Source: a bacterium (GTDB taxonomy: Bacteria; Patescibacteriota; Minisyncoccia; Phycocordibacterales; UBA2100). From it: a DNA stretch of 64,000 nucleotides. Position numbers and translations under genes: made by a program. The stretch is from assembly GCA_030674455.1 (NCBI GenBank), contig JAUSGQ010000020.1, positions 13,461 to 77,460 on the forward strand, read 5' to 3'. Below, in pieces: positions 1-64,000 of this stretch. The first letter of the stretch is position 1. Each line of letters begins with the position of its first letter. The notes under the pieces are model-generated. The model ran no database searches. It had not been told where the DNA came from and saw only the letters and a list, made by a program, of their open reading frames with translations.

Positions 1-276
1 GGCAAGCTCACCGATGGAACCGTATTTGACAGTTCTGCCGCCCAGGGGAAACCGCTCGTCTTTACTCTCGGCTCGGAAGGAATCATCCCCGGATTTCAAG
101 TCGGCGTTAACGGCATGAAAGTTGGCGGGGAACGCCTTCTCGCGGTTCCGCCGTCTCTCGCATACGGAGCAGAGCAAGTTGGAACGATTCCACCTAATTC
201 CACGCTTATCTTCAACGTCAAGCTCATAAAAGTCGAGGAGCCGGCACCTGCGGCAGAAACAGCTCCCGCAAATTAA
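1..276 (+). CDS. FKBP-type peptidyl-prolyl cis-trans isomerase, C-terminal fragment (5' end outside window)
   Basis: Frame-1 translation GKLTDGTVFDSSAAQGKPLVFTLGSEGIIPGFQVGVNGMKVGGERLLAVPPSLAYGAEQVGTIPPNSTLIFNVKLIKV matches the FKBP domain signature (GxxxGxxxMxxGE...IPPNSTLxFxVxL); stop at 274-276. Confidence 0.7.
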   Translation, partial: GKLTDGTVFDSSAAQGKPLVFTLGSEGIIPGFQVGVNGMKVGGERLLAVPPSLAYGAEQVGTIPPNSTLIFNVKLIKVEEPAPAAETAPAN

Positions 277-336
277 GAAGCGGATAATAGTGTTCGGCAA
301 GGTCGTGAGTTGCCGACGAAGTTGGTGTATGGGCTT

Positions 337-469
337 GCCCGGTTAGTACAATGTGGCGTCGTTTCCGTCGCTGTTCAACTCGATTTTGTTGACTTCCTCT
401 CGTCTACAATTTGGCTGATTTTTGTTCAAGAAACTACACCCAAGACTACGCCACATTGTCCTACCGGGC
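337..469. repeat. TIR element family 'A' copy 1 (~135 bp, MITE-like)
   Basis: Left end GCCCGGTTAGTACAATGTGGCGT (337-360) and right end ACGCCACATTGTCCTACCGGGC (446-469) are near-perfect inverted repeats. Internal GTTTCYGYCG and ...CCAAGAC.ATGCC motifs are shared with copies at 3605, 43613, 45137 and 51483. Confidence 0.7.
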
Positions 470-504
470 TTGCGTGCAATATGAAAACGAGTAAGCTTCG
501 GCCA

Positions 505-550
505 TGCCCAGACACTAATACTGCCGTCGCCTCTATGAACACATTTTATT
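505..550. repeat. Fragment of the longer related element (matches the left end of the copy at 41119)
   Basis: ATGCCCAGACACTAATACTGCCGTCGCCTCTATGAACACA resembles 41119-41160 ATGCCCAGACACTCACTTTGGCATCGCCTCTTTATGAAAACA. Confidence 0.45.
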
Positions 551-800
551 GCATTAGACAACATTTCTCTTTCATCAAAAAACTCCAGTGGTCGCTGGAT
601 TTGTCTCGGCAGGAATTACGGCAGTATTAGTGTACGGGTATGCCTCATTACCCATGGATTTTCATCACAATCCTCACCGTTTGGGTATGCCTTACCTTTA
701 TCCTCGCGGGAGCTAGCGATAGGATAGACGTCACATTTGTCTTTCTTTTGGGCGCTGTTTTCACGACTATCATAGCCGTAAAGGGATTGCGTCCCGATGT

Positions 801-2402
801 TTGATTATTTCCAGCATGGAAATGATGCTTCGTTTTCCCAATCGAATCTTTTCCGTCTTTTTTGTAATTTGTAAGTGGAGTGCTAGACGCCACGCTTTGG
901 TGCATGGTGAATTGCGGCAGCTTGATGGCCCCTACCGGACCCTTCTCATTTTAGAGGAGCTCGGCGGAGTTTATCTAAAATTCGGCCAGATTCTCGCGAT
1001 GCGCATCGACCTTATTCCGGCGCGATATGCGGCGGTTTTGATGAATTTATTTTCGAACGTAGCTCCGCAGCCGAACCATTTATTCTTCAAAGCATTTGAA
1101 CGGGCAACGGGAAAGAAGCCGGACGAAGTTTTTGAAACGATAGACAGGGACCCCATCGGCATCGCATCTTTCGCGCAAGTTTACAAAGGCTTCATAGAGG
1201 GAAAGCCGGTCGCAATCAAAATTCAAAAACCGGATGCGGGTCTAGTGATTAAGGAGGATTTGCTGGTCCTTCGTTTTATTATCGAAGCTCTAAAAAAGTT
1301 CGGTTTTCTAGGTACCGTTTCCACCTCCCAACTCGTCGGGCAATTCACCGTATGGCTTCGGCAAGAGCTGGACTACCGCATCGAAGCGGCAAATCTTAAA
1401 GACATGTCAGAACAAATAAAAAAACACGGTTTGGAAAACCGCGTGCGAATACCAGGTCTTTACTCTCAATTTGTTACAAAAACCACGCTTGTCGAAGAAT
1501 TTTTCGATGGAGCAAGCGTCGATGATGTCATCAGGGGCCGCGTGCGCATATCTCCCGCCAAGCGCCTTAAAGCGGCAAAAGCATTTCAGCGAGACTTAAT
1601 GCGCCAGTCATGGGTCGACGGATTTTTCCACGCGGACCCGCACCCCGGAAACCTAATGATATTTGACGATGGGCGCATTGGATACATTGATTTCGGGATT
1701 ATGGGGCGCGCCTCGACCGCGCCTGTTCATTTTCTCCGCTTCGTCGAGGGAGCAGTAAACCGCGACGCCGCGTATTCTACAAAAAGTTTAATGCAATACG
1801 CTCACACGCGCATTAAGAACGAGGGAAGAGAATTATTTGAGAGAGAACCAAAATACCGAAATGCCGCTGACCTTGTCTTAAACTTCATCACACAAAAACT
1901 TTCGGAAAATCTTGTGCCGTTAATGGATGAATGGCATGAGCAGACGGGAAATCCCAATCTAAGCCTTTTCGAACGCAGCTCTTCCGTCGCTTTTTATAAA
2001 ATGATTAAAGAGGCGTCGAAACTCGGTGTTAAATTTCCGACAGATTCTATAGCGTTCGTGCGCGCTCTCCTCATTATCGACATGGTCTGCCTAAATCTCA
2101 GCCCGAAATTCAACATGATAGAGTCCGCAAAAGGATTCTTTGAAGAATTTCCCATGGAGCGCGTGGAGAGGGAGAATCCACTGTTCGCTCTAGAGCGTAA
2201 ATCCGCTCACATGACGCCGACATTCTCGCCGCATCTATTGGCCAACTCGGTCGGCAGACAATGGGACATTGAATACCAGGCGCACCGAAAAGGAATGGCC
2301 GCGCACCGCTACGAGAACAACAAACACCGGCTCATACGCCAGGTAGGCGCGCTTGCCGAGAAGTATCCGGAATTGTATACTACGTTGCGAGAGGTTTTAT
2401 GA
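801..2402 (+). CDS. UbiB/ABC1-family atypical protein kinase
   Basis: Motifs LKFGQILAMRIDLIP, FHADPHPGNLMI and IDFGIMG are characteristic of the ABC1/UbiB (aarF) kinase domain. True start may be an internal Met. Confidence 0.75.
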   Translation: MIISSMEMMLRFPNRIFSVFFVICKWSARRHALVHGELRQLDGPYRTLLILEELGGVYLKFGQILAMRIDLIPARYAAVLMNLFSNVAPQPNHLFFKAFERATGKKPDEVFETIDRDPIGIASFAQVYKGFIEGKPVAIKIQKPDAGLVIKEDLLVLRFIIEALKKFGFLGTVSTSQLVGQFTVWLRQELDYRIEAANLKDMSEQIKKHGLENRVRIPGLYSQFVTKTTLVEEFFDGASVDDVIRGRVRISPAKRLKAAKAFQRDLMRQSWVDGFFHADPHPGNLMIFDDGRIGYIDFGIMGRASTAPVHFLRFVEGAVNRDAAYSTKSLMQYAHTRIKNEGRELFEREPKYRNAADLVLNFITQKLSENLVPLMDEWHEQTGNPNLSLFERSSSVAFYKMIKEASKLGVKFPTDSIAFVRALLIIDMVCLNLSPKFNMIESAKGFFEEFPMERVERENPLFALERKSAHMTPTFSPHLLANSVGRQWDIEYQAHRKGMAAHRYENNKHRLIRQVGALAEKYPELYTTLREVL

Positions 2403-2436
2403 AAGGCTTTAAGCCTTTGCTGTCTGCGCCGCTCGG

Positions 2437-2464
2437 ATGTAAATGCGCAAGCACATTTACATCT
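2437..2464 (+). terminator. Hairpin downstream of UbiB-like gene
   Basis: GATGTAAATG-cgcaagca-CATTTACATC is a perfect 10-bp stem 35 nt after the stop. No strong T-run, so termination function is uncertain. Confidence 0.3.
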
Positions 2465-2760
2465 CTCGCTATCCTCGACAGATAAGCACCTCTCCTATTA
2501 TCATATGAAGTATCCATGGGTCGCTTTTACAATCGTCCTTTTGTGGATTGAGGCGACGTATACGATCCTCTCAAACCAAGCGAGCAACGCATTTATTATC
2601 ATTGTTGCAACGGTCGTTTGCACCTCGATACTCGTGCTTTTTGGTTTTCGTTCGGCAACGTAGCCGCGGGTTTCGGCCTGCGGATGATTGCCGGCAAAGC
2701 CGGCTTCATGTTCCTTTTACCCATAAGAGATTAATTTAATAACTGTAACTATTTATTTAT

Positions 2761-3339
2761 ATGAGCATCGTCAAACATCCGGAACAGCGCGTAGGCGTTT
2801 TTATTGATACGCAGAATCTATATCACAGCGCGAAAAACATTTATCATGCGCGCGTGAATTTTGGGAATGTGTTAAAAGATTCGGTCGCCGGCCGCCACCT
2901 CATCCGCGCGCGCGCCTACGTAGTCACCACCGAATCAGGGGAAGAGAAGGGTTTCTTTGAGGCGCTGGAAAAAATCGGCATCGAAACGAGAACCAAGGAT
3001 CTGCAAATATTTTTCGGGGGAGCAAAAAAAGCCGACTGGGACGTGGGGCTCGCAGTCGACGCGATTACCGCCGCTCCGAGCTTGGACACGGTCATCCTTT
3101 TTACCGGCGACGGCGACTTTATCCCCCTCGTCGAATACTTAAAGGTACACGACGGATGCCAGGTGGAGGTGGTTTCGTTCGGAAAAAGCACGTCCGGCCG
3201 TCTGAAAGAATCTGCAGACCACTTTTTGGACCTTGATATCGACCCGCGCCGCTACCTGTTGAACTATCGGCCTTCAAACTCTCGCCGCGCAAGCGAGAGG
3301 GATGTCAGTGTTACTTCTGACGAAGATTCTATAGCTTAA
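2761..3339 (+). CDS. NYN/LabA-like (DUF88) domain protein
   Basis: VGVFIDTQNLYHSAKN...ILFTGDGDFIPLVEYLK matches the NYN/LabA-like PIN-fold signature. Confidence 0.6.
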   Translation: MSIVKHPEQRVGVFIDTQNLYHSAKNIYHARVNFGNVLKDSVAGRHLIRARAYVVTTESGEEKGFFEALEKIGIETRTKDLQIFFGGAKKADWDVGLAVDAITAAPSLDTVILFTGDGDFIPLVEYLKVHDGCQVEVVSFGKSTSGRLKESADHFLDLDIDPRRYLLNYRPSNSRRASERDVSVTSDEDSIA

Positions 3340-3384
3340 AACTAGTTCGTAGTCTGTAGTGCGTAGAAAGTAGTAGAACTCAAA

Positions 3385-3606
3385 CTACTTATCTATGCGG
3401 TAAATGAATGCGAGTGCCGTAATTTGTCCGAGTACGAGGAAAGTGAGCGCTTCCAATTCAAACCCGCCGAGGAACGAATAGTTCTGATTGATGAACCAGC
3501 GCACATACGCCTGCGCGGCGATGAATCCTATAAAGAGAACGGATGAAACAACGAAGGTTATAATCGATAGCCAATACACTACGCTCTGCCGGGTTTCCGC
3601 TGTCAT
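3385..3606 (-). CDS. Small two-TM membrane protein (hypothetical)
   Basis: 73-aa ORF with two hydrophobic helices. Its ATG is formed exactly at the outer terminus of TIR element copy 2 (gtCATacccgg). Confidence 0.3.
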   Translation of the reverse strand: MTAETRQSVVYWLSIITFVVSSVLFIGFIAAQAYVRWFINQNYSFLGGFELEALTFLVLGQITALAFIYRIDK

Positions 3607-3741
3607 ACCCGGTCAGTACAATGTGGCATGGTTTCTGTCGCAGTTCATGCTCACATTATTATTTTTTCCCGACATATACATTTGATTGTTTTTGTTGAAG
3701 AAGCCACAACCAAGACAATGCCACATTGTCCTACCGGGCAT
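3605..3741. repeat. TIR element family 'A' copy 2
   Basis: Left TACCCGGTCAGTACAATGTGGCAT (3606-3629) and right ATGCCACATTGTCCTACCGGGCA (3718-3740). Internal GTTTCTGTCGCAG and ACAACCAAGACAATGCC motifs are conserved. Confidence 0.75.
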
Positions 3742-3766
3742 GTTGTTATGGTAGCACGCTTTTGGA

Positions 3767-4780
3767 CTAGATTTTGAGATTGGTCTGTGCGCGGCGGGAA
3801 GAGATATAGGCGAACACAATGAATACAAGGCCGATGAGTCCGGTAATAATTTCAGGAACGTGAACAAAAATCCCCGCGAGCATGGAAAGTGCGAGGCCAA
3901 AAATCGCATAGTGCGCGCCATGCTCGAGGTAGGGGAGATTTTCCAGCGTCCGAGCCCGCACGAGTCCAACGGTAAATGCCCGCACGAATATTGCGCCGAT
4001 TCCGAGACCCGCGATGATGACTGGAAGATTGGAGGTAATCGCGAACGCGCCAACAACGCCGTCGAGAGAAAACGCGGAATCAAGGACGTTCAAGTACACA
4101 AAGAGTGCTGCCCCTCCCGCGACAGCCCCCGCGCTTGTTTCCGTTTGGAATGATTGCGCCACCCCTTCTATCACTATAAAAAGCACGGCGCCTATGAGGC
4201 CTGCGACAAGAATGGTCGCGGCTTCCGCCGGCAACAGGGCGGCGCAGATAAGTAGCGTCACAAGAACAATGGCGATTTCTATCGCCTCGATGCCGCCCCA
4301 GCGTGACATGTGCATTTCAATCGCTTCTATCCAATGCACTGTTTTCCTATCATTAAAAAAATATTTGAGCGAGACCAGGAGTAGGAACACGCTTCCGAAC
4401 GACGCGATTGCGACATGTGCATTCTCAAGTTGCTCGCCATACGAAACCGGGTCAAAAAATGCAAGGAGCGCCACTGCGATGGGAGAGAGGCCGGCGGCAG
4501 CCGCGACAATGAGTATCGGGAGGACGAAGCGAGTGCCAAAAACCGCGACCGGAATACCCCAGACAAGAAATCGCTTCTGCCAGATAGCGTCCATCCGCGC
4601 GAGCACTTTCGCGTTCACCACGGCGTTATCAAAGGAAAGCGTTGTTTCCAAAATCGCCAAAAGCGCAACAAGAAGTAAAGCGCTTAAACCGCCCCATATA
4701 TAAGCGGCAACAAGCACGATTGCGGAAAGAACCGCAGGAAAAACGAGGACTTTCATAGGAATGCCATCATGGTAGCACAA
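3767..4780 (-). CDS. Integral membrane protein (DUF475/TerC-like, multiple TM helices)
   Basis: About 8 hydrophobic helices. LSFDNAVV motif resembles the SxDN motif of DUF475/TerC-type membrane proteins. Confidence 0.45.
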   Translation of the reverse strand: MCYHDGIPMKVLVFPAVLSAIVLVAAYIWGGLSALLLVALLAILETTLSFDNAVVNAKVLARMDAIWQKRFLVWGIPVAVFGTRFVLPILIVAAAAGLSPIAVALLAFFDPVSYGEQLENAHVAIASFGSVFLLLVSLKYFFNDRKTVHWIEAIEMHMSRWGGIEAIEIAIVLVTLLICAALLPAEAATILVAGLIGAVLFIVIEGVAQSFQTETSAGAVAGGAALFVYLNVLDSAFSLDGVVGAFAITSNLPVIIAGLGIGAIFVRAFTVGLVRARTLENLPYLEHGAHYAIFGLALSMLAGIFVHVPEIITGLIGLVFIVFAYISSRRAQTNLKI

Positions 4781-4866
4781 AGCATGTTAGTTTTGAGTTG
4801 ACGCACCTATCCAGTACATTTGTCTTGTCTTGTTATAATCCAGATACCTATATACACTTTTGAAAT

Positions 4867-5349
4867 ATGCTTGATGTACCGAACAATACACGCAATCATG
4901 AAAGCCAGGAAGTGGCCTTGCCGGCTCTTACATCAGAACAAAAAGCTGAGAGAAATGCACGATTAAGATCAGTCGTAGGGGCAATTGATGATTTGACAAG
5001 AACATTGAGAATTCAGATACCAGATCCGGGTTTTCCTAAGATAGATGACCTTAAATTTGACGACAACCTGCAAGCGGCACAAATTAGAGCAGAGCTGACG
5101 ATTACCGGTCATCATAGATATGAAGACTTTCGGACAGGCCTTGCAAGAGACCCGGACATGAAAGCGCTTATTGGTGCATACAAAGTAGCCAATCGTCCAG
5201 AACACAGAAGAGTTATCGGCGAGAAGATACTAGTCTTGACGAACAAGAAAATTGAGGAAGCGAGGTTGCGTGGGGCACCATTTGAGGCCGCTACAACCGA
5301 CCCACTCACCGTAGATGACGTAAGGCGAATTATGAGAATTCATTTTTGA
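4867..5349 (+). CDS. Hypothetical protein
   Basis: 160-aa ORF in a coding-like region. No recognisable motif. Confidence 0.4.
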   Translation: MLDVPNNTRNHESQEVALPALTSEQKAERNARLRSVVGAIDDLTRTLRIQIPDPGFPKIDDLKFDDNLQAAQIRAELTITGHHRYEDFRTGLARDPDMKALIGAYKVANRPEHRRVIGEKILVLTNKKIEEARLRGAPFEAATTDPLTVDDVRRIMRIHF

Positions 5350-5417
5350 GCTATATGTACATTTGACGACTCTGCCAAACCCGTTATAATTGTGTTCTAA
5401 CAGGATAAGATATCGCT

Positions 5418-5657
5418 ATGTCCCAAAAAGTAATCGTCATTGGAAACTCGCTAGCTGTCACCATTCCCAAGGAAACCGCCAGGGAACTGCGCATCGAAGC
5501 GGGAGACCGCGTGGAAATTCGCGTTGATTCGCGCCGCAAGACTGTTTCGTTTCGTCCTGTGGAAAAAGCATCGCAGTCCGAGCAAAAAATCGCAAAGATG
5601 ACGGCGAATTTCATGCGCCGATACGACAATGACCTGCGCGAACTCGCTGGCAAGTAG
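5418..5657 (+). CDS. Antitoxin, AbrB/MazE (SpoVT-AbrB fold), partner of Doc
   Basis: N-terminus MSQKVIVIGNSLAVTIPKETARELRIEAGDRVEI is a typical swapped-hairpin AbrB/MazE antitoxin. Immediately upstream of the Doc gene (8-bp gap). Confidence 0.8.
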   Translation: MSQKVIVIGNSLAVTIPKETARELRIEAGDRVEIRVDSRRKTVSFRPVEKASQSEQKIAKMTANFMRRYDNDLRELAGK

Positions 5658-5665
5658 CATGTAGC

Positions 5666-6055
5666 ATGCGCTACCTCACTTCGTCTCAAATACTCCTCAT
5701 CCATTCCATGCTCATTGATGAGTACGGAGGTTCTCATGGGGTGCGCGATAGAAACCTGCTCGCGAGCCTTAGGCAATTGCCCGCGCAGACAGCATTTGGA
5801 AAGAATCTGTATCCAACGCTTTTTCTTAAATCCGCTTTGTACGTGCGCAATATCATAACGAGCCACCCGTTCCTTGATGGCAATAAGCGGAATGGTATCA
5901 CATGCGCCGCGATTTTTCTTGAAAATAACGGATACGTTTTTGACGCGAAAGTGGGGGAGCTTGAGAAGTACGCTGTCCTCATCGCCCGCGAGAAACCCGA
6001 ACTTGAAGAAATCGCCGAGTGGCTTAAAAAACACTCCAAACGCAACCGCCCTTGA
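5666..6055 (+). CDS. doc: Doc (death-on-curing) toxin, Fic/Doc family
   Basis: HPFLDGNKRNGITCAAIFL carries the Doc motif HxFx(D/N)GNKR. Size 129 aa. Confidence 0.85.
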   Translation: MRYLTSSQILLIHSMLIDEYGGSHGVRDRNLLASLRQLPAQTAFGKNLYPTLFLKSALYVRNIITSHPFLDGNKRNGITCAAIFLENNGYVFDAKVGELEKYAVLIAREKPELEEIAEWLKKHSKRNRP

Positions 6056-6146
6056 GGTTTAACCTCAAAGATATAACCTCAAAGATAGGGTTTATACACA
6101 AGGTAATTTATCTATCTCCGAAAGTTTAATCTTCGGAGGTTAGTGG
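6046..6146. repeat. Composite palindromic site P1 (TTGAGGTTTAACCTCAA + CTCCGAAAGTTTAATCTTCGGAG)
   Basis: Two adjacent hairpin-forming palindromes starting at the Doc stop codon. The same two modules recur at 6762-6875 and 7472-7545. Confidence 0.6.
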
Positions 6147-6711
6147 CTTTAAGTATGAGTTCAACGGCCTCTGCCAGATCGCTCGCAGTTTCATCTGGAC
6201 GATATGATTCTATCCAAGAATCAAGGTCTCGCTTTCCGTAGCCTGTCATCACCAATATTGTCCGACATCCGGCCCGCGCCCTCGCGCCGATGTCAATCGC
6301 CTTGTCGCCGATGAGTACGCAATTTTCTAGATCAAGATTGAGATCGCGGGCGGCGCGCTCTAGAAGTCCGGGGAGGGGCTTACGGCAATCGCATTGTCTC
6401 GTGTAATCGCCCTCGCCTGCCGTTGGATGGTGCGGACAGTAGTAAAAGTGATCTATCGAGGCACCAAAGTCTTTGAGTATTTCCGAGAACTGCTTGTGAA
6501 AAGAATCAACGTAATCTTGCATATAGTATCCGCGTGCAATACCCGACTGGTTTGAGACGATAATGACAGGGATGGAAAGTTCATTGACGCGCCGAAGCGC
6601 CGCGGCTGCGCCAGGAAGCAGCCGTATGTATTGAGGGCGATGTTCATAACCGTGTTCCTCGTTGATGACGCCGTCACGATCTAGAAACACCGCTTCAAGC
6701 GTTTTTGGCAT
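6112..6711 (-). CDS. D,D-heptose 1,7-bisphosphate phosphatase-like HAD-IIIA hydrolase (GmhB/histidinol-phosphatase family)
   Basis: FLDRDGVIN (DxDGT/V motif I), VSNQSGIARGY and GDKAIDIG, plus the Zn-binding C-x-H...C-x-C motif YYCPHHP...CDCRKP. Start moved to Met 6711 (MPKTLEAVFLDRDGV). Confidence 0.75.
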   Translation of the reverse strand: MPKTLEAVFLDRDGVINEEHGYEHRPQYIRLLPGAAAALRRVNELSIPVIIVSNQSGIARGYYMQDYVDSFHKQFSEILKDFGASIDHFYYCPHHPTAGEGDYTRQCDCRKPLPGLLERAARDLNLDLENCVLIGDKAIDIGARARAGCRTILVMTGYGKRDLDSWIESYRPDETASDLAEAVELILKATNLRRLNFRR

Positions 6712-6761
6712 AGGGCTTTTGACGCAGTGTACCTTTGCCTGCAACGGGCTGCAATCGATGT

Positions 6762-6875
6762 AATCTTTGAGGTTAAACCTCAATAGGAACAAGCAATATT
6801 TCACGAGCTGAAGAAATGCTTGGGGTACATCTGTCGCTAGCTACCTCCGAAGGTTAAGCCTTCGGAGGTTTTAGT
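6762..6875. repeat. Composite palindromic site P2 (TTGAGGTTAAACCTCAA ... ACCTCCGAAGGTTAAGCCTTCGGAGGTT)
   Basis: Inverted-order copy of the P1 modules on the other side of the HAD phosphatase gene. Confidence 0.6.
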
Positions 6876-6981
6876 TTATTGCGAATGCTATACTTAAATT
6901 CATGAACTGACTTGCAGAAATAAGTGGTGAGCCACTCGGAATCGAGTGATGTCGAACCATTATAAATAATCTCTAAACCAT

Positions 6982-7473
6982 ATGAATGTCAAAACATTTT
7001 ATTTTTATCTGAATGTCGTGTTATTTGCTATATGTTCAATTGTTTTTATCTTTATTTTCGGTAGAGGAATTCTAGTTATTATTGATGATTTTTCGCTATT
7101 ATATAGTCCGAATTATACTACTTCACAAGTTCTTACGTCTTTTTTGAAAATTCTAATCCATCTTCCAATCTCATTATTACTCACATTATACTTTGGAAAT
7201 AATATTTTAAAATCTCTCAAAAATAATGATTACTTAAGGAAGAAAAAATTTAAATTTGTTTTGCCCATTGTTGCATTTATACTTACAATCATAGGAATTT
7301 TGCTTCTGATTGGATATGGAATGATCTTAATTCAATCAGATCCCTCGATTACTGAAGTCGGTGAAGGTGTGGGGTTTGGTATTGTATTTTTATTTGTTGG
7401 AGGTTTGATAACTTCAACAGCATTTGGAATCATAGGATTTTTTATTGATAAACATTATATGAATCAAAACTAA
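6982..7473 (+). CDS. AT-rich hypothetical membrane protein
   Basis: 163 aa with 4-5 TM helices. The local composition (visibly AT-rich) differs from the surrounding DNA. Bounded by palindromic sites P2 and P3. Confidence 0.5.
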   Translation: MNVKTFYFYLNVVLFAICSIVFIFIFGRGILVIIDDFSLLYSPNYTTSQVLTSFLKILIHLPISLLLTLYFGNNILKSLKNNDYLRKKKFKFVLPIVAFILTIIGILLLIGYGMILIQSDPSITEVGEGVGFGIVFLFVGGLITSTAFGIIGFFIDKHYMNQN

Positions 7474-7545
7474 CCTCCGAAGGTTTAACCTTCGGAGGTT
7501 GACTTCCTCTATAATCATCTTTGAAGTTTTAACCTCAAGAAATAG
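7472..7545. repeat. Composite palindromic site P3 (AACCTCCGAAGGTT-T-AACCTTCGGAGGTT + TTGAAGTTTTAACCTCAAG)
   Basis: Perfect 14-bp-arm palindrome plus the TTAACCTCAA module. Confidence 0.6.
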
Positions 7546-7575
7546 AGTAATCTTGAGACTAAATCACATCGCCCT

Positions 7576-8034
7576 GTGTTAGAATTTAATCCAATGAGTA
7601 ACGAAACAGACCACAAAAAGATGGATCCAGTTTGGTTTTGGTGGGCTATTTTTACTGTAATTTATATTGCCTTTAATTTAAAGGGATTTCCTGTTAATTA
7701 CTTAAATCTTGGAGATTATCCAAATGGGTTGCCGTTAATGTCCTATATTGCTGCTTTTTTCGGTCTTTTTGCTCCATATGGAACTCTCTCATTTATTTCT
7801 CTCGTTACTAATCCATTATCTTGGGTTTCGTTCGTAATATTCTTTTTATTTATGAAATATATAAGTACATACATTAAAAAACATAGGTTCTCTAAATATC
7901 AAATTTTCTTTATCTGTTTATTGAGTCTTCTTTTAATTACAATCGTGGTTGATATAATTCGAGGCACACCTTTTGCGTCGTGGAATATCTTGTTTACAGG
8001 ACATTTACCACAACTTCCTAGTTATAGCTGGTAA
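7576..8034 (+). CDS. AT-rich hypothetical membrane protein
   Basis: 152 aa and multi-TM. AT-rich like 6982-7473. Confidence 0.45.
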   Translation: MLEFNPMSNETDHKKMDPVWFWWAIFTVIYIAFNLKGFPVNYLNLGDYPNGLPLMSYIAAFFGLFAPYGTLSFISLVTNPLSWVSFVIFFLFMKYISTYIKKHRFSKYQIFFICLLSLLLITIVVDIIRGTPFASWNILFTGHLPQLPSYSW

Positions 8035-8325
8035 ATTGACCCGGAGATAACGGTGCCGGCCACCCTAATGTGCCAAATCCCAGAAGTGGGTAACTGGCCT
8101 TATCAAAAGACTTTGCTAAACTGCCTTTTTTTGATATAGTTCGGTCATTAGTAAATAGCCGTGGTGTTTGGATAGGCCGAGTTAGTATTAAGCTGAAACC
8201 CCGAAGTAGAGTCCTCAATTTTTGATTACGTTGTCTGAGTTATCGGAGAACACAATCAGGAATTGAGCGCACCCCGAGGAGAAGGCTGGACTCACTACGG
8301 GGCAGGTCCGAACATCACCAAAGAA

Positions 8326-10533
8326 ATGAAGAAAAAGGTATATTCCCTGGAAATCGGGGGAAAGACATTAACAGCTGAATTCAATAATTGGGCAGACCAG
8401 GCAAACGGGAGCGTTTTGGTGCGCCTGGGGAACAGCGCGGTTCTTGCGACCGCGGTGATGGGTTCGAAAGAATCCGATAAAGATTATTTCCCGCTTTCTG
8501 TCGAGTACGAGGAAAAGTTTTACGCCGTCGGAGCGATTTTGGGCTCGCGATTCATGCGCCGAGAGGGAAGGCCTTCGGACGAAGCGATTCTTTCCGGCCG
8601 AATGGTAGACCGCACTATCAGACCGCTATTCCCAAAAGGATTGAAGCGCGACGTGCAGATAATTCTTACTGTTCTATCTATAGAAGACTACGACACGGAT
8701 GTCCTCGCAATTAACGCGGCATCGCTCGCGCTCGCGACCTCTAACATTCCGTGGAATGGCCCGGCTTCCGCCGTTCGTCTTGAACTTCCGTCGACCGAAA
8801 CCGGTGTCAGTGACGGACCGTACATCGTTAACCCGACATACAAAGAACGCGAAGCCGAGGGCGTTCGCATGGATCTCTTGGCATGCGGAAAGGACGGCCT
8901 CATCAACATGATGGAAGTCGGCGCCTCCGAGGTCGGAGAGGATGTGCTTGAGAAAGCGCTTGCGCAGGCGGGCGAGGAAATCGAAAAAATCCAGGCGTGG
9001 CAGAAACAGATCGTTTCGGAAATCGGCAAACCCAAGCAAGAATTCAAAGCTCCTGCGACAACACCCGAACTCGTTTCCGCGTTCGCCGAAATCGTGGAGC
9101 CTAAACTCGCCGCTTTGAACGGCACATTTTCAAAAGAAAGCAGCGGTGCCATAAAAAGTGAATGGCTAAAAACGGCAACTGAAAAACTTCCCGAAATTAC
9201 TCCGGGCAGAATTGATTCATATTACGAAGAGCGCGTTGATGCGTTCGTACACGAACTCGCACTGAAGGAAGGGAAGCGCGTTGACGGCAGAGCATTCGAT
9301 GAGATCAGGCCTCTGTTCGCGCAAGCTGGCGGAGTCTCCCCCATCATTCACGGCAGCGGACTTTTCTATCGCGGAGAAACGCACGTACTCGCGGCGCTCA
9401 CCTTGGGCGGCCCCGGCGATGCGCAACTCATAGACACAATAGAGTACCAGGATACGAAGAAAACGTTCATGCTCCATTACAATTTCCCTCCGTTTTCCGT
9501 TGGGGAAACAGGACGCGTGGGAGGAATGAACCGCAGGATGACTGGGCACGGCGCGCTCGCGGAAAAAGCGCTTCGCGCGGTTCTTCCCGAAAAAGAAAAG
9601 TTCCCCTACACCGTCCGTATCGTTTCTGAATGTCTCGCCTCTAACGGCTCGACTTCCATGGCGACGGTATGCGCGGGAACCCTGGCGCTCATGGATGCGG
9701 GAGTCCCAATAGAGCGGCCGGTTGCCGGCATCGCGATGGGACTCATGTCTGACGCAAAAACGGGCGCATACAAGGTTCTTACCGACATCCAGGGACCCGA
9801 AGACCACCACGGCGATATGGATTTTAAAGTTGCCGGAACATCGAATGGGGTGACAGCAGTCCAGATGGACGTGAAAGTTGAAGGCGTTCCACTCAAAGTC
9901 CTTGCCGAAGCGTTCGTGCAGGCAAAAAAGGCGCGCATGCAAATACTTGAAGTAATCACGAAAGAGCTTGCTGAACCGCGAGCAGACATCAGTCCGCGCG
10001 CTCCGAAAATCCTCACCATCAAAGTCAAAGTTGACCAAATCGGACTCGTCATCGGCCCCGGCGGCAAGACCATCAATGGAATCCGCGAGCGGACGCTCTG
10101 CGACGATATCACGATTGAAGAAGACGGAACGGTGTTTGTAACAGGCAAAGAGGGAACCGCCGACGCGGCCATAAAAGAAATTTATGACCTCACGCGCGAG
10201 TACGTGGTGGGCGAGCGATTGGAAGGCCCAGTCGTGCGCATGCTGGACTTCGGCGCGTTCGTGCAGATCGGCCCCAATACCGACGGACTCGTGCATGTCT
10301 CGGAAGTTGCGCCATTCCGAATTGATAAAATTTCAGACGCCGTGTCTATCGGCGAAGTAGTTCCTGTCGTAATAAAAGAAATTGATGAGAAAGGGCGGTA
10401 TAATCTATCCATCAAGGCAGCCGATCCGGAGTTCGCTTCCCGCAAGGGTCTGACTCCCAGCAAGGGCGGCCCCGATTATGGACGAAACGAATCCGACAGA
10501 CACCACAGCAAGCCGCACCACCGCCGGATCTAA
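8326..10533 (+). CDS. pnp: Polyribonucleotide nucleotidyltransferase (PNPase)
   Basis: Two RNase PH domains, a KH domain (LTIKVKVDQIGLVIGPGGKTINGI) and an S1 domain (GERLEGPVVRMLDFGAFVQI). Start set at MKKKVYSLEIGGKTLTAEF, the typical PNPase N-terminus. Confidence 0.9.
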   Translation: MKKKVYSLEIGGKTLTAEFNNWADQANGSVLVRLGNSAVLATAVMGSKESDKDYFPLSVEYEEKFYAVGAILGSRFMRREGRPSDEAILSGRMVDRTIRPLFPKGLKRDVQIILTVLSIEDYDTDVLAINAASLALATSNIPWNGPASAVRLELPSTETGVSDGPYIVNPTYKEREAEGVRMDLLACGKDGLINMMEVGASEVGEDVLEKALAQAGEEIEKIQAWQKQIVSEIGKPKQEFKAPATTPELVSAFAEIVEPKLAALNGTFSKESSGAIKSEWLKTATEKLPEITPGRIDSYYEERVDAFVHELALKEGKRVDGRAFDEIRPLFAQAGGVSPIIHGSGLFYRGETHVLAALTLGGPGDAQLIDTIEYQDTKKTFMLHYNFPPFSVGETGRVGGMNRRMTGHGALAEKALRAVLPEKEKFPYTVRIVSECLASNGSTSMATVCAGTLALMDAGVPIERPVAGIAMGLMSDAKTGAYKVLTDIQGPEDHHGDMDFKVAGTSNGVTAVQMDVKVEGVPLKVLAEAFVQAKKARMQILEVITKELAEPRADISPRAPKILTIKVKVDQIGLVIGPGGKTINGIRERTLCDDITIEEDGTVFVTGKEGTADAAIKEIYDLTREYVVGERLEGPVVRMLDFGAFVQIGPNTDGLVHVSEVAPFRIDKISDAVSIGEVVPVVIKEIDEKGRYNLSIKAADPEFASRKGLTPSKGGPDYGRNESDRHHSKPHHRRI

Positions 10534-11983
10534 TCCCGCGCCGGCCGCGGCTCCTTCACCTTCCGCACCAATTGATACTTCAGCTATCGATAGGGCAGCT
10601 GCTACTATATCCGAGCAAATTGTTTCTCACTCAAGAAAGACCCCTACACCTCCCGCGCCGCCAATTCCGCCTCCCCAACCGGCACCGGCAGTTTCACCTG
10701 CTGTTCCACCACCGCCGGTTCGATCAATTCCTGTTCCGCCGATTCAACCGATTCAGCCTGTTCAGCCGCCGATTGCAGAAGCCGCGCCGGCGGCCATAGT
10801 CGCCCCATCTCCAAGTGATAGCGAAAAAGCCGCTCCGCCGGCGGCAATGGAACAGACACCGAAAAAACCTCTGCGCGAGGATATCGCGCGCATTATTGAT
10901 AAAATAAAACTGCCTGAACGAATGACGGTTAAAATCAGCGGGGAGAAACCAAAAGCCCCGGCCGCTCCGCCTCCGCCGCCGCCAACTCCTATTGAAGAAA
11001 AAGCGCCTGCGGGACCTGTGGGAAATGAAATACCGCCCCCCGCTGGCAAGGAGCAAGCGGCTAGCCTCAATGCATCTGCAGAAAAAGAGCCGGAATCGTC
11101 CGTCTTCTCTGTCCACACGCTGAAGGACGACCTGCAAAATGTAGTGCGCGATAAAAAAATGTCCCTCGTGCGCGCCGTTGCACTGGAGTCGGAAAAGAAA
11201 AAGGGGCAGGAACATCTGACCCGCGAGAGCATCAATTCGCCTCACGCGCGCAAAATTCTGGGTATCGTATTTGCCATCACAGTTTTTCTCGCGCTTGCCC
11301 TCGTCGCATACTTCGGCGCTCGAGGCATCCTTCAGCAAAATGCCGGGACTCCACAACCGGGCGCTCCTACTGCCCTTATATTTACCGAGAAAACTCTTTC
11401 GTTCCCTAGGGGCGCGCTCGAGGGACTTGATTTGAAGCGCACCCTCATCATCGGAGCGCGAAACGCTGCGCAGGTTCCTCTTGGCGGCATCGTGCAAATA
11501 GTTCCGACATCTCCGGCGGCGGGCGCAGATGGTAGCGCACAGGAACAGCCGATGAACATCGGAGAATTCTTGGGTGTCATCGGAGCGCAAGCTTCGCCGG
11601 AATTAATTCGCGCCTTCAGCGGCAACTTTTTCCTCGGCCTTCACCAGATAGTCAGTAAACTTTCTCCCGTTCTGATAATTCCGGTTAATTCATACGAGCG
11701 TGGTTTCGCCGGCATGCTTGCATGGGAGCCCACGATGAACGCGGACCTCTCGCCGATATTTACAACTGTTCCAGCGCAAACGATCGATGAGCGAGGCGTC
11801 TTAGTGGATAGGCAATTTCAGGATGAACTCCTCAACAACTTCGACGTACGGGTTCTGCGGGACGACTCGGGAGCAATCCAAATGCTGTATTCATTTCCAA
11901 CGCGCACGATGCTCATTATCTCGGAGAGCCCGTATTCATTTACGGAAAGTTTAAGCCGCCTGCGCGCAAGCCGCCAACTATAA
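10478..11983 (+). CDS. Proline/alanine-rich membrane-anchored protein (hypothetical)
   Basis: The N-terminal half is PAPPIPPPQP low-complexity. One TM segment (ILGIVFAITVFLALALVAYF) is followed by a ~230-aa extracytoplasmic domain. Start uncertain, as the ORF overlaps the pnp 3' end. Confidence 0.5.
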   Translation: MDETNPTDTTASRTTAGSNPAPAAAPSPSAPIDTSAIDRAAATISEQIVSHSRKTPTPPAPPIPPPQPAPAVSPAVPPPPVRSIPVPPIQPIQPVQPPIAEAAPAAIVAPSPSDSEKAAPPAAMEQTPKKPLREDIARIIDKIKLPERMTVKISGEKPKAPAAPPPPPPTPIEEKAPAGPVGNEIPPPAGKEQAASLNASAEKEPESSVFSVHTLKDDLQNVVRDKKMSLVRAVALESEKKKGQEHLTRESINSPHARKILGIVFAITVFLALALVAYFGARGILQQNAGTPQPGAPTALIFTEKTLSFPRGALEGLDLKRTLIIGARNAAQVPLGGIVQIVPTSPAAGADGSAQEQPMNIGEFLGVIGAQASPELIRAFSGNFFLGLHQIVSKLSPVLIIPVNSYERGFAGMLAWEPTMNADLSPIFTTVPAQTIDERGVLVDRQFQDELLNNFDVRVLRDDSGAIQMLYSFPTRTMLIISESPYSFTESLSRLRASRQL

Positions 11984-12007
11984 CCGCCAGAACAAAACTG
12001 ATAACCA

Positions 12008-12170
12008 CAAGCTTCAAGCTCCAAAAGCCAAACTTCCCGCCTGCGCCGAGGCTTCTGCGGGCAGGCAAACAAAATCTCAATGTTTAAATTCCAAACCACC
12101 AAACTGTTTCCGAGTTTGGAGCTTGGATATTGGAGCTTGTTTGATATTTGGAGCTTGGGATTTAGATTTT
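12008..12170. repeat. Intergenic inverted-repeat block, 'TTGGAGCTTG' family, locus 1
   Basis: CAAGCTTCAAGCTCCAAAAGCCAAAC ... GTTTGGAGCTTGGATATTGGAGCTTGTTTGATATTTGGAGCTTGGG. The same word family is at 26982-27117 and 44267-44404. Confidence 0.55.
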
Positions 12171-12227
12171 TGTTCATACTCTTCCGCATACTGGTCATCT
12201 GCGGCTCACTCATGTATTATGTCGCAC

Positions 12228-12368
12228 ATGCCCGGTAGGACAATTTCGAATTGCTTTGTATGAATATTCACCAGCGTACCGCAAGAAATATTTCTCTAAT
12301 CACACTTTGCATGGTCTTTATTATTCCACCGACAACAGTAATTATTCGAAATTGTACTAACCGGGTAT
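12228..12368. repeat. TIR element family 'A' copy 3 (TTCGAA variant, opposite orientation)
   Basis: ATGCCCGGTAGGACAATTTCGAA (12228-12250) and TTCGAAATTGTACTAACCGGGTAT (12345-12368). The terminal ...CCGGGTATG supplies the ATG of the downstream ORF. Confidence 0.75.
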
Positions 12369-12735
12369 GACACACATCAACGCTCAAGAATTAAACGATT
12401 TTCGCGCGGAGCTTGAGGCAGAGGTGGACTCGCTCAAGGAGGAACTTGCCTCGCATGGAAAAGCAACTCCCGAAACAGGAGACTGGCAGGGAACAAAGGG
12501 AGAACTTAACGGAGAAGAAGCCGACCCGAACGACGCGGCAGACCAGATGGAAGAACTTGCGACAAATGTTCCTCTCGTGGAGGAGCTTGAAAAAAGATAT
12601 AAGGACGTCGCATCCGCACTGGAGAAGATCGAGAATAATGCATATGGTGTTTGCGAGAAATGCGGTGAGGAAATCCCACTGAAACGATTGCGTGCAAATC
12701 CGGCCGCGCGCACATGCGTAGATCACAGTAAGTAA
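12367..12735 (+). CDS. DksA/TraR-family C4 zinc-finger protein
   Basis: C-terminal CEKCGEEIPLKRLRANPAARTCVDH is a CxxC-x17-C-x2-H/C zinc finger following an acidic coiled-coil N-terminus typical of DksA/TraR. Confidence 0.7.
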   Translation: MTHINAQELNDFRAELEAEVDSLKEELASHGKATPETGDWQGTKGELNGEEADPNDAADQMEELATNVPLVEELEKRYKDVASALEKIENNAYGVCEKCGEEIPLKRLRANPAARTCVDHSK

Positions 12736-12897
12736 TAGATAGTCAGTGGTCGATTTTTTCGTTGATATTTCAACGAGCAAAAATCGCGTCGAAATTGAAC
12801 GCAATTTCGACGCAGTAGTTGTTAATAGAAAAAATGCAAATTGGATTGTCCACTTTGGGCGCTACAATTTGCCAGCAACTAGCTGTAAGCTACGACA

Positions 12898-14454
12898 ATG
12901 GGAAAGAAACAGGCGATTGCTTCCGGTTTCGCGCGGCTCTCCGGTGCGCAACCCGCACTGCCGCGAGCGCATGTCGTTTCCGTTGAGACGGACATCACAA
13001 AAGGGCTTCACGCGTTTACGATAGTCGGACTCCCAGATAAATCGGTGGAGGAGGCGAAAGACAGGATCGCATCCGCGATAAAAAATAGCGGTTTCGAATC
13101 GCCCAAGAGGAGTAATAAAAAGATAGTGTTGTCGCTCGCCCCTGCAACTCTTCGAAAAGAGGGAGGGGCTTTTGATTTGCCGATGGCGCTCTGTTTTTTA
13201 CTCGCATCGGAACAGATGAAGTTCAATCCAGCAGGTAAAATGTTCGCCGGGGAGTTGGCACTCGACGGCGAAGTGCGCGCGATACCGTGTGCGCTTTCAA
13301 TCGCGCTCTCCGCACGCGACAAGGGTTTCAAAGAATTCTTTCTTCCAGAAGAAAATTTGGAGGAGGCGTCTCTGGTTTCCGGAATCTCTCTATTCGGGGT
13401 GAGTACGCTTAAAGAACTGGTTGAACACTTGAGCGGTATTAAGCTCATCGCGTCATTTGTAAAAAAAGAAAATTCGCAGGTCAGAAAAGACATCGAAATA
13501 GACGGTCCTATCTTTGACGATATACGCGAGCAAAAAAGTGCGAAGCGCGGATTGGAAATCGCGGTCGCCGGCAGACACAACATCGCGCTCTATGGTCCGC
13601 CGGGAACGGGAAAAACGATGCTTGCCCGCGCGGCCACAGCGCTTCTGCCGGAACTTTCGCCGGAAGAAATCATTGAGGTGACGATGATACATTCGCTCGC
13701 AGGAACGTCCGGCGGGCGGGCGATAGTGAGCGCGCCGTTTCGAAGCCCGCATCACACTTCATCATACTCATCGCTCATCGGTGGCGGTTCATCAAGCCCT
13801 CGAGCGGGAGAAGTCACTCTTGCGCACAGAGGAGTTTTGTTCCTCGACGAATTTCCGGAGTTCCATCGCGACGTCGTGCAGGCGCTTCGAGAGCCGCTGG
13901 AAGACAAAGTAGTTTCAATTTCGCGGGCTAAAGGCTCCGCCATATTTCCCGCGAACTTCATGCTTATCGCCGCACTGAACCCATGCCCGTGCGGATTTTG
14001 GGGGACTGCGCGCTGTGAGTGTATGCCGCACATCGTAGAAAAATACCGCCGAAAAATTTCCGGCCCTGTCGCCGACAGAATTGATATGTGGGTCTCTGTC
14101 GGCGACATCGCGCCCGAAGCAATGACGGCGCGAAAAAGAAAAGAGGCCGGGGAAACCGAAGCCGTACGTTCACGAATACTAAAAGCCCGCACGCGGCAAA
14201 GAGAGCGTTTCATCAATGCGAAGGGACTTTCCACGAATGCCGACATGAAAGCGAAACAAATTGATACGCTCGCTAAACTTTCACCCAAAGCGGAAGAAAC
14301 CTTGGTCGGCGCGGCCCGTTCTCTAAAACTTTCTCCCCGCGGTTATCATCGCACCATCAAGCTCGCCCGCACCGTCGCCGACTTAGCCGAAAGTGAAACG
14401 ATTGAGCCCTCTCACATGCTTGAAGCTCTTCAATATCGAGCCCGGGAATTGTAA
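12898..14454 (+). CDS. YifB/ComM-family Mg-chelatase-like AAA+ ATPase
   Basis: N-terminal Lon-protease-like domain, Walker A LYGPPGTGKTML and Walker B VLFLDEFPEF. C-terminal Mg-chelatase subunit ChlI-like region with Cys cluster NPCPCGFWGTARCEC. Confidence 0.85.
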   Translation: MGKKQAIASGFARLSGAQPALPRAHVVSVETDITKGLHAFTIVGLPDKSVEEAKDRIASAIKNSGFESPKRSNKKIVLSLAPATLRKEGGAFDLPMALCFLLASEQMKFNPAGKMFAGELALDGEVRAIPCALSIALSARDKGFKEFFLPEENLEEASLVSGISLFGVSTLKELVEHLSGIKLIASFVKKENSQVRKDIEIDGPIFDDIREQKSAKRGLEIAVAGRHNIALYGPPGTGKTMLARAATALLPELSPEEIIEVTMIHSLAGTSGGRAIVSAPFRSPHHTSSYSSLIGGGSSSPRAGEVTLAHRGVLFLDEFPEFHRDVVQALREPLEDKVVSISRAKGSAIFPANFMLIAALNPCPCGFWGTARCECMPHIVEKYRRKISGPVADRIDMWVSVGDIAPEAMTARKRKEAGETEAVRSRILKARTRQRERFINAKGLSTNADMKAKQIDTLAKLSPKAEETLVGAARSLKLSPRGYHRTIKLARTVADLAESETIEPSHMLEALQYRAREL

Positions 14455-14463
14455 GTTATAATC

Positions 14464-14491
14464 ATTCTAGTATTTTGCAAAATACTAGAAT
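14464..14491. promoter_or_regulatory. Perfect 28-bp palindrome ATTCTAGTATTTTGCAAAATACTAGAAT (candidate operator), copy 1
   Basis: Located 17 bp upstream of the ArsR-like gene. Identical core at 14776-14803 and 20873-20898. Confidence 0.5.
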
Positions 14492-14507
14492 GGTTTAGAA
14501 TTCTCAT

Positions 14508-14804
14508 ATGCCTGACTTAAACATCAACCCAACAACTAATAATTACCGACGCCTCGAAAGAGTCGTAAAGGGTTTCGCTAATCATCGGCGGTTAGAGATC
14601 TTACATTTGTTACACAAGAGTCCGGAACTTTCAGTTGAGGATATTTCGGAGATATTGGACATCGGGTATGAAAACGCATCCGACCATCTTCGCAAAATGG
14701 CAATCGCTGGTTTAATTCTGAAGCGCAACGAGGGCAACAATGTTAGACACAAACTCACGACGCGCGCAGAATCTATTCTAGTATTTTGCAAAACACTAGA
14801 ATAG
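14508..14804 (+). CDS. ArsR/SmtB-like winged-HTH transcriptional regulator
   Basis: HRRLEILHLLHKSPELSVEDISEILDIGYENASDHLRKMAIAGLI matches the ArsR-type HTH pattern. Confidence 0.6.
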   Translation: MPDLNINPTTNNYRRLERVVKGFANHRRLEILHLLHKSPELSVEDISEILDIGYENASDHLRKMAIAGLILKRNEGNNVRHKLTTRAESILVFCKTLE

Positions 14805-14810
14805 ATTCTC
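14771..14810. promoter_or_regulatory. 40-bp palindrome (1 mismatch) with the same TTCTAGTATTTTGCAAAA core, copy 2
   Basis: GAATCTATTCTAGTATTTTGCAAAACACTAGAATAGATTC overlaps the stop codon of the ArsR-like gene. May act as a terminator hairpin and/or operator. Confidence 0.45.
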
Positions 14811-15029
14811 CTCGGAATTCTCTCGCAATTGCTGCAGCTAGATGCGGACAAAAAGAGTTCTCGCGTTAGTCGCGAATTTTCTAACTTTTTCGCGCCGGTC
14901 AAAGATTTCGTTTCACATCGCTTTAGGTTTTTTCTTCCTCAATCTCCCTGGCCAGCATATAGGACATGGTCCGCTTCCCTGATATCGATGTCCCCGGCTG
15001 CATGTTTTCCAATTCTTTTGTTCCATTTT

Positions 15030-15533
15030 TTAGCGAAGAGAATCTGAAAGCTTGTCGAAGGATTGATTCCATCCCTGCGCCGTCAAATCACCCATCATTC
15101 CCTCGGGAAGTCCTTTGTGCCGCAGTGTCATAAGCGTGCGGCCACCCTCCACGTCTTCGAATATTACCGAGAATTCAAGTTCCATGGGAAAACCCTCCAT
15201 GCCGTAATGAGTAGACGAAACAACATTTCCTTTTTCATCGGCGAAACTGTCGGTCATCACGAGTTTTTTCGCGGGGACGACTTCTTTATATGTGCCGGTA
15301 CTCCAGAAATCCTGAACAGGCGCCTCGGGCGAGGATTTGCCCCGCATGCAAAACAAATATTTACCGCCCTCCCGTAAATCAATCGAGATTGAGGGGGCTG
15401 TAAAATCTTTCGGGCCCCACCATTTTTTCACCTGTTCCGGTTCTGTCCATGCGCGCCATATTTTTTCGCTCGGCGCGTCAAAAAAGCGGGTAATGGTAAG
15501 CAATCCACCCTCAATTGTTGTGGCTTCTTTCAT
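15030..15533 (-). CDS. SRPBCC-superfamily protein (AHSA1/activator-of-Hsp90-ATPase-like)
   Basis: ITRFFDAPSEKIWRAWTEPEQVKKWWGP matches the AHSA1/SRPBCC N-terminal signature. Confidence 0.65.
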   Translation of the reverse strand: MKEATTIEGGLLTITRFFDAPSEKIWRAWTEPEQVKKWWGPKDFTAPSISIDLREGGKYLFCMRGKSSPEAPVQDFWSTGTYKEVVPAKKLVMTDSFADEKGNVVSSTHYGMEGFPMELEFSVIFEDVEGGRTLMTLRHKGLPEGMMGDLTAQGWNQSFDKLSDSLR

Positions 15534-15677
15534 GTGCGTACATTCTGCCCAACCGAATCTAGAATTTCCATGAAGAGCATGCGAAATACACTCTCACAGA
15601 ATCTTCATCGGGGTACAGGTACTCTTGAAAACTGGTCTGCAAATATTATTTAATCGACCAAAATTTTATCGACATAT

Positions 15678-18338
15678 ATGCAATACAATATGCAACGATT
15701 CAGTATCGCCGGTATTTGTATATCGGCTCTTATTATTAGCGCAGTGGTTGCTTACGCGGGACTGCAAATAGTTTCCGCTCAAGCGACGGCAACTCTAACA
15801 CTGCATAAAGTAGTAATAAATAACAACGGCGGCGCAGCAACGACCACGGATTGGACGCTTCAGGCAAGCGGGACGACTCCACTTTCGGGAGTAGATGGCA
15901 GTGCGGCAGTAACAAACGCGGCGGTTGAACCCGACACGTACAGTCTTGGCGAATTCGGGCCATCCGGATATACCTCTGCGGGTTGGGTCTGTACTGGAAC
16001 GGGAAATCAAACCGATAGCAACACGATAGTCCTCGGGGCAAATCAGAATGCGACATGTACCATAACGAATGATGATGTTGCGACCGTAAGAGTTCATACG
16101 CTCAAGTACCTCGACGGTTTGGAAGCGACGTCCGCCTCCGCGAACAACTACCAGTTTCCTGTGAGGGGAACATGGAAAGCTTCGAACATCAACGGCGGAG
16201 CTACGACAACCGTTGACTTCCTACTCGGTGTTAATGCGGGCGGTGCTCCTGAACAATATGGCGCGCTCACTGAGCCCCTGGCTTCACCAGCATACTTCTC
16301 CTTATTCGAAATTCCCAACACTGTAGATGGCACGAGCCAGGTCTTGCCGATAGGTGCGCAGTGCGAGGCGGGGAAATACCGGCTGCTTGGATATTCGTCG
16401 AGCGTCGCTGGTTTCGGCGATGCTGCAATTCAGCCCATTAGCACTTCAACGCCCGAATTTATCAACCTCGCGACGGATAGATATCTCATTGTATGGAACG
16501 AGAACTGCGATACGCCGAAACTCACCGTCAACAAGGTTGTGATAAATGACGACGGCGGAGAGGCGACTGTACCCAACTTCACCCTCTTCATTGACAACTC
16601 GACGACAACTTCCGGAGTTGCTTCATCAACTACGGTCGGAGCGCACGTCGTATCTGAAGCGCCAGATTCCGAATACACAGGCACAATCAGCGGCGATTGC
16701 GATTCGAACGGAAATGTGACCCTGGCTGCTGGAGAGAATAAGACATGTACGATTACCAACAATGACATAGCGGCAACAACAACGCCGCCAACCCTGACAG
16801 TAAACAAAGTTGTCATTAATGACGACGGCGGCACGGCGACGACCACAGACTTCACGCTGTTCATTGATAACGCAACGACCACTTCCGGAGTTGCTTCCAC
16901 AACTTCAGTCGGTGCGCACGTTGTATCGGAAGGGGCGCACTCAGGATACGCAGCGACGATTGGCGGTGATTGCGACGCCAGTGGCAACATCACATTGGCA
17001 TCCGGAGAGAACAAGACCTGTACGATTACCAACAACGATATAGCAGCGACAACGACGCCGCCAACTCTGACCGTAAACAAGGTTGTGATAAATAACGATG
17101 GCGGAACGGCAACAACGAGCGACTTTACGCTGTTCATTGACAACGCGACGACCACTTCCGGAACAACTGCCACGACGACAGTGGGCGCGCATGTGGTATC
17201 GGAAGGTGCTCACGCTGGCTATGCGGAAACGATTAGCGGCGATTGCGATTCGAACGGAAATGTGACTCTGGCTGCTGGAGAGAATAAGACATGTACGATT
17301 ACCAACAATGACATAGCGGCAACAACGACGCTGAAGGTTCACATTCTTAAGTACCTCGACGGCGCAATGGCAACGGCTAGCTCATCAAACAATTACCAAT
17401 TCCCGATGACATCGACGTGGCAGACGGCAAATCTTAATGGAGGCGCCACTACTACTGGCAGCTTTGTCCTGGGCAACTTCCACGGCGGAGCCGCGGATCA
17501 ATACGGAGCGGACACATCAGCGATGGAGGCACCGGCATACTACACAACTTCGGAAATAACCGACAATACAAGCTTGGTGTTGCCGCCGGAGGCGCAGTGC
17601 GAGACTGGCAAGTACCGACTGGTTGGATATTCGACTAGTACTATCAGTTTTGCCGACGCTGCGTTACAGCCCTCAAGCACGAGTACGCCGGAGTTCATTG
17701 GATTGAATTCGGATCGCTTCGTTATCGTGCGCGATGTCACATGCACAACGCCGACACCTCCTCCTTCGAATGTGTGCAGCCTCTCGCAAGCACCAAGCGG
17801 ATACACTCTGCAAAATGGAACGCCTGGACATGATAACGTAACGCTCGCTCCCAATACCATGTTCGTGGGAATGGGCGGCAACGATAGAGTAACTGCAGGC
17901 GACGGCAACTACATCATCTGTACCGGCACTGGCAACGATAGGATACGAACGGGGAACGGCGACGTTATCATCGACGCGGGCGACGGTAATAATTCCGTCG
18001 TGACCGGCGACGGCACGGGAGATATCACGACTGGTTCAAAGAATGACAAGATTACGACCGGGACGGGTACTCACACCATCAATGCTGGCGATGGAAACAA
18101 CAACATCCGAACCGGCGACGGCGACCAGATGGTGACGACCGACACCGGCAACGACAAGATAACGACGGGCAACGGCAACGACACAGTATCGGCCGGCAAT
18201 GGTAACAACAATATCAAGACCAATGGCGGCACCGATACCATCACGGCCGGAACAGGGAATGATAAGGTCGACGGCGGGTCTGGAACCGATAGCTGCAATG
18301 CCGATGGCGGCTTCAACTCGGTAACCAACTGTCCGTAA
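15678..18338 (+). CDS. Large secreted repeat protein with tandem DUF11-like domains and RTX-like C-terminal Gly/Asp repeats
   Basis: N-terminal signal or TM segment. Three ~81-aa tandem repeats (TLTVNKVVINDDGGTATTTDFTLFIDNATTTSG...NKTCTITNNDIAATTTPP), flanked by two copies of a ~140-aa domain (VH.LKYLDG...GKYRL.GYS). C-terminal GNDxIxTGxGxDxI nonapeptide-like repeats. Confidence 0.8.
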   Translation: MQYNMQRFSIAGICISALIISAVVAYAGLQIVSAQATATLTLHKVVINNNGGAATTTDWTLQASGTTPLSGVDGSAAVTNAAVEPDTYSLGEFGPSGYTSAGWVCTGTGNQTDSNTIVLGANQNATCTITNDDVATVRVHTLKYLDGLEATSASANNYQFPVRGTWKASNINGGATTTVDFLLGVNAGGAPEQYGALTEPLASPAYFSLFEIPNTVDGTSQVLPIGAQCEAGKYRLLGYSSSVAGFGDAAIQPISTSTPEFINLATDRYLIVWNENCDTPKLTVNKVVINDDGGEATVPNFTLFIDNSTTTSGVASSTTVGAHVVSEAPDSEYTGTISGDCDSNGNVTLAAGENKTCTITNNDIAATTTPPTLTVNKVVINDDGGTATTTDFTLFIDNATTTSGVASTTSVGAHVVSEGAHSGYAATIGGDCDASGNITLASGENKTCTITNNDIAATTTPPTLTVNKVVINNDGGTATTSDFTLFIDNATTTSGTTATTTVGAHVVSEGAHAGYAETISGDCDSNGNVTLAAGENKTCTITNNDIAATTTLKVHILKYLDGAMATASSSNNYQFPMTSTWQTANLNGGATTTGSFVLGNFHGGAADQYGADTSAMEAPAYYTTSEITDNTSLVLPPEAQCETGKYRLVGYSTSTISFADAALQPSSTSTPEFIGLNSDRFVIVRDVTCTTPTPPPSNVCSLSQAPSGYTLQNGTPGHDNVTLAPNTMFVGMGGNDRVTAGDGNYIICTGTGNDRIRTGNGDVIIDAGDGNNSVVTGDGTGDITTGSKNDKITTGTGTHTINAGDGNNNIRTGDGDQMVTTDTGNDKITTGNGNDTVSAGNGNNNIKTNGGTDTITAGTGNDKVDGGSGTDSCNADGGFNSVTNCP
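16500..17340 (+). repeat. Three tandem ~243-bp coding repeats inside the large secreted protein gene
   Basis: ACCGTCAACAAGGTTGTGATAAATGACGACGGCGG... recurs at ~16518, ~16797 and ~17063 with >85% identity. Confidence 0.8.
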
Positions 18339-18363
18339 CAAGCTTCGGCGCGAAATCATCACT

Positions 18364-18392
18364 AAAAGTCCCCGTTCGCGGGGACTTTTAGT
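18364..18392 (+). terminator. Rho-independent terminator
   Basis: AAAAGTCCCCG-ttcg-CGGGGACTTTTAG is a perfect GC-rich stem plus T-run 26 nt after the stop of the large repeat protein. Confidence 0.75.
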
Positions 18393-18469
18393 GTTCTGCT
18401 ACCCATCTCATTTTTTCTTCATTCGATCCGAATACAATCGGAGTATTAGTAATAATTATTCAAACTTAT

Positions 18470-18808
18470 ATGAAAAAATTTCTTGTAATTTATAAAGCGC
18501 CAAGTGAGGAGTTCCAAAAACTAATGGCCAATTCAACTCCAGAAGAACAGAAGAAAGGCATGGAAGATTGGGGAAAGTGGATGAAGGAACATAGTGCGGA
18601 ACTCGTAGACGGAGGAGCGCCCGTCGGAAAAACCAAGCAAGTGACAATGGACAGCGTTACGGATATTAAAAACGACATCGGTGGATACTCGATTGTTCAG
18701 GCCGAATCTCATGATGATGCCGCGAAAATCTTCACCGACAGCCCGCATTTTTCCGTCCCGCGCTCATCAATTGAAGTGATGGAAATCATGCCCATGCTTA
18801 CGAATTAA
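18470..18808 (+). CDS. Hypothetical small protein (YciI/Dabb-like fold guess)
   Basis: 112-aa ORF. No definitive motif. Followed by a strong hairpin. Confidence 0.4.
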   Translation: MKKFLVIYKAPSEEFQKLMANSTPEEQKKGMEDWGKWMKEHSAELVDGGAPVGKTKQVTMDSVTDIKNDIGGYSIVQAESHDDAAKIFTDSPHFSVPRSSIEVMEIMPMLTN

Positions 18809-18817
18809 TGTCCTTTT

Positions 18818-18878
18818 CATTCTAACGTTTTGCTTGCCCTTCCATAGCTTTAGCGAAGGAGGGCAAAACGTTAGAATG
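18818..18878 (+). terminator. Long hairpin (16-bp perfect stem CATTCTAACGTTTTGC / GCAAAACGTTAGAATG)
   Basis: Starts 10 nt after the stop of 18470-18808. No T-run, so it may be a regulatory or structural hairpin. Confidence 0.4.
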
Positions 18879-18927
18879 AGAAGAGCTGCAATGCTGTTCC
18901 GCAGGTTTCCGCTTTGAATATGCACCT

Positions 18928-19012
18928 CAATCCAAATCCGGGGTTTTGGAGCCGAGGCCCCACATGAAATCAAAGTAGGCGCTTAGGGTGTTGGAAAATT
19001 CTTTGCTCTCTA
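18928..19012 (-). pseudogene. Duplicated 3'-terminal fragment of the TrmB-like gene (direct repeat / att-like)
   Basis: The 85-bp segment AATCCAAATCCGGGGTTTTGGAGCCGAGGCCCCACATGAAATC.AA.TAGGCGCTTAGGGTGTTGGAAAATTCTTTGCTCTC also occurs at 19766-19851. The minus-strand translation FIIESKEFSNTLSAYFDFMWGLGSKTPDLD* equals the C-terminus of 19764-20528. Confidence 0.7.
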
Positions 19013-19243
19013 TGATGAAGAAAGTGCCAGAAGATCGTGGTCATTGAAACTTCATTATTTTTTGTTATGCTTAAGTTATGACAAAGAAAAATATTACATT
19101 CATTGCAACGCAGTTCAGAAATAAGCCGGTGAATATCAGCTTCTACACCAAAGATGGCGAGCGCGTGAATTTTACTGCAACAGAAAAAACGCCTGTGAGG
19201 ACTCGCGTGCATTTCCGCGCTCGCAATCGTAAACCTTAAGAAA

Positions 19244-19696
19244 ATGGCTCAACCGTTCGACTATAAGTTCGGGCTCACCGAGATTATTCCCTCCAAGCAA
19301 TTAGACGACCGCGAAGGTCAAAAAGTGACCACCTTCAAGACACTTGTGGAGAAGACGATAACATCGGAGGTACTCAAATCCCTCGCTTTTCCTTCTAAAA
19401 GAGAGGTCTTTGTGTCGATAATGCAATTTTTTGCAAGCAAGAAGGAATATGAAAGCCGAGATATTGATAATATGTCAAAAACAGTTATGGACTGTCTCAA
19501 GGGTAAGCTTTACATTGACGACGCGCAGGTACGGACACTTTTGATAAGCAAAAAGATTTCTCCAAAGGTTCCGACGAACTTCGTGTTCGTTGGAATGAGG
19601 GAAATAAAGGGAGAAACAGATGTTGGCATCGTACAGAATAATTTGCTGGAACAGGCCGTTACCCTTTATCAGGCATCTGCGAAAGCGGTAGCATGA
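19244..19696 (+). CDS. rusA: RusA-like Holliday-junction resolvase (phage-type)
   Basis: SRDIDNMSKTVMDCLKGKLYIDDAQV matches the RusA catalytic signature (D-x-D-N...K...DD-x-Q-V). Confidence 0.65.
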   Translation: MAQPFDYKFGLTEIIPSKQLDDREGQKVTTFKTLVEKTITSEVLKSLAFPSKREVFVSIMQFFASKKEYESRDIDNMSKTVMDCLKGKLYIDDAQVRTLLISKKISPKVPTNFVFVGMREIKGETDVGIVQNNLLEQAVTLYQASAKAVA

Positions 19697-19763
19697 AAAG
19701 GGTCGGGCAGTATAAGATGATAGCAATCACTCTTTCCGCAAATAAAAGTGGTTTCCCGAGAGC

Positions 19764-20528
19764 CTAATCCAAATCCGGGGTTTTGGAGCCGAGGCCCCAC
19801 ATGAAATCGAAATAGGCGCTTAGGGTGTTGGAAAATTCTTTGCTCTCAATAATAAATCCGAAATTTTCTTCTTTGGTGGAAACCATGGCGACTTTGTGGT
19901 CGTAAATCATGATTATGGCCGCATAGAAAACGGACGGGGGGAGATAGCGCACGTAACGTTTTAGCTTCGGGTCTTCCATCCCGCGCTTATTCGTATACAA
20001 ATCTCCGTGCTTGGGGTGAAGATTGCGCGTAATAATGCCGCGCGCGATTCTTTTTTTAATAAACTCGTTGATGAACGCGTCTCCGACGACTTCGTTGTGC
20101 TGGCGCGCCCGCACAATTTGCTTTATTTCTTTTGATTGGCAGTCAAGCGCGTCGTCATAGATTTTCTTCACACCCTCGCGCCCCTCAAAAAACGCGATTT
20201 TCGGTCGCACGTGGTGTGTGATGAACAAATTTGAAAGCCCCGGCAGGACTTCTGCCACTCGTTTCTTCTTTTCTTCAAGCATCGAGAGGATAAGAGCGGG
20301 GTCTTGCGCCTCGTAGAGTTTCTGTTTTCCTTTGTACCTGCTTTTGACAAGGTCCATCGCCTCCAACTCTTCGACGATTCCGTAGACAGTCGTTCTTTTA
20401 ATTTGAGCGGCAGTTGCAATTTGCGGGATTTTAGACGGACCAGCTTCCAAGCAGGCGATATAGACTTGCGCCTGCTTGTGCGTGAGCCCTGCGTCCATAA
20501 GTTCCTTTTTGTACATATTTTTCGACAA
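19764..20528 (-). CDS. TrmB-like HTH transcriptional regulator
   Basis: N-terminal LTHKQAQVYIACLEAGPSKIPQIATAAQIKRTTVYGIVEELEAMDLV is a TrmB-type wHTH. The C-terminal 30 aa are duplicated at 18928-19012. Confidence 0.55.
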   Translation of the reverse strand: MSKNMYKKELMDAGLTHKQAQVYIACLEAGPSKIPQIATAAQIKRTTVYGIVEELEAMDLVKSRYKGKQKLYEAQDPALILSMLEEKKKRVAEVLPGLSNLFITHHVRPKIAFFEGREGVKKIYDDALDCQSKEIKQIVRARQHNEVVGDAFINEFIKKRIARGIITRNLHPKHGDLYTNKRGMEDPKLKRYVRYLPPSVFYAAIIMIYDHKVAMVSTKEENFGFIIESKEFSNTLSAYFDFMWGLGSKTPDLD

Positions 20529-20868
20529 CTTTCTATGCTCGATAATGCCTTATATTAAGCCATTTCTTGAAACTAGCTAGATAATAATACATGAATTATG
20601 ACGGATTTCAAAGAGTTGGGACATACTTTACACACGAAGACAGGATGTTTGTCTTCGTACGGCCCGGGTCGCACCTAGCGGTCCATTTGCGAGTCATTCG
20701 ACTCACAAAAAAGTTCTTTCCGGGAAGTTATTCATAACTTTCCATTTGCGAATCAAACGATTTGCAAAAGCTTTTCGGCAAATTTTCTCTTCCATGAAAA
20801 TTTCCACCACATTTAAAGACTTGAGCACACCCGTTCAAGTCTTTTCCTTATCTGACGCTGATAGAAAC

Positions 20869-20904
20869 CTATTCTAGTATTTTGCAAAATACTAGAATAG
20901 ATTT
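20869..20904. promoter_or_regulatory. Palindrome CTATTCTAGTATTTTGCAAAATACTAGAATAG, copy 3
   Basis: 32-bp perfect palindrome ~70 bp upstream of the DinJ-YafQ module. Identical core to the copies at 14464 and 14771. Confidence 0.5.
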
Positions 20905-20968
20905 GCTGTGAGAGGTGCTGCACGCGCGAGCTTGACATGGGTGCTACCGTTGTATATACTTCGGTTAT

Positions 20969-21256
20969 ATGAAAACCGTCATCAGCGTAAAGGTAGACAA
21001 AGACGTGCGCGACAGAGCGCGTAAGGTGGCACGGCAGATGGGCGTGCCTCTTTCAATGGTGGTCAACTCGGGGCTCCGGCAGTTCGCCCAAGAAGAGCGT
21101 ATCGTCTTTCAAACAGAAAAAGTCTACCGAATGACCAAAAAATTTGAGAAGAAGCTCGAGAAAATCGAGGCCGATATAAAGGCTGGACGAAATCTCTCGC
21201 CCGAATTTAAAACTGCTGCAGAAATGGACAGGTATCTTGATGGCCTGAAAAAATGA
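20969..21256 (+). CDS. dinJ: DinJ/RelB-family antitoxin
   Basis: KVDKDVRDRARKVARQMGVPLSMVVNSGLRQFAQEERIVF parallels the DinJ RHH N-terminus. Overlaps the toxin gene by 4 nt. Confidence 0.8.
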   Translation: MKTVISVKVDKDVRDRARKVARQMGVPLSMVVNSGLRQFAQEERIVFQTEKVYRMTKKFEKKLEKIEADIKAGRNLSPEFKTAAEMDRYLDGLKK

Positions 21257-21513
21257 TCATTCATACACATCGGTCATTTGAGAAAAAATACCTGAAATTA
21301 CAGGCGAAACTTCAAGATAAGTTCCGGGAACGTCGTGACTTGTTCATTGATTACCAGTTTCATCCATTGCTTGACAACCACGCTTTACACGGCGAGTGGC
21401 AGGGTTATCGAAGCATTAACGTTACCGGCGACTTTCGAGCAGTATTCAAACAAGAAAACAATATCGTAACTTTTGTTGATATTGATACGCACCACAAACT
21501 CTACGGCACATAG
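21253..21513 (+). CDS. yafQ: YafQ/RelE-family mRNA interferase toxin
   Basis: HPLLDNHALHGEWQGYRSINVTGDFRAVFKQENNIVTFVDIDTHHKLYG parallels YafQ (HPLQGSWKGYRDAHVEPDWILIY...RTGTHAALFG). Confidence 0.8.
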   Translation: MIIHTHRSFEKKYLKLQAKLQDKFRERRDLFIDYQFHPLLDNHALHGEWQGYRSINVTGDFRAVFKQENNIVTFVDIDTHHKLYGT

Positions 21514-21515
21514 CG

Positions 21516-22631
21516 TTAAATTTTCTCTTTCGATTCGGAAAAGAAAATGTGATTTCTTGAAATGCCAAGTGTCTTTAATCGCTTTACGATAAAATCGTTC
21601 ATGGCTTTTTCGGACTTTCCGCCAGAGGCGCCTTGCCCGCCTCTGGCTGGGGATCCGCCTCCGGCGGAAAATTTGATTACTTTGCCTTTATCTATTACCG
21701 CCCACTGTCCCACTGCACGCAAGACGTCGACTTTGTTGAATACGATGTGCGTGACGCCGTTCATGCGGATGGCGCGCTCGAGTGTTTGGATGTTCATCCA
21801 GTTGCACTGGCGGCGGCGGCCTGTCGTTGCGCCGTATTCTTCTCCGAGGTCGCCCATTTTGTTGAAGACATCTCCCTCGGGCTGGAATTTCTTGCTGCCC
21901 ACGTATGTTTCGTAGATTTTTGCGACTCCCCACACATCGCGGATTGCCGTTGCGGGAAAGCCGTTCAAAAGTGCGCCGGCCGTTGTGCAGTGAGACGATG
22001 TGACGAAGGGGTAGTCGCCCCAATCAATGTCGAGCCCGAATCCCTGCGCTCCCTCCGCGAGGATGTTTAATTCGCCCCTCGACTTCGCTCGGGGTAAATA
22101 CCACTCCTTGTATAAATCAATGAGATAGGGCTTCAGCTCCGGCACATTTTCGGCGCGCAAGCCGGTGCGGCCGTACTTGTCGCGATATGCGGGGCCGTTG
22201 CCGCGGCCCGTCGTGCCGATTGCACCGCCGCCTTTTTTGTCTTCGGCCTTGTGCGCGTCGGTGATGACGTGCGTGTTGTTTGCGATAAAGATTTTGCCTT
22301 TAGTCGCGACGCCGCCTTCGTTCAAAATTTTAATTTCGCGGAAGAACTGCTCGGGGTCCAGCACGCAGCCGGAACCGATGACAGAGCGCACGCCAAAAAA
22401 TACTCCGGCCGGAATGTGGTGGGTGATGAACTTAACTCCTTTATGAAAAATGGTGTGGCCTGCGTTGCATCCGCCGTTGTACCGCAGAACGTGGGAGTAT
22501 TTCTTCGTCTTGCACAAAAAGTGGGCGACTTTGCCCTTTCCGCAGTCTCCGTATTGGAGGTCTACGATTACATCAATGTTTATCTTTGACTTTGACACAG
22601 CTAACTTATAGTAACATCCCACAAACGACAT
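21516..22631 (-). CDS. purA: Adenylosuccinate synthetase
   Basis: YGDCGKGKV (P-loop), NAGHTI, GTTGRGNGPAYRDK and GATTGRRRQCNWMN are canonical PurA motifs. Start set at MSFVGCYYKLAV... (22631) rather than the longer ORF. Confidence 0.9.
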   Translation of the reverse strand: MSFVGCYYKLAVSKSKINIDVIVDLQYGDCGKGKVAHFLCKTKKYSHVLRYNGGCNAGHTIFHKGVKFITHHIPAGVFFGVRSVIGSGCVLDPEQFFREIKILNEGGVATKGKIFIANNTHVITDAHKAEDKKGGGAIGTTGRGNGPAYRDKYGRTGLRAENVPELKPYLIDLYKEWYLPRAKSRGELNILAEGAQGFGLDIDWGDYPFVTSSHCTTAGALLNGFPATAIRDVWGVAKIYETYVGSKKFQPEGDVFNKMGDLGEEYGATTGRRRQCNWMNIQTLERAIRMNGVTHIVFNKVDVLRAVGQWAVIDKGKVIKFSAGGGSPARGGQGASGGKSEKAMNDFIVKRLKTLGISRNHIFFSESKEKI

Positions 22632-22667
22632 GCAACTTAGACGGTTTGTGGGAAAATTTGCAAGTTC

Positions 22668-22698
22668 CAATTTGCAATTTGCAAACAAAATTCCAAGT
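22668..22698. repeat. 31-bp repeat CCAATTTGCAATTTGCAAACAAAATTCCAAG upstream of purA
   Basis: Exact reverse complement found at 52800-52830, next to the purH-like gene. Confidence 0.6.
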
Positions 22699-23163
22699 TC
22701 CAGTTTTCAAAAGGGGAAACCGGTATTGAATGGCTATAAATGGAACGGTCCCGAGGCGACTTGCTGTGCCTGCGGGATCCGTTTATTTGTTGCCTTTCGG
22801 CTTGTTCTGAGGGATGAACCTCAGTATGTGTTTTACCGATTGTCAGTCGGCGACTGTCGAAAGATCAGAAAAAAGTTACCTCGATAGACACCTCCCTCAT
22901 TATTAATCGGGTGACCGTTTGGGCTTTTGCCAGGAGCCGTGAACGATCACTTAATCGCGTACAATGCTTTGCTATCACCGTCAGGGCGGTTTGATGACTC
23001 TCATCATCATCCCTCCGAAGAATTAAGAAGCACTCGTCTGAGTGTCCTAACCAACTCTTGTATGGAAAGAGCTGGCTCGCGCCAATATACCCCCCCCGAC
23101 TATTTTGTACAGCGCACCAAAAATGACTGAAATTCCCAAGGTCTCACCTCACATACAGAATTC

Positions 23164-23183
23164 CCGAGGAGAGGCCTTCCAAT
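23164..23183. repeat. 20-mer GAATTCCCGAGGAGAGGCCT (also inverted at 63335-63354) within a repeat-rich intergenic region
   Basis: The region 23150-23245 contains three variants (GAATTCCCGAGGAGAGGCC, GAAATTCCCGAGGAGACACCTCC, GGTGAGGAGTCACCTCGGGGAATCACC). Confidence 0.5.
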
Positions 23184-23329
23184 GCGAAATTCCCGAGGAG
23201 ACACCTCCCCTTTAGGTGAGGAGTCACCTCGGGGAATCACCCAAAAACATCTGCGTGAATCTGCGTTTATTTTCCTGCGTCGTCGCCGATAGAGTTCATA
23301 TCGGCACCTGTGGACGGTCTGCGCTTAGA

Positions 23330-24502
23330 CTAGAACGGGTTTCGGATATCGTTACGAATCTCAAAATGCACGTGCGAACCGGTGGATTTGCCGGTGGAGC
23401 CGACATATCCGATGACCTGGCCTCGCACAACGCTCTGTCCGACGGAGACGATGTTTTTGGAGTTGTGCGAATACAGAGTTTGCGAGCCGTTGCTATGCTG
23501 AATCACGATGTAGAGTCCATACCCGCCATTCCATCCTCCATTTTTCGATACAATTACATCTCCATCCGCCGAGGCGAGTATAGGAGTACCTTTAGGTGCT
23601 GCGAGGTCCACTCCGTTGTACCCGTGGATACCTTGAGTCCTTACATAATGTGCGAGGGGAGCTGTGTAGTAGGCAATCTGCGCTACCGTACCCGTGTGTG
23701 AATTGAGCGTCGTGGCTAAGGTACCCTTAGCCGGCTTGGTCGAGGCCGGGGCGGCAACGACCGCAGCGACCGCAATCTCGCCATCCGGAATGATAAGTTT
23801 CATGCCTGCGATAATCATGCCCTCGTCAAGGCCGTTGAAATTGGCGATGTCCACTGCGTCCGCATCGAACTTCTTTGCGATTGAGGCGAGCGTATCGCCC
23901 GACTTTACGGTGTATCGCACGCCGGTAATCGGCAAGATAACGAGCATTTGCCCGACTTTAAGCACGGCGTTGCGGGGTAAATCGTTTGCCCAAAGGATGG
24001 TGTCGGGAGAGACCTTATAGAGCTTCGCGATGCCATTCAGCGTATCGCCCTCGACTACGGTGTAGACGCTGATGGTCGCGTTCTTCGGCTTTTCAATGTC
24101 GGATATCGTGCCGGCGGGACCCTCTTCCGGCATGAGCGCGGAACCGTCCACTATGGTTATGTCGCCGCCGCCTCGCGCGGCTGATGGGTCGATGTTCATT
24201 GCCGGCCGCGGAAGCTGCATCGTTTGAACGTTGTCAGTTATGACAGCGGCCGCCTCTGTTGGCTTTGCCGTCATCATGCCTAGCGATGCCAGCAAATCGC
24301 CGAGGACTCCGGCTTTTGCCATGCTAGGAAGAACCGAACCGGTTATAAGTATGAGAGAAATTAAAGAAACCGCCAGCCTGCGTCGCCTGCCCGCGCGTTG
24401 CGCGCAGGCGGACGAACGCGACAGGCAGGCCACTCGTGCAGTCTTAGACCTCCGATATGTCCTCTCGCGCGCGGGTCGTAAATCCGCGCCGGAATCCTTC
24501 AA
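23330..24502 (-). CDS. LysM-domain M23 family peptidoglycan metalloendopeptidase
   Basis: Two LysM repeats (YTVVEGDTLNGIAKLYKVSPDTILWAN; YTVKSGDTLASIAKKF). C-terminal M23 motifs HGYNGVDLAAPKGTP and GSTGKSTGSHVHFEI. N-terminal Arg-rich segment, then a TM or signal sequence. Confidence 0.85.
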   Translation of the reverse strand: MKDSGADLRPARERTYRRSKTARVACLSRSSACAQRAGRRRRLAVSLISLILITGSVLPSMAKAGVLGDLLASLGMMTAKPTEAAAVITDNVQTMQLPRPAMNIDPSAARGGGDITIVDGSALMPEEGPAGTISDIEKPKNATISVYTVVEGDTLNGIAKLYKVSPDTILWANDLPRNAVLKVGQMLVILPITGVRYTVKSGDTLASIAKKFDADAVDIANFNGLDEGMIIAGMKLIIPDGEIAVAAVVAAPASTKPAKGTLATTLNSHTGTVAQIAYYTAPLAHYVRTQGIHGYNGVDLAAPKGTPILASADGDVIVSKNGGWNGGYGLYIVIQHSNGSQTLYSHNSKNIVSVGQSVVRGQVIGYVGSTGKSTGSHVHFEIRNDIRNPF

Positions 24503-24952
24503 TTGGCTTGTTATATGCGTTTTTGGACGGGGTCGATGAGAATTTCAATCGAAATGTGGCTTTATATCTGGCCCTTTAAGAAAGCAGGGAAAGATAGGCC
24601 GCAAAGAGCAAGGACAAGACCACCGTACCTTTTCACTCTACCTTCATGGTTTGGCGAGTCAACCTCATAGAATCTTCACAGGTGGATAGCGATTTTGTCA
24701 ATTTTGGCTCCGGAGAGGTTGCCGAGGGTGCGCTACCATGCAAAATATCGATAATAACGTGCTTTTGAGCCGTATTTTGACGCTCCATGCTCGCGAGGCG
24801 AGGAATGCCCAGTGCCGAAAAGCACTATTGGTGACTTCACCAAATCACGATAGGCGATGTTTAGTTACTGGGTGTCAATAGCAAAAATGCCGGCGTGCTA
24901 TAGTTCACCGGTTCCCGTTAGTTACTGATGGAGACGTATCACCCTTGCTATT

Positions 24953-26980
24953 ATGACAACAAAATTCCTGGATGGCTTAAATGTGGCTCAAAAGCAGGCT
25001 GTCTTGCATAAAGACGGACCGCTGCTAATCGTTGCGGGAGCGGGAGCCGGAAAAACAAAAACTATCACGCACAGAATCGCACAACTAATAGAGAGCGGGG
25101 TGTCCGCACGTTCGATACTCGCGGTTACTTTTACAAATAAAGCTGCTGAAGAAATGCGCACACGAGTACAGAACTTATTACGAGCGGAGGGGGACCTGCC
25201 CGCCGAAGCTTCTGCCTGTGCGTCTTCGCACGCAGACAGGTCGGCGCAGGCGGGGATGCGCGAGCGGGTACTCGGCCTGCTCCCCGAACGACACGGCGGC
25301 CTGCCTGCATCGCAGACGCGACAGGCAGGCTTGCCTCTCATAACGACCTTCCACTCGCTCGGCGTCCGGCTTTTGCGGGAATTCCATGAGGTTGCCGGCA
25401 TCCCGCGCGGTTTTTCCATCTGGGATCAGGATGACAGCACGCGCGCCGTCAAAAATATCCTGAAACAGCTCGATACCGAGGAATGGACTCCGCGGCAGAT
25501 ACTTTCCGCAATTTCCCGAGAGAAAGGAGCGGGGAAGTCGGCTGGTGAATATCGTGAGCGCGCGGAGAACCGCCGCGAGCAGGCAACGGCGCAGGTGTGG
25601 GAGCGCTATGAGAAAATGCTAAAAGATGAGGGGGGATTGGACTTTGATGATTTACTGGTCCGGACGGTCACGCTTTTCCGCGAATCGCCAAAAACGCTCT
25701 CGCTTTTGCAAAATCGCTGGCACTATCTGACCGTTGATGAATATCAGGACACAAGCGGGATGCAATATGAAATGATGAGACTTTTGTGCGGGGATCGTAA
25801 TAATATTTGCGTTGTGGGCGACTTGGACCAATGTATATACGCATGGAGGCAAGCAGAAATTGGAAACTTGTTGTCGTTCGAGCGAATTTTCCCAAGCACA
25901 AAAGTTGTTCGGCTCGAGCAGAACTACCGCTCGACGAGGACCATCCTCGCGGCGGCAAACGCTGTGATAGCAAAAAACGTCAACCGAATTCCAAAAAATC
26001 TTTTCAGCGAGAATGATACCGGGGAGCCCATAACGATTTACGACGCGATGAATGAGCGCGATGAAGCATGGTTCGTCGTGGAAAAATCAGCGGGACTGAT
26101 TGATTCTCGCGTGCCATCGCAGGAAATCGCCGTGCTATATCGTGAGAATGCCATGTCGAGAGTTTTGGAAGAAGCGTTTCTTCACGCAGGTATTCCATAC
26201 CGCGTCTTGGGAACCAGATTTTTTGAGCGTAGAGAAGTGAAAGATGTGCTTTCATATCTGCGCGCCGCACTCAATCCAAAAAGCAAGGGCGATTTCGCGC
26301 GAATCATCGCCGTTCCGCCGCGCGGAATCGGAAAAATCACGCTCGAAAAGTTCTTTAAGGGAGAAACGCTCGGCGCTGCCGGAGTGAAAGTCGCGAAGTT
26401 CCAGGAGTCGCTTGTAAAAATCGGGCATGCAGTGAAAACTTTGCCCGCATCCGAGGCAGTTCGTTTTTGCATTGAAGAAAGCGGGATACAAAAAATGTTC
26501 GACAGCAAAACGGAAGAGGGACGCGAACGGCTCGGTAACGTTCGCGAGCTTGCAAACCTCGCGGCGAAATACGAAAACGATGAGCCGCCATCGGGAATTG
26601 AACGGCTATTGGAAGAGGCGGCGCTGCAGAGCGAGCAGGACGAACTCGACATCGCGAGAGATAAGAGCGGGGTTTCACTTATGACAGTACACGCCTCGAA
26701 GGGGCTGGAATTCGACGCGGTATTCATTGTAGGGCTAGAACAGGGGCTTTTCCCGTCACTGCGAGATGACGGCAGCCGCGACCCGGAAGAAGAGCGGCGG
26801 CTTTTTTATGTTGCCCTTACGCGCGCGCGCAAACATCTTTTTCTTTCATACGCTCATGAGCGCACAAAATACGGCATGAGAGACACTGCCATGCCGTCGG
26901 AATTCCTTTCGGATATTGATTCGCGATTGATGAAACACGCTCTCGATGATAACGGGGGAAAGGAAGACATCATCGAGTAA
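24953..26980 (+). CDS. UvrD/PcrA/Rep-family ATP-dependent DNA helicase (superfamily 1)
   Basis: Motifs I (AGAGAGKTKTITHRIA), Ia (TFTNKAAEEM), II (YLTVDEYQDT), III, V and VI (VALTRARKHLFLSY). Contains an unusual ~50-aa GC-rich insertion between motifs Ia and Ib. Confidence 0.9.
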   Translation: MTTKFLDGLNVAQKQAVLHKDGPLLIVAGAGAGKTKTITHRIAQLIESGVSARSILAVTFTNKAAEEMRTRVQNLLRAEGDLPAEASACASSHADRSAQAGMRERVLGLLPERHGGLPASQTRQAGLPLITTFHSLGVRLLREFHEVAGIPRGFSIWDQDDSTRAVKNILKQLDTEEWTPRQILSAISREKGAGKSAGEYRERAENRREQATAQVWERYEKMLKDEGGLDFDDLLVRTVTLFRESPKTLSLLQNRWHYLTVDEYQDTSGMQYEMMRLLCGDRNNICVVGDLDQCIYAWRQAEIGNLLSFERIFPSTKVVRLEQNYRSTRTILAAANAVIAKNVNRIPKNLFSENDTGEPITIYDAMNERDEAWFVVEKSAGLIDSRVPSQEIAVLYRENAMSRVLEEAFLHAGIPYRVLGTRFFERREVKDVLSYLRAALNPKSKGDFARIIAVPPRGIGKITLEKFFKGETLGAAGVKVAKFQESLVKIGHAVKTLPASEAVRFCIEESGIQKMFDSKTEEGRERLGNVRELANLAAKYENDEPPSGIERLLEEAALQSEQDELDIARDKSGVSLMTVHASKGLEFDAVFIVGLEQGLFPSLRDDGSRDPEEERRLFYVALTRARKHLFLSYAHERTKYGMRDTAMPSEFLSDIDSRLMKHALDDNGGKEDIIE

Positions 26981-26981
26981 G

Positions 26982-27117
26982 CTCCAAGCCACAAAATCCA
27001 AGCCACAAACAAGCTACAATATATAAATTCTAAAAATCTAAACGAAATGCGTCTTGTTGTTTATGAGTTTAATTATTGAGATTTTGTTTGGATTTTGGTA
27101 TTTGGAGATTGGAGCTT
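26982..27117. repeat. Intergenic inverted-repeat block, 'TTGGAGCTTG/CCAAGCC' family, locus 2
   Basis: GCTCCAAGCCACAAAATCCAAGCCACAAACAAG ... TTGTTTGGATTTTGGTATTTGGAGATTGGAGCTT ends at the rsmA ATG. Confidence 0.5.
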
Positions 27118-27975
27118 ATGCGGCATAGACCAAAACTTGGACAACATTTCCTGAAAGCTAAATGGGCTGCGCGCTCGCTCGCTTATGCAGTTGGCATTTC
27201 TCCGGGCGACACAGTGCTAGAAGTCGGGCCTGGCAAAGGAGCTCTCACGCGCGAGCTACTTGCGATTGCTAAAGATGTCGGCGCAAAAGTTGTGGCGATT
27301 GAAAAAGATGAGGCGCTGGTCGCACATCTCGGTGAAATATTCGCAGATGAGATATCTTCGGGAATTCTCATAGTTGTTGCGGGAGATGTACGCGATGTTT
27401 ACCAAGGAGAGACCTTAAAATCCCCAAGGTCTCACCTTGGAGACGCGACCGCGGCACTATCTGGAAAATATGTTGTGGCGGCAAATATTCCGTACTACAT
27501 AACCGGAGAAATCATCCGCCAATTTCTAACAGCAGAGATACAGCCGCGCACGATGGCGCTTCTTGTGCAAAAAGAAGTCGCGCAAAGGGTTGTAGCTAAA
27601 CCCGCCGGAGGCGGGTCCTCCTCCGGAGGAAAGGAGAGCTTGCTTTCGCTCTCCGTTAAAGCGTACGGAACTCCGAAAATAGTTGTGAAAGTTCCACGCG
27701 GGAATTTCTCGCCGGCGCCGAATGTTGATTCGGCCATTCTTCTGGTAGAAAATATTTCCAGAGACTTTTTCTCTAGTATTAGCGAGGAGCTATTCTTCAA
27801 GGTGATACACGCCGGGTTCAAATCGAAAAGAAAATTCCTGCTCAATAATCTCGCTGGCACATTCGAGAAGGAGATTGTCGCGCGAGCATTCACCGAGTGC
27901 GGCATCAGTATGAAAGCCCGCGCTGAGGACGTACCGCTCGAGAAATGGAAAGCCCTTGCATTACACCTCGCTTAG
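27118..27975 (+). CDS. rsmA: 16S rRNA (adenine1518/1519-N6)-dimethyltransferase
   Basis: RPKLGQHFL at the N-terminus, the SAM-binding VLEVGPGKGALT, and NIPYYIT. Start at Met 27118. Confidence 0.85.
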   Translation: MRHRPKLGQHFLKAKWAARSLAYAVGISPGDTVLEVGPGKGALTRELLAIAKDVGAKVVAIEKDEALVAHLGEIFADEISSGILIVVAGDVRDVYQGETLKSPRSHLGDATAALSGKYVVAANIPYYITGEIIRQFLTAEIQPRTMALLVQKEVAQRVVAKPAGGGSSSGGKESLLSLSVKAYGTPKIVVKVPRGNFSPAPNVDSAILLVENISRDFFSSISEELFFKVIHAGFKSKRKFLLNNLAGTFEKEIVARAFTECGISMKARAEDVPLEKWKALALHLA

Positions 27976-28592
27976 TCCTGTTGGCCTCCTGTGGCCGGAG
28001 TCAGCGTTGTTTGTTGCACATTTTGAAGTGTCGCGCTATTCGGATCAAGCCCCGCTGGAGAAACCTGTGCTGGCGGAGGCGATGCCGGCACAAATGTGTT
28101 CAAGGGCGACCCTCCTCCGCTTGAGCCCATCATGCCAATCGCGATACCGGGAACAACAATCGGCCCGACCGGAAATACGACGCAAATGTAGGGAATACTT
28201 GTAAGCCCCAATAACCATTTGCCCGGAGCCGGAGGACCATTTTTATAGGTACGGGTGGCTAACGTCCATATATAGAGGCCGGGATTCGGCGACCCCACAA
28301 CGGAAATAGTGCCATAGGGAACGACACCAAACACAAAACATGGCCACACAAGGCTTGCTTTGCCTCCAAACGGATATGCGAGAGCCAAATTGGGCGCGCT
28401 AAGAAGAAGAGCGGCACAAATGAGAACTGCGGAAACAGGACGCCTGAACATGCTGTACATTCTAGCACTACGCGACTGGATACAGGTACATACAGCGAGG
28501 CCAAAATACCCGAGGTGCGACCTTGGGAGTGGCTCTTTAAGGTCGCACCTCGGGTATTTTGCTATGTTCGTTGCTGTGCTGTTGCTACTCAA
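27972..28592 (-). CDS. Hypothetical secreted protein
   Basis: Probable true start MYSMFRRPVSAVLICAALLLSAPNLALA (signal peptide) near 28455. Gly/Pro-rich. Confidence 0.4.
   Translation of the reverse strand: MSSNSTATNIAKYPRCDLKEPLPRSHLGYFGLAVCTCIQSRSARMYSMFRRPVSAVLICAALLLSAPNLALAYPFGGKASLVWPCFVFGVVPYGTISVVGSPNPGLYIWTLATRTYKNGPPAPGKWLLGLTSIPYICVVFPVGPIVVPGIAIGMMGSSGGGSPLNTFVPASPPPAQVSPAGLDPNSATLQNVQQTTLTPATGGQQD
28501..28558. promoter_or_regulatory. Perfect palindrome AAAATACCCGAGGTGCGACCTT-n14-AAGGTCGCACCTCGGGTATTTT between divergent genes
   Basis: 22-bp perfect arms. Lies between the likely starts of the divergent genes at 28455 (-) and 28564 (+). Confidence 0.5.
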
Positions 28593-29580
28593 CGCTATAC
28601 GCTATACCCTATACCTTATGCACTGGCTTCGCGAACACCGACACACCGTTGCGCTCATCGGGGCGGCTGTTTTTGTCGTAGTAGGCGGAATTCTCGCCAG
28701 AAACAATACTGGAGCTTCAGAACTCGGGAACATTAAAAATGTCGCTGTGGAATATCCTTACTACGCTCCTTCAGCAGATACAGAGGGCGTATCGGTAAAG
28801 AACCAGCGTACAAATCCGCAGAGTGCGGTTTCTGATATAGGCAGTTCAACGGCATCTCTCGCTGTTTTCTTTGACCGAGCATCAACGCCGGAACGGCCAC
28901 CGACAACATCTGTAACGCAAACCGCTACAAAAATCGTCCCGCAAACGCCGACTAAATCTCAAAGCACTATTACGAATTCTGCGTATTCGTCTTTCTTCCG
29001 CACGCTCTCGAATATTCTTTCTCCATCAGACACGCGAACACCGGAACAAAAAGAGCTTTATAATTACGGCAACGAGGTGGGCTCGATCGTAAAAACTTTT
29101 GAAAATAGCCATGGTAACCTGACGCAGGTGTTAAAAACGTTCTTCGACAGCCGCGTCGACCCCTCGAAAGCGGCTGCGACCCCTGAAATTGCCGATGCCT
29201 ACGCGCAATTGACGAGAGGAATTCCATCCTCAGCTGGCACAACTCCCGCCTCGGCAACCGCTGGAGTCCAATCCATCGCAAACGATTACGCACAATTGAG
29301 CTTCGCGATAGGGAGCATCGCAGATGTTCCTCCGCAAGCCGAAATCTTGAATGCGAAACTCGCCAAAGGATATGGGGACGTTGCACAAGGCATGTCCAAA
29401 CTTGCGAAAACTGACAATAATGATGCGCTTCTCGAGGCAATTAACTCTTATAACGCAACCGCGGAGGAATTTATCAGAACTTACGTCGCACTTGCGGATC
29501 TTTTTTCAGCATATGGAGTGAAATTCTCCGCGAGCGACCCGGGTTCAATTTTTTCTTTTAGTATGACTGGTGGGCTGTAG
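28564..29580 (+). CDS. Hypothetical membrane-anchored extracytoplasmic protein
   Basis: Start taken at MFVAVLLLL (N-terminal TM) just after the palindrome. Ser/Thr/Ala-rich exported domain. Confidence 0.45.
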   Translation: MFVAVLLLLNAIRYTLYLMHWLREHRHTVALIGAAVFVVVGGILARNNTGASELGNIKNVAVEYPYYAPSADTEGVSVKNQRTNPQSAVSDIGSSTASLAVFFDRASTPERPPTTSVTQTATKIVPQTPTKSQSTITNSAYSSFFRTLSNILSPSDTRTPEQKELYNYGNEVGSIVKTFENSHGNLTQVLKTFFDSRVDPSKAAATPEIADAYAQLTRGIPSSAGTTPASATAGVQSIANDYAQLSFAIGSIADVPPQAEILNAKLAKGYGDVAQGMSKLAKTDNNDALLEAINSYNATAEEFIRTYVALADLFSAYGVKFSASDPGSIFSFSMTGGL

Positions 29581-29860
29581 CGAAATACCCAAGGTCACAA
29601 ATGCGCGCATAGCGTGGCGGCCTGTCATAGTCGAGCGTAGCGAAGCAATCCAATTCCTTTCTTCTGGATTGCTTCGCGTTGCTCGCAATGACGATTCTTC
29701 GAAGGTTAAATTTTCCCCTATTGGTCGAAACTGTGGTCAGTTTCGACACGATTTTTGCTCCGTGGAGTACCACGGAAAAAATCGCCTACTGCCTAGTGCT
29801 TTTTCTTTTCCTTACTGCGTTTAGACCTCTTGCCTATTCATTGGATGTTATAATTTTCAT

Positions 29861-30703
29861 GTGGAAAACAAACACGCGAACGATGCGGGGTTTATTTTGA
29901 CGTGGCGAGATCGTCTGGGAATTTCATTCTCGCCGATGCTCATCGCCGCCGTTCTTTCCGTCGCGGTTTTATTAATTGCAATCGGCTGGCAGGCCAATAA
30001 AACTATCGTAACGGCAAATCCCGGAGCTTTTACCGGTTCGGGGAAGGTATCTTCCGCCCAAAATCAAACCGGGAGCGGAACAATTACAGAAATGAACTAT
30101 ATCGCACTCGCAGACGAAGCAGGTCCGAATGATTTCTCGAACACCGAAAGCGACGTTTTTGGACAACTTTTCGGAACATATATTAGCCTCAAAAATTCGG
30201 GAACGTACACAGAGGAGAAAGGGGCTGACCTGGCCAATCGCATAGCCGAGGCAACGGTGGCGCAGGTTGAATACACGCCTATTGCGAGGAGCGAAATAAA
30301 AACCGATTCCGACGTCTCTCGCGAACGAGTTCTTGCATATAGAAATGACTTGCAAACCGCTCTTGCGCCTTTTTTAACGAAGTCCGAATCGGAACTCGGA
30401 ATTTTTAACAGCTATGTACAAACGGGAGATAAGCACAACCTTGAGCTTTTGGCAGATGCTGCGGGGAAATATCGCAAAACTGTTTCTCTGCTCTCCGCAG
30501 TGACCGTACCGCAAGACGCGATTGATTATCACCTGGGAATCACGAACTCTCTTTTGCAGTTCGCAGTAACTCTTGATGCGATGATAAAAAATGCGGATGA
30601 CCCGATGGCTACTCTTGCCCTCTTGCGCACATACAATTCCGCTGAAGATAGCGTGTACACATCGTTCAGCTCCCTTGCTTCCTACGAAAAGCGAAAAATA
30701 TGA
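29861..30703 (+). CDS. Hypothetical membrane-anchored protein (T4SS-like cluster)
   Basis: N-terminal TM LIAAVLSVAVLLIAIGW. 4-nt overlap with the next gene suggests an operon. Confidence 0.45.
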   Translation: MENKHANDAGFILTWRDRLGISFSPMLIAAVLSVAVLLIAIGWQANKTIVTANPGAFTGSGKVSSAQNQTGSGTITEMNYIALADEAGPNDFSNTESDVFGQLFGTYISLKNSGTYTEEKGADLANRIAEATVAQVEYTPIARSEIKTDSDVSRERVLAYRNDLQTALAPFLTKSESELGIFNSYVQTGDKHNLELLADAAGKYRKTVSLLSAVTVPQDAIDYHLGITNSLLQFAVTLDAMIKNADDPMATLALLRTYNSAEDSVYTSFSSLASYEKRKI

Positions 30704-32442
30704 CTCCCATTAGAGACCGCGGAAGTTTAGTCTGTGTCCATTCAACGGATGTTTTTCATTGGTCTATTGCTTACGGGCAATTGCTTTTGAGTCGGAAGCG
30801 CAAACTTCCTACTTCTAACGGGACAGGTAACAAATATTCTTTCATCGCCCTGTGGTGCGCGCTGGCAATATTCGCAGCGCCCGCAGGCGTTTACGCGCAA
30901 CTTACAGCAAACGATGACCCCATGGAAAATTGCAGTATATATGGCGCCCAATCAATGAGCGTGGGCTCTATCGCAACGCTCGGAGGCGGAGTTGTGCCGG
31001 TGAGCGACGCGGCCGTTACTCTGAATACCGGAATGCTCGTCTACAAAGAATGCATCGTTCGCAAAATAATAGACGCAAAAAAGAAAGCCGCGATAGCGCA
31101 ACTTATAAGCGATTCTTCAAAAACATATCTGAAAGGACGAGAGGTCTGCACAGTGGACATTGACGGCAATAGAACATGCGAAACGACCAGTCCGTATTTT
31201 CCCGAAGATCTGGCGGCCGACCAGCGGCTGTGGGAGAGCAATGTTGTCAACCAAAACATAAGCGGCGGGCTATCAAATTCTCTAAATCCTGCGTATCAGA
31301 ACGACCTGCGGCTTGCCCTCAATCGCTCCTATCAGCAACAAATCCAGAATCCGGGCGCATCGCTCGCCTGTTCGTATACGGGAGACCTCGTCGCTCTTAA
31401 CAACGGTGCATACGACGGTCCGCAGTCATTGTTTGCGGTCGGCGACCCCAACTGCAATCCTCTCTTCAATTATTACAATTACCAAAGTTCCGTCATGAGC
31501 ATCGCGGCCGCCGACACAGCAAACAGGATGACCCGCCTTGGCTGGAACAATGGCACGTATGACGTCGAGTACAGGGATCCCGCGACCGGACGAGTGCGCG
31601 TCGTTACGCCCGGATTCATAGTAGCGGGAACTTTCCAACAGCAACTCGGCTCGAATTTCCGACAGCTTGAAAATGCCAACGACATAGGACAATTGATAAA
31701 CGTATTCTTCGCCGGAATAGGGAACCTTGCTATTTCGGCCACAGCTCAAGGGCTTAACGCGCTTATCAATTCCTCCGTCGGGACATCTTTCGTTGACAGG
31801 ATGGTGCAAGACTTCGGTGCGGAACAATCAGCCGCGCAGACCGGCGCAGCTCTACAGAATCTCCAGGCGGCGGTCTATAACGAGAGTCAATATCTCGCGG
31901 CAAAAAATGCGACGAAGGACGTGTTGATGCAGGCCGCGACAAGTTTGCGCGATGCGGAAAACCTATGTTGGAGCCGGATAGTTCCTCTGGTAACGACGTA
32001 TGCGCAACAAAACAGCATCGCTCAAATACAGATAGCGACAACGTCAGAGCAATGGGCGCAAAAAGTCATAGAAAACAACAACAATAGTCTCGTTAGGCTG
32101 GCGGCTTCTCTAAACACCGAAGCTACTGCCGCCTCCACAGCGCTTGACCGTCTCAATGAAATCAGTGCCGGAGTAACTAACAACACTATTAGTGGAACCG
32201 ACGGCTACAATCAACTCAACGCCATCGTTTCAACCCTCCCTACACAGGCCGACGTGCAGGGCGCACAAGAGCAAACGCAGACCATGCAAACAAATCTTGG
32301 GACACTTGTTCAGGGAACCCTGACAGCCTGGCAAGGAAATGCAGACCCTACTGTCGGCTGGTGCAATGTCAATACTCCCGCCGTGATTAAAGGATGGGCA
32401 GACAAATGGAGCGGGAGCAGCAGCATCTATGACCACCGATAA
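30700..32442 (+). CDS. Hypothetical secreted protein (T4SS-like cluster)
   Basis: Signal peptide FIALWCALAIFAAPAGVYAQ followed by 580 aa of Asn/Gln/Thr-rich sequence. Operonic with the VirB6-like gene. Confidence 0.45.
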   Translation: MTPIRDRGSLVCVHSTDVFHWSIAYGQLLLSRKRKLPTSNGTGNKYSFIALWCALAIFAAPAGVYAQLTANDDPMENCSIYGAQSMSVGSIATLGGGVVPVSDAAVTLNTGMLVYKECIVRKIIDAKKKAAIAQLISDSSKTYLKGREVCTVDIDGNRTCETTSPYFPEDLAADQRLWESNVVNQNISGGLSNSLNPAYQNDLRLALNRSYQQQIQNPGASLACSYTGDLVALNNGAYDGPQSLFAVGDPNCNPLFNYYNYQSSVMSIAAADTANRMTRLGWNNGTYDVEYRDPATGRVRVVTPGFIVAGTFQQQLGSNFRQLENANDIGQLINVFFAGIGNLAISATAQGLNALINSSVGTSFVDRMVQDFGAEQSAAQTGAALQNLQAAVYNESQYLAAKNATKDVLMQAATSLRDAENLCWSRIVPLVTTYAQQNSIAQIQIATTSEQWAQKVIENNNNSLVRLAASLNTEATAASTALDRLNEISAGVTNNTISGTDGYNQLNAIVSTLPTQADVQGAQEQTQTMQTNLGTLVQGTLTAWQGNADPTVGWCNVNTPAVIKGWADKWSGSSSIYDHR

Positions 32443-32448
32443 ATCGTT

Positions 32449-34965
32449 ATGAAAAAAATCCTCACATTAGGTTTTTTGACAATAGCACTGCTCATTACTG
32501 CTGCACCTGAGTTGGCTACAGCACAATCCGCACAACCCGAGTGGTGGGAATTAGCGAGGAACACTGCATGGTGTGGGACTTTAGGACTTCTTGATCCATC
32601 CTGCTGGATTAAATTAATCGCCGTCGTAGGCGGCACCATCTTGGTTAATTTAGCAGCATTGCTTTTGGGACTGGCGGATATGCTGTTCGGATGGACGTTT
32701 GATAACACGGTACTTTTATTCAAAACAGAGATATTTCAAAAGGCGGAAGAGGGAATAAACGCCGGTTGGACGGCACTTCGTGACATCGCGAATATCGTCA
32801 TAATCGGAATGCTCACCTTTACTGCAATCTCGACAATCCTCGGGATACAGGAATATGCCGCAAAGAAATTTCTCGCTCGCGTGCTTATAATAGCGGTGCT
32901 CATAAACTTCAGCTTACTTTTTACAAAACTTATTATTGACGCTTCCAACTTTACCGCAGGGCAGTTCTACGCGGCGGCGGCCGGAACATCCTTAGGCGGA
33001 GCGATGGATGATGCAACAAAGCGCAGCAGCGGCCATAAGGCCGACATCGCGGCACCCGAGACATCCTTTCGAAAGACCGGTATTTCCGGCGCATTCATGC
33101 GATTTTCAAGAGCGACGAGCATTAGCGGCACTGGGGGAAGCTTATTTAGGACTGCTTATAGCGATGCTGGTGGTGCACTCATGGCACTCGGGCAGGCCGT
33201 TCTTGCGGTGATACTACTGGGCGGAGCCGCGTTAGTTCTTTTCTATGGCAGTTATCTCCTCATATCCCGCGCTTTGCTGTTTATTTTTCTTATGATTACC
33301 GCGGCTGGCGCATTCGCGACCTACCTCATCCCCGGAATGAGCGACAGTAGGTATGGATGGAAGGGCTGGTGGTCGTCGCTTTTGCACAATGCCGCTCTTG
33401 CCCCCATTTTAATGGTACTGATATGGGTAACAATCCAGGTGTCCTCAAAAATGTCGGACATGAGAGAGGGTGCCGGGGGAACCCTCGGGACATTGGCCGA
33501 CCCCAAGCTCTTGTCCTCGGCTGATGGAGGGGTTTCATCGATAAGTGAGCTATTCTCCTTTATCGTAATTATAGGATTGCTCTACGCTTCTTTCCTTCTT
33601 GCGAGCAAATGGGCGGGGAAGGTGGGCGGTCTCAGCATGGCGTCAATGGCATTAACCGTTCCATTCAACCTCGGCTCGCAAGCGGTAGGATTCGCTCTCA
33701 AAAAAGGATTGGGCGGCGGAGCCGCATTAATTGAAAAGAAGATTGGCGCGAAGCAAGGAAAACTAAGGGATAGACTGGCTCGTTACCCCGACATGTCGCC
33801 TGCCAGAAAGAGCACAATCCAGGCTGGCATCGATAAGTATGCGTGGCAAAAGGGACTTGCCGGACGGTTTGCAAAACAGAATTACAATCCTATTGCACAA
33901 CTTGCAAAGACAAAGTTGGGCCAAACGGTCGCAAAGCAAGCCGGATTTACCAGCCCGATATCTGCCGGCGACGCGAAGTCTAATTTTGCAGATGATGCGA
34001 AAAAGGTAACTGAAGCCGCTGTAGCGCGCGCAGAAGCTGCGTACCAGTTCTCTACGAGCGATCAGAGAAAAATGCGTGAAAAGGAAGAGGCAAGACGAAG
34101 AAAAGAATGGCAGGAACACAAACAATTGCTCACCGAACAGGCAGTACTGGCAGCAAGAACTGCCGAAGCATCGGAACAACAGACGCAAAGAGAGAAAGCC
34201 AGATTGGAGCTTGAAAAACAACTGGTTGTGAGAGAAGCGACAGACAAAAAGACAAATGAAAATCTTGCGCCTAAAAAAGCCGTCGCGGAAGATAATCTAA
34301 AGACTGTAACGAAAGATGCGACGGCGCAAAAGGCAACCGTGGCTCTCACCTCGGACACATTAATCAAGAAACTCCAGGACGAACTAAGCCATGCCCAGAC
34401 GCCTGACCAAACAAAGGAAATAACCGGTAAGATAAAGAGCGCGGTGGCGGAAAAACAAGCGGCAATTGATGAGCAAGATGTGAGGATAAGAGACGCACAG
34501 AAAGCCGTAAAAGATATTGAGAATAGAATCGGTGAAATAGACAGGGATGCGAGAAAAGAAACACAAGAACTTGATGAATCTCTTTCACACTATGAAGAAA
34601 ATGCGGTTCGTGATGCGAGAAGGAGCAAGGGGCTCAACGAAAGGCTTAGAAAGGAAGATAACAAGGAAGAAACTGGACAACTTGATATTGATATTTCAAG
34701 AGCGGCGGAGAGAGTAGTGCAACGGTCAATTGATGCCGTTAAAAAACCGGGCGCGGAAGCGGCGGAAAGATATGCAGCCAATAGGATATCTGCTCTCGGA
34801 TTTGGGGCCTATGTCGGAGGAAAGGCGAAGACAATGTATGAAGACAAACAGGGTAAGACTAGGATTAAGAAAGACCTCGAAACGTATCTTGAAGATATGT
34901 TGAAACCAGAAAGTGCATCCACGGTGGCGCCGACTCCGCCGGCAACCCCAGGGACAACCGCTTGA
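32449..34965 (+). CDS. VirB6/TrbL-like polytopic membrane protein with long C-terminal coiled-coil
   Basis: N-terminal signal, then about 6 TM helices over ~400 aa, as in TrbL/VirB6. The C-terminal 400 aa are charged coiled-coil (EKARLELEKQLV...). Lies upstream of the PrgI-like and VirB4-like genes. Confidence 0.45.
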   Translation: MKKILTLGFLTIALLITAAPELATAQSAQPEWWELARNTAWCGTLGLLDPSCWIKLIAVVGGTILVNLAALLLGLADMLFGWTFDNTVLLFKTEIFQKAEEGINAGWTALRDIANIVIIGMLTFTAISTILGIQEYAAKKFLARVLIIAVLINFSLLFTKLIIDASNFTAGQFYAAAAGTSLGGAMDDATKRSSGHKADIAAPETSFRKTGISGAFMRFSRATSISGTGGSLFRTAYSDAGGALMALGQAVLAVILLGGAALVLFYGSYLLISRALLFIFLMITAAGAFATYLIPGMSDSRYGWKGWWSSLLHNAALAPILMVLIWVTIQVSSKMSDMREGAGGTLGTLADPKLLSSADGGVSSISELFSFIVIIGLLYASFLLASKWAGKVGGLSMASMALTVPFNLGSQAVGFALKKGLGGGAALIEKKIGAKQGKLRDRLARYPDMSPARKSTIQAGIDKYAWQKGLAGRFAKQNYNPIAQLAKTKLGQTVAKQAGFTSPISAGDAKSNFADDAKKVTEAAVARAEAAYQFSTSDQRKMREKEEARRRKEWQEHKQLLTEQAVLAARTAEASEQQTQREKARLELEKQLVVREATDKKTNENLAPKKAVAEDNLKTVTKDATAQKATVALTSDTLIKKLQDELSHAQTPDQTKEITGKIKSAVAEKQAAIDEQDVRIRDAQKAVKDIENRIGEIDRDARKETQELDESLSHYEENAVRDARRSKGLNERLRKEDNKEETGQLDIDISRAAERVVQRSIDAVKKPGAEAAERYAANRISALGFGAYVGGKAKTMYEDKQGKTRIKKDLETYLEDMLKPESASTVAPTPPATPGTTA

Positions 34966-34977
34966 TATACTGGCAAT

Positions 34978-35715
34978 ATGAACGACGACAAAAAATTAGA
35001 CGATATTCTCAAAGAGCGGCTCGCGAGCTTGCCATTGCCAGTGCGTAATGCGATTACGTCAGCAGACGTAGAAAAAGGTCTGCGCGAACTTGCCGACAAA
35101 CACAAACTTCACTTGGACCAGTGGGAAACCTTAGAGAATGCGGTAATGTTAACGCTTATCGGCTTCAAAAAGATAGCTGATTTGAGCGAAAACATCGAGA
35201 AAGAAGTCGGCGTAGACGCAGAGACAGCGCGAGCTATTGCGTCGGATATCACGGTTATTGTTTTTGAACCAATCCGCAAAGAGTTAGAGCGCGAACTGGG
35301 AGAACCGGTGACGGAAGAAGTTGGTGAAACGACCACCGTTGCTGAAGAACCCGCGCCAGTGGAAAAACCTATCGCGGAAAAACCGGTATCCAGTGAGTCC
35401 ATACTGAATACAGAATACCGGATACCGAATACTATTCCCGCGCGGGAAATAATCGATAACCTTCCTCCGCGGCCGATTGAAGTTAAGCCCGCAAATCAGC
35501 CCGCAGCCGGTAACCCGCAGCCGGTAGTCAGAGAAGCGGCTTCCATACAGAATACAGAATACAGAATACCAAATACATCTCCTTCTACTCCGCCTCCAGC
35601 TCCGCTAATGGCAAAATCAGTGCGCGCCGTTCCGTCGCCCGCGTATGCGCTGGACACGAAAAGCCACGAGCGCACAGCTATCGACGACGATCCATATAGG
35701 GAGTCGATAGCATAG
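34978..35715 (+). CDS. Hypothetical protein with internal repeat (NTEYRIPNT x2)
   Basis: 245-aa ORF. ESILNTEYRIPNTIP and ASIQNTEYRIPNTSP are internal repeats. Confidence 0.4.
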   Translation: MNDDKKLDDILKERLASLPLPVRNAITSADVEKGLRELADKHKLHLDQWETLENAVMLTLIGFKKIADLSENIEKEVGVDAETARAIASDITVIVFEPIRKELERELGEPVTEEVGETTTVAEEPAPVEKPIAEKPVSSESILNTEYRIPNTIPAREIIDNLPPRPIEVKPANQPAAGNPQPVVREAASIQNTEYRIPNTSPSTPPPAPLMAKSVRAVPSPAYALDTKSHERTAIDDDPYRESIA

Positions 35716-36146
35716 GTGTCAGGTTCCAGGTTTTAGGTTCCAGACAAAAATGCAAAGCATCAATTCGTACAAAGACCTTATAGTGTGGCAAAAAGCTATT
35801 GATGTTGTCGCTGACACATATGCCATCACGCGAAAGTTCCCGTCTTTTGAGAACTTCGGACTTTCATCACAGATGCAACGAGCTGCTGTTTCCATCGCCG
35901 CGAATATCGCGGAGGGACGTGGCCGCGGGACACGAACCGATTACGCGCATTTTTTGGATATATCGAATGGATCAGTATCGGAACTGGAAACGTTGCTAAC
36001 AATTGCGAAGCGTTTGTCGTACTGTAGAGAAGAACAGTGTAGTAGAATGGAGGAGCAGTTAGGTGAAATCGGGAAAATGCTCGGTACTTTGCGTGCTAAG
36101 TTACGACGCTTCTCCTAACACCTGAAACCTGTCACCTACAACCTAC
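35715..36146. mobile_element. IR-flanked mini-element carrying a four-helix-bundle gene (copy 1)
   Basis: Left GGTGTCAGGTTCCAGGTTTTAGGTTCCAG and right CTAACACCTGAAACCTGTCACCTACAACCTAC are imperfect inverted repeats. The same IR words occur without cargo at 36599-36725 and 48926-49030. Confidence 0.45.
35750..36118 (+). CDS. Four-helix-bundle protein (PF05635-like, '23S rRNA intervening-sequence protein' family)
   Basis: YKDLIVWQKAIDVV...SQMQRAAVSIAANIAEG...FLDISNGSVSELETLL matches the family signature. Confidence 0.7.
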   Translation: MQSINSYKDLIVWQKAIDVVADTYAITRKFPSFENFGLSSQMQRAAVSIAANIAEGRGRGTRTDYAHFLDISNGSVSELETLLTIAKRLSYCREEQCSRMEEQLGEIGKMLGTLRAKLRRFS

Positions 36147-36151
36147 CCAAT

Positions 36152-36598
36152 ATGCAATTCCAAGTTCCGCAATTTATAGAGGTTGAAGATAAGATTTTCG
36201 GGCCTCTTACTTTTAAGCAGTTCGTGTATGTCGCGGGCGGGCTTGGCACGTGCTATCTCTTCTGGAAAATTCTGCCTGTGCTCATATCGGTTCCGCTCAT
36301 TGCGGTGACAGCTGCGCTTGCGGCCGTTCTCGCGTTTTTCCAATTCAACGGAAGACCGTTTGTCGCCGCGCTCGAGCACGGCTTCTATTTTCTTTTGCGG
36401 AGCAAACTCTACCTCTGGAGGAATGATGAGAATGGAAGGGAACAGGCGGCAACAAAAAAACAGCTTCTGGACAAACAGGCGCAGGAAAAGGGGAAATCTC
36501 TCGTATATATTCCGAGCCTTTCCAACAGCAAACTGCACGATTTAGCCTGGAGCCTAGATATAAAAGAACAAATCGCCGAGAGCGAGGCGAGTGAATAG
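36152..36598 (+). CDS. PrgI/VirB3-like small conjugal-transfer membrane protein
   Basis: IEVEDKIFGPLTFKQFVYVAGG followed by two TM helices matches the PrgI-family architecture. Immediately upstream of the VirB4 homolog. Confidence 0.5.
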   Translation: MQFQVPQFIEVEDKIFGPLTFKQFVYVAGGLGTCYLFWKILPVLISVPLIAVTAALAAVLAFFQFNGRPFVAALEHGFYFLLRSKLYLWRNDENGREQAATKKQLLDKQAQEKGKSLVYIPSLSNSKLHDLAWSLDIKEQIAESEASE

Positions 36599-36725
36599 GT
36601 GATAGGTTCCACCCAGTAGGTGATTCTGCTAAATCAGGTGCTAGGTACTAGGTTAAAATCAAAACAATGAAACTTCAAGAAATCCATCTCCCTGACACCT
36701 GTAACCTGACACCTATAACCTAATC
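36599..36725. repeat. Empty copy of the GGTG.(T)AGGT ... CCTGACACCTGTAACCT inverted-repeat element
   Basis: GGTGATAGGTTCCACCCAGTAGGTGATT...CTGACACCTGTAACCTGACACCTATAACCT, with no cargo ORF. Confidence 0.45.
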
Positions 36726-36727
36726 CT

Positions 36728-37378
36728 ATGCCCCAATCTCTAGCCAGCAAAAAATCAACGCAGGATTTCGTGCCAGTGCGCGAGGTGCGCGACGGAATTG
36801 TCGTTCTCAAAGACGGCGGCCTGCGCGCGGTACTTCTCGCGTCCTCAATCAACTTCGCTCTCAAATCGGACGACGAACAGACCGCTTTCATAACTCAATT
36901 CCAGAGCTTCCTGAATTCTCTTGATTTTTCCGTACAGATATTCATAGAGTCGCGTATGCTGGACATCCGCCCTTATGTCGCCACGCTCGAGGCTGCGCAC
37001 AAAGAGCAGTTGGACGACCTAATGCGCGTTCAGATACGGGAGTACATCGAGTTCATCAAGAGCTTTACAGAGACCGCCAGCATTATGACGAAGAATTTCT
37101 TCGTGGTAGTGCCGTATTCAACTGGAGGAATAGGTGCGGGACTTTCGGGGCATTCTTCGTTCCTGCCGTGGAAAAGAAAAAAAGGTTCCTCCGAAGAAGA
37201 AAATAAATCGTTCGCAGAACAAGTGTCCCAGCTGGAACAGAGAATCGGGATTGTTCAACAGGGGCTCGTGCGCACCGGCGTCCGCACCGTCCAGCTTGGA
37301 ACGGAAGAGACCATTGAACTTCTCTATAAATTATTTAACCCGGGAGAGGAAGGGAAGCCGATGGTACTTGAAAAGTAA
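36728..37378 (+). CDS. VirB4-like protein, N-terminal fragment (split gene)
   Basis: DFVPVREVRDGIVVLKDGGLRAVLLASSINFALKSDDEQTAFI matches the extreme N-terminus of Gram-positive-type VirB4 proteins (IPY..I.DGI...DG.Y.K...INF.L.S..E). The ORF stops exactly at the boundary of the inserted element. Confidence 0.55.
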   Translation: MPQSLASKKSTQDFVPVREVRDGIVVLKDGGLRAVLLASSINFALKSDDEQTAFITQFQSFLNSLDFSVQIFIESRMLDIRPYVATLEAAHKEQLDDLMRVQIREYIEFIKSFTETASIMTKNFFVVVPYSTGGIGAGLSGHSSFLPWKRKKGSSEEENKSFAEQVSQLEQRIGIVQQGLVRTGVRTVQLGTEETIELLYKLFNPGEEGKPMVLEK

Positions 37379-37850
37379 ATCCGAAATCCGAAGCACGAAA
37401 TCCGAAAAAATCCTAAATCCAAATATGAAAAAAGAAGACCGGAAATATGACTTGGAAGAAAGAAGTTTCTTGTTCGCAAAGAACGTGCGGGCCTTTGTGA
37501 AAAACTTGCCACGTTCCATTACCAGTATAGAAGACACGAAGCAACTTGTGCGGTCATCTGGGTCAATTGGCGCAAATTATATTGAAGCGAACGAGTCGTT
37601 GAGCAAGAAAGATTTTTTGCTACGAATACGCATCGCGCGAAAAGAGGCAAAGGAAAGCAAATATTGGCTACGACTCATAGATACCAATACTGATGGCTTA
37701 GAAAAGCGACGAGCGGAACTAGAACAGGAAGCCACAGAATTGATGATGATTTTAAGTTCGATTATGAGAAAATATGTTTAAAATTTCTTTCTTTTTTGGT
37801 TTTCGGCATTTTTTCGGATTTCGGATTTCGGATTTCGTGCTTACTATATA
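37379..37850. mobile_element. IR-flanked mini-element carrying a second four-helix-bundle gene, inserted in the VirB4 homolog
   Basis: Left AAATCCGAAATCCGAAGCACGAAATCCGAAAAAATCC and right GGCATTTTTTCGGATTTCGGATTTCGGATTTCGTGCTTAC are imperfect inverted repeats. Confidence 0.5.
37425..37781 (+). CDS. Four-helix-bundle protein (PF05635-like), copy 2
   Basis: ERSFLFAKNVRAFVKNLPRSI...RSSGSIGANYIEANESLSKKDFLLRIRIARKEAKESKYWLRL is the same family as 35750-36118. Start taken at MKKEDRKYD. Confidence 0.65.
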   Translation: MKKEDRKYDLEERSFLFAKNVRAFVKNLPRSITSIEDTKQLVRSSGSIGANYIEANESLSKKDFLLRIRIARKEAKESKYWLRLIDTNTDGLEKRRAELEQEATELMMILSSIMRKYV

Positions 37851-37854
37851 GTCT

Positions 37855-39762
37855 ATGTCCCTCCTCGACCTCTTCAGAAGCAAAAAGACAAACGCCGAAC
37901 CGTCGGCGCTTCCCATACTCCCCGAGGAAATTTATTCGGCCGGCGTTTTGGATTTGCAGGATGTCATCGCTCCGCACGCGCTAAAGATAAGCTCGCGCGA
38001 ACTGGACTTGGGCGAGCGCATCGCGCGCACATTTTTTGTTATTTCCTATCCGCGCTTTCTCACCACCGGCTGGTTCGCGCCCATCATCAACATGGACAAA
38101 GTCCTGGACATTTCCATATTCATTCACCCGATGGACACGAGCGAAATGCTCCGAAAATTCCAAAAGAAAGTCGCCGAAGTGCAGAGCCAGATATCCACGC
38201 GCGAGCAAAAGGGAATGGTGCGCGACCCGATGCTCGATACCGCGTATTCCGACCTCGAGGGTCTGCGCGACTCTCTCCAGCAGGCGCAGGAACGCATCTT
38301 TGAGGTCGGCCTGTATCTCACCGTATACGGCAACACCCGTGAGGCGGTAGATAAAATAGAATCCGAGATACGCTCTGTTCTTGAATCGCGCTTAGTCTAC
38401 ATTCGCCCCGCGCTTTTTCAGCAAGAGCAAGGATTCAGGAGCGTCCTTCCGCTCGGCAATGACGAGCTCGATGTTCATACGAAATTGAATTCCGCTCCGC
38501 TCTCCTCTATCTTCCCATTTATCTCATTCGACCTCACTTCAAACCGCGGAATTCTCTACGGCATCAACCGGCATAATTCTTCGCTTATTCTCTTCGACCG
38601 ATTCTCGATGGAGAACTATAACTCGGTCATGTTCGCGAAATCGGGTTCTGGAAAGAGCTACATGACGAAATTGGAAATCCTGCGCTCGCTCATGTTCGAC
38701 ACGGAAGTCATCGTCATAGACCCTGAACGCGAGTATGAATATCTGGCGTCTACCGTGGGCGGCCGGTATTTCAATATTTCACTTTCATCGGAACACCACA
38801 TCAATCCGTTCGATCTTGCTATCCCGCGCGAAGACGAAAATCCTGCGGATATTTTGCGAAGCAACATCATTACTCTCGTCGGACTTTTCCGCATTATGCT
38901 TGGAGGCCTCTCTCCCGAGGAAGACGCTATTATCGACAGGGCGATAACTGAAACGTACGCGCTTAAAGACATTACGGCGGAAGCAAACTTCGCGGCAATT
39001 GAGCCGCCGCTACTCTCCGACTTTGAGCTGGTGCTCTCCGGCATGGAGGGAAGCGAATCGCTCGTACAGCGACTTTCGAAATATACTAAAGGTACGTGGT
39101 CGGGATTTATGAACAGGCCGACGAACGTGGACATGAATAAAAAACTCATCGTATTTTCCGTCCGCGATATGGAAGACGACCTGAAGCCCATCGCGATGTA
39201 CATCATTACGCACCACATATGGAATGTCGTGCGCAAAGAACTTCGCAAGCGCCTACTCGTCATAGACGAGGCGTGGTGGATGATGCGCTCCGCGGACACC
39301 GCCTCATTCCTGTTCTCAATCGCAAAAAGAGGAAGAAAATATTTCCTCGGTATTTCCACGATAACGCAGGACGTTTCGGACTTCTTGAACTCTCCGTACG
39401 GCCTGCCCATGATAACGAACTCGTCCATACAGATTCTTTTGCGGCAATCCCCGACTTCGGTGGACCTCGTCCAGCAGACTTTCAAGCTTTCGGATGAAGA
39501 AAAATATCTTCTGCTCGAGTCGGACGTGGGAGAGGGAATATTTTTCGCCGGACTAAAGCACGTGGCCATCAAAGTCATCGCTTCGTACACGGAAGACCAG
39601 ATAATCACATCCGACCCGTCGCAAATTCTTGCAATCCGCAAGGCAAAACAGGAATTGGCAGATGCAGAGAGCGCCCAGGCTACGTCTGCGATTACAACTG
39701 ACGCCGCTTCCTTCGCCCCGGCTCAGAATACCGCCGCCAGTTCTACAGCCACGCTCAAATGA
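37855..39762 (+). CDS. VirB4-like T4SS ATPase (C-terminal 635 aa including the ATPase domain)
   Basis: IAPHALKISSRELDLGERIARTFFVISYPRFLTTGWFAPIINMDKVLDISIFIHPMD is a VirB4-typical segment. Walker A MFAKSGSGKSYMTK, Walker B RLLVIDEAWWMM. Together with 36728-37378 it would make ~851 aa, a normal VirB4 length. Confidence 0.8.
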   Translation: MSLLDLFRSKKTNAEPSALPILPEEIYSAGVLDLQDVIAPHALKISSRELDLGERIARTFFVISYPRFLTTGWFAPIINMDKVLDISIFIHPMDTSEMLRKFQKKVAEVQSQISTREQKGMVRDPMLDTAYSDLEGLRDSLQQAQERIFEVGLYLTVYGNTREAVDKIESEIRSVLESRLVYIRPALFQQEQGFRSVLPLGNDELDVHTKLNSAPLSSIFPFISFDLTSNRGILYGINRHNSSLILFDRFSMENYNSVMFAKSGSGKSYMTKLEILRSLMFDTEVIVIDPEREYEYLASTVGGRYFNISLSSEHHINPFDLAIPREDENPADILRSNIITLVGLFRIMLGGLSPEEDAIIDRAITETYALKDITAEANFAAIEPPLLSDFELVLSGMEGSESLVQRLSKYTKGTWSGFMNRPTNVDMNKKLIVFSVRDMEDDLKPIAMYIITHHIWNVVRKELRKRLLVIDEAWWMMRSADTASFLFSIAKRGRKYFLGISTITQDVSDFLNSPYGLPMITNSSIQILLRQSPTSVDLVQQTFKLSDEEKYLLLESDVGEGIFFAGLKHVAIKVIASYTEDQIITSDPSQILAIRKAKQELADAESAQATSAITTDAASFAPAQNTAASSTATLK

Positions 39763-40064
39763 ACACAACCCGCATAAGCGTAACGACTGCAATTTTTTTG
39801 GTCGCTATAGCTGTATTAACTGACATAGCTGATTTTCTCTTGGGGATGGGGGCTTTGGGTATTCTTGTAGACATTCCTGCCGCTCTCATATTAGGAATAT
39901 GTTTTTCACACTGCGACGTAAGTTTGATGGATTCCAAACGCGTCGGTAAATTTCTAGCCACCATTGTTGCAGAGGCGACCCCCGTTGTTAACGACTTTCC
40001 TATATGGACTTACACGATCCTTTCCACAATAAAACAAGAGTGGCAAGAACCTCTCGAGATATAA
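39759..40064 (+). CDS. Small two-TM membrane protein (possible pilin/VirB2-like or VirB3-like)
   Basis: 101 aa with two hydrophobic helices. 4-nt overlap with the VirB4 homolog stop. Confidence 0.35.
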   Translation: MNTTRISVTTAIFLVAIAVLTDIADFLLGMGALGILVDIPAALILGICFSHCDVSLMDSKRVGKFLATIVAEATPVVNDFPIWTYTILSTIKQEWQEPLEI

Positions 40065-40071
40065 TTGCCAT

Positions 40072-41106
40072 ATGCAGACAAGAATTTACGTCATTTGTCT
40101 TACGGTCTTCCTTTTTTCTCCAACAACAATTCACGCGCAATTTAATTCCCCAAGCGAATTGGGAAAGATATTTATTTCTCTAACACCGGGGAATCCGGCC
40201 CCCGGCGAAAATGTTCAGCTTTCCGCGACAAGCCCGCTTATCGACCTCGCACGAAGTGACATCATCTGGTATGCGGATAAAAAAGTAATCGCGGAGGGGC
40301 GGGGTCAAATACATGCGGGCGTTACCGCGGGTCCTGCCGGGTCGGAGACTGATATCGTAGTCATCGCACAGTCCGAGAACGCAAGCGCAACCGGAGAAGC
40401 ATTTTTGAGACCGGCCGAAGTTGGACTAATGTGGGAATCCGATTCCTATACACAGCCCTTTTATAGAGGGCGCGCGCTTCCTTCCGCAGGAACAAAGCTC
40501 CGAGTGCAGGCACTCGCGCGGTTGGTCCTTCCAGATGGCAGTTCTGTACCGGAAAATGAAATTACCTACACCTGGAAGCGAAACGGTTCCGTTGTTGGGT
40601 CTGTATCGGGAATCGGCAAGTCTTTTGCGATTTTTCCGTCTCCATCGCTTTTCGGCACTGACATAATTGAGGTGGAGGCGGCTTCTGCGGACGGCACGCG
40701 CGTGGGACACGCAAGCGCGAGAATACCGTCCGTTGAACCCGTGCTTGCTTTGTATGAAGACCACCCTCTCTTTGGAATAATGTACGGAAAAGCACTCGAC
40801 AAACAGATTTCCGCAAAAGACCAGGAAATGACTTTCGCCGCAGTTCCATACTTTGCACAAGCAAGAAGCCCGGATGACGAACAATTCATATACAAGTGGC
40901 GGGTTAATGGGAGAGATATTACTGCTGATTATGCGCGGCCGAGCGAAATTACAATAAACTCAACGGATTCAAGCGGGGAAGCGCTTCTCGCTCTTACTAT
41001 AACTCGCGAACGCAACTGGAACATGAAAGCGAGCGGTGCATGGAATATTTTGTTCCCATCGGGGTCAGGCACGCCCGCAACTGACCCGTTCACATCCGCC
41101 CAATAG
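40072..41106 (+). CDS. Hypothetical secreted protein
   Basis: Signal peptide MQTRIYVICLTVFLFSPTTIHA. 344 aa. Confidence 0.45.
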   Translation: MQTRIYVICLTVFLFSPTTIHAQFNSPSELGKIFISLTPGNPAPGENVQLSATSPLIDLARSDIIWYADKKVIAEGRGQIHAGVTAGPAGSETDIVVIAQSENASATGEAFLRPAEVGLMWESDSYTQPFYRGRALPSAGTKLRVQALARLVLPDGSSVPENEITYTWKRNGSVVGSVSGIGKSFAIFPSPSLFGTDIIEVEAASADGTRVGHASARIPSVEPVLALYEDHPLFGIMYGKALDKQISAKDQEMTFAAVPYFAQARSPDDEQFIYKWRVNGRDITADYARPSEITINSTDSSGEALLALTITRERNWNMKASGAWNILFPSGSGTPATDPFTSAQ

Positions 41107-41118
41107 TCTTTTAATTGT

Positions 41119-41404
41119 ATGCCCAGACACTCACTTTGGCATCGCCTCTTTATGAAAACAATCCTTGTGAGCAAACTTCGAACAATGGGACAAGTTCAGG
41201 TTACATCTAGGTATGCTTCGGCAATAAAGGTTCCTCGCGGCAAGCCGCGAGGAATTAGTGGAACTCGCTTCGCTCGTTCAGTCGCGCAGCAAGCTGCGCG
41301 GTATTCCACCTGTGTTGCGTCTTCGCTCGGACGAAGTGTGAGCAAGCTCCCACTTCGCTCCTCGCTAGCCACAATAAATTATGCCAAAGTTAGTGTACGG
41401 GTAT
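41119..41404. repeat. Long (286-bp) relative of TIR element family 'A' with structured interior
   Basis: Left ATGCCCAGACACTCACTTTGGCAT, and the right end ATGCCAAAGTTAGTGTACGGGTAT is its inverted repeat (20 of 24). The interior holds several GC hairpins (CCTCGCGGCAAGCCGCGAGG; CGCGCAGCAAGCTGCGCG; CGTCTTCGCTCGGACGAAG). The terminal GGGTATG supplies the ATG of the downstream gene. Confidence 0.6.
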
Positions 41405-42713
41405 GATATCCACAAAAACATTTCTTCATTACGCCATAACTATCACGATCATTCTCCTCGTTGGAGGACTCGCCGGATGGTATTACTTTCTCAACAAGCA
41501 AAAGCAGGCAATTTCCACGAGCGACACGGGGCGGGGGTTAGACTCGCCTGCGCCCGCTTTCGGCGGCAGTACGGGGAGCAATTACAGCAACGTCTCCGGA
41601 ACAATCTCCGATGGCACGCCCGTCAATCAGGCCAAAGCACCGCCCCGGATTTGGCAGGTTACAAAAACGCCGGTCGCAGGCATGGGATTTGTTACAAGCA
41701 CTTCTTCAGCCGCAACAACATCAGCTGCGCAATTGTATTTCGTTGAGCGCGCAACCGGATACATCCTAAAAGCCGATACGGAAACCAGCCTGATATCTCG
41801 ACTTACAAACAAACTTTTTGCCCGCACATATGAAGCGTCGTTCAGTTCGGACGGTTCCGTAGTTCTCCGCTCAATCGACGACCGGGGCAATATCACGAGC
41901 TTTGCCGGTGATAATCCTCTGCAAAGTGCAGCGACAGCCTCCACTTCTCCAACGAACTCTAAAGAGCTCGCTGGGGGCCCACTTTCCGGCAAATATTTGG
42001 AGCCCAATATTCGTATGATCGTGCCGATGCAGAAAACACGTGAATTGCTTCTTCTCATACCGAATGCGGGCGGGGGATCAAGCGTGGTTCTATCGTCATG
42101 GAACGGTATTAAACAAAAAACTCTTTTTTCATCGCCTCTTGCTGGATGGAAACTCTTCTCCCTCTCGGATGGGCGGATATTTCTTTCTCTCTTGCCTTCT
42201 GATGATGCGGCAGGCTACGCGTTTGAGTTAAAAAACGGCACCCTGGTACCGCGTTTAAGGAACATCCCCGGGCTGACGTTCCTGCCGCGAACATCGTCGG
42301 ATGCCGTATTATTTGGCGAATCGAGCGGAAGGCTTTCGCTCTTCTCAAGCGCCAAAGAAGGGGCCGAGAGGGTGTATCTTCCGCTTCAAACTGTAGCTGA
42401 TAAGTGCGTATGGGCTCCCTTAAACGCGCCGCTTCGCAGAGCGTCGGGCGAGCGACTCATCGCGTATTGCGCTGTTCCGCAATATGTCGCGTCAAGCAAT
42501 TTTCTTATGGATTGGTACAGGGGAGCTCTGCGCACCTCTGACTCATGGTGGCGCATTGATACTGCTACCGGAGAAGTAACGCCTCTGCTTGAGACCGAGG
42601 AAACTGACAAGGTTTTTGATGTGGAAAATCCGATCATTGACAGCTCGGGAGAGCAAATAGCTTTTATGGACGCGAAAGACAAGTCTCTGTGGCTTCTTCG
42701 CATAACACAATGA
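41403..42713 (+). CDS. Hypothetical membrane-anchored exported protein
   Basis: N-terminal TM ITITIILLVGGLAGWYYFL. 436 aa and Ser/Thr-rich. Confidence 0.45.
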   Translation: MISTKTFLHYAITITIILLVGGLAGWYYFLNKQKQAISTSDTGRGLDSPAPAFGGSTGSNYSNVSGTISDGTPVNQAKAPPRIWQVTKTPVAGMGFVTSTSSAATTSAAQLYFVERATGYILKADTETSLISRLTNKLFARTYEASFSSDGSVVLRSIDDRGNITSFAGDNPLQSAATASTSPTNSKELAGGPLSGKYLEPNIRMIVPMQKTRELLLLIPNAGGGSSVVLSSWNGIKQKTLFSSPLAGWKLFSLSDGRIFLSLLPSDDAAGYAFELKNGTLVPRLRNIPGLTFLPRTSSDAVLFGESSGRLSLFSSAKEGAERVYLPLQTVADKCVWAPLNAPLRRASGERLIAYCAVPQYVASSNFLMDWYRGALRTSDSWWRIDTATGEVTPLLETEETDKVFDVENPIIDSSGEQIAFMDAKDKSLWLLRITQ

Positions 42714-43603
42714 CTATGAATACAAAGAATATCTTGAAACACCTTAAAACGCGCATTTCCAACGTCTTGTACGCTGTCGCGTTCGCACCGCTTGCAGATG
42801 TGGCAAGTTCCCAAAAACTTAGAGCTCTTTATAGTAGCGACGCCGATTTGGTCACTTACCTGAACACGCTATTCAAAGTGGCTATTTCGGTGGGAGCCAT
42901 TATCGCGGTATTGCGCCTCATGTATGCGGGCTACCTCTACATGGCAAGCGACATGTGGACAAGTAAAGAATCTGCGAGAAGTATATTTCGCGACGTCTTT
43001 GTTGGCCTGCTGCTTCTTCTTTCTGTATACATTATTCTCAAGCAGATCAATCCTAACCTCCTGAATTTGGACGCCAAGCTTAGCGAGGTGACAGTGGTTC
43101 TACCGAGCGACACCAGAAGAGATTGGGCGACTGACCCCGCGCTGAGCGCAGCAATGGCTACTGCATTTGGCGACAGTGGCAGAACATGGGAAAGATTACG
43201 AACTGCTGGCATAAGCAGAAACAAAAGCGAATGTACTGCGGCAGCCCCAACCAATTGCACGAGTCTGGGAGGGCTTGGCGAGGGTGCTGTTAACGGCCTT
43301 ATCAACCTAAAATCTGCGTGTACTGAAGCCGCCCGAGCTAGTTGCACAGGTTCCGCATGCAGTTGCGATGTTACTGTAACAGGTGGTACCGAATCATGGC
43401 TTCACAGCCGAGGCACTCAACATCGCCCCGGGAATTCTGTTGTTGATCTGGCTCCTTCAGCAGGTCTAAATACATTCCTTCTCGGATCCGGCGTAGCTCC
43501 TGTAAGCGGCCAGCAGGTTACCAAAAACTTTGCGCGTTACACATACGAAACCACCGGGGACAACGGCGTGTCGACTGGTAATCACTGGCACGTCCAGTAT
43601 TAA
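42689..43603 (+). CDS. Membrane protein with two N-terminal TM helices and a C-terminal Cys-rich domain bearing an M15/VanY-like metallopeptidase motif (possible T4SS pilin-like / cell-wall hydrolase)
   Basis: TM helices VAISVGAIIAVLRLMYAGYLYMA and VFVGLLLLLSVYIIL. C-terminal SRGTQHRPGNSVVDL (H-x7-D) and the terminal GNHWHVQY resemble the Zn ligands of VanY/M15 peptidases. Confidence 0.35.
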   Translation: MASSHNTMTMNTKNILKHLKTRISNVLYAVAFAPLADVASSQKLRALYSSDADLVTYLNTLFKVAISVGAIIAVLRLMYAGYLYMASDMWTSKESARSIFRDVFVGLLLLLSVYIILKQINPNLLNLDAKLSEVTVVLPSDTRRDWATDPALSAAMATAFGDSGRTWERLRTAGISRNKSECTAAAPTNCTSLGGLGEGAVNGLINLKSACTEAARASCTGSACSCDVTVTGGTESWLHSRGTQHRPGNSVVDLAPSAGLNTFLLGSGVAPVSGQQVTKNFARYTYETTGDNGVSTGNHWHVQY

Positions 43604-43612
43604 TTTGCCGCG

Positions 43613-43753
43613 TACCCAGTTAGTACAATTTGGCATAGGTTCTGCCGCGGTCTTCATGCAGGAAAGGGAAGGGAAAAATCGCGTGACTCAAAATCGCCAT
43701 CGTTCGGTAAGAACGGGTGAACCAAAGGCAATGCCAAATTGTCCTACTGGGCG
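43613..43753. repeat. TIR element family 'A' copy 4
   Basis: TACCCAGTTAGTACAATTTGGCAT (43613-43636) and ATGCCAAATTGTCCTACTGGGCGTA (43731-43755). It lies between convergent genes, and its right TIR overlaps the last codons of jag. Confidence 0.75.
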
Positions 43754-44238
43754 TATTTAATTACAACTCTGCGGTTTCTTCCTTCTCCTGCTGATTCTGT
43801 TTTTACGTTCGGCGAATCGGCGAGCACGGTGTGTACTATGAGGCGTTCATACGCATTCATCGGCGTGAGTTCAACATCATACTGAAAAGAGCGCGCCCGT
43901 TCCGCCATCATGAGTGCTTTTGTTTCCAATTCTTTTATCTGTTTTGCCCGGTAGTCGTTAACATCCACCAAAAATTGGAGGTATTCAACGGCTTCTTCGA
44001 CTCCCTCCGCATTTCTGGCGGTCTCGCCTGTCGGAAAAGACTGTTTTTCAGCGATTTTCTTCACGAGATGGTCTATGGCATGCACCGTATCGCCGTGCAT
44101 CCCGATGAACTGGCGTGCATCCTGCATTTGTATCGCAAAAATCGTCTGTCCCGCGATTTGATTTTTTACAACGCCGGAATGAGAGACGCCGAGAGCCTCG
44201 AGCAACTCATTGAGAATCTTTTCAACCTTTTTTTCCAT
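43744..44238 (-). CDS. jag: Jag/KhpB-like RNA-binding protein (KH + R3H domains)
   Basis: The C-terminal R3H-like MNAYERLIVHTVLAD motif and position downstream of yidC match the yidC-jag operon. Start set at MEKKVEKILN. Confidence 0.65.
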   Translation of the reverse strand: MEKKVEKILNELLEALGVSHSGVVKNQIAGQTIFAIQMQDARQFIGMHGDTVHAIDHLVKKIAEKQSFPTGETARNAEGVEEAVEYLQFLVDVNDYRAKQIKELETKALMMAERARSFQYDVELTPMNAYERLIVHTVLADSPNVKTESAGEGRNRRVVIKYAQ

Positions 44239-44266
44239 GGGGCAACTATACCTCTCGAAAGAGAAA

Positions 44267-44404
44267 ATCCCAAATCTCAAAGTCCAAATCACAAACAAAC
44301 CTCAATATTCAAACATCTAATATTGAAAACGAATTCTGTTTTGTTTTTTTGAGCTTTAATTGACTGGAGCTTGTTTGGAGCTTGGAATTTGGGATTTGGA
44401 GCTT
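44267..44404. repeat. Intergenic inverted-repeat block, 'TTGGAGCTTG' family, locus 3
   Basis: CCCAAATCTCAAAGTCCAAATCACAAACAAACC ... CTGGAGCTTGTTTGGAGCTTGGAATTTGGGATTTGGAGCTT extends into the yidC 3' end. Confidence 0.5.
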
Positions 44405-45125
44405 ATGTCGTCATTGAACCTTCTGCCCATCAGCAATTCTTGTGCGATCATCGCGGTGTTGCTCGTCACCCAGTAAAGCGCAGCGGCGGAAGGGACTGCA
44501 TAGGCAAATCCGCCTATCATTATCGGCAGTGCGTATCGCATCATCATATCGGCGCTTCTTGCCATGTCCTTAGAGAATGTGCCGTCGGGAGCAACTTTTT
44601 TAGCAGCGCCCATGGAAAGGCGCGTATAGATAATCTGCGTTACTCCCGCGAGAATGGCAAGAACAAAACTTTTGCCGGCCATATTTATAAGCCCGATGAA
44701 TTCCATATTCACTCCGGAAGGGACAGAAATAAAAGCGTACAAGCGTTCGAGATTGATTTCTGGAAGACCGCCCCAGGCAAATATCCAATACAAAGCCAAT
44801 AAAATCGGAAGCTGGATAAATATCAGCCCGAAACTCGCGAATGGATGCACATCATTCTCTTTATAGAGAGCAAACATGGCTTTACCTTGCTGTTCTCTGT
44901 CATTTTTGTATTTTTCTTTCAGCTTTTCCAGCTCCGGCGCAATTTTTTTCATTTTTTGCTGCGTCTCGATGGCGCGCTTGGAGAGAGGGAAGAGGATGAT
45001 GCGCACAATTATCGTCAAGATAATAACGGCAATGCCTACGTCATGAGTAGGAAGAATATCTACGATATAAATAAGCCCGTTATAGAGCGGGTTATATACG
45101 GCGGCATGGAATGCGGATGAAATCA
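44356..45125 (-). CDS. yidC: Membrane protein insertase YidC (short form)
   Basis: Five-TM core with conserved PILLALYWIF and the hydrophilic groove Arg. Start set at MISSAFHAAVYNP (45125), because the longer ORF N-terminus merely translates the TIR element. Confidence 0.85.
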
Positions 45126-45136
45126 TCGGACTAGTA

Positions 45137-45275
45137 TACCCGGTCAGTACAATTTGGCATAGTTTCTGCTGTGGCTCCGTTTGCGCCACACCAGTCTGTC
45201 ACCATCGCGTGATTTATTCGAGTTTATCAAGAATAGCTGTAACCGAGGCAATGCCAAATTGTCCTACCGGGTGTA
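45137..45275. repeat. TIR element family 'A' copy 5 (between rnpA and yidC)
   Basis: TACCCGGTCAGTACAATTTGGCAT (45137-45160) and ATGCCAAATTGTCCTACCGGGTGTA (45251-45275). Confidence 0.8.
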
Positions 45276-45283
45276 CCCATCAA

Positions 45284-45640
45284 CTACAAAGCGCGAGGTT
45301 TTGCGATTGTGCGCGCCACAAGTTGCTCGACATCGTTCTTAATTTCCGCATAGGAGGCGGTATTCGCCAGCCGCATCGCGTAAAATACGAGAATCGCAGG
45401 CGCGGACACGGCGGATAGGCATTGCTTCATCGCCGCGCGCCATCTTCGTTTGATACGATTTCTTGCAACAGCGAGCGCGGCAGTTTTTTTAGAAACTACG
45501 CAACCAGCCTTGATTTCCGCCGTCTTTTGGCCGGCAAATGACCCAAATGACAAAATAAAAAGCGCTCCGCGCTCTCTTTTGAATTTGGCTTTTTCCGCGC
45601 GAACAAAATCCGCGTGCGTCAGTGAATTTTTTCGAGGCAT
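45284..45640 (-). CDS. rnpA: Ribonuclease P protein component
   Basis: LTHADFVRAEKAKFKRERGALFILSF...AVARNRIKRRWRAAM matches the RnpA signature (RNR.KR). Start at MPRKNS with AAGGAAC 5 nt upstream. Confidence 0.85.
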   Translation of the reverse strand: MPRKNSLTHADFVRAEKAKFKRERGALFILSFGSFAGQKTAEIKAGCVVSKKTAALAVARNRIKRRWRAAMKQCLSAVSAPAILVFYAMRLANTASYAEIKNDVEQLVARTIAKPRAL

Positions 45641-45704
45641 AAAGGTTCCTTGAACCCGTATTGGCTCCTCGGCTCGCCGCCCATTCGCCAATCAAACTGA
45701 AAAC

Positions 45705-45839
45705 CTATGTGGACAGTCGGGCGCGTCCCTTTCGGCGGCGGCGTTTCAAAAGCGCGCGCCCGCTCGTCGTGGCGGAACGTTTACGGAACCCGTGAGTCTT
45801 CGAACGCTTTCTCTTTTTCGGCTGATATGTGCGTTTCAT
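45705..45839 (-). CDS. rpmH: 50S ribosomal protein L34
   Basis: The minus-strand translation [44 protein letters not shown] is a canonical L34. Not in the ORF track (44 aa). Confidence 0.9.
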
Positions 45840-46090
45840 AAATGCGTATAGCGTATGGAGTATAGCGTATGGAGGGCGTGAAGGGAAGTAGCAGTGCCAA
45901 TCTACAAATTTATCCCAATCTACAAATGTCTACGAATGACATATACGTCCATTTGTAGTTATTTGTAGTATTCGAATCATTCGTAGATTGGAACATTTCA
46001 TTGTCCCCACGCTATCCACACCTTGTGAACACCCGCGACAAAAAGCGCGGGACTATACCTTCGCGGCGGGACGCGTATAATGACCGGTCT
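45840..46090. other. Putative chromosomal replication origin (oriC)
   Basis: Lies between rpmH and dnaA. Tandem TATAGCGTATGGAG x2 (45848-45875), six 9-mers TCTACAAAT/TCTACGAAT in inverted arrangement (45901-45987) and a DnaA-box-like TATCCACA (46013-46020). Confidence 0.55.
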
Positions 46091-46229
46091 ATGCCCGGTA
46101 GGACAATTTCGAATCGTCTCATATGAATATATTCCTACCGAATCAAAAAAATGCTGGACGAGTAGAGGGGCAATGCCCTTGTGCGATTATTTGCGACCGT
46201 AATAATTCGAAATTGTACTAACCGGGTAT
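46091..46229. repeat. TIR element family 'A' copy 6 (TTCGAA variant) abutting dnaA
   Basis: ATGCCCGGTAGGACAATTTCGAA (46091-46113) and TTCGAAATTGTACTAACCGGGTAT (46206-46229). Internal CATATGAATAT is shared with copy 3. Ends in the annotated dnaA ATG. Confidence 0.8.
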
Positions 46230-47613
46230 GCCTCCTACTTCAATGATGTCCGCTCCCTCGATGACGAATCGGGAACTTTGGCAAAACGCCCTCGTGCAAA
46301 TCGAGCTTGGGACATCCGAGGCAAGTTTTCGCACCTGGTTTCGCAACACAGACATCTCCAGCCGCGACGGAAGCACCGTGCATGTATCCGTTCCGAGCAA
46401 AATCGTTAAGGAATGGCTCGTAGAGAAGCACCACAAGCTCATTTTGAAGGCGCTCCGCACGCTCGATAGCACGATCCGGACCGTCGAATACACCGTCCAC
46501 CGCTCCGCGACACCGCCGGCAGTTGAAAGAAAGCCCGGACGAGCCCCGTCTCCGGAAAACGCGTCGTTCGACCTCCAGTCTCTCTACATCGACAAGCGCG
46601 ACAACCTGAATCCGCGCTACACATTCGAGACATTTGTCGTCGGCCCGTTCAACCAGCTCGCTCACGCGGCAGCAAAAGCCATCCTCGAGCGTCCGGGACA
46701 GATTTACAATCCGCTTTTTATATATGGCTCGACCGGACACGGCAAGACTCACCTCATACAAGCTATCGGCAACTACTTCAAGAAGGCGCATGCCAACAAA
46801 AAAGTGCTGTATGTTACATCTGAGCGCTTCGCGGTCGATTACATCAACGCGGTTCGCGCCGGCCGCGCGAACGGATTCAAAGACCAGTACCGGCAGTATG
46901 ACGTTTTGATAATGGATGACGTCCAATTCATCGCGAATACCGAAAAAACACAGGAGGAACTCTTCCATTTGTTCAACGCGCTCCACGACAACAACAAGCA
47001 GATAGTTTTCTCGTCCGACAAGCACCCGAATTTCCTCCCCGGCTTCGAAGAACGGCTGCGCGGCCGCTTCTCCGCCGGGATGATCGCGGAAATTCCTGAA
47101 CCCGATATTGAGTCTAGAACGGCTATAATCAAGGCTAAAATCGAGCAACATGGATTCAATATTCCCGACGACATAATCCAGTACATCGCCGAGAGCGTAC
47201 GCGGCAACATACGGGAACTTGAGGGCGTCCTTAATATGATCGTCTGCAAATCCCAGCTCAAGGGCAAGGCGGTTTCTCATGCGGACGTGCGGGCGCTGGT
47301 GAAGCACAATATAAAACCGAACAAGGGAGTCTCAATTGAGGAAGTCGTGCGCAGAATTTCCTTGTATTACGAAATCCCGGAAAAAAGTATTTACGAAAAA
47401 ACCCGCAAGAAAGAAGTTGTTAAGCCGCGGCAGATAATCATGTATATGCTTCGTGAAGAATTCAATGTTTCGTATCCGTCGATAGGGGAAAAGCTTGGCG
47501 GACGCGACCATACCACGGTTATTCACTCATGCGAAAAAATAAAACATGAAATAAAGACCAACACGTCGCTAGAGCAAGAGGTCGAGCACATACGCTCTCT
47601 CATTCACTCGTAG
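46228..47613 (+). CDS. dnaA: Chromosomal replication initiator protein DnaA
   Basis: AAA+ Walker A GSTGHGKTHL, Walker B LIMDDVQF, sensor/box VII, and the C-terminal HTH DnaA-box-binding domain (GGRDHTTVIHSCEKI). True start may be an internal Met (MMSAPS / MTNRELW). Confidence 0.95.
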   Translation: MPPTSMMSAPSMTNRELWQNALVQIELGTSEASFRTWFRNTDISSRDGSTVHVSVPSKIVKEWLVEKHHKLILKALRTLDSTIRTVEYTVHRSATPPAVERKPGRAPSPENASFDLQSLYIDKRDNLNPRYTFETFVVGPFNQLAHAAAKAILERPGQIYNPLFIYGSTGHGKTHLIQAIGNYFKKAHANKKVLYVTSERFAVDYINAVRAGRANGFKDQYRQYDVLIMDDVQFIANTEKTQEELFHLFNALHDNNKQIVFSSDKHPNFLPGFEERLRGRFSAGMIAEIPEPDIESRTAIIKAKIEQHGFNIPDDIIQYIAESVRGNIRELEGVLNMIVCKSQLKGKAVSHADVRALVKHNIKPNKGVSIEEVVRRISLYYEIPEKSIYEKTRKKEVVKPRQIIMYMLREEFNVSYPSIGEKLGGRDHTTVIHSCEKIKHEIKTNTSLEQEVEHIRSLIHS

Positions 47614-47827
47614 TGTGTTGATATGGTGTGGAAATCAATCTCACAACATCCGTATAGCCATCGAGAAAAATATAAAATTTAAAATAAAATCTAACAACTC
47701 TAAGCTATCAACATATCTTCAACACTCGAAGAACCTAAAATACCACCCATCTTCATCGTAAAATCATCTTATACACACAATACACAGACATAGTAGTAAT
47801 AGTATTTTATATATATAAAAAGTATTT

Positions 47828-48925
47828 ATGCATCTAACAACTACCAAGGAACAAATTCTTTCAGCATCGGTAATAGCAGAACGGATAGTCGGGAAAAAAG
47901 AATCTCTTCCGATATTATCCTGTATTTTTTTAGATGCCGGTAGCGGTTTATCAGTCCAATCAACCAATTTAGAAGCTGGTGTTGATATAGCGGTTGCCGC
48001 AGAGATTAAGGAGAAGGGGGTAATTGCGATTCCGGCCACAATATTTTCACAAACGATCAAATCCATTAACAGCGACAGAGTTGTGCTGAAAACAGAATCG
48101 GAAAACTTAGTTGTCGAATCACGCGGCGCGAGAACCTTGATAAAGGCGATCCCCCATGAGGAATTTCCAAAACTATCATGGGATAACGGTAAAAAAGGTA
48201 TTGCAGTTCAGCGATTAACGCTCATAAAAGGTATTCAATCAGTCTTGTATTCCGCTTCCCACTCAATGATACGGCCAGAACTTGGAAGTGTTTACATATC
48301 AATAAAAGGAGGGCAGATTACGTTTGCGGCCACGGATTCATTCCGTCTCGCGGAAAGGTCTATAAAAGGACATTCGTCGTCCGAGGAGGGTGAATTTCTC
48401 ATTCCATCGAAGCATGCCGCGGAACTTGTGTATGTTTTGGAACGCGGCGCCAGTGAAAACGTAAAAATACAAGCATCCGACGCACAGCTTGTTGTTGTAG
48501 CGGACGGAACGCGATTCGCCGCGCGCGTTGTCGAGGGAGTATTTCCCAACTACACCGAGATTATTCCAAAGCAATTCACTACAGAGGCGACACTGCTCAA
48601 GAATGACTTTGCGGAGATGTTGCGGAAGGCGCGCGTGTTTTCCGGAAACGACCAGCATGTGGGGCTTCACGTGTATCCAAAAAAGAAAATTTTTTCCGCT
48701 ACTGCGCAGAGCCCAGATGTAGGAGAAACATCAGATTCTATTGATGCGGCCGTATCCGGAGAGGACATAGATATAAATTTCCACATCGGCTATCTTGCGG
48801 ACTGTATTCCGTCGATTGATTCCGACAGCATCACGCTTGGTTTCTCCGGCCCGAGCAAACCACTTGTCATTCGAGGAGCATCCGACATCGGCTTCACGTA
48901 TCTTGTGATGCCACTGAATAGGTGA
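47828..48925 (+). CDS. dnaN: DNA polymerase III beta subunit (sliding clamp)
   Basis: 365 aa with a three-domain clamp pattern, directly downstream of dnaA. Confidence 0.85.
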   Translation: MHLTTTKEQILSASVIAERIVGKKESLPILSCIFLDAGSGLSVQSTNLEAGVDIAVAAEIKEKGVIAIPATIFSQTIKSINSDRVVLKTESENLVVESRGARTLIKAIPHEEFPKLSWDNGKKGIAVQRLTLIKGIQSVLYSASHSMIRPELGSVYISIKGGQITFAATDSFRLAERSIKGHSSSEEGEFLIPSKHAAELVYVLERGASENVKIQASDAQLVVVADGTRFAARVVEGVFPNYTEIIPKQFTTEATLLKNDFAEMLRKARVFSGNDQHVGLHVYPKKKIFSATAQSPDVGETSDSIDAAVSGEDIDINFHIGYLADCIPSIDSDSITLGFSGPSKPLVIRGASDIGFTYLVMPLNR

Positions 48926-49030
48926 AAGGTGTCAGACAAATAGGTGTCAGGTTCCAGCTGTCAGGTGTCAGGAGTATCCGAACCACAAGTATTTTCCTGT
49001 AACCTGTAACCTAAAACCTGTAACCTGATT
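48926..49030. repeat. Empty copy of the GGTGTCAGGT ... AACCTGTAACCT inverted-repeat element between convergent dnaN and PBP1A
   Basis: GGTGAAAGGTGTCAGACAAATAGGTGTCAGGTTCCAGCTGTCAGGTGTCAGG ... CCTGTAACCTGTAACCTAAAACCTGTAACCTG. Confidence 0.5.
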
Positions 49031-51468
49031 TCATTGAATCGTAAACGAAACTGTTTGTTCCGCGTTACCGAGAGAGCTTTCTGCAACGGCGCGCAATACT
49101 GCGGGTCCGTGCGTCGTCGGCATAAAAGAAACGGAATACGGAGGCGTTGTGGCGCTTCCTATAAACTGGCCATTCAGGTAGTAAGCGACACGCGATACGC
49201 TTTCGGGACGAGGGTGCATTGAGGAAATAGGAAATGAGGCGAACCCCGAGACACTAATGCCATTTTGCGGGCTCAAAATTACGAATTGACCCGGGGCTCC
49301 CGCGGCTGGAGTTGGCGCGGGCGCAGATGATACCTCCTCTGCAAATGGGGCAGGATTGGCGCTTGCCCACACCTGCACTGGATATTCCCAGCGTGCGAAT
49401 TGCGGGTCGGCGTATGGGTTTGAGGGCGGGCCGGAGCGCGGGTCGCCTTTGTTTATCCAATAGAGGATGTCGTGTATGCCCTGCGCGGGATTGCTGTTCC
49501 AGCTTCCCCGCAAAACCGGCGGCAAAGAATCAAGGTCTGTGTCGGGAGAAGGAGGTGGAAACTCCACAGACTGATATTTAGTGAGAGCGTATGCAAAAAC
49601 TTCATGCCACATGGGCGCAACGATAAATGCCGCTATCTTTTTTACCATCGGACTATTGTCATTGTTGCCGGCCCACGCGCCCATCGCAATTCCGGGCGTG
49701 TAGCCGATTATCCATGCGTCATGGAAATCATTCGTGGTGCCTGTTTTATCTGCTACCTGGAACCCTGGGAAGTAGAGGGGAGAGTTGGCGCCGAATTCCG
49801 GAGTCCGCGCGACGTTGTCGGAGAGGATATCGTTCATCTGGCGCGCGATTTGGCTGTCGATGACGCGCACGCTCTGTTCCGCATAACTCTCGAGGATGTT
49901 TCCCGCGCTGTCCTTTACTGTAAGTATCGGCGTCGGCGGATTGCGCACGCCGTCATTGGCGAATACGCCGTATGCGCCTGTCATCTCAAGAAGGCTTACC
50001 TCGCCGCCTCCCAATACGAGCGTTAATCCGTACTGGTCTTTGTCTCCCAGCGTTGTAATTCCCATGTCGCTTGCTGTTTTTAGGGAATCTGTTATTCCCG
50101 CGAGATAGAGAGTTTTAATTGACGGTACGTTTATTGATTGCGCAAGAGCATTGCGCAGCGTTATCGGCCCGCGGAACTTTTCGTCGTAGTTACCCGGCGA
50201 GTAGCAGGGAGCCTGGTTGTTCGTATAATCAGCCGGCTGGCAGAAGGTCGAGAACTGTGTCTGCAGGTCAAACACCACGGTGTCCGGCGTGTAGCCCTTT
50301 TTAAATGCGGTCGCGTATACAAACGGCTTGAAGGATGATCCCGGTTGGCGATTGGCGAGAGTGACATTCACCATACCGTCGATATTTGGGTCAAAATACC
50401 CGCGCGAGCCAACCATGGCGAGGATTTGTCCGGACTTCGGCTCTACCGCGACGAGACCCGCGTTCGAGGCATTGAAATTCTTTTCATTTTGAAGAGCGGT
50501 TTTGGAAACAACCTCTTCAGCTTTCTTTTGCAGGTCATAATCGAGCGTTGTTATGACCTGAAGACCGCCGCTTGCAACGGCATCAGCCCCGTACTTTTCT
50601 TCCAAGTATTCACGCACATAAAATACGAAATGGGGAGCCTTGATGCCTGCCTCTGCTTCATCCCTGAACGCTACCGTTTCATTTCTGGCACTCTCATATT
50701 CCGCGTCATCAATAAATCCGTTCTCTTTCATTTTTAGAAGCACGAGATTTTTCCGGCCTTCCAATTCGTCGCGGTGTCTGCCGTACGGAGAATAGCGCGT
50801 CGGAGCCTGGGGGAGCGCCGCCAGGTATGCGGCCTGCGCGAGGTCCACATCTTTCGCGTCGATGCCGAAGAAATATTGGCTCGCTTCCTCTACCCCATAA
50901 ATAGTCCCGCCGTACGAAGTTTCATTCAGATAGATATAGAGAATCTCATCTTTAGAATAAATGCGCTCAAGCCGTATTGCGAGAATGATTTCTTTCAGCT
51001 TGCGAATGATGGTTTTGTCCCGCGTAAGAAGCGCATTTTTTACGACTTGTTGCGTGATGGTGGAGCCGCCCTGCACGAAACCGCCGGAAAAGATATTTAC
51101 GAGCATGGCGCGCGCAAACGAAAGCGGGCGGAAACCGAAATGCTGGTAAAATGTGGCATCTTCGATGGCAATAGAGGCGTTCCTGATATTTACCGAGATG
51201 GCATCAAAGGGAACCGTGGTGCGGCGCATCGCGCCATGCACGTCGTAGAGGAGTATGTTTCCTGTACGGTCGTATATTTTTGTGGATTCATCCACTCTGC
51301 GGTTCTGAAAATTCTCCAGCGAGGGAATTGAGACAACGGCGCCCCACGCGGCCACGATGCCGACGATGAGCATGCTTAGGATAAAAATTGCCGCAAGCGA
51401 CATTTTGATTGCCTGAAAGAGATTGGCGCGTGAAAAATCTTTGCCGTAGCGGTTATATTTTGAGGACA
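49031..51468 (-). CDS. Penicillin-binding protein 1A (bifunctional glycosyltransferase/transpeptidase)
   Basis: GT51 motifs (EDATFYQHFGF, GGSTITQQVVKN, RKLKE) and transpeptidase SSFKPF, SIN and KTGTT, with an extra C-terminal domain. Start set at MSSKYNRYG (51468), because the upstream ORF extension translates the TIR element. Confidence 0.9.
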
Positions 51469-51482
51469 TGTTGGGTGGATTG

Positions 51483-51622
51483 TACCCGGTTAGCATACTT
51501 TGGCATAGTTTCTGCCGTCCTTCACCGCGCCTTCGTCTAAAAATCTTCTCCCGGTGCAATTCGAACGATTATATGTATAAAATCACAACCGAGGCGATGC
51601 CAAAGTGTTCTACCGGGTGTAC
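51483..51622. repeat. TIR element family 'A' copy 7
   Basis: TACCCGGTTAGCATACTTTGGCAT (51483-51506) and ATGCCAAAGTGTTCTACCGGGTGTA (51598-51622). Internal AGTTTCTGCCG and ACAACCGAGGCGATGCC are conserved. Confidence 0.8.
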
Positions 51623-51687
51623 AAAAAACAGCCTGTTGCTAACAGCGGAAATTTGTGGCATCTTCAGGTATTCGTCCTCTTCGCTTC

Positions 51688-52713
51688 ATGGAAACAAAAC
51701 TCAAATACGGAGAAAATCCCCACCAAAAAGCGACCGCGAAGAGCCGCCCAACTACAGACCCCCTTGCCATAGGCAATTTCCAGCGTGAAGATGGCAGTCC
51801 ATTTGTGGGTGAAGGCACGAGCTGGATTTCTATAACCGACCTCGGACGCCTTCTGCAAGTTGTAGAAAGATTCGCCGCCGCTTATCGAAAGAATGTCGGC
51901 AGCGCGCTCCCCAATGTCGCCATTATCGTTAAGCATGGCAGCCCGTGTGGCGCTTCGTTCGGGGACGATACGGAAAAGGTGGCGGGCAATATGTGGCTTG
52001 GTGACCCCCAAGCGGCCTTCGGCGGAGCCATCGTTGTCTCGTTTCCGTTCACTTCAAGAATTGCGGATGCTCTCGCGAAGGCAAACGGCGGGAAGATTCC
52101 TTTCATCAGCGCGATTGCGGCTCCTTCTTTCGAAAAGGGCTTAACCGAGAAAATCGGCGCAAAAAGCAAGGGAACGCACTTCATATCGAACAAAGCGCTC
52201 GCGAAAATTCCTGCCGAAATTTCATCGCTGCCGGAAATTAAGTCGGTGCGCGACCATGTGCTTGAACAAACGGCCCCGCAATTCGTTCCGGACTTCGCAA
52301 ACATGGAATATCACGGCCCCACGTTCTCGGATGAGGATAAGAAACAAATTTTTGCAGACCTTTCGCTCGCATATGCCGTGTGTTCCGCGAGTACGAGCAA
52401 TACTGTTTCACTAGTGCGCGGCGGAATGTTGATTGGAAATGCGGTAGGCCAGCAGAAGCGAGTGGGAAGCGCGAAGCTTGCCCTAGGGCTCGCGCGTGGG
52501 AGCGGCCACGAGACGAAAGGCGCCGTAGCCGTCTCCGACAGCTACTTTCCATTTCCCGACGGCGTAGAGGCACTGGCAGAGGGAGGAGTGAGAGCGATTT
52601 TCTGCACTTCCGGCTCCGTGCGCGATGGGGCTGTGTTCGCACGAGCCAAGGAATTAAATGTCGGAATGTTTACTGTGCCGGATAAGGAGGGAAGAATGTT
52701 CGCGGGACACTAA
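51688..52713 (+). CDS. AICAR formyltransferase-domain protein (PurH C-terminal domain only)
   Basis: KYGENPHQ and the downstream AICARFT pattern are present. It lacks the ~200-aa N-terminal IMP cyclohydrolase/MGS-like domain of bifunctional PurH. Confidence 0.7.
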   Translation: METKLKYGENPHQKATAKSRPTTDPLAIGNFQREDGSPFVGEGTSWISITDLGRLLQVVERFAAAYRKNVGSALPNVAIIVKHGSPCGASFGDDTEKVAGNMWLGDPQAAFGGAIVVSFPFTSRIADALAKANGGKIPFISAIAAPSFEKGLTEKIGAKSKGTHFISNKALAKIPAEISSLPEIKSVRDHVLEQTAPQFVPDFANMEYHGPTFSDEDKKQIFADLSLAYAVCSASTSNTVSLVRGGMLIGNAVGQQKRVGSAKLALGLARGSGHETKGAVAVSDSYFPFPDGVEALAEGGVRAIFCTSGSVRDGAVFARAKELNVGMFTVPDKEGRMFAGH

Positions 52714-52799
52714 ACCAGCGAAGCTGGAATTTGCAAACGCTAAATACCAATTTGCAAAGAAATCACAAGAATTAAAACCCAAACGAGATTCTGGAAATT

Positions 52800-52830
52800 G
52801 AGACTTGGAATTTTGTTTGCAAATTGCAAA
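52800..52830. repeat. 31-bp repeat CTTGGAATTTTGTTTGCAAATTGCAAATTGG (reverse complement of 22668-22698)
   Basis: Exact match to the purA-upstream repeat. Confidence 0.6.
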
Positions 52831-52845
52831 TTGGATTTTGCAAAT

Positions 52846-53322
52846 TTATCTTCTGTGTCTGGCCAAATGCGTAACGCCCACCGCTATCGCGTCGTACTCG
52901 TCGTCATATTTAATTTCTTTTTCGATTTTCACAAGCGCGTGCAGCATTTTGGCCACTTGTTGTTTGCCCGCACCGCCATGGCCTCCGGCGGCGCTTTTGA
53001 TTTCTCCCGGAGTGTATTCAAAAACCGGAATACCGAGACTCGTCGCCGCCTGTATGAGCGCTCCGCGCACTTCGGCGACGCGCATCACCGTCTTTTGATT
53101 TGTGCTGAAATAGAGTTTCTCCAACGCAACCGCCTCCGGTTTATAGATATTTGCCAGCCGCGTGCATTCATTGGCGACGATTCCAAGTCGCGCAGTAAAT
53201 TCAGTATCTTTTGACGTTTCTATGCACGCGGAATAAAGCAGTGTTTCTTTTTCCCCGCCAACGCGCTCAAGCACCGCGACTCCACATCTGCCGTAACCGG
53301 GGTCAATGGCAAGAACTTTCAT
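52846..53322 (-). CDS. ruvC: Crossover junction endodeoxyribonuclease RuvC
   Basis: MKVLAIDPGYGRCGVAVLE with catalytic Asp/Glu pattern. Length 158 aa. Confidence 0.9.
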   Translation of the reverse strand: MKVLAIDPGYGRCGVAVLERVGGEKETLLYSACIETSKDTEFTARLGIVANECTRLANIYKPEAVALEKLYFSTNQKTVMRVAEVRGALIQAATSLGIPVFEYTPGEIKSAAGGHGGAGKQQVAKMLHALVKIEKEIKYDDEYDAIAVGVTHLARHRR

Positions 53323-53375
53323 ACATGCAGTATAGCCCGACAATGTAGCGCTCAGAGTAAAAGACCCTTGACCCG

Positions 53376-53789
53376 ATGTTCCATATCCCTATACTTAGTT
53401 ATATGACTAAGTATTGGAATGCTGAACGGGTACAAAGGGTAAGGCAAAGAAAGGTCAAAGCAGCCGCGCACGAGGCCGAACGGGCAAAATCCTTGCGCGA
53501 ACAACAACGTACTTATACGCAAGGAGATTCCCAAAAAAATTCCAACCTAATGCTGGACGCCCTCGGTCTTCCGCTCCGACGGCAAATGGCCGCACGCCTG
53601 CGTGAAGGCGGGGCGATGTCACTTTCGAAGCTTGTAGAACCATTTAGCATCACATTGCCAACCGCGCTCGTGCATTTGGAGGCGCTTGAGCGAGCGGGGA
53701 TTGTCGTTACTCATAAACACGGACGTGTGCGCATGTGCGTATACAACAAAAAGGCTCTCGAAGAGCTTGCGGCTTGGCTTACCAAATAG
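53376..53789 (+). CDS. ArsR-family HTH transcriptional regulator
   Basis: LDALGLPLRRQMAARLREGGAMSLSKLVEPFSITLPTALVHLEALERAGIVV matches the ArsR/SmtB wHTH pattern. Confidence 0.65.
   Translation: MFHIPILSYMTKYWNAERVQRVRQRKVKAAAHEAERAKSLREQQRTYTQGDSQKNSNLMLDALGLPLRRQMAARLREGGAMSLSKLVEPFSITLPTALVHLEALERAGIVVTHKHGRVRMCVYNKKALEELAAWLTK
53391..53414. promoter_or_regulatory. Palindrome ATACTTAGT-tatatg-ACTAAGTAT at the 5' end of the ArsR-family gene
   Basis: 9-bp perfect arms. The related 19-bp-arm palindrome AATCCCGATACTTAGTTAAT|TAACTAAGTATCGGGATT lies 3' of the gene (53801-53838). Confidence 0.45.
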
Positions 53790-53800
53790 GCGAAATATTA

Positions 53801-53838
53801 AATCCCGATACTTAGTTAATTAACTAAGTATCGGGATT
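53801..53838. terminator. Perfect 38-bp palindrome between convergent ArsR-family gene and yebC (bidirectional terminator and/or operator)
   Basis: AATCCCGATACTTAGTTAATTAACTAAGTATCGGGATT shares its GATACTTAGT core with the upstream site. Confidence 0.5.
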
Positions 53839-53865
53839 GATGGAAATTATATTTAGTTACTTCAG

Positions 53866-54396
53866 TTACTCTGCGTTGGTGAATACTTCCTCCACATCGT
53901 CGTGGTCGTCTATTACTCCGAGGACCCTCATGAGCTTTTCGCTGTCGGCTTCGGATAGTTTAACTTCCGTCTTTGGCGCGTAGCCGTCGGCAGTTTTTTC
54001 AAATGCCCACATGGCGCTGCCAGGTGAGGCGAGCGTAAGACCGATATCCCCCAGCAGGTGTTTAATTTCTTGCGATGTTCGATTGTGGCTGTCGGTAAGA
54101 GCGACAATTAAAATTGCGACGCCTCCCGGCCCGTAGGTTTCATATACGACAGTGTCCAGCGAGCCGGAATCGGCAGAAATACCTTTCGCGACAGCACGGT
54201 CAATGTTTTCTTTCGGCATGTTCGCTCCGCGCGCTTTCTCGATTACCGTCCTAAGCCCGGGCGAAGTGACATCGCCGTTTGCTTTCTTGGACTCAACGGA
54301 AATTCGCTTGGAGAGTTTGCCCCACACATTGCTTTTCACAGCATCTGCCGCGCCTTTGCGATGTTTTATTTGCGACCATTTATTGTGTCCGGACAT
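53866..54396 (-). CDS. yebC: YebC/PmpR-family transcriptional regulator
   Basis: MSGHNKWSQIKHRKGAADAVKSNVWGKLSKRI and ...KARGANMPKENIDRAVAKG are near-canonical. Confidence 0.9.
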   Translation of the reverse strand: MSGHNKWSQIKHRKGAADAVKSNVWGKLSKRISVESKKANGDVTSPGLRTVIEKARGANMPKENIDRAVAKGISADSGSLDTVVYETYGPGGVAILIVALTDSHNRTSQEIKHLLGDIGLTLASPGSAMWAFEKTADGYAPKTEVKLSEADSEKLMRVLGVIDDHDDVEEVFTNAE

Positions 54397-54601
54397 ATCT
54401 TAGAGTTTCTTAATGAGCGAAGCGAGTTTAGAAAGCTCTTAGACCCCGCCCCACTTTTCACGGTAATTTACCCTACAGCGATTGTATATCATGGTGATAG
54501 TCAATCAAGTTATTACACGCACCGAAAATAAAAAAAGTGATGTGGGGTGGATGAATTTATTAGGTTATAGGGAATAGTAAACAATGCAAAACTGCACGAC
54601 G

Positions 54602-54949
54602 TCAATGTTTCGTTCTGATGTCCTTAGGCAATGCCATCAATGCATTTTGGTTTGCGGCTATGCCGCATATTGTTTCAATTATTTTTTCATGGATAGTTTC
54701 GGCCTTTTCTCTAAGGCCGTTCATCCTTTCCGTTCCTTTATTCTCGAGTTGAAGAACGGTGTTCTTTACATGCTCCTCTTCTAAATCGTGTAGTTGTTTT
54801 TTCAACTTTGTCAGATTGTTTATATACGTTACCTCCCTTGAGTTTACGGGTGATCGCCATGTACTAGGATTTTCAAAATTGTGCATAGAAACAGAGTATA
54901 AACGCCAGATTATAGGGAATAGTGGAAAATGCAAAGTATTGTCGTTCAT
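54602..54949 (-). CDS. Hypothetical coiled-coil protein
   Basis: Charged heptad-like sequence. True start may be MHNFENP (54886). Confidence 0.4.
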   Translation of the reverse strand: MNDNTLHFPLFPIIWRLYSVSMHNFENPSTWRSPVNSREVTYINNLTKLKKQLHDLEEEHVKNTVLQLENKGTERMNGLREKAETIHEKIIETICGIAANQNALMALPKDIRTKH

Positions 54950-55275
54950 TACTCGATTTTTTTATTAGCGAGTTTGGCAAGCTTTTTCTCACACTCTATT
55001 TTATTTATAAGAGTTTCTCTTATTTTCGATTGAAGCTTCTCAGCAGCATGTTGTTGCGACCGAAGTTCTCCCGCTTTCTCCTCAATCACTGTTAGCTCTG
55101 AAGTTTCTTGTGATTGCCTCTCGATATCAGCTTGAACTTTATTGTTTTCGAACAGAGCTTTTTGTAATAGAGACAAATCAACATCAAGCTGTCTTAGCTG
55201 AAGCTCAATCCTTAGTTCTTGGCGTTCCTGTAGATTTTTTTGTCTTTGTGATTTAGGAGGTTGTAGCTTGTCCAT
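54949..55275 (-). CDS. Hypothetical coiled-coil protein
   Basis: 108 aa and highly charged (ELRIELQLRQLDVDLSLLQKA...). Confidence 0.4.
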   Translation of the reverse strand: MDKLQPPKSQRQKNLQERQELRIELQLRQLDVDLSLLQKALFENNKVQADIERQSQETSELTVIEEKAGELRSQQHAAEKLQSKIRETLINKIECEKKLAKLANKKIE

Positions 55276-55372
55276 ACCAGCAGATTATATGGAACATAGA
55301 GAAAATCAAAGGTGGCAAAGTAGACTGTTGAATAATTAAACGGGGCATGTGCGTGATCATGCCCCGTCGCTC

Positions 55373-55480
55373 CTACTCAACCCGTTTCCGTCCGCGGTAT
55401 ACCCACCACCAATAGTGGATATAACCAGCGATAACTGCGATTGAGCACAGAAGGAATCCGGGTCCCCTGATCTTTTTCAT
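55373..55480 (-). CDS. Small hydrophobic peptide (35-36 aa) with SD and terminator
   Basis: M(M)KKIRGPGFLLCSIAVIAGYIHYWWWVYRGRKRVE. GAGGAG lies 6 nt upstream of the second ATG. Followed by the hairpin ACGGGGCATGATCACGCACATGCCCCGT (55341-55368). Confidence 0.4.
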   Translation of the reverse strand: MKKIRGPGFLLCSIAVIAGYIHYWWWVYRGRKRVE

Positions 55481-55871
55481 CATTGTCTCCTCGTTAGGGT
55501 CAAACCTCCTTATACGCCATGCCTCTAATGCGGTCAATCAAAGCGAAAACATTACTCGCTCATAGTTATACACACCTATATCCACACCATATCCACGATT
55601 TTTTGGCTTTTTGCTCATTACGGATTCATAACGATTACTTTATAATCTTTCTTATCGATGTGCTTAACCGTGCGTCGGTCGCTTTCCAAGGAGGTTCGCA
55701 GAAATGCAAATCACACCGGATAGCAGTTCCTTGAATCTATAGATACGAAAGTATCTAAACATTGCAGGAACAGTTCGGCGAGAGGAGTGGGGTGGAATGC
55801 AGATGTGCGGGGAGATCGTATCAAGTTGCACGGAACATTCAATCGGTTCGTAACCGCCGAAGAAAAGCAAA

Positions 55872-55899
55872 AGACCTCCGCAAGAGAGGTCTTTTGTTT
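55872..55899 (+). terminator. Orphan rho-independent terminator in gene-poor region
   Basis: AGACCTC-cgcaa-GAGAGGTCTTTTGTTTG. No convincing ORF upstream. Confidence 0.5.
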
Positions 55900-56086
55900 G
55901 CCCAAGTGAGACAAGACTCTTCACATTCTCGGTCTCACAAGGTTAACCGTGCGTATGTACCCGTATAGTACACGCCATTTGCGCGCAAGATGTTCTTATC
56001 CACACATTTTGAATTCGGATAATTTTCTGTTTCAGAATTTTAAATCGAAAAAACAAAAAGGCCTGGTCCCTCGACAGGCCTTTCGG

Positions 56087-56311
56087 TCACATGGAATCCA
56101 GAAACATCGTACATCCGACACATCTATAGCGACGCCACTGTCCGAGCTTAGTTTGTAGCGTTACAATCGTACGCCGATGGCTCTGGCAAACCGGGCATGC
56201 TTCCGGTACCTCGATTTCTCCTTCGCGCAAGGAGGAGTACATGTAAAACGGAATCGTTACCATGACCATGGCCGCTAGAACAATTGCCGGAGGAATTAAA
56301 ACGATTACCAT
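56087..56311 (-). CDS. Small membrane protein with C-terminal CxxC...CxxC zinc-ribbon
   Basis: 74 aa with one TM, then CPVCQS...CVGC. Confidence 0.4.
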   Translation of the reverse strand: MVIVLIPPAIVLAAMVMVTIPFYMYSSLREGEIEVPEACPVCQSHRRTIVTLQTKLGQWRRYRCVGCTMFLDSM

Positions 56312-56625
56312 GGGAGCCTCCTTAAATCGGATGGCACGATTGCCCAGAGGACGCGCGGGACATCCCCTAGAAGCCGAGACATCTCAAAGCTGGTTACCCT
56401 TAACACCAGCCAGAGCAGAGTTGCAGCCACCCCTACGCGGACTCCATCAATTATCTCGAATCCGGAGAGATAAGCCAATGCCACACCAGTTGTAACGAAC
56501 GCGATGTAAATCGCGATTACTTCTCGTCCCGTGAGACTCATGATTTGTTCCTTTCCAAAATATGGGGAAAAAAGACCAAAAAAAGAGCAAGCGCTGAAAC
56601 GCCGCCCTTTCGGTCGCCTCAGCAC
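56305..56625 (-). CDS. Small hypothetical membrane protein
   Basis: Two TM helices. Overlaps the downstream small gene. Confidence 0.35.
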   Translation of the reverse strand: MLRRPKGRRFSACSFFGLFSPYFGKEQIMSLTGREVIAIYIAFVTTGVALAYLSGFEIIDGVRVGVAATLLWLVLRVTSFEMSRLLGDVPRVLWAIVPSDLRRLPW

Positions 56626-56680
56626 TTGTAATTTATGTGAATTGAGATTAAGGGAGAGTGAAGGTATTAATAGGTATTTA

Positions 56681-56718
56681 AAAAAGCCTGGCGCGCGGGG
56701 CGGGCCAGGCTTTTTCTG
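56681..56718. terminator. Bidirectional rho-independent terminator
   Basis: AAAAAAGCCTGGCGCGCGGGGCGGGCCAGGCTTTTTC has a GC-rich stem with A-run and T-run. It follows the stop of 56725-57261 (-). Confidence 0.7.
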
Positions 56719-56724
56719 TAGGTG

Positions 56725-57261
56725 CTATCCTTTCTCCCTTTGAGTTAGCGCCTTGATATACTCCCAAATGACTATTAGATAAATTACGCCAATCCAAAAC
56801 TTATCTTGCAATTGCTTTTTCGGATCAGTATGAGTATCAAGGTATTTACCTAGCACACGGCTCGATACAATAAAACAAAACCGCATGTAAGCCTCGGTCA
56901 TGTTCTTGAAAAACGGTGGAATTTGTTCAAGGATAGCTTGCGCATCCCTGTTTTCTTCCTTCGATAGCTTGAGCGTATCTAGGCGGTTGCGGATTTTTAA
57001 CACAAGCTCCTTCACTCCGGCTTGGTCTGGTCGACCCACAAAGGTTGAGGCACTGTCTGCCATCTCTTTTATTTCCGCCACCAGACTTCTTAGTGCAGAT
57101 GGCCTGAGAACGAGATATTTCCACATCCACCAAGCGGCCAAGAGTACCCCGACCACCAAACCAATGACCCACGGGATGTTGAAAATCGTCGCAGCCAGAC
57201 TGCAGGCCATGGTGGAAACAAGCAAAGCCGAGAAAACTTCTGCTACAATCCTTCTGTTCAT
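56725..57261 (-). CDS. Hypothetical membrane protein
   Basis: 178 aa with 3-4 TM helices. Confidence 0.45.
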   Translation of the reverse strand: MNRRIVAEVFSALLVSTMACSLAATIFNIPWVIGLVVGVLLAAWWMWKYLVLRPSALRSLVAEIKEMADSASTFVGRPDQAGVKELVLKIRNRLDTLKLSKEENRDAQAILEQIPPFFKNMTEAYMRFCFIVSSRVLGKYLDTHTDPKKQLQDKFWIGVIYLIVIWEYIKALTQREKG

Positions 57262-57365
57262 TCGAATTTCCTTTCCGATAATTTCGATTGTCCGCTCAAA
57301 GAACTAGTAAAGAGCGGGGCTAGTGAATCAGCCTCTATCCTGTTCCAGCACCCTGTTTATGTCAA

Positions 57366-58385
57366 TCAATCGTTTTCAGCCGGTTGAGATTTTCTTGGAG
57401 CGTCCATTCCGATGTGCTCGTAGCCTTTAGGGGTTACGGTTCTTCCTCGAGGAGTTCTGTCCAATAGGCCGAGTTGCATCAGGTACGGCTCGTGAACTTC
57501 TTCAATCGTATCTTCTTCTTCAGAGAGGGAAGCGGAAATTGTTTTTAAACCCACGGGGCCGCCGTTAAATTTCTCCACAATTATGCTCAAGATGTCGCGG
57601 TCGGTCTGATTGAGCCCGCCCTCGTCAATTTCCAGAAGCGCGAGCGCCTTTTTTACCGTTTTCAGGTTGAGCGGCTCTTCGTTCACTTCCGCGAAGTCGC
57701 GGCATCGCTTTAACAAATAATTTGCGGTACGCGGAGTCGAGCGGCTTCTGCTCGCGATTTCTTTTATGGAATCGTCGTCAATTTTTATATTTAATATTTT
57801 TCCGGAGCGCTTTAGAATTTCTGCGATTTCAGCATCGGTGTAGTACTGCAAACGGAATGTCCCGCCGGAAAAGCGTGAGCGCAGGGGGGCGGAGAGCATT
57901 GAGATGCGCGTGGTTGCCGCAATGAGCGTGAAGGGGGGAAGGTCTAATTGCACGGTGCGTGCCGAAGGACCTTTGCCGATGATGATATCCAAAACGCCTG
58001 CCTCCATCGCCGGATAGAGAACTTCTTCAATCGTGCGATTGAGCCGGTGGATTTCGTCTACAAAAAGAACGTCGCCGGGGGATAGGTTCGTAAGGATTGA
58101 GGCGAGGTCGCCCACGCGCTCGATTGCGGGGCCGGAGGTGGCGCGCAGGGATGCACCGATTTCTTTCGTCATCAAGTGCGCGAGAGTTGTCTTTCCAAGC
58201 CCTGGTGGGCCGTAAAGAAGCACGTGCTCCGGCTGATGATTCCTGCCTTTAGCGGCGGTGAGAAGAATCCGCAGGTTCTCTTTTATCGTCGGCTGGCCCA
58301 CATATTCGGCCCAATCCGCGGGGCGAAGCGCCTGGTCAAGAGAACGCGGACTTTTTTCAATTGTTTGTTTTTCTGTTTGGGTCAT
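57366..58385 (-). CDS. ruvB: Holliday junction branch-migration ATPase RuvB
   Basis: LRPADWAEYVGQ, Walker A LLYGPPGLGKTTLA, Walker B VLFVDEIHRL, and the RuvB C-terminal wing. Confidence 0.95.
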   Translation of the reverse strand: MTQTEKQTIEKSPRSLDQALRPADWAEYVGQPTIKENLRILLTAAKGRNHQPEHVLLYGPPGLGKTTLAHLMTKEIGASLRATSGPAIERVGDLASILTNLSPGDVLFVDEIHRLNRTIEEVLYPAMEAGVLDIIIGKGPSARTVQLDLPPFTLIAATTRISMLSAPLRSRFSGGTFRLQYYTDAEIAEILKRSGKILNIKIDDDSIKEIASRSRSTPRTANYLLKRCRDFAEVNEEPLNLKTVKKALALLEIDEGGLNQTDRDILSIIVEKFNGGPVGLKTISASLSEEEDTIEEVHEPYLMQLGLLDRTPRGRTVTPKGYEHIGMDAPRKSQPAEND

Positions 58386-58744
58386 GTTTAGTTTGCTCTC
58401 TGCGATTCAATCGAATCGGTTTGAGGGAACTAGTGATGCTTGACAAATGAGTTTAATGTGCTATACTTGCCAATAACTTCATTTTACACCCATTTACTCG
58501 GCCTTTGCTAGGCTACGGCGGACTCAGCTCGCCTTCGCTAAAGCTTCGGCGGAGCAAAGTCGGAAGCAGGATTTTCCGAGCGATAGTGACCACATCGAGG
58601 ATGAGGCGGTTTCGGCCTCCTCTCTCCTTAGATTTCGCGTTGCCACTTTCGCCAGAAAGTTTCGCTCGGATAATCGTACTCCCGACTACTAAATGAACGA
58701 TACCATTGCACGCAGGCCGCGCAATGGCCTTTTGCATATAGGTA

Positions 58745-58782
58745 TTGCTCTAGCAAATGCGGCCGCATTTGCTAGAGCAATA
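58745..58782. terminator. Perfect palindromic hairpin ATTGCTCTAGCAAATGC-GGCC-GCATTTGCTAGAGCAAT after the pilB/gspE stop
   Basis: 17-bp perfect arms, 4 nt from the stop of 58786-60537 (-). Confidence 0.55.
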
Positions 58783-58785
58783 GGT

Positions 58786-60537
58786 TCAACCTGCGATTTC
58801 CGCCGTTAGGTCTACTACGCGGCCGAGTTCTTCAAGCGACGTAACTCCCTGCAAGACTTTTACGATTCCGTCTTGACCCATGCGGCGGATGTTTTGATGT
58901 TTGGCCGCTTTCCATATCTCGCGCTCGCTCAATGTCGTGCGGACCGCGTCTTCAATAATTCTGTCCATCAAAATGACTTCTACGACTGCCACGCGCCCCT
59001 TGTATCCTAGGTTGCGGCATTTCTCGCATCCTTTCGGAACCCACATTGTGTCGTGATTCGCCGGAAGTTCATCGGCGTGCGGAATATCTTTGAGATACAT
59101 TGCGATTGTCTGTGCGTCTTTCCCTGTTATGGGCTTCGGCTCGCGGCAGATAGGGCAGAGCCGGCGCACCAAGCGCTGTGCCATCGCGACTGTGAGGGAT
59201 GCGCCCAGAATGTCGGCGGAGACACCCATGTCGATAAGGCGTGGGAAAGTTCCCGCGGCGTCGTTGGTGTGAAGCGTGGCAAAAACGAGGTGGCCGGTTA
59301 ATGCCGCGTGGACGGCAGTTGAAGCCACTTCGGCATCGCGGATTTCGCCGACCATTATCACATCGGGGTCTTGGCGCAGGGTGGAGCGAAGGCCGAGCGC
59401 GAAGGTGTAATCTTTTGAAACTTGCGTCTGCACGATTCCCGGCAGGTGATATTCAATCGGGTCTTCAATCGTGACGATTTTAATTTCCGGACGATGCACT
59501 TTGCGCAAGAATGCGTAGAGCGTCGTCGTTTTTCCCGAACCGGTGGGGCCGGTGTTCAGTATCATGCCGTTGGGCTTCTCTATCTCGCGGTTGAAGATTT
59601 CCATTAAGTATTTGTCGAAACCGAGCTGCTCCAGGGGCAGGGCGATGGTCGAAGGGTCCAAAACGCGCATGACGATTGTTTCCGCATATGCGCCCGGCAA
59701 AATTGAAGTACGAATTTCTATCTCTTTCTCGTTTATCGCGATTGAAAAGCGGCCGTCTTGCGCCGCGTTTTTGATGTTGAGCTTCATGCCCGAGAGGAGT
59801 TTGATGCGGGAGGAAATGAGCGCGTATGTCGGCGCGTCGAAAATCAGCACCTCAATCAGCACGCCATCGAGACGGAAGCGCATGTGGACGTCTTTTTCTT
59901 CCGGCTCAAGGTGGATGTCGGAAATACCGAGCGAGAGGGCGCCCGCCATGATGATTTCCAAAATGCGGGAGACCCGGTGCGGGTCTTTACTCTTCATATT
60001 CGTCTCCACGTGCTGCTTGAGGTCTGCCAGGGTCTTCAGTTCTTTCATCATCTGGTCGATAGTTTCGTTGGAAAGCGTGAGAATGCCCGCTTCGGTCTCC
60101 GTCGCGTATGAGAGGTCGTGGAAGCGGTCCCACGCGTGTTCGAGCGATGCCTGCGTCGCGATAAATCTCTGCGCACGGTACCCGAGACGCTCCAGATTCT
60201 GGACTATCGCGAGAGAGTCCGCCCGTTCGGGCGAGCGCATGGCGACAAAAACATTTTTATTAACCTTGCGGAAAGCGGCGACTTCTCCGGCGCGGGAATC
60301 CGCTTCGGGTATCAGGCGCAGAGCATCGGTATCAACCGCGCGCGTCGTAAGGTCGATATATTCCACTCCGTATTTTTTCGCGAGGATTTCCGCGAGCTGT
60401 TCTTCTTCGCGCGCGCGAAGGTCGTGCAATCGCTCCTCCTGTTTCTTTTCGTCAAATTGGGTCACAAGAGTATTATACTCTACACATGAAGTCGCATGAC
60501 GTGAATGTTGAACAGTTGAATTCATTGGCGGAGACAT
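58786..60537 (-). CDS. Type IV pilus assembly / type II secretion ATPase (PilB/GspE family)
   Basis: N-terminal GSPII_E_N-like region, Walker A GPTGSGKTTTLYA, Asp box, Walker B VIMVGEIRD, His box TGHLVFATLHTN, and the tetracysteine CPICREP...CEKC. Confidence 0.85.
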   Translation of the reverse strand: MSPPMNSTVQHSRHATSCVEYNTLVTQFDEKKQEERLHDLRAREEEQLAEILAKKYGVEYIDLTTRAVDTDALRLIPEADSRAGEVAAFRKVNKNVFVAMRSPERADSLAIVQNLERLGYRAQRFIATQASLEHAWDRFHDLSYATETEAGILTLSNETIDQMMKELKTLADLKQHVETNMKSKDPHRVSRILEIIMAGALSLGISDIHLEPEEKDVHMRFRLDGVLIEVLIFDAPTYALISSRIKLLSGMKLNIKNAAQDGRFSIAINEKEIEIRTSILPGAYAETIVMRVLDPSTIALPLEQLGFDKYLMEIFNREIEKPNGMILNTGPTGSGKTTTLYAFLRKVHRPEIKIVTIEDPIEYHLPGIVQTQVSKDYTFALGLRSTLRQDPDVIMVGEIRDAEVASTAVHAALTGHLVFATLHTNDAAGTFPRLIDMGVSADILGASLTVAMAQRLVRRLCPICREPKPITGKDAQTIAMYLKDIPHADELPANHDTMWVPKGCEKCRNLGYKGRVAVVEVILMDRIIEDAVRTTLSEREIWKAAKHQNIRRMGQDGIVKVLQGVTSLEELGRVVDLTAEIAG

Positions 60538-60926
60538 TCGCGGCGAAGCTCATGCCCAAAAAAACGGGAGCAACGGTAGTGGCGCTTTCGGGAGATTTGG
60601 GCGCGGGGAAAACAGCTTTCGCCAAAGCGCTCGCGCGCGCATACGGCATTGAAGAGGAGGTTACAAGCCCGACCTTTGTTATCGAAAAGATTTATGCGCC
60701 GTTAAAAGGACCGTTCCAGCGATTTATTCACATTGATGCATATCGTCTCAATGGTGCGCACGAGCTTGAAGCGATAGGCTGGAAAGAGTTGATACAGGAA
60801 CCCGGCAACCTTATTCTTCTTGAATGGCCGGAAAAAGTCTCTGAGGCGATACCGCCGGACGCCGCTCGCATTTCTCTTAAATACGTCGACGAGCATACGC
60901 GCACAATCACCCATGACATCACATAA
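60486..60926 (+). CDS. tsaE: tRNA threonylcarbamoyladenosine biosynthesis protein TsaE
   Basis: LSGDLGAGKTAFAKALARAYGI and SPTFVIEKIY are canonical YjeE/TsaE motifs. Confidence 0.85.
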   Translation: MKSHDVNVEQLNSLAETFAAKLMPKKTGATVVALSGDLGAGKTAFAKALARAYGIEEEVTSPTFVIEKIYAPLKGPFQRFIHIDAYRLNGAHELEAIGWKELIQEPGNLILLEWPEKVSEAIPPDAARISLKYVDEHTRTITHDIT

Positions 60927-63321
60927 AAAAACAAAACGCCTCGTTATTCTTGATACGCACGCGATTGTTCATCGCGCATACCACGCGATTCCCGATCTTT
61001 CTTCCTCAAAGGGCGAGCCGACGGGTGCCTTGTATGGACTGACGGCGATGATTCTCAAAACTATTGCCGATTTGAAACCTGATTACATAATCGCCGCGCG
61101 CGACCGCGCCGAGAAGACGCACCGGCACGAAATATTTGAAGCGTATAAAGGAACGCGGGCAAAAGTGGAGGACGCTCTTGTGGCGCAGTTGAAACGCACA
61201 GGCGAAGTCTTCGACGCGTTCGGCATCCCGACACTTGATGTTGCAGGATTCGAAGCAGACGACATCATCGGCACGGTGGCGGAGCAGGTCGCAAAACGAA
61301 AAGACCTCCAGACGGTCATTCTGACGGGTGATATGGACATGCTGCAGCTCATCGAGGACGGGCGCGTCACTGTCTACCGGCTTCTTACCGGCATTTCCAA
61401 CATGAAATTCTATGATGAAGCAGCGGTCAAAGAGCGATACGGATTTGGGCCGGAAAATGTAACCGACTTCAAGGGAATATCGGGCGATGTCTCCGATAAC
61501 ATCAAAGGCGTGCCCGGTGTAGGAGAAGGCGGCGCGTCAAAACTCATACAAACATTCGGCGGACTCGACGAAATATACAAGGCCATCCGGAAAGATGGCG
61601 TGGAAAGCGTTGCGAAAAAAGCGGGAATACAAAAACGGTACGTCCAACTCGTGGCCGATAACGAGGAGGCAGCCCGATTTTCCAAAGGACTCGCGACCAT
61701 ACGCCGCGATGCACCAATCACTTTCACAGAGCCGGACCATCCGTGGCGCATAGAAGACCATGCACCCGGAATTCTTTCTTTGTGCGACGAGCTTGAATTC
61801 CATTCGCTCAAAAAACGCGTACCTGCCTTGCCCGCCGAAGCCTCGGCGAAGGCGGGAGTGTCTGAAAAGTTGGAGGTTGTTGATGCGCGAGCCCTGCAAG
61901 AAGCCTCGATAGCTCTCTGGCTTCTCCATTCCGACAACACGGCGCCATCCTTGGAAGATATTTTGCGGTATGCAAAAAAAGACTTGCCCGCCGAAGCTTT
62001 AGCGAAGGAGGGGGATTTTGAGGCGGCGCGCGCGATAATTTTTGATGAACTCAAGAAAACGCCGAGTGTGCAGAATGTATACGACACAATTGAGCGGCCG
62101 CTCATACCGGTCATTGAGCGCATGAATAAAGACGGAATCCTTCTGGACGTGCCGTATCTGAAGAAACTCGCGGAGGAATATGAGAAAGAATTGGGAAAAA
62201 TCAGCGCGCGCATCTATAAAGCGGCTGGGCGCGAATTCAATATCAATTCTCCGAAGCAATTGGCGGGCGTGCTGTTTGATGAATTAAAAATTGTGCCCCA
62301 AAAACAAAGGAAGACCCCGGGCGGGGCGCGGACAACGCGCGAGGATGAGCTGGAGAAAATGTCGGAGCTACACCCGATTATTGCCGATATCCTCGCGTAC
62401 CGTGAACTGCACAAATTGCTTTCTACGTATGTTCAAAAAATGCCCGGGATGGTCGGGGAGAGCGGCCGCTTGCACGCGGAATTTCTGCAGGCTGGGACGA
62501 CCACGGGGCGCATGTCGAGCCAGAATCCGAATCTGCAGAATATTCCGATTAAGAGCGAGTACGGCAGGCGCGTCCGCTCGGCATTTCGCGCGAGCCCGGG
62601 GTTTTTGCTCGCGGCGCTCGATTATTCGCAGATAGAGCTTCGCATCGCGGCCGGACTTTCGGGCGACAAGAAATTACTCAAGACGTTTGCGGAGGGGAGC
62701 GATGTACACACGACTGTCGCGAGCCAGGTCTTCGGCGTGCCGGAGGAAAAGGTGGACTACGAAATGCGCCGAAAGGCAAAGGTTATAAACTTCGGCATCC
62801 TTTACGGAATGGGTTCGAATGCCCTGAAGTCGAATTTGGGAAATGTTTCGCGCGAAGAGGCCGCGCGATATCTTTCCGAATACTTTAAGAAATTCTCGGG
62901 ACTTGCTCTGTGGATAGAACGTACGAAGCTGGACGCCGCGCGCAACGGCTTTACCGAAACTCTGTTTGGCCGTCGCCGTTACTTCGCTGGTTTCAATTCG
63001 CCGCTTCCGAATATGCGGGCGCAGGCGGAGAGAATGGCGGTGAATGCTCCGATACAAGGAACGCAGTCGGACATCATAAAGCTTGCGATGGTGAAAGCCG
63101 ATAATCTCATTGAAGAAAAAGGATTGCGCAAACAAGTGCGGCTGGTTCTACAGATACACGACGAGCTGGTGTATGAAATTGAGAGAAAAGAAGCGGAAGA
63201 AATCGCGCGCGAACTCCGCGAGACAATGGAATCCGTCGTCCCTAAGGGCAAGCTTTCCGGTGTGCCGATCGTGGCGGAAGTTGCGATTGGGGAGAATTGG
63301 GGAGCGATGAAGCGCGTATAG
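60913..63321 (+). CDS. polA: DNA polymerase I (5'-3' exonuclease + family A polymerase domain)
   Basis: N-terminal 5'-nuclease (LVILDTHAIVHRAYHA; GIPGVG). Pol motif A DYSQIELRI, motif B RRKAKVINFGILYG and motif C QIHDELV. No obvious 3'-5' exonuclease motifs. Start at MTSHKK (60913). Confidence 0.9.
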   Translation: MTSHKKTKRLVILDTHAIVHRAYHAIPDLSSSKGEPTGALYGLTAMILKTIADLKPDYIIAARDRAEKTHRHEIFEAYKGTRAKVEDALVAQLKRTGEVFDAFGIPTLDVAGFEADDIIGTVAEQVAKRKDLQTVILTGDMDMLQLIEDGRVTVYRLLTGISNMKFYDEAAVKERYGFGPENVTDFKGISGDVSDNIKGVPGVGEGGASKLIQTFGGLDEIYKAIRKDGVESVAKKAGIQKRYVQLVADNEEAARFSKGLATIRRDAPITFTEPDHPWRIEDHAPGILSLCDELEFHSLKKRVPALPAEASAKAGVSEKLEVVDARALQEASIALWLLHSDNTAPSLEDILRYAKKDLPAEALAKEGDFEAARAIIFDELKKTPSVQNVYDTIERPLIPVIERMNKDGILLDVPYLKKLAEEYEKELGKISARIYKAAGREFNINSPKQLAGVLFDELKIVPQKQRKTPGGARTTREDELEKMSELHPIIADILAYRELHKLLSTYVQKMPGMVGESGRLHAEFLQAGTTTGRMSSQNPNLQNIPIKSEYGRRVRSAFRASPGFLLAALDYSQIELRIAAGLSGDKKLLKTFAEGSDVHTTVASQVFGVPEEKVDYEMRRKAKVINFGILYGMGSNALKSNLGNVSREEAARYLSEYFKKFSGLALWIERTKLDAARNGFTETLFGRRRYFAGFNSPLPNMRAQAERMAVNAPIQGTQSDIIKLAMVKADNLIEEKGLRKQVRLVLQIHDELVYEIERKEAEEIARELRETMESVVPKGKLSGVPIVAEVAIGENWGAMKRV

Positions 63322-63334
63322 CGTATGGAGTAAG

Positions 63335-63374
63335 GCCTCTCCTCGGGAATTCTGCATTTTGAGGTGAGGCCTTG
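63335..63374. repeat. Hairpin AGGCCTC...GAGGCCT nested in inverted TATAGCGTATGGAG / CTCCATACGCTATA arms, after polA
   Basis: The 20-mer AGGCCTCTCCTCGGGAATTC is the reverse complement of 23164-23183. The flanking TATAGCGTATGGAG 14-mer also occurs twice at oriC (45848-45875). Confidence 0.55.
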
Positions 63375-63455
63375 AGTATTCTCTCCATACGCTATACTTT
63401 ATACTGTATGTTGTATTTCTACAGCGGTACTGACACAAAAAAGGCGCGGGGAGAG

Positions 63456-64000
63456 ATGAATAAAGAAATCGCACGGGCGGCTAAAAGCGGCGCGCGCATC
63501 GTGCGCATAAACGACACTAACTCCGCCGATGATTTGCACTCATCGCTCCAAGGCGAAGGGCTTTTTGGCGAAAGCCACGTTTTTGTTTTGGATACCATAT
63601 CGCAAAACGAAGAAATGTTTATCGCGTTTCTCGGCATGCTGGAGAGAATGAAAGATTCGAAGGAGTCTTTTTTTGTGTATGAGGCGAGCCCGAATGCAAA
63701 TACACGCCGCACGATAGAAGAATTCGCGGAAACCTCCAAACGTTTTGATGCCCCGAAGAAAGAAAAAGATAACAGCGTGTTCGCGCTGGCAAATGCCATG
63801 CGGCGAGCCGACAAAAAAGCTCTGTGGACCAGCTATCAGCGCGAACTTTTGAAAGGGAAAGAACCGGAGGCTATTCACGGCGTGCTTTTTTGGGGAGCGA
63901 AAGACATGTTGTTGAAATCAAGAGACGGAACTCCGGAAAGTAAAAGAGCTAAGAAACTCGTGGCAGAGCTTGCAGAGCTTCCTCATGAAGCAAGGCGCAA
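63456..64000 (+). CDS. DNA polymerase III delta-subunit-like protein (HolA-like), 3' end outside window
   Basis: ATG at 63456. MNKEIARAAKSGARIVRIND...FALANAMRRADKKALWTSYQRELLKGKEPEAIHGVLFW resembles the HolA N- and C-terminal signatures. Partial, so not in the ORF track. Confidence 0.5.
   Translation, partial: MNKEIARAAKSGARIVRINDTNSADDLHSSLQGEGLFGESHVFVLDTISQNEEMFIAFLGMLERMKDSKESFFVYEASPNANTRRTIEEFAETSKRFDAPKKEKDNSVFALANAMRRADKKALWTSYQRELLKGKEPEAIHGVLFWGAKDMLLKSRDGTPESKRAKKLVAELAELPHEARR

Follow-up and report, generated by a model that had tools for sequence, protein, structure and literature searches.

A probable dnaA-linked replication origin in Candidatus Kaiserbacteria, with a DnaA-trio-like array between dnaA and dnaN

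Gene order and inserted elements at the dnaA locus

The DNA analysed here is a 64-kb stretch (the window) from Candidatus Kaiserbacteria (Patescibacteria/CPR), which we compared with 80 related Kaiserbacteria loci, with 81 DnaA sequences in the set. In a search for DnaAs from more distant CPR, each of the 120 best of 8000 hits shared 82% identity or more. On the minus strand, the locus comprises jag (43744-44238; Pfam R3H), yidC (44356-45126; Pfam 60KD_IMP), rnpA (45284-45640; Pfam Ribonuclease_P) and rpmH (45705-45839; Pfam Ribosomal_L34), followed on the plus strand by dnaA (46228-47613; Pfam, and E-value of 1e-106 against the B. subtilis DnaA 8btg) and dnaN (47828-48925; Pfam), while polA (Pfam) lies at 60820-63321. 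The Pfam identities and the conserved jag-yidC-rnpA-rpmH/dnaA-dnaN order, which is kept in about 78 of the 80 relatives, bear out the synteny given in the original prediction, and its origin region at dnaA is supported as a dnaA-linked origin region. The rpmH-dnaA spacer, previously put at 250 bp, is 388 bp long and comes to about 250 bp only when an inserted element is subtracted. Scans of the window and relatives for tRNA and tmRNA returned nothing meaningful, and an Rfam scan of the window and 10 relatives gave no family at the gathering score and, by E-value threshold, nothing beyond weak matches to generic hairpins.

The inserted element belongs to a family with three copies in the gene cluster and seven in the window (131-137 nt). 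Two elements with terminal inverted repeats (TIRs) had been recognized earlier, one between rnpA and yidC and one directly against dnaA; both are real, and empty sites in relatives confirm that they are insertions, but a third copy in the cluster had been overlooked. The right terminal repeat of this third copy (43615-43751, + strand; 137 nt, TSD CGTA) includes the jag stop codon (43744-43746). The insertion site is empty in the relative L002, where GCCGCGTA is joined directly to TTTAATC, and holds the same insertion, as a variant with a CCCAG end, in L005. The copy between rnpA and yidC (45139-45271, + strand; 133 nt, TATA/TGTA flanks) is absent at the orthologous site of L001. At dnaA, the element (46094-46226, - strand; 133 nt, inverted orientation, hairpin z -4.2) lies between two copies of the TSD TATG (46090-46093 and 46227-46230). 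It is the right TATG that provides the dnaA ATG at 46228, such that the start codon is regenerated, and the left ATG at 46091 now starts a 10-codon ORF; the empty sites in L001, L002 and L081 read TATAATGACCGGTCTATG followed directly by CA. The TSDs TATG, TGTA and CGTA are each single-copy in L001 or L002, and a perfect 4-bp TSD is present in four of the seven window copies.

With terminal inverted repeats, small size, multiple copies, a TSD, no ORF and empty orthologous sites, these elements have the features by which MITEs are defined, and the empty sites show that they are insertions of this kind. We do not count them among the origin parts. Bacterial MITEs include the Correia elements of Neisseria and ERIC. 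Like these, the Kaiserbacteria elements are about 130 nt long and lack an ORF, their TIRs (about 25 bp) pair to form a long hairpin, and their TSD is short; they occur in many intergenic copies, some of them beside gene starts, with presence/absence polymorphism among relatives. They differ from Correia and ERIC in the sequence of the TIR (CCCGGTnAGTACAATnTGGCAT), in a 4-bp TSD of the form YRTR (mostly CATA) and in an interior that is very variable while its length stays constant at 130-137 nt. No autonomous IS sharing these ends turned up: in the metagenomic copies, the TIRs of each of the 43 complete pairs are 130-136 nt apart, and a scan of 18 window ORFs, roughly one in three of those with at least 100 aa, gave no match to transposase families.

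The spacer upstream of rpmH also contains a tandem 14-mer, TATAGCGTATGGAG (45847-45874, - strand), which reads on the minus strand as two copies of CTCCATACGCTATA and ends 7 nt before the rpmH ATG. The earlier observation that it recurs in inverted form after polA proves correct: the two copies there (63317-63330, + strand, and 63383-63396, - strand) surround a GC-rich hairpin (AAGGCCTC...GAGGCCTT), the left copy overlapping the polA stop codon and the right copy pointing at the ATG at 63408. With up to two mismatches allowed, the 14-mer has five matches in the window (0.17 expected). Of the five core copies, four face an ATG at a distance of 7-21 nt, including those that stand 11 nt before ATG 63408 and 11 nt before ATG 28618. 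Judged by this position relative to start codons, the 14-mer is a promoter-proximal motif and not an origin element.

DnaA boxes and an inverted array between rpmH and dnaA

Upstream of dnaA, we observe three direct DnaA boxes at 11-bp phasing, TTGTCCCCA cg CTATCCACA cc TTGTGAACA (46001-46031, + strand). The middle box, CTATCCACA (46012-46020, + strand), has one mismatch to the consensus and is the consensus-like box that the original prediction had placed near 46013, its degenerate neighbours having been missed. The trio is conserved in 76 loci, with the consensus yTATCCCCA-NN-yTATCCACA-NN-TTrTrAACA, and sits about 45 nt 5' of the -10 element of dnaA, the TATAAT at 46076-46081 (+ strand) of a family-conserved promoter (GCGCGTATAAT, 7-9 nt, CTATG). 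The module of trio and TATAAT is found again at 55566-55646. The two spacers that flank dnaA have 12-19 boxes per kb with up to two mismatches, versus 2.7 per kb across the window. The boxes of this genome are degenerate, with one per spacer at a single mismatch or fewer, and it is because of this degeneracy that only the two best had been seen before. The notion that unusual 9-mers take the place of a classical DnaA-box array is not upheld, as family-conserved boxes of classical type are found in both spacers. Better-matching boxes cluster at 55566-56004, where 1 kb of AT-rich DNA is non-coding.

The dnaA promoter of E. coli is autoregulated, with a DnaA box between dnaAp1 and dnaAp2. The Kaiserbacteria arrangement is similar in that boxes lie directly 5' of the dnaA promoter, divergent from rpmH, and differs in having three direct boxes in 11-bp phase and in the reuse of the module at 55566-55646. 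We propose that the box trio and TATAAT constitute a DnaA-controlled promoter module, the boxes of which may double as an upstream half of the origin.

Further upstream lies an array of six CTACRAAT units, three forward (45902, 45920 and 45930) and three reverse (45951, 45961 and 45979), with spacings of 18 and 10 in one arm mirrored by 10 and 18 in the other. They had been described as six copies of a 9-mer in inverted triplets; the symmetry of three forward and three reverse copies holds for the 8-mer, while just four of the units match the longer TCTACRAAT. Within 45902-45986 we find six of the seven CTACRAAT copies of the window, where about 3.6 would be expected in the entire 64 kb, and six in 85 nt is far beyond chance. 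With a single further copy in 64 kb, a dispersed repeat was rejected. The array also contains the palindromic ATTCGAAT (45970) and, in its left arm, a DnaA-box-like 9-mer, TTATCCCAA (45910-45918, + strand), which scores 9.4 bits on the family matrix (99.97th percentile of window 9-mers) and is identical in L001. The CTACRAAT unit itself scores 3.5 bits on this matrix in its best alignment, a value reached by about 0.6% of window 9-mers, versus 7.5-13.8 bits for the conserved boxes, and on this score the units were rejected as DnaA boxes.

Among the relatives, the array is shared with one sister species (L001) alone. The left arm is identical between the two (35/35), compared with 74-82% identity in the flanking DNA, and the right-arm units differ without compensating changes in the left arm. 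In the same slot, L002, L081, L048, L037 and L054 have different units, 15 relatives have a three-way-junction hairpin element (compensatory changes in 40 of 42 pairs), and many loci have nothing. We interpret the CTACRAAT repeats, which are distinct from DnaA boxes, as an inverted array that evolves rapidly, is specific to this lineage, fills the slot between box trio and rpmH promoter and most likely binds another protein or forms a cruciform. A related possibility is that the palindrome acts by its structure, as a DNA cruciform or RNA hairpin comparable to the long-stem element of the 15 relatives, rather than as a set of protein-binding sites. The window array does fold as an imperfect hairpin of roughly 40 bp (DNA -15.6 kcal/mol, z -4.7; RNA z -3.4), L002 forms a 26-bp hairpin from different units, and the element that covaries in the relatives occupies the same slot. 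However, the covariance model of that element finds no match in the window, such that the palindrome was rejected as a copy of it; the L001 array, with its uncompensated right-arm differences, folds poorly (z -1.7); and in L048, L037 and L054, 50-60 nt separate the two arms, which have little complementarity. We regard a purely structural role as rather doubtful.

Boxes, trinucleotide array and AT-rich tract between dnaA and dnaN

The 214-nt dnaA-dnaN spacer has a GC content of 28.5% versus 49.6% for the window, in keeping with the earlier description of a strongly AT-rich spacer with a one-mismatch box (TTATACACA at 47769). Four boxes with up to two mismatches are present here (background 2.7 per kb), and the family consensus of the spacer has six. 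The spacer begins with two reverse boxes (47616-47635, - strand; top strand TGTTGATAT and TGTGGAAAT, family consensus TGTGGATAAC..GTGnATAAC), continues with the middle forward boxes CTATCAACA and TCTTCAACA (47705-47724, + strand; family consensus TTnTCCACA) and leads to the abutting, co-oriented boxes TTATACACA, with its one mismatch, and CAATACACA (47769-47786, + strand; family consensus ACTTATCCACA-nTATCCACA). On the same strand as these boxes, a DnaA-trio-like trinucleotide array, TAG TAG TAA TAG TAT (47791-47805, + strand), precedes an AT-rich tract, TTTATATATATAAAAAGTATTT (47806-47827), the putative unwinding element, which contains a single G and no C (family consensus TTTATATAnAAAA) and reaches the dnaN ATG.

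In an alignment of the spacer from 75 loci, the consensus has TGTGGATAA and TTATCCACA boxes without mismatch at constant positions, and the layout is conserved: a box array is followed by the two abutting boxes, a 4-nt spacer, (TAR)4-6 and the AT tract (47769-47827 for the boxes to the tract in the window). The (TAR) array is detected in 70 of 80 loci. A run of at least four TAR occurs once in the 64-kb window, and of 65 runs of this kind found in 948 kb from relatives, 64 lie in the dnaA-dnaN spacer on the same strand. The array stands at a constant 4 nt from the boxes but anywhere between 1 and 35 nt from the dnaN ATG across relatives, and its 3-nt period is strictly kept, with A and R invariant, over 62-97% DnaA identity. 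Reading the array ruled it out as coding sequence, with a TAA 9 nt 5' of the ATG in the dnaN frame and with TAA/TAG as stop codons in the frame of the array itself.

The TAR repeat is on the strand that carries TTATCCACA, opposite to published origins. On the lower strand, the window array reads 3'-TAT CAT CAT TAT CAT AAA-5', with at least three NAN repeats on the strand complementary to 5'-TTATCCACA-3'; in the L037/L038/L059 clade, the central base is G and this pattern is lost. The trio consensus 3'-[G/A]AT-5' is absent from the lower strand, the canonical motif being on the other strand, and the first position of trios 2-6 is C/T in 70 of 70 arrays (regex-detected and end-anchored). We found no reverse-oriented boxes 3' of the array that would make it canonical (a maximum of 7 of 75 loci per 10-nt bin).

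The proposed origin module and its initiator

In the dnaA-dnaN spacer of B. subtilis, DnaA-boxes 6/7, DnaA-trios and an AT-rich region make up the basal unwinding system, or BUS (Richardson 2016/2019, Pelliciari 2021/2023). The published BUS rule places a box with up to two mismatches 0-16 bp from the first trio, ideally in a co-oriented tandem with boxes no more than 3 bp apart (PMC8287927); in Kaiserbacteria, TTATACACA and CAATACACA abut and the array is 4 nt away, an arrangement conserved across the family. As in B. subtilis, the module occupies the dnaA-dnaN spacer, and a second cluster of boxes stands 5' of dnaA. Abutting co-oriented boxes (ACTTATCCACAAATCCACA for B. subtilis boxes 6/7 versus the Kaiserbacteria consensus ACTTATCCACAnTATCCACA) are followed in both by a C-rich spacer of 4-5 nt, at least five trinucleotides with an invariant A and an AT-rich tract before dnaN, and relative to the B. 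subtilis and S. aureus scaffolds, the match is near base-for-base up to the triplets (PMC8287927, PMC6669920). It is in the triplets that the systems differ. After the boxes, the top strand in Kaiserbacteria is TAR (TAA/TAG) and not TAY (CTA/TTA) as in B. subtilis, the trios on the canonical DnaA-bound strand are 3'-YAT-5' versus 3'-[G/A]AT-5', and the array strand is opposite to that of every experimentally tested BUS. When the boxes are reversed relative to the trios in B. subtilis, the origin is inactive (PMC6669920). The published BUS prediction table provides one 3'-YAT-5' precedent, the Pseudoalteromonas haloplanktis array CATCATCATTATCATTAT with a 13-nt spacer.

On the basis of architecture and conservation, we place oriC in the dnaA-dnaN spacer, and we consider it probable that the window holds a dnaA-linked Kaiserbacteria origin, for which the upstream boxes serve as a promoter module and the CTACRAAT array, the MITEs and the 14-mer lie outside. 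The suggestion of a possible DUE or second origin module in this spacer stands as far as the DUE-type module is concerned, but the comparative evidence points to the main module rather than a second one. DnaA would bind about six boxes in the spacer, and the last two (47769-47786) would nucleate a DnaA oligomer onto the array (47791-47805) that opens the AT tract before dnaN, as in the B. subtilis BUS.

Across 53 relatives, GC skew differs between the two sides of the locus (Wilcoxon p = 6e-10), with a mean of -0.051 in the 3.5 kb left of jag (negative in 50/53 loci) and +0.038 in the 3.5 kb right of dnaN (positive in 46/53 loci). The window flanks have the same signs, noisy within 64 kb, and the cumulative skew of the window, weakly informative at this length, has a local minimum at 47-48 kb and its window-wide minimum at 17 kb. 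The sign change at the locus in the relatives argues against an alternative in which the box pair, (TAR)n and AT tract form a DnaA-regulated dnaN promoter/operator and replication truly starts somewhere else, for instance at 55.5-56.0 kb or beyond the window. Such a promoter would agree with the position of the array 22-37 nt before the dnaN ATG, which overlaps the expected -35 zone in a lineage with seemingly near-leaderless genes, and with the use of box trio plus TATAAT as a promoter module at two further sites. The array strand misfits the canonical BUS, the boxes at 55566-56004 are better matches in a non-coding setting, and to the left of the locus the + strand carries 78% of the coding bases, head-on to a fork from this origin. 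Yet, contrary to what a -35 element would lead one to expect, the array keeps its distance to the boxes and not to the dnaN start, its 3-nt periodicity with invariant A and R is a signature of DnaA-trios, and the 55.5-kb region lacks a (TAR) run. Promoter and unwinding roles are moreover compatible, as in B. subtilis incC, which also contains the dnaN promoter. We consider this alternative unlikely.

The window DnaA retains GGRDHTTVIH in domain IV and a canonical recognition helix, and its initiator-specific motif has V (residue 203 of the window protein) at N187 and K (residue 218) at R202 in B. subtilis numbering. Unlike the B. subtilis protein, the Kaiserbacteria DnaAs lack both residues: V/I/M/T replaces the adenine-reading Asn187 in 81/81 sequences, and Lys replaces the guanine-reading Arg202 in all 81. 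In the L037-type clade, all five T's of the array are changed to C, and the initiator-specific motif has four substitutions. We tentatively raise the possibility that Kaiserbacteria, and perhaps other CPR, use a strand-swapped BUS, with 3'-RAT-5' on the same strand as 5'-TTATCCACA-3'. Compared with every studied origin, DnaA might then load on the other strand or adopt a different loading geometry, or it might capture 3'-YA-5' via a pocket remodelled by the replacement of Asn187 with Val/Ile and of Arg202 with Lys.

That CTACRAAT or TCTACRAAT units are instead the initiator-binding sites, as variant DnaA boxes or iterons that would make the rpmH-dnaA spacer the origin, is highly improbable: their symmetric clustering next to dnaA, the identical left arm, which suggests selection on sequence, and variant boxes known elsewhere, such as the T. 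maritima 12-mer (PMC6669920), are outweighed by the canonical recognition helix, the family consensus box TTATCCACA, the 3.5-bit score and the confinement of the units to the window and L001, with other units, a hairpin element or nothing in the remaining relatives.

Our full-text literature searches found no description of oriC architecture in CPR/Patescibacteria. The BUS has been proposed as the ancestral and universal means of opening bacterial origins, and Kaiserbacteria provide a test case for this proposal. A flipped array together with the missing adenine-reading residue would either extend the BUS model, through flexible base capture, or reveal an alternative loading geometry. If a strand-swapped BUS is indeed used, the L037-type clade, with its coincident changes in array and motif, would be a natural experiment in the co-evolution of an initiator and its ssDNA motif. 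The MITE on the start codon of an apparently near-leaderless dnaA is an uncommon case in which expression of the initiator would be disturbed naturally, and the conserved module may be used as a sequence marker to locate oriC in Kaiserbacteria MAGs.

Gene content and skew of the dnaA locus

Pfam matches place jag (R3H; 43744-44238), yidC (44356-45126), rnpA (45284-45640) and rpmH (45705-45839) on the minus strand, dnaA (46228-47613) and dnaN (47828-48925) on the plus strand, a class A PBP (49031-51559) on the minus strand and polA at 60820-63321, in agreement with the coordinates of the original prediction; Rfam and tRNA scans returned no hits in the window. A DnaA protein scan restricted to one genome per species yielded 80 loci for comparison (L001-L080), all from metagenome-assembled genomes of Candidatus Kaiserbacteria or Paceibacteria (Patescibacteria/CPR) with DnaA identities of 62-97%, and the gene order jag-yidC-rnpA-rpmH/dnaA-dnaN is retained in about 78 of the 80. 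Locus L001 represents a separate species, as its DNA identity to the window is only 74-82% despite a DnaA identity of 97%.

For the GC-skew switch expected near 46 kb, the noisy 64-kb curve is ambiguous: its overall cumulative minimum falls at 17 kb, and the one at 47-48 kb is local. Most window genes to the left of this cluster are plus-strand. Among the relatives, the 3.5 kb beyond jag has a mean skew of -0.051 (negative in 50/53 loci) and the 3.5 kb beyond dnaN a mean of +0.038 (positive in 46/53), with a positive paired difference in 50/53 loci (Wilcoxon p = 6e-10). Because the conserved gene blocks alone show a skew of just +/-0.015, gene orientation alone is insufficient to produce the switch. 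Based on the relatives' skew switch and the conserved module described below, the dnaA-dnaN spacer is the best origin candidate and probably the origin, and by synteny and box content the locus would be an ordinary dnaA-linked origin. Immediately left of the origin cluster, 18.6 kb of genes (24953-43603) lie entirely on the plus strand, so that a leftward fork, as presumed here, would meet them head-on; a weak T4SS pilin match occurs within this run (42689-43603).

The rpmH-dnaA spacer

The original prediction placed unusual 9-mers in this spacer instead of a DnaA-box array, but a classical box cluster is present. In 76 loci, anchored on box matches, we observe three direct 9-mers with 11-bp phasing (consensus yTATCCCCA-NN-yTATCCACA-NN-TTrTrAACA). 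The window trio spans 46001-46031 (TTGTCCCCA cg CTATCCACA cc TTGTGAACA), and the one box previously noted upstream of dnaA is the best member of this cluster. A conserved GCGCGTATAAT lies ~45 nt 3' of the trio, with CTATG 7-9 nt further on, whose ATG serves, both in the window and in the relatives nearest to it, as the first in-frame dnaA start. The recurrence of an identical module, three phased boxes then TATAAT, at 55566-55646 suggests that trio and TATAAT may form a reusable DnaA-controlled promoter unit. There, the boxes (TTATACACA at 55566, ATATCCACA at 55578 and ATATCCACG at 55589) and TATAAT (55641) precede ~230 nt without an ORF, closed by a terminator-like hairpin (55872-55900); TTATCCACA occurs in perfect form at 55996. 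This AT-rich, non-coding stretch around 55566-56004 (~1 kb) has no Rfam match and might encode a small RNA under DnaA control or serve to titrate DnaA. Across the 64 kb, 9-mers that differ from TTATCCACA at no more than one position are enriched (24 found vs 10.3 expected; 0/100 shuffles reach 24), TTATCGACA alone contributing five copies.

The 9-mer TCTACRAAT itself has four copies, and the 8-mer CTACRAAT has seven in 64 kb, six of them at 45902-45986 (three forward, three reverse; spacing 18,10/10,18). On a matrix derived from 234 boxes of the family, the best CTACRAAT alignment (CAATCTACA) reaches 3.5 bits versus 7.5-13.8 bits for the window boxes, and the idea that the repeat replaces DnaA boxes is not supported. 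One real box-like 9-mer, TTATCCCAA (9.4 bits), lies within the left arm of the array. The array is foldable as DNA (z -4.7), and a cruciform is conceivable. It is common to the window and L001 only, and since the left arm is identical at 35/35 positions and right-arm units are altered without compensation, the pattern would fit selection on sequence over selection on pairing. Other species differ at this position: CTACNNG heptads continue directly into DnaA box 1 in L002, L081 and L048, CTAGNNN heptads occur in L037 and L054, where one arm adjoins the start of rpmH, the rpmH promoter repeats of L004 are found there as an inverted copy, and many loci have just 45-60 nt from rpmH to the boxes. 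We regard the array as a fast-evolving accessory inverted array and a putative ligand site other than the initiator's.

In relatives, this spacer also holds an undescribed structured element of ~108 nt (L010 5749-5857; L003 5800-5908; L017 5307-5415), with further examples in L042 (8699-8808), L070 (8670-8778) and L027 (9174-9278), all on the minus strand, and in L079 (12850-12960). Its outer stem of 20-25 bp differs wholly in sequence among species while retaining complementarity, and it has a conserved hairpin (CUC-GCA-GGCC-GACG-GGCC-GA-GAG) and another hairpin whose stem covaries and whose loop is AGCA; compensatory changes occur in 40/42 pairs. A covariance model detects the element in 19/81 sources, 15 of them between the rpmH promoter and the box trio, and does not detect it in the window; the element corresponds to no Rfam family.

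The 14-mer TATAGCGTATGGAG is, as predicted, tandem at 45847-45874 and inverted at 63317/63383. Read gene-ward it is CTCCATACGCTATA. The core ATACGCTATA occurs five times in the window: four copies are directed towards an ATG that follows after 7-21 nt (two at rpmH, the others at 28618 and 63408), and the fifth makes up the outer hairpin arm where polA terminates at its stop codon. The 14-mer is a promoter-proximal motif of apparently near-leaderless genes, with nothing origin-specific about it. Strong GC-rich hairpins at gene ends (28470-28560 and 63331-63378) are each followed directly by a ACGCTATAC-type motif and then the next gene's ATG, an arrangement that would join terminator and promoter compactly and leave practically no 5' leader.

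MITE insertions at dnaA and jag

The predicted TIR elements are MITEs, present in seven copies in the window (131-137 nt) with ends CCCGGTnAGTACAATnTGGCAT and ATGCCAnATTGTCCTACCGGG, variable interiors and a long-hairpin fold. Comparison with empty sites at orthologous positions reveals target duplications of 4 bp (TATG at dnaA, TGTA at 51485, CGTA at 43615). All 43 metagenomic copies are 130-136 nt, with mostly CATA duplications, and no longer, autonomous element with these ends was seen among them. A stand-out feature of the locus is the MITE on the dnaA start codon (46094-46226): its target was the TATG containing the start codon, the duplication restored an ATG at 46228, TATAAT now lies 146 nt upstream, and the orphan ATG at 46091 opens a 10-codon ORF. 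The jag C-terminus was likewise reshaped by insertion, as its stop codon (TAG) is contributed by a terminal repeat of the MITE copy spanning 43615-43751 (overlap 43744-43751); L005 has the same jag-end insertion with the same CCCAG end variant. Across the family (window and metagenome contigs L083-L126), length is uniform (130-137 nt) despite very different interiors, and TIR variants alter both arms together (TTTGGCAT, TGTGGCAT, TGTGGCGT, TTTCGAAT). Targets are preferentially CATA/YRTR, often in CATATG or CATACG, which resemble the lineage's promoter and start-codon context.

The dnaA-dnaN spacer and the initiator

The window's dnaA-dnaN spacer has a GC content of 28.5% versus 49.6% window-wide; across relatives its length is conserved (median 223 nt; mean GC 37%). 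An alignment of 75 spacers gives a reverse box pair at the 5' end (consensus TGTGGATAAC..GTGnATAAC), a forward box pair in the middle and a 3' module, ACTTATCCACA-nTATCCACA-CCAC-TAATAGTAGTAATAGT-TTTATATAnAAAA, after which comes the ATG of dnaN. The window's version of this module comprises boxes at 47769 (TTATACACA) and 47778 (CAATACACA, then GACA), a trinucleotide array at 47791-47805 (TAGTAGTAATAGTAT) and an AT tract to 47827. At least three consecutive TAR triplets (TAA/TAG) occur in this module in 70/80 loci. There is only one run of at least four in the window, and 64/65 such runs in 948 kb of relatives lie in the dnaA-dnaN spacer on the same strand. The array's distance to the boxes is constant and that to the dnaN start varies (1-35 nt), which, like its near-exclusive occurrence here, is evidence for a specific array coupled to the boxes.

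As published, a basal unwinding system (BUS) combines a DnaA box, or two in the same orientation, with a short GC-rich spacer, DnaA-trio repeats and an AT-rich region (PMC8287927, PMC10721633, PMC6669920). Compared to the published top-strand scaffolds of B. subtilis (5'-ACTTATCCACAAATCCACAGGCCC|TACTATTACTTCTACTA) and S. aureus (5'-ACTTATCCACCAATCCACAGCACC|TACTACTATTACTA), the Kaiserbacteria consensus is near-identical across boxes and spacer, whereas after the spacer it reads TAA TAG TAG TAA TAG rather than the (C)TA CTA TTA CTA of Firmicutes. The lower strand, which is canonically DnaA-bound, thus reads 3'-GAT TAT CAT CAT TAT CAT-5', retaining the central A and 5' T of canonical trios, but the first trio base is a pyrimidine in 70/70 arrays (regex-detected and end-anchored) in place of the guanine captured in B. 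subtilis. The top strand, by contrast, matches the canonical trio motif (3'-RAT-5') perfectly, but there the run is on the wrong side relative to the boxes, and no reverse-oriented box able to restore canonical geometry was found 3' of it. It is a further stand-out feature of the locus that the trinucleotide motif of this conserved BUS-like module lies on the strand opposite to that of all tested origins. In one clade (L037, L038, L059), CAA CAA CAG CAA CAG, or (CAR)5 (CAACAACAGCAACAG), replaces (TAR)5; its top strand retains A and R, while the lower-strand triplets are all G-centred.

We assigned residues in 81 Kaiserbacteria DnaA sequences by alignment to B. subtilis DnaA (8btg), in which Asn187 touches the adenine amino group and is essential and Arg202 contacts guanine. 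The Asn187 position is V/I/M/T in essentially all 81 and the Arg202 position is Lys in 81/81; Glu228, Ile190 and the domain IV recognition helix are retained. In the (CAR) clade, DnaAs are 93-94% identical and have four extra motif changes (A186T, V187T, Y189F and I190L, B. subtilis numbering). This correlation between array and motif changes, a single evolutionary event that leaves the bound strand undefined, suggests that the trinucleotide array may be read by the DnaA initiator-specific motif. Judged from the alignment, an initiator that lacks the adenine-reading Asn is a stand-out feature of the locus.
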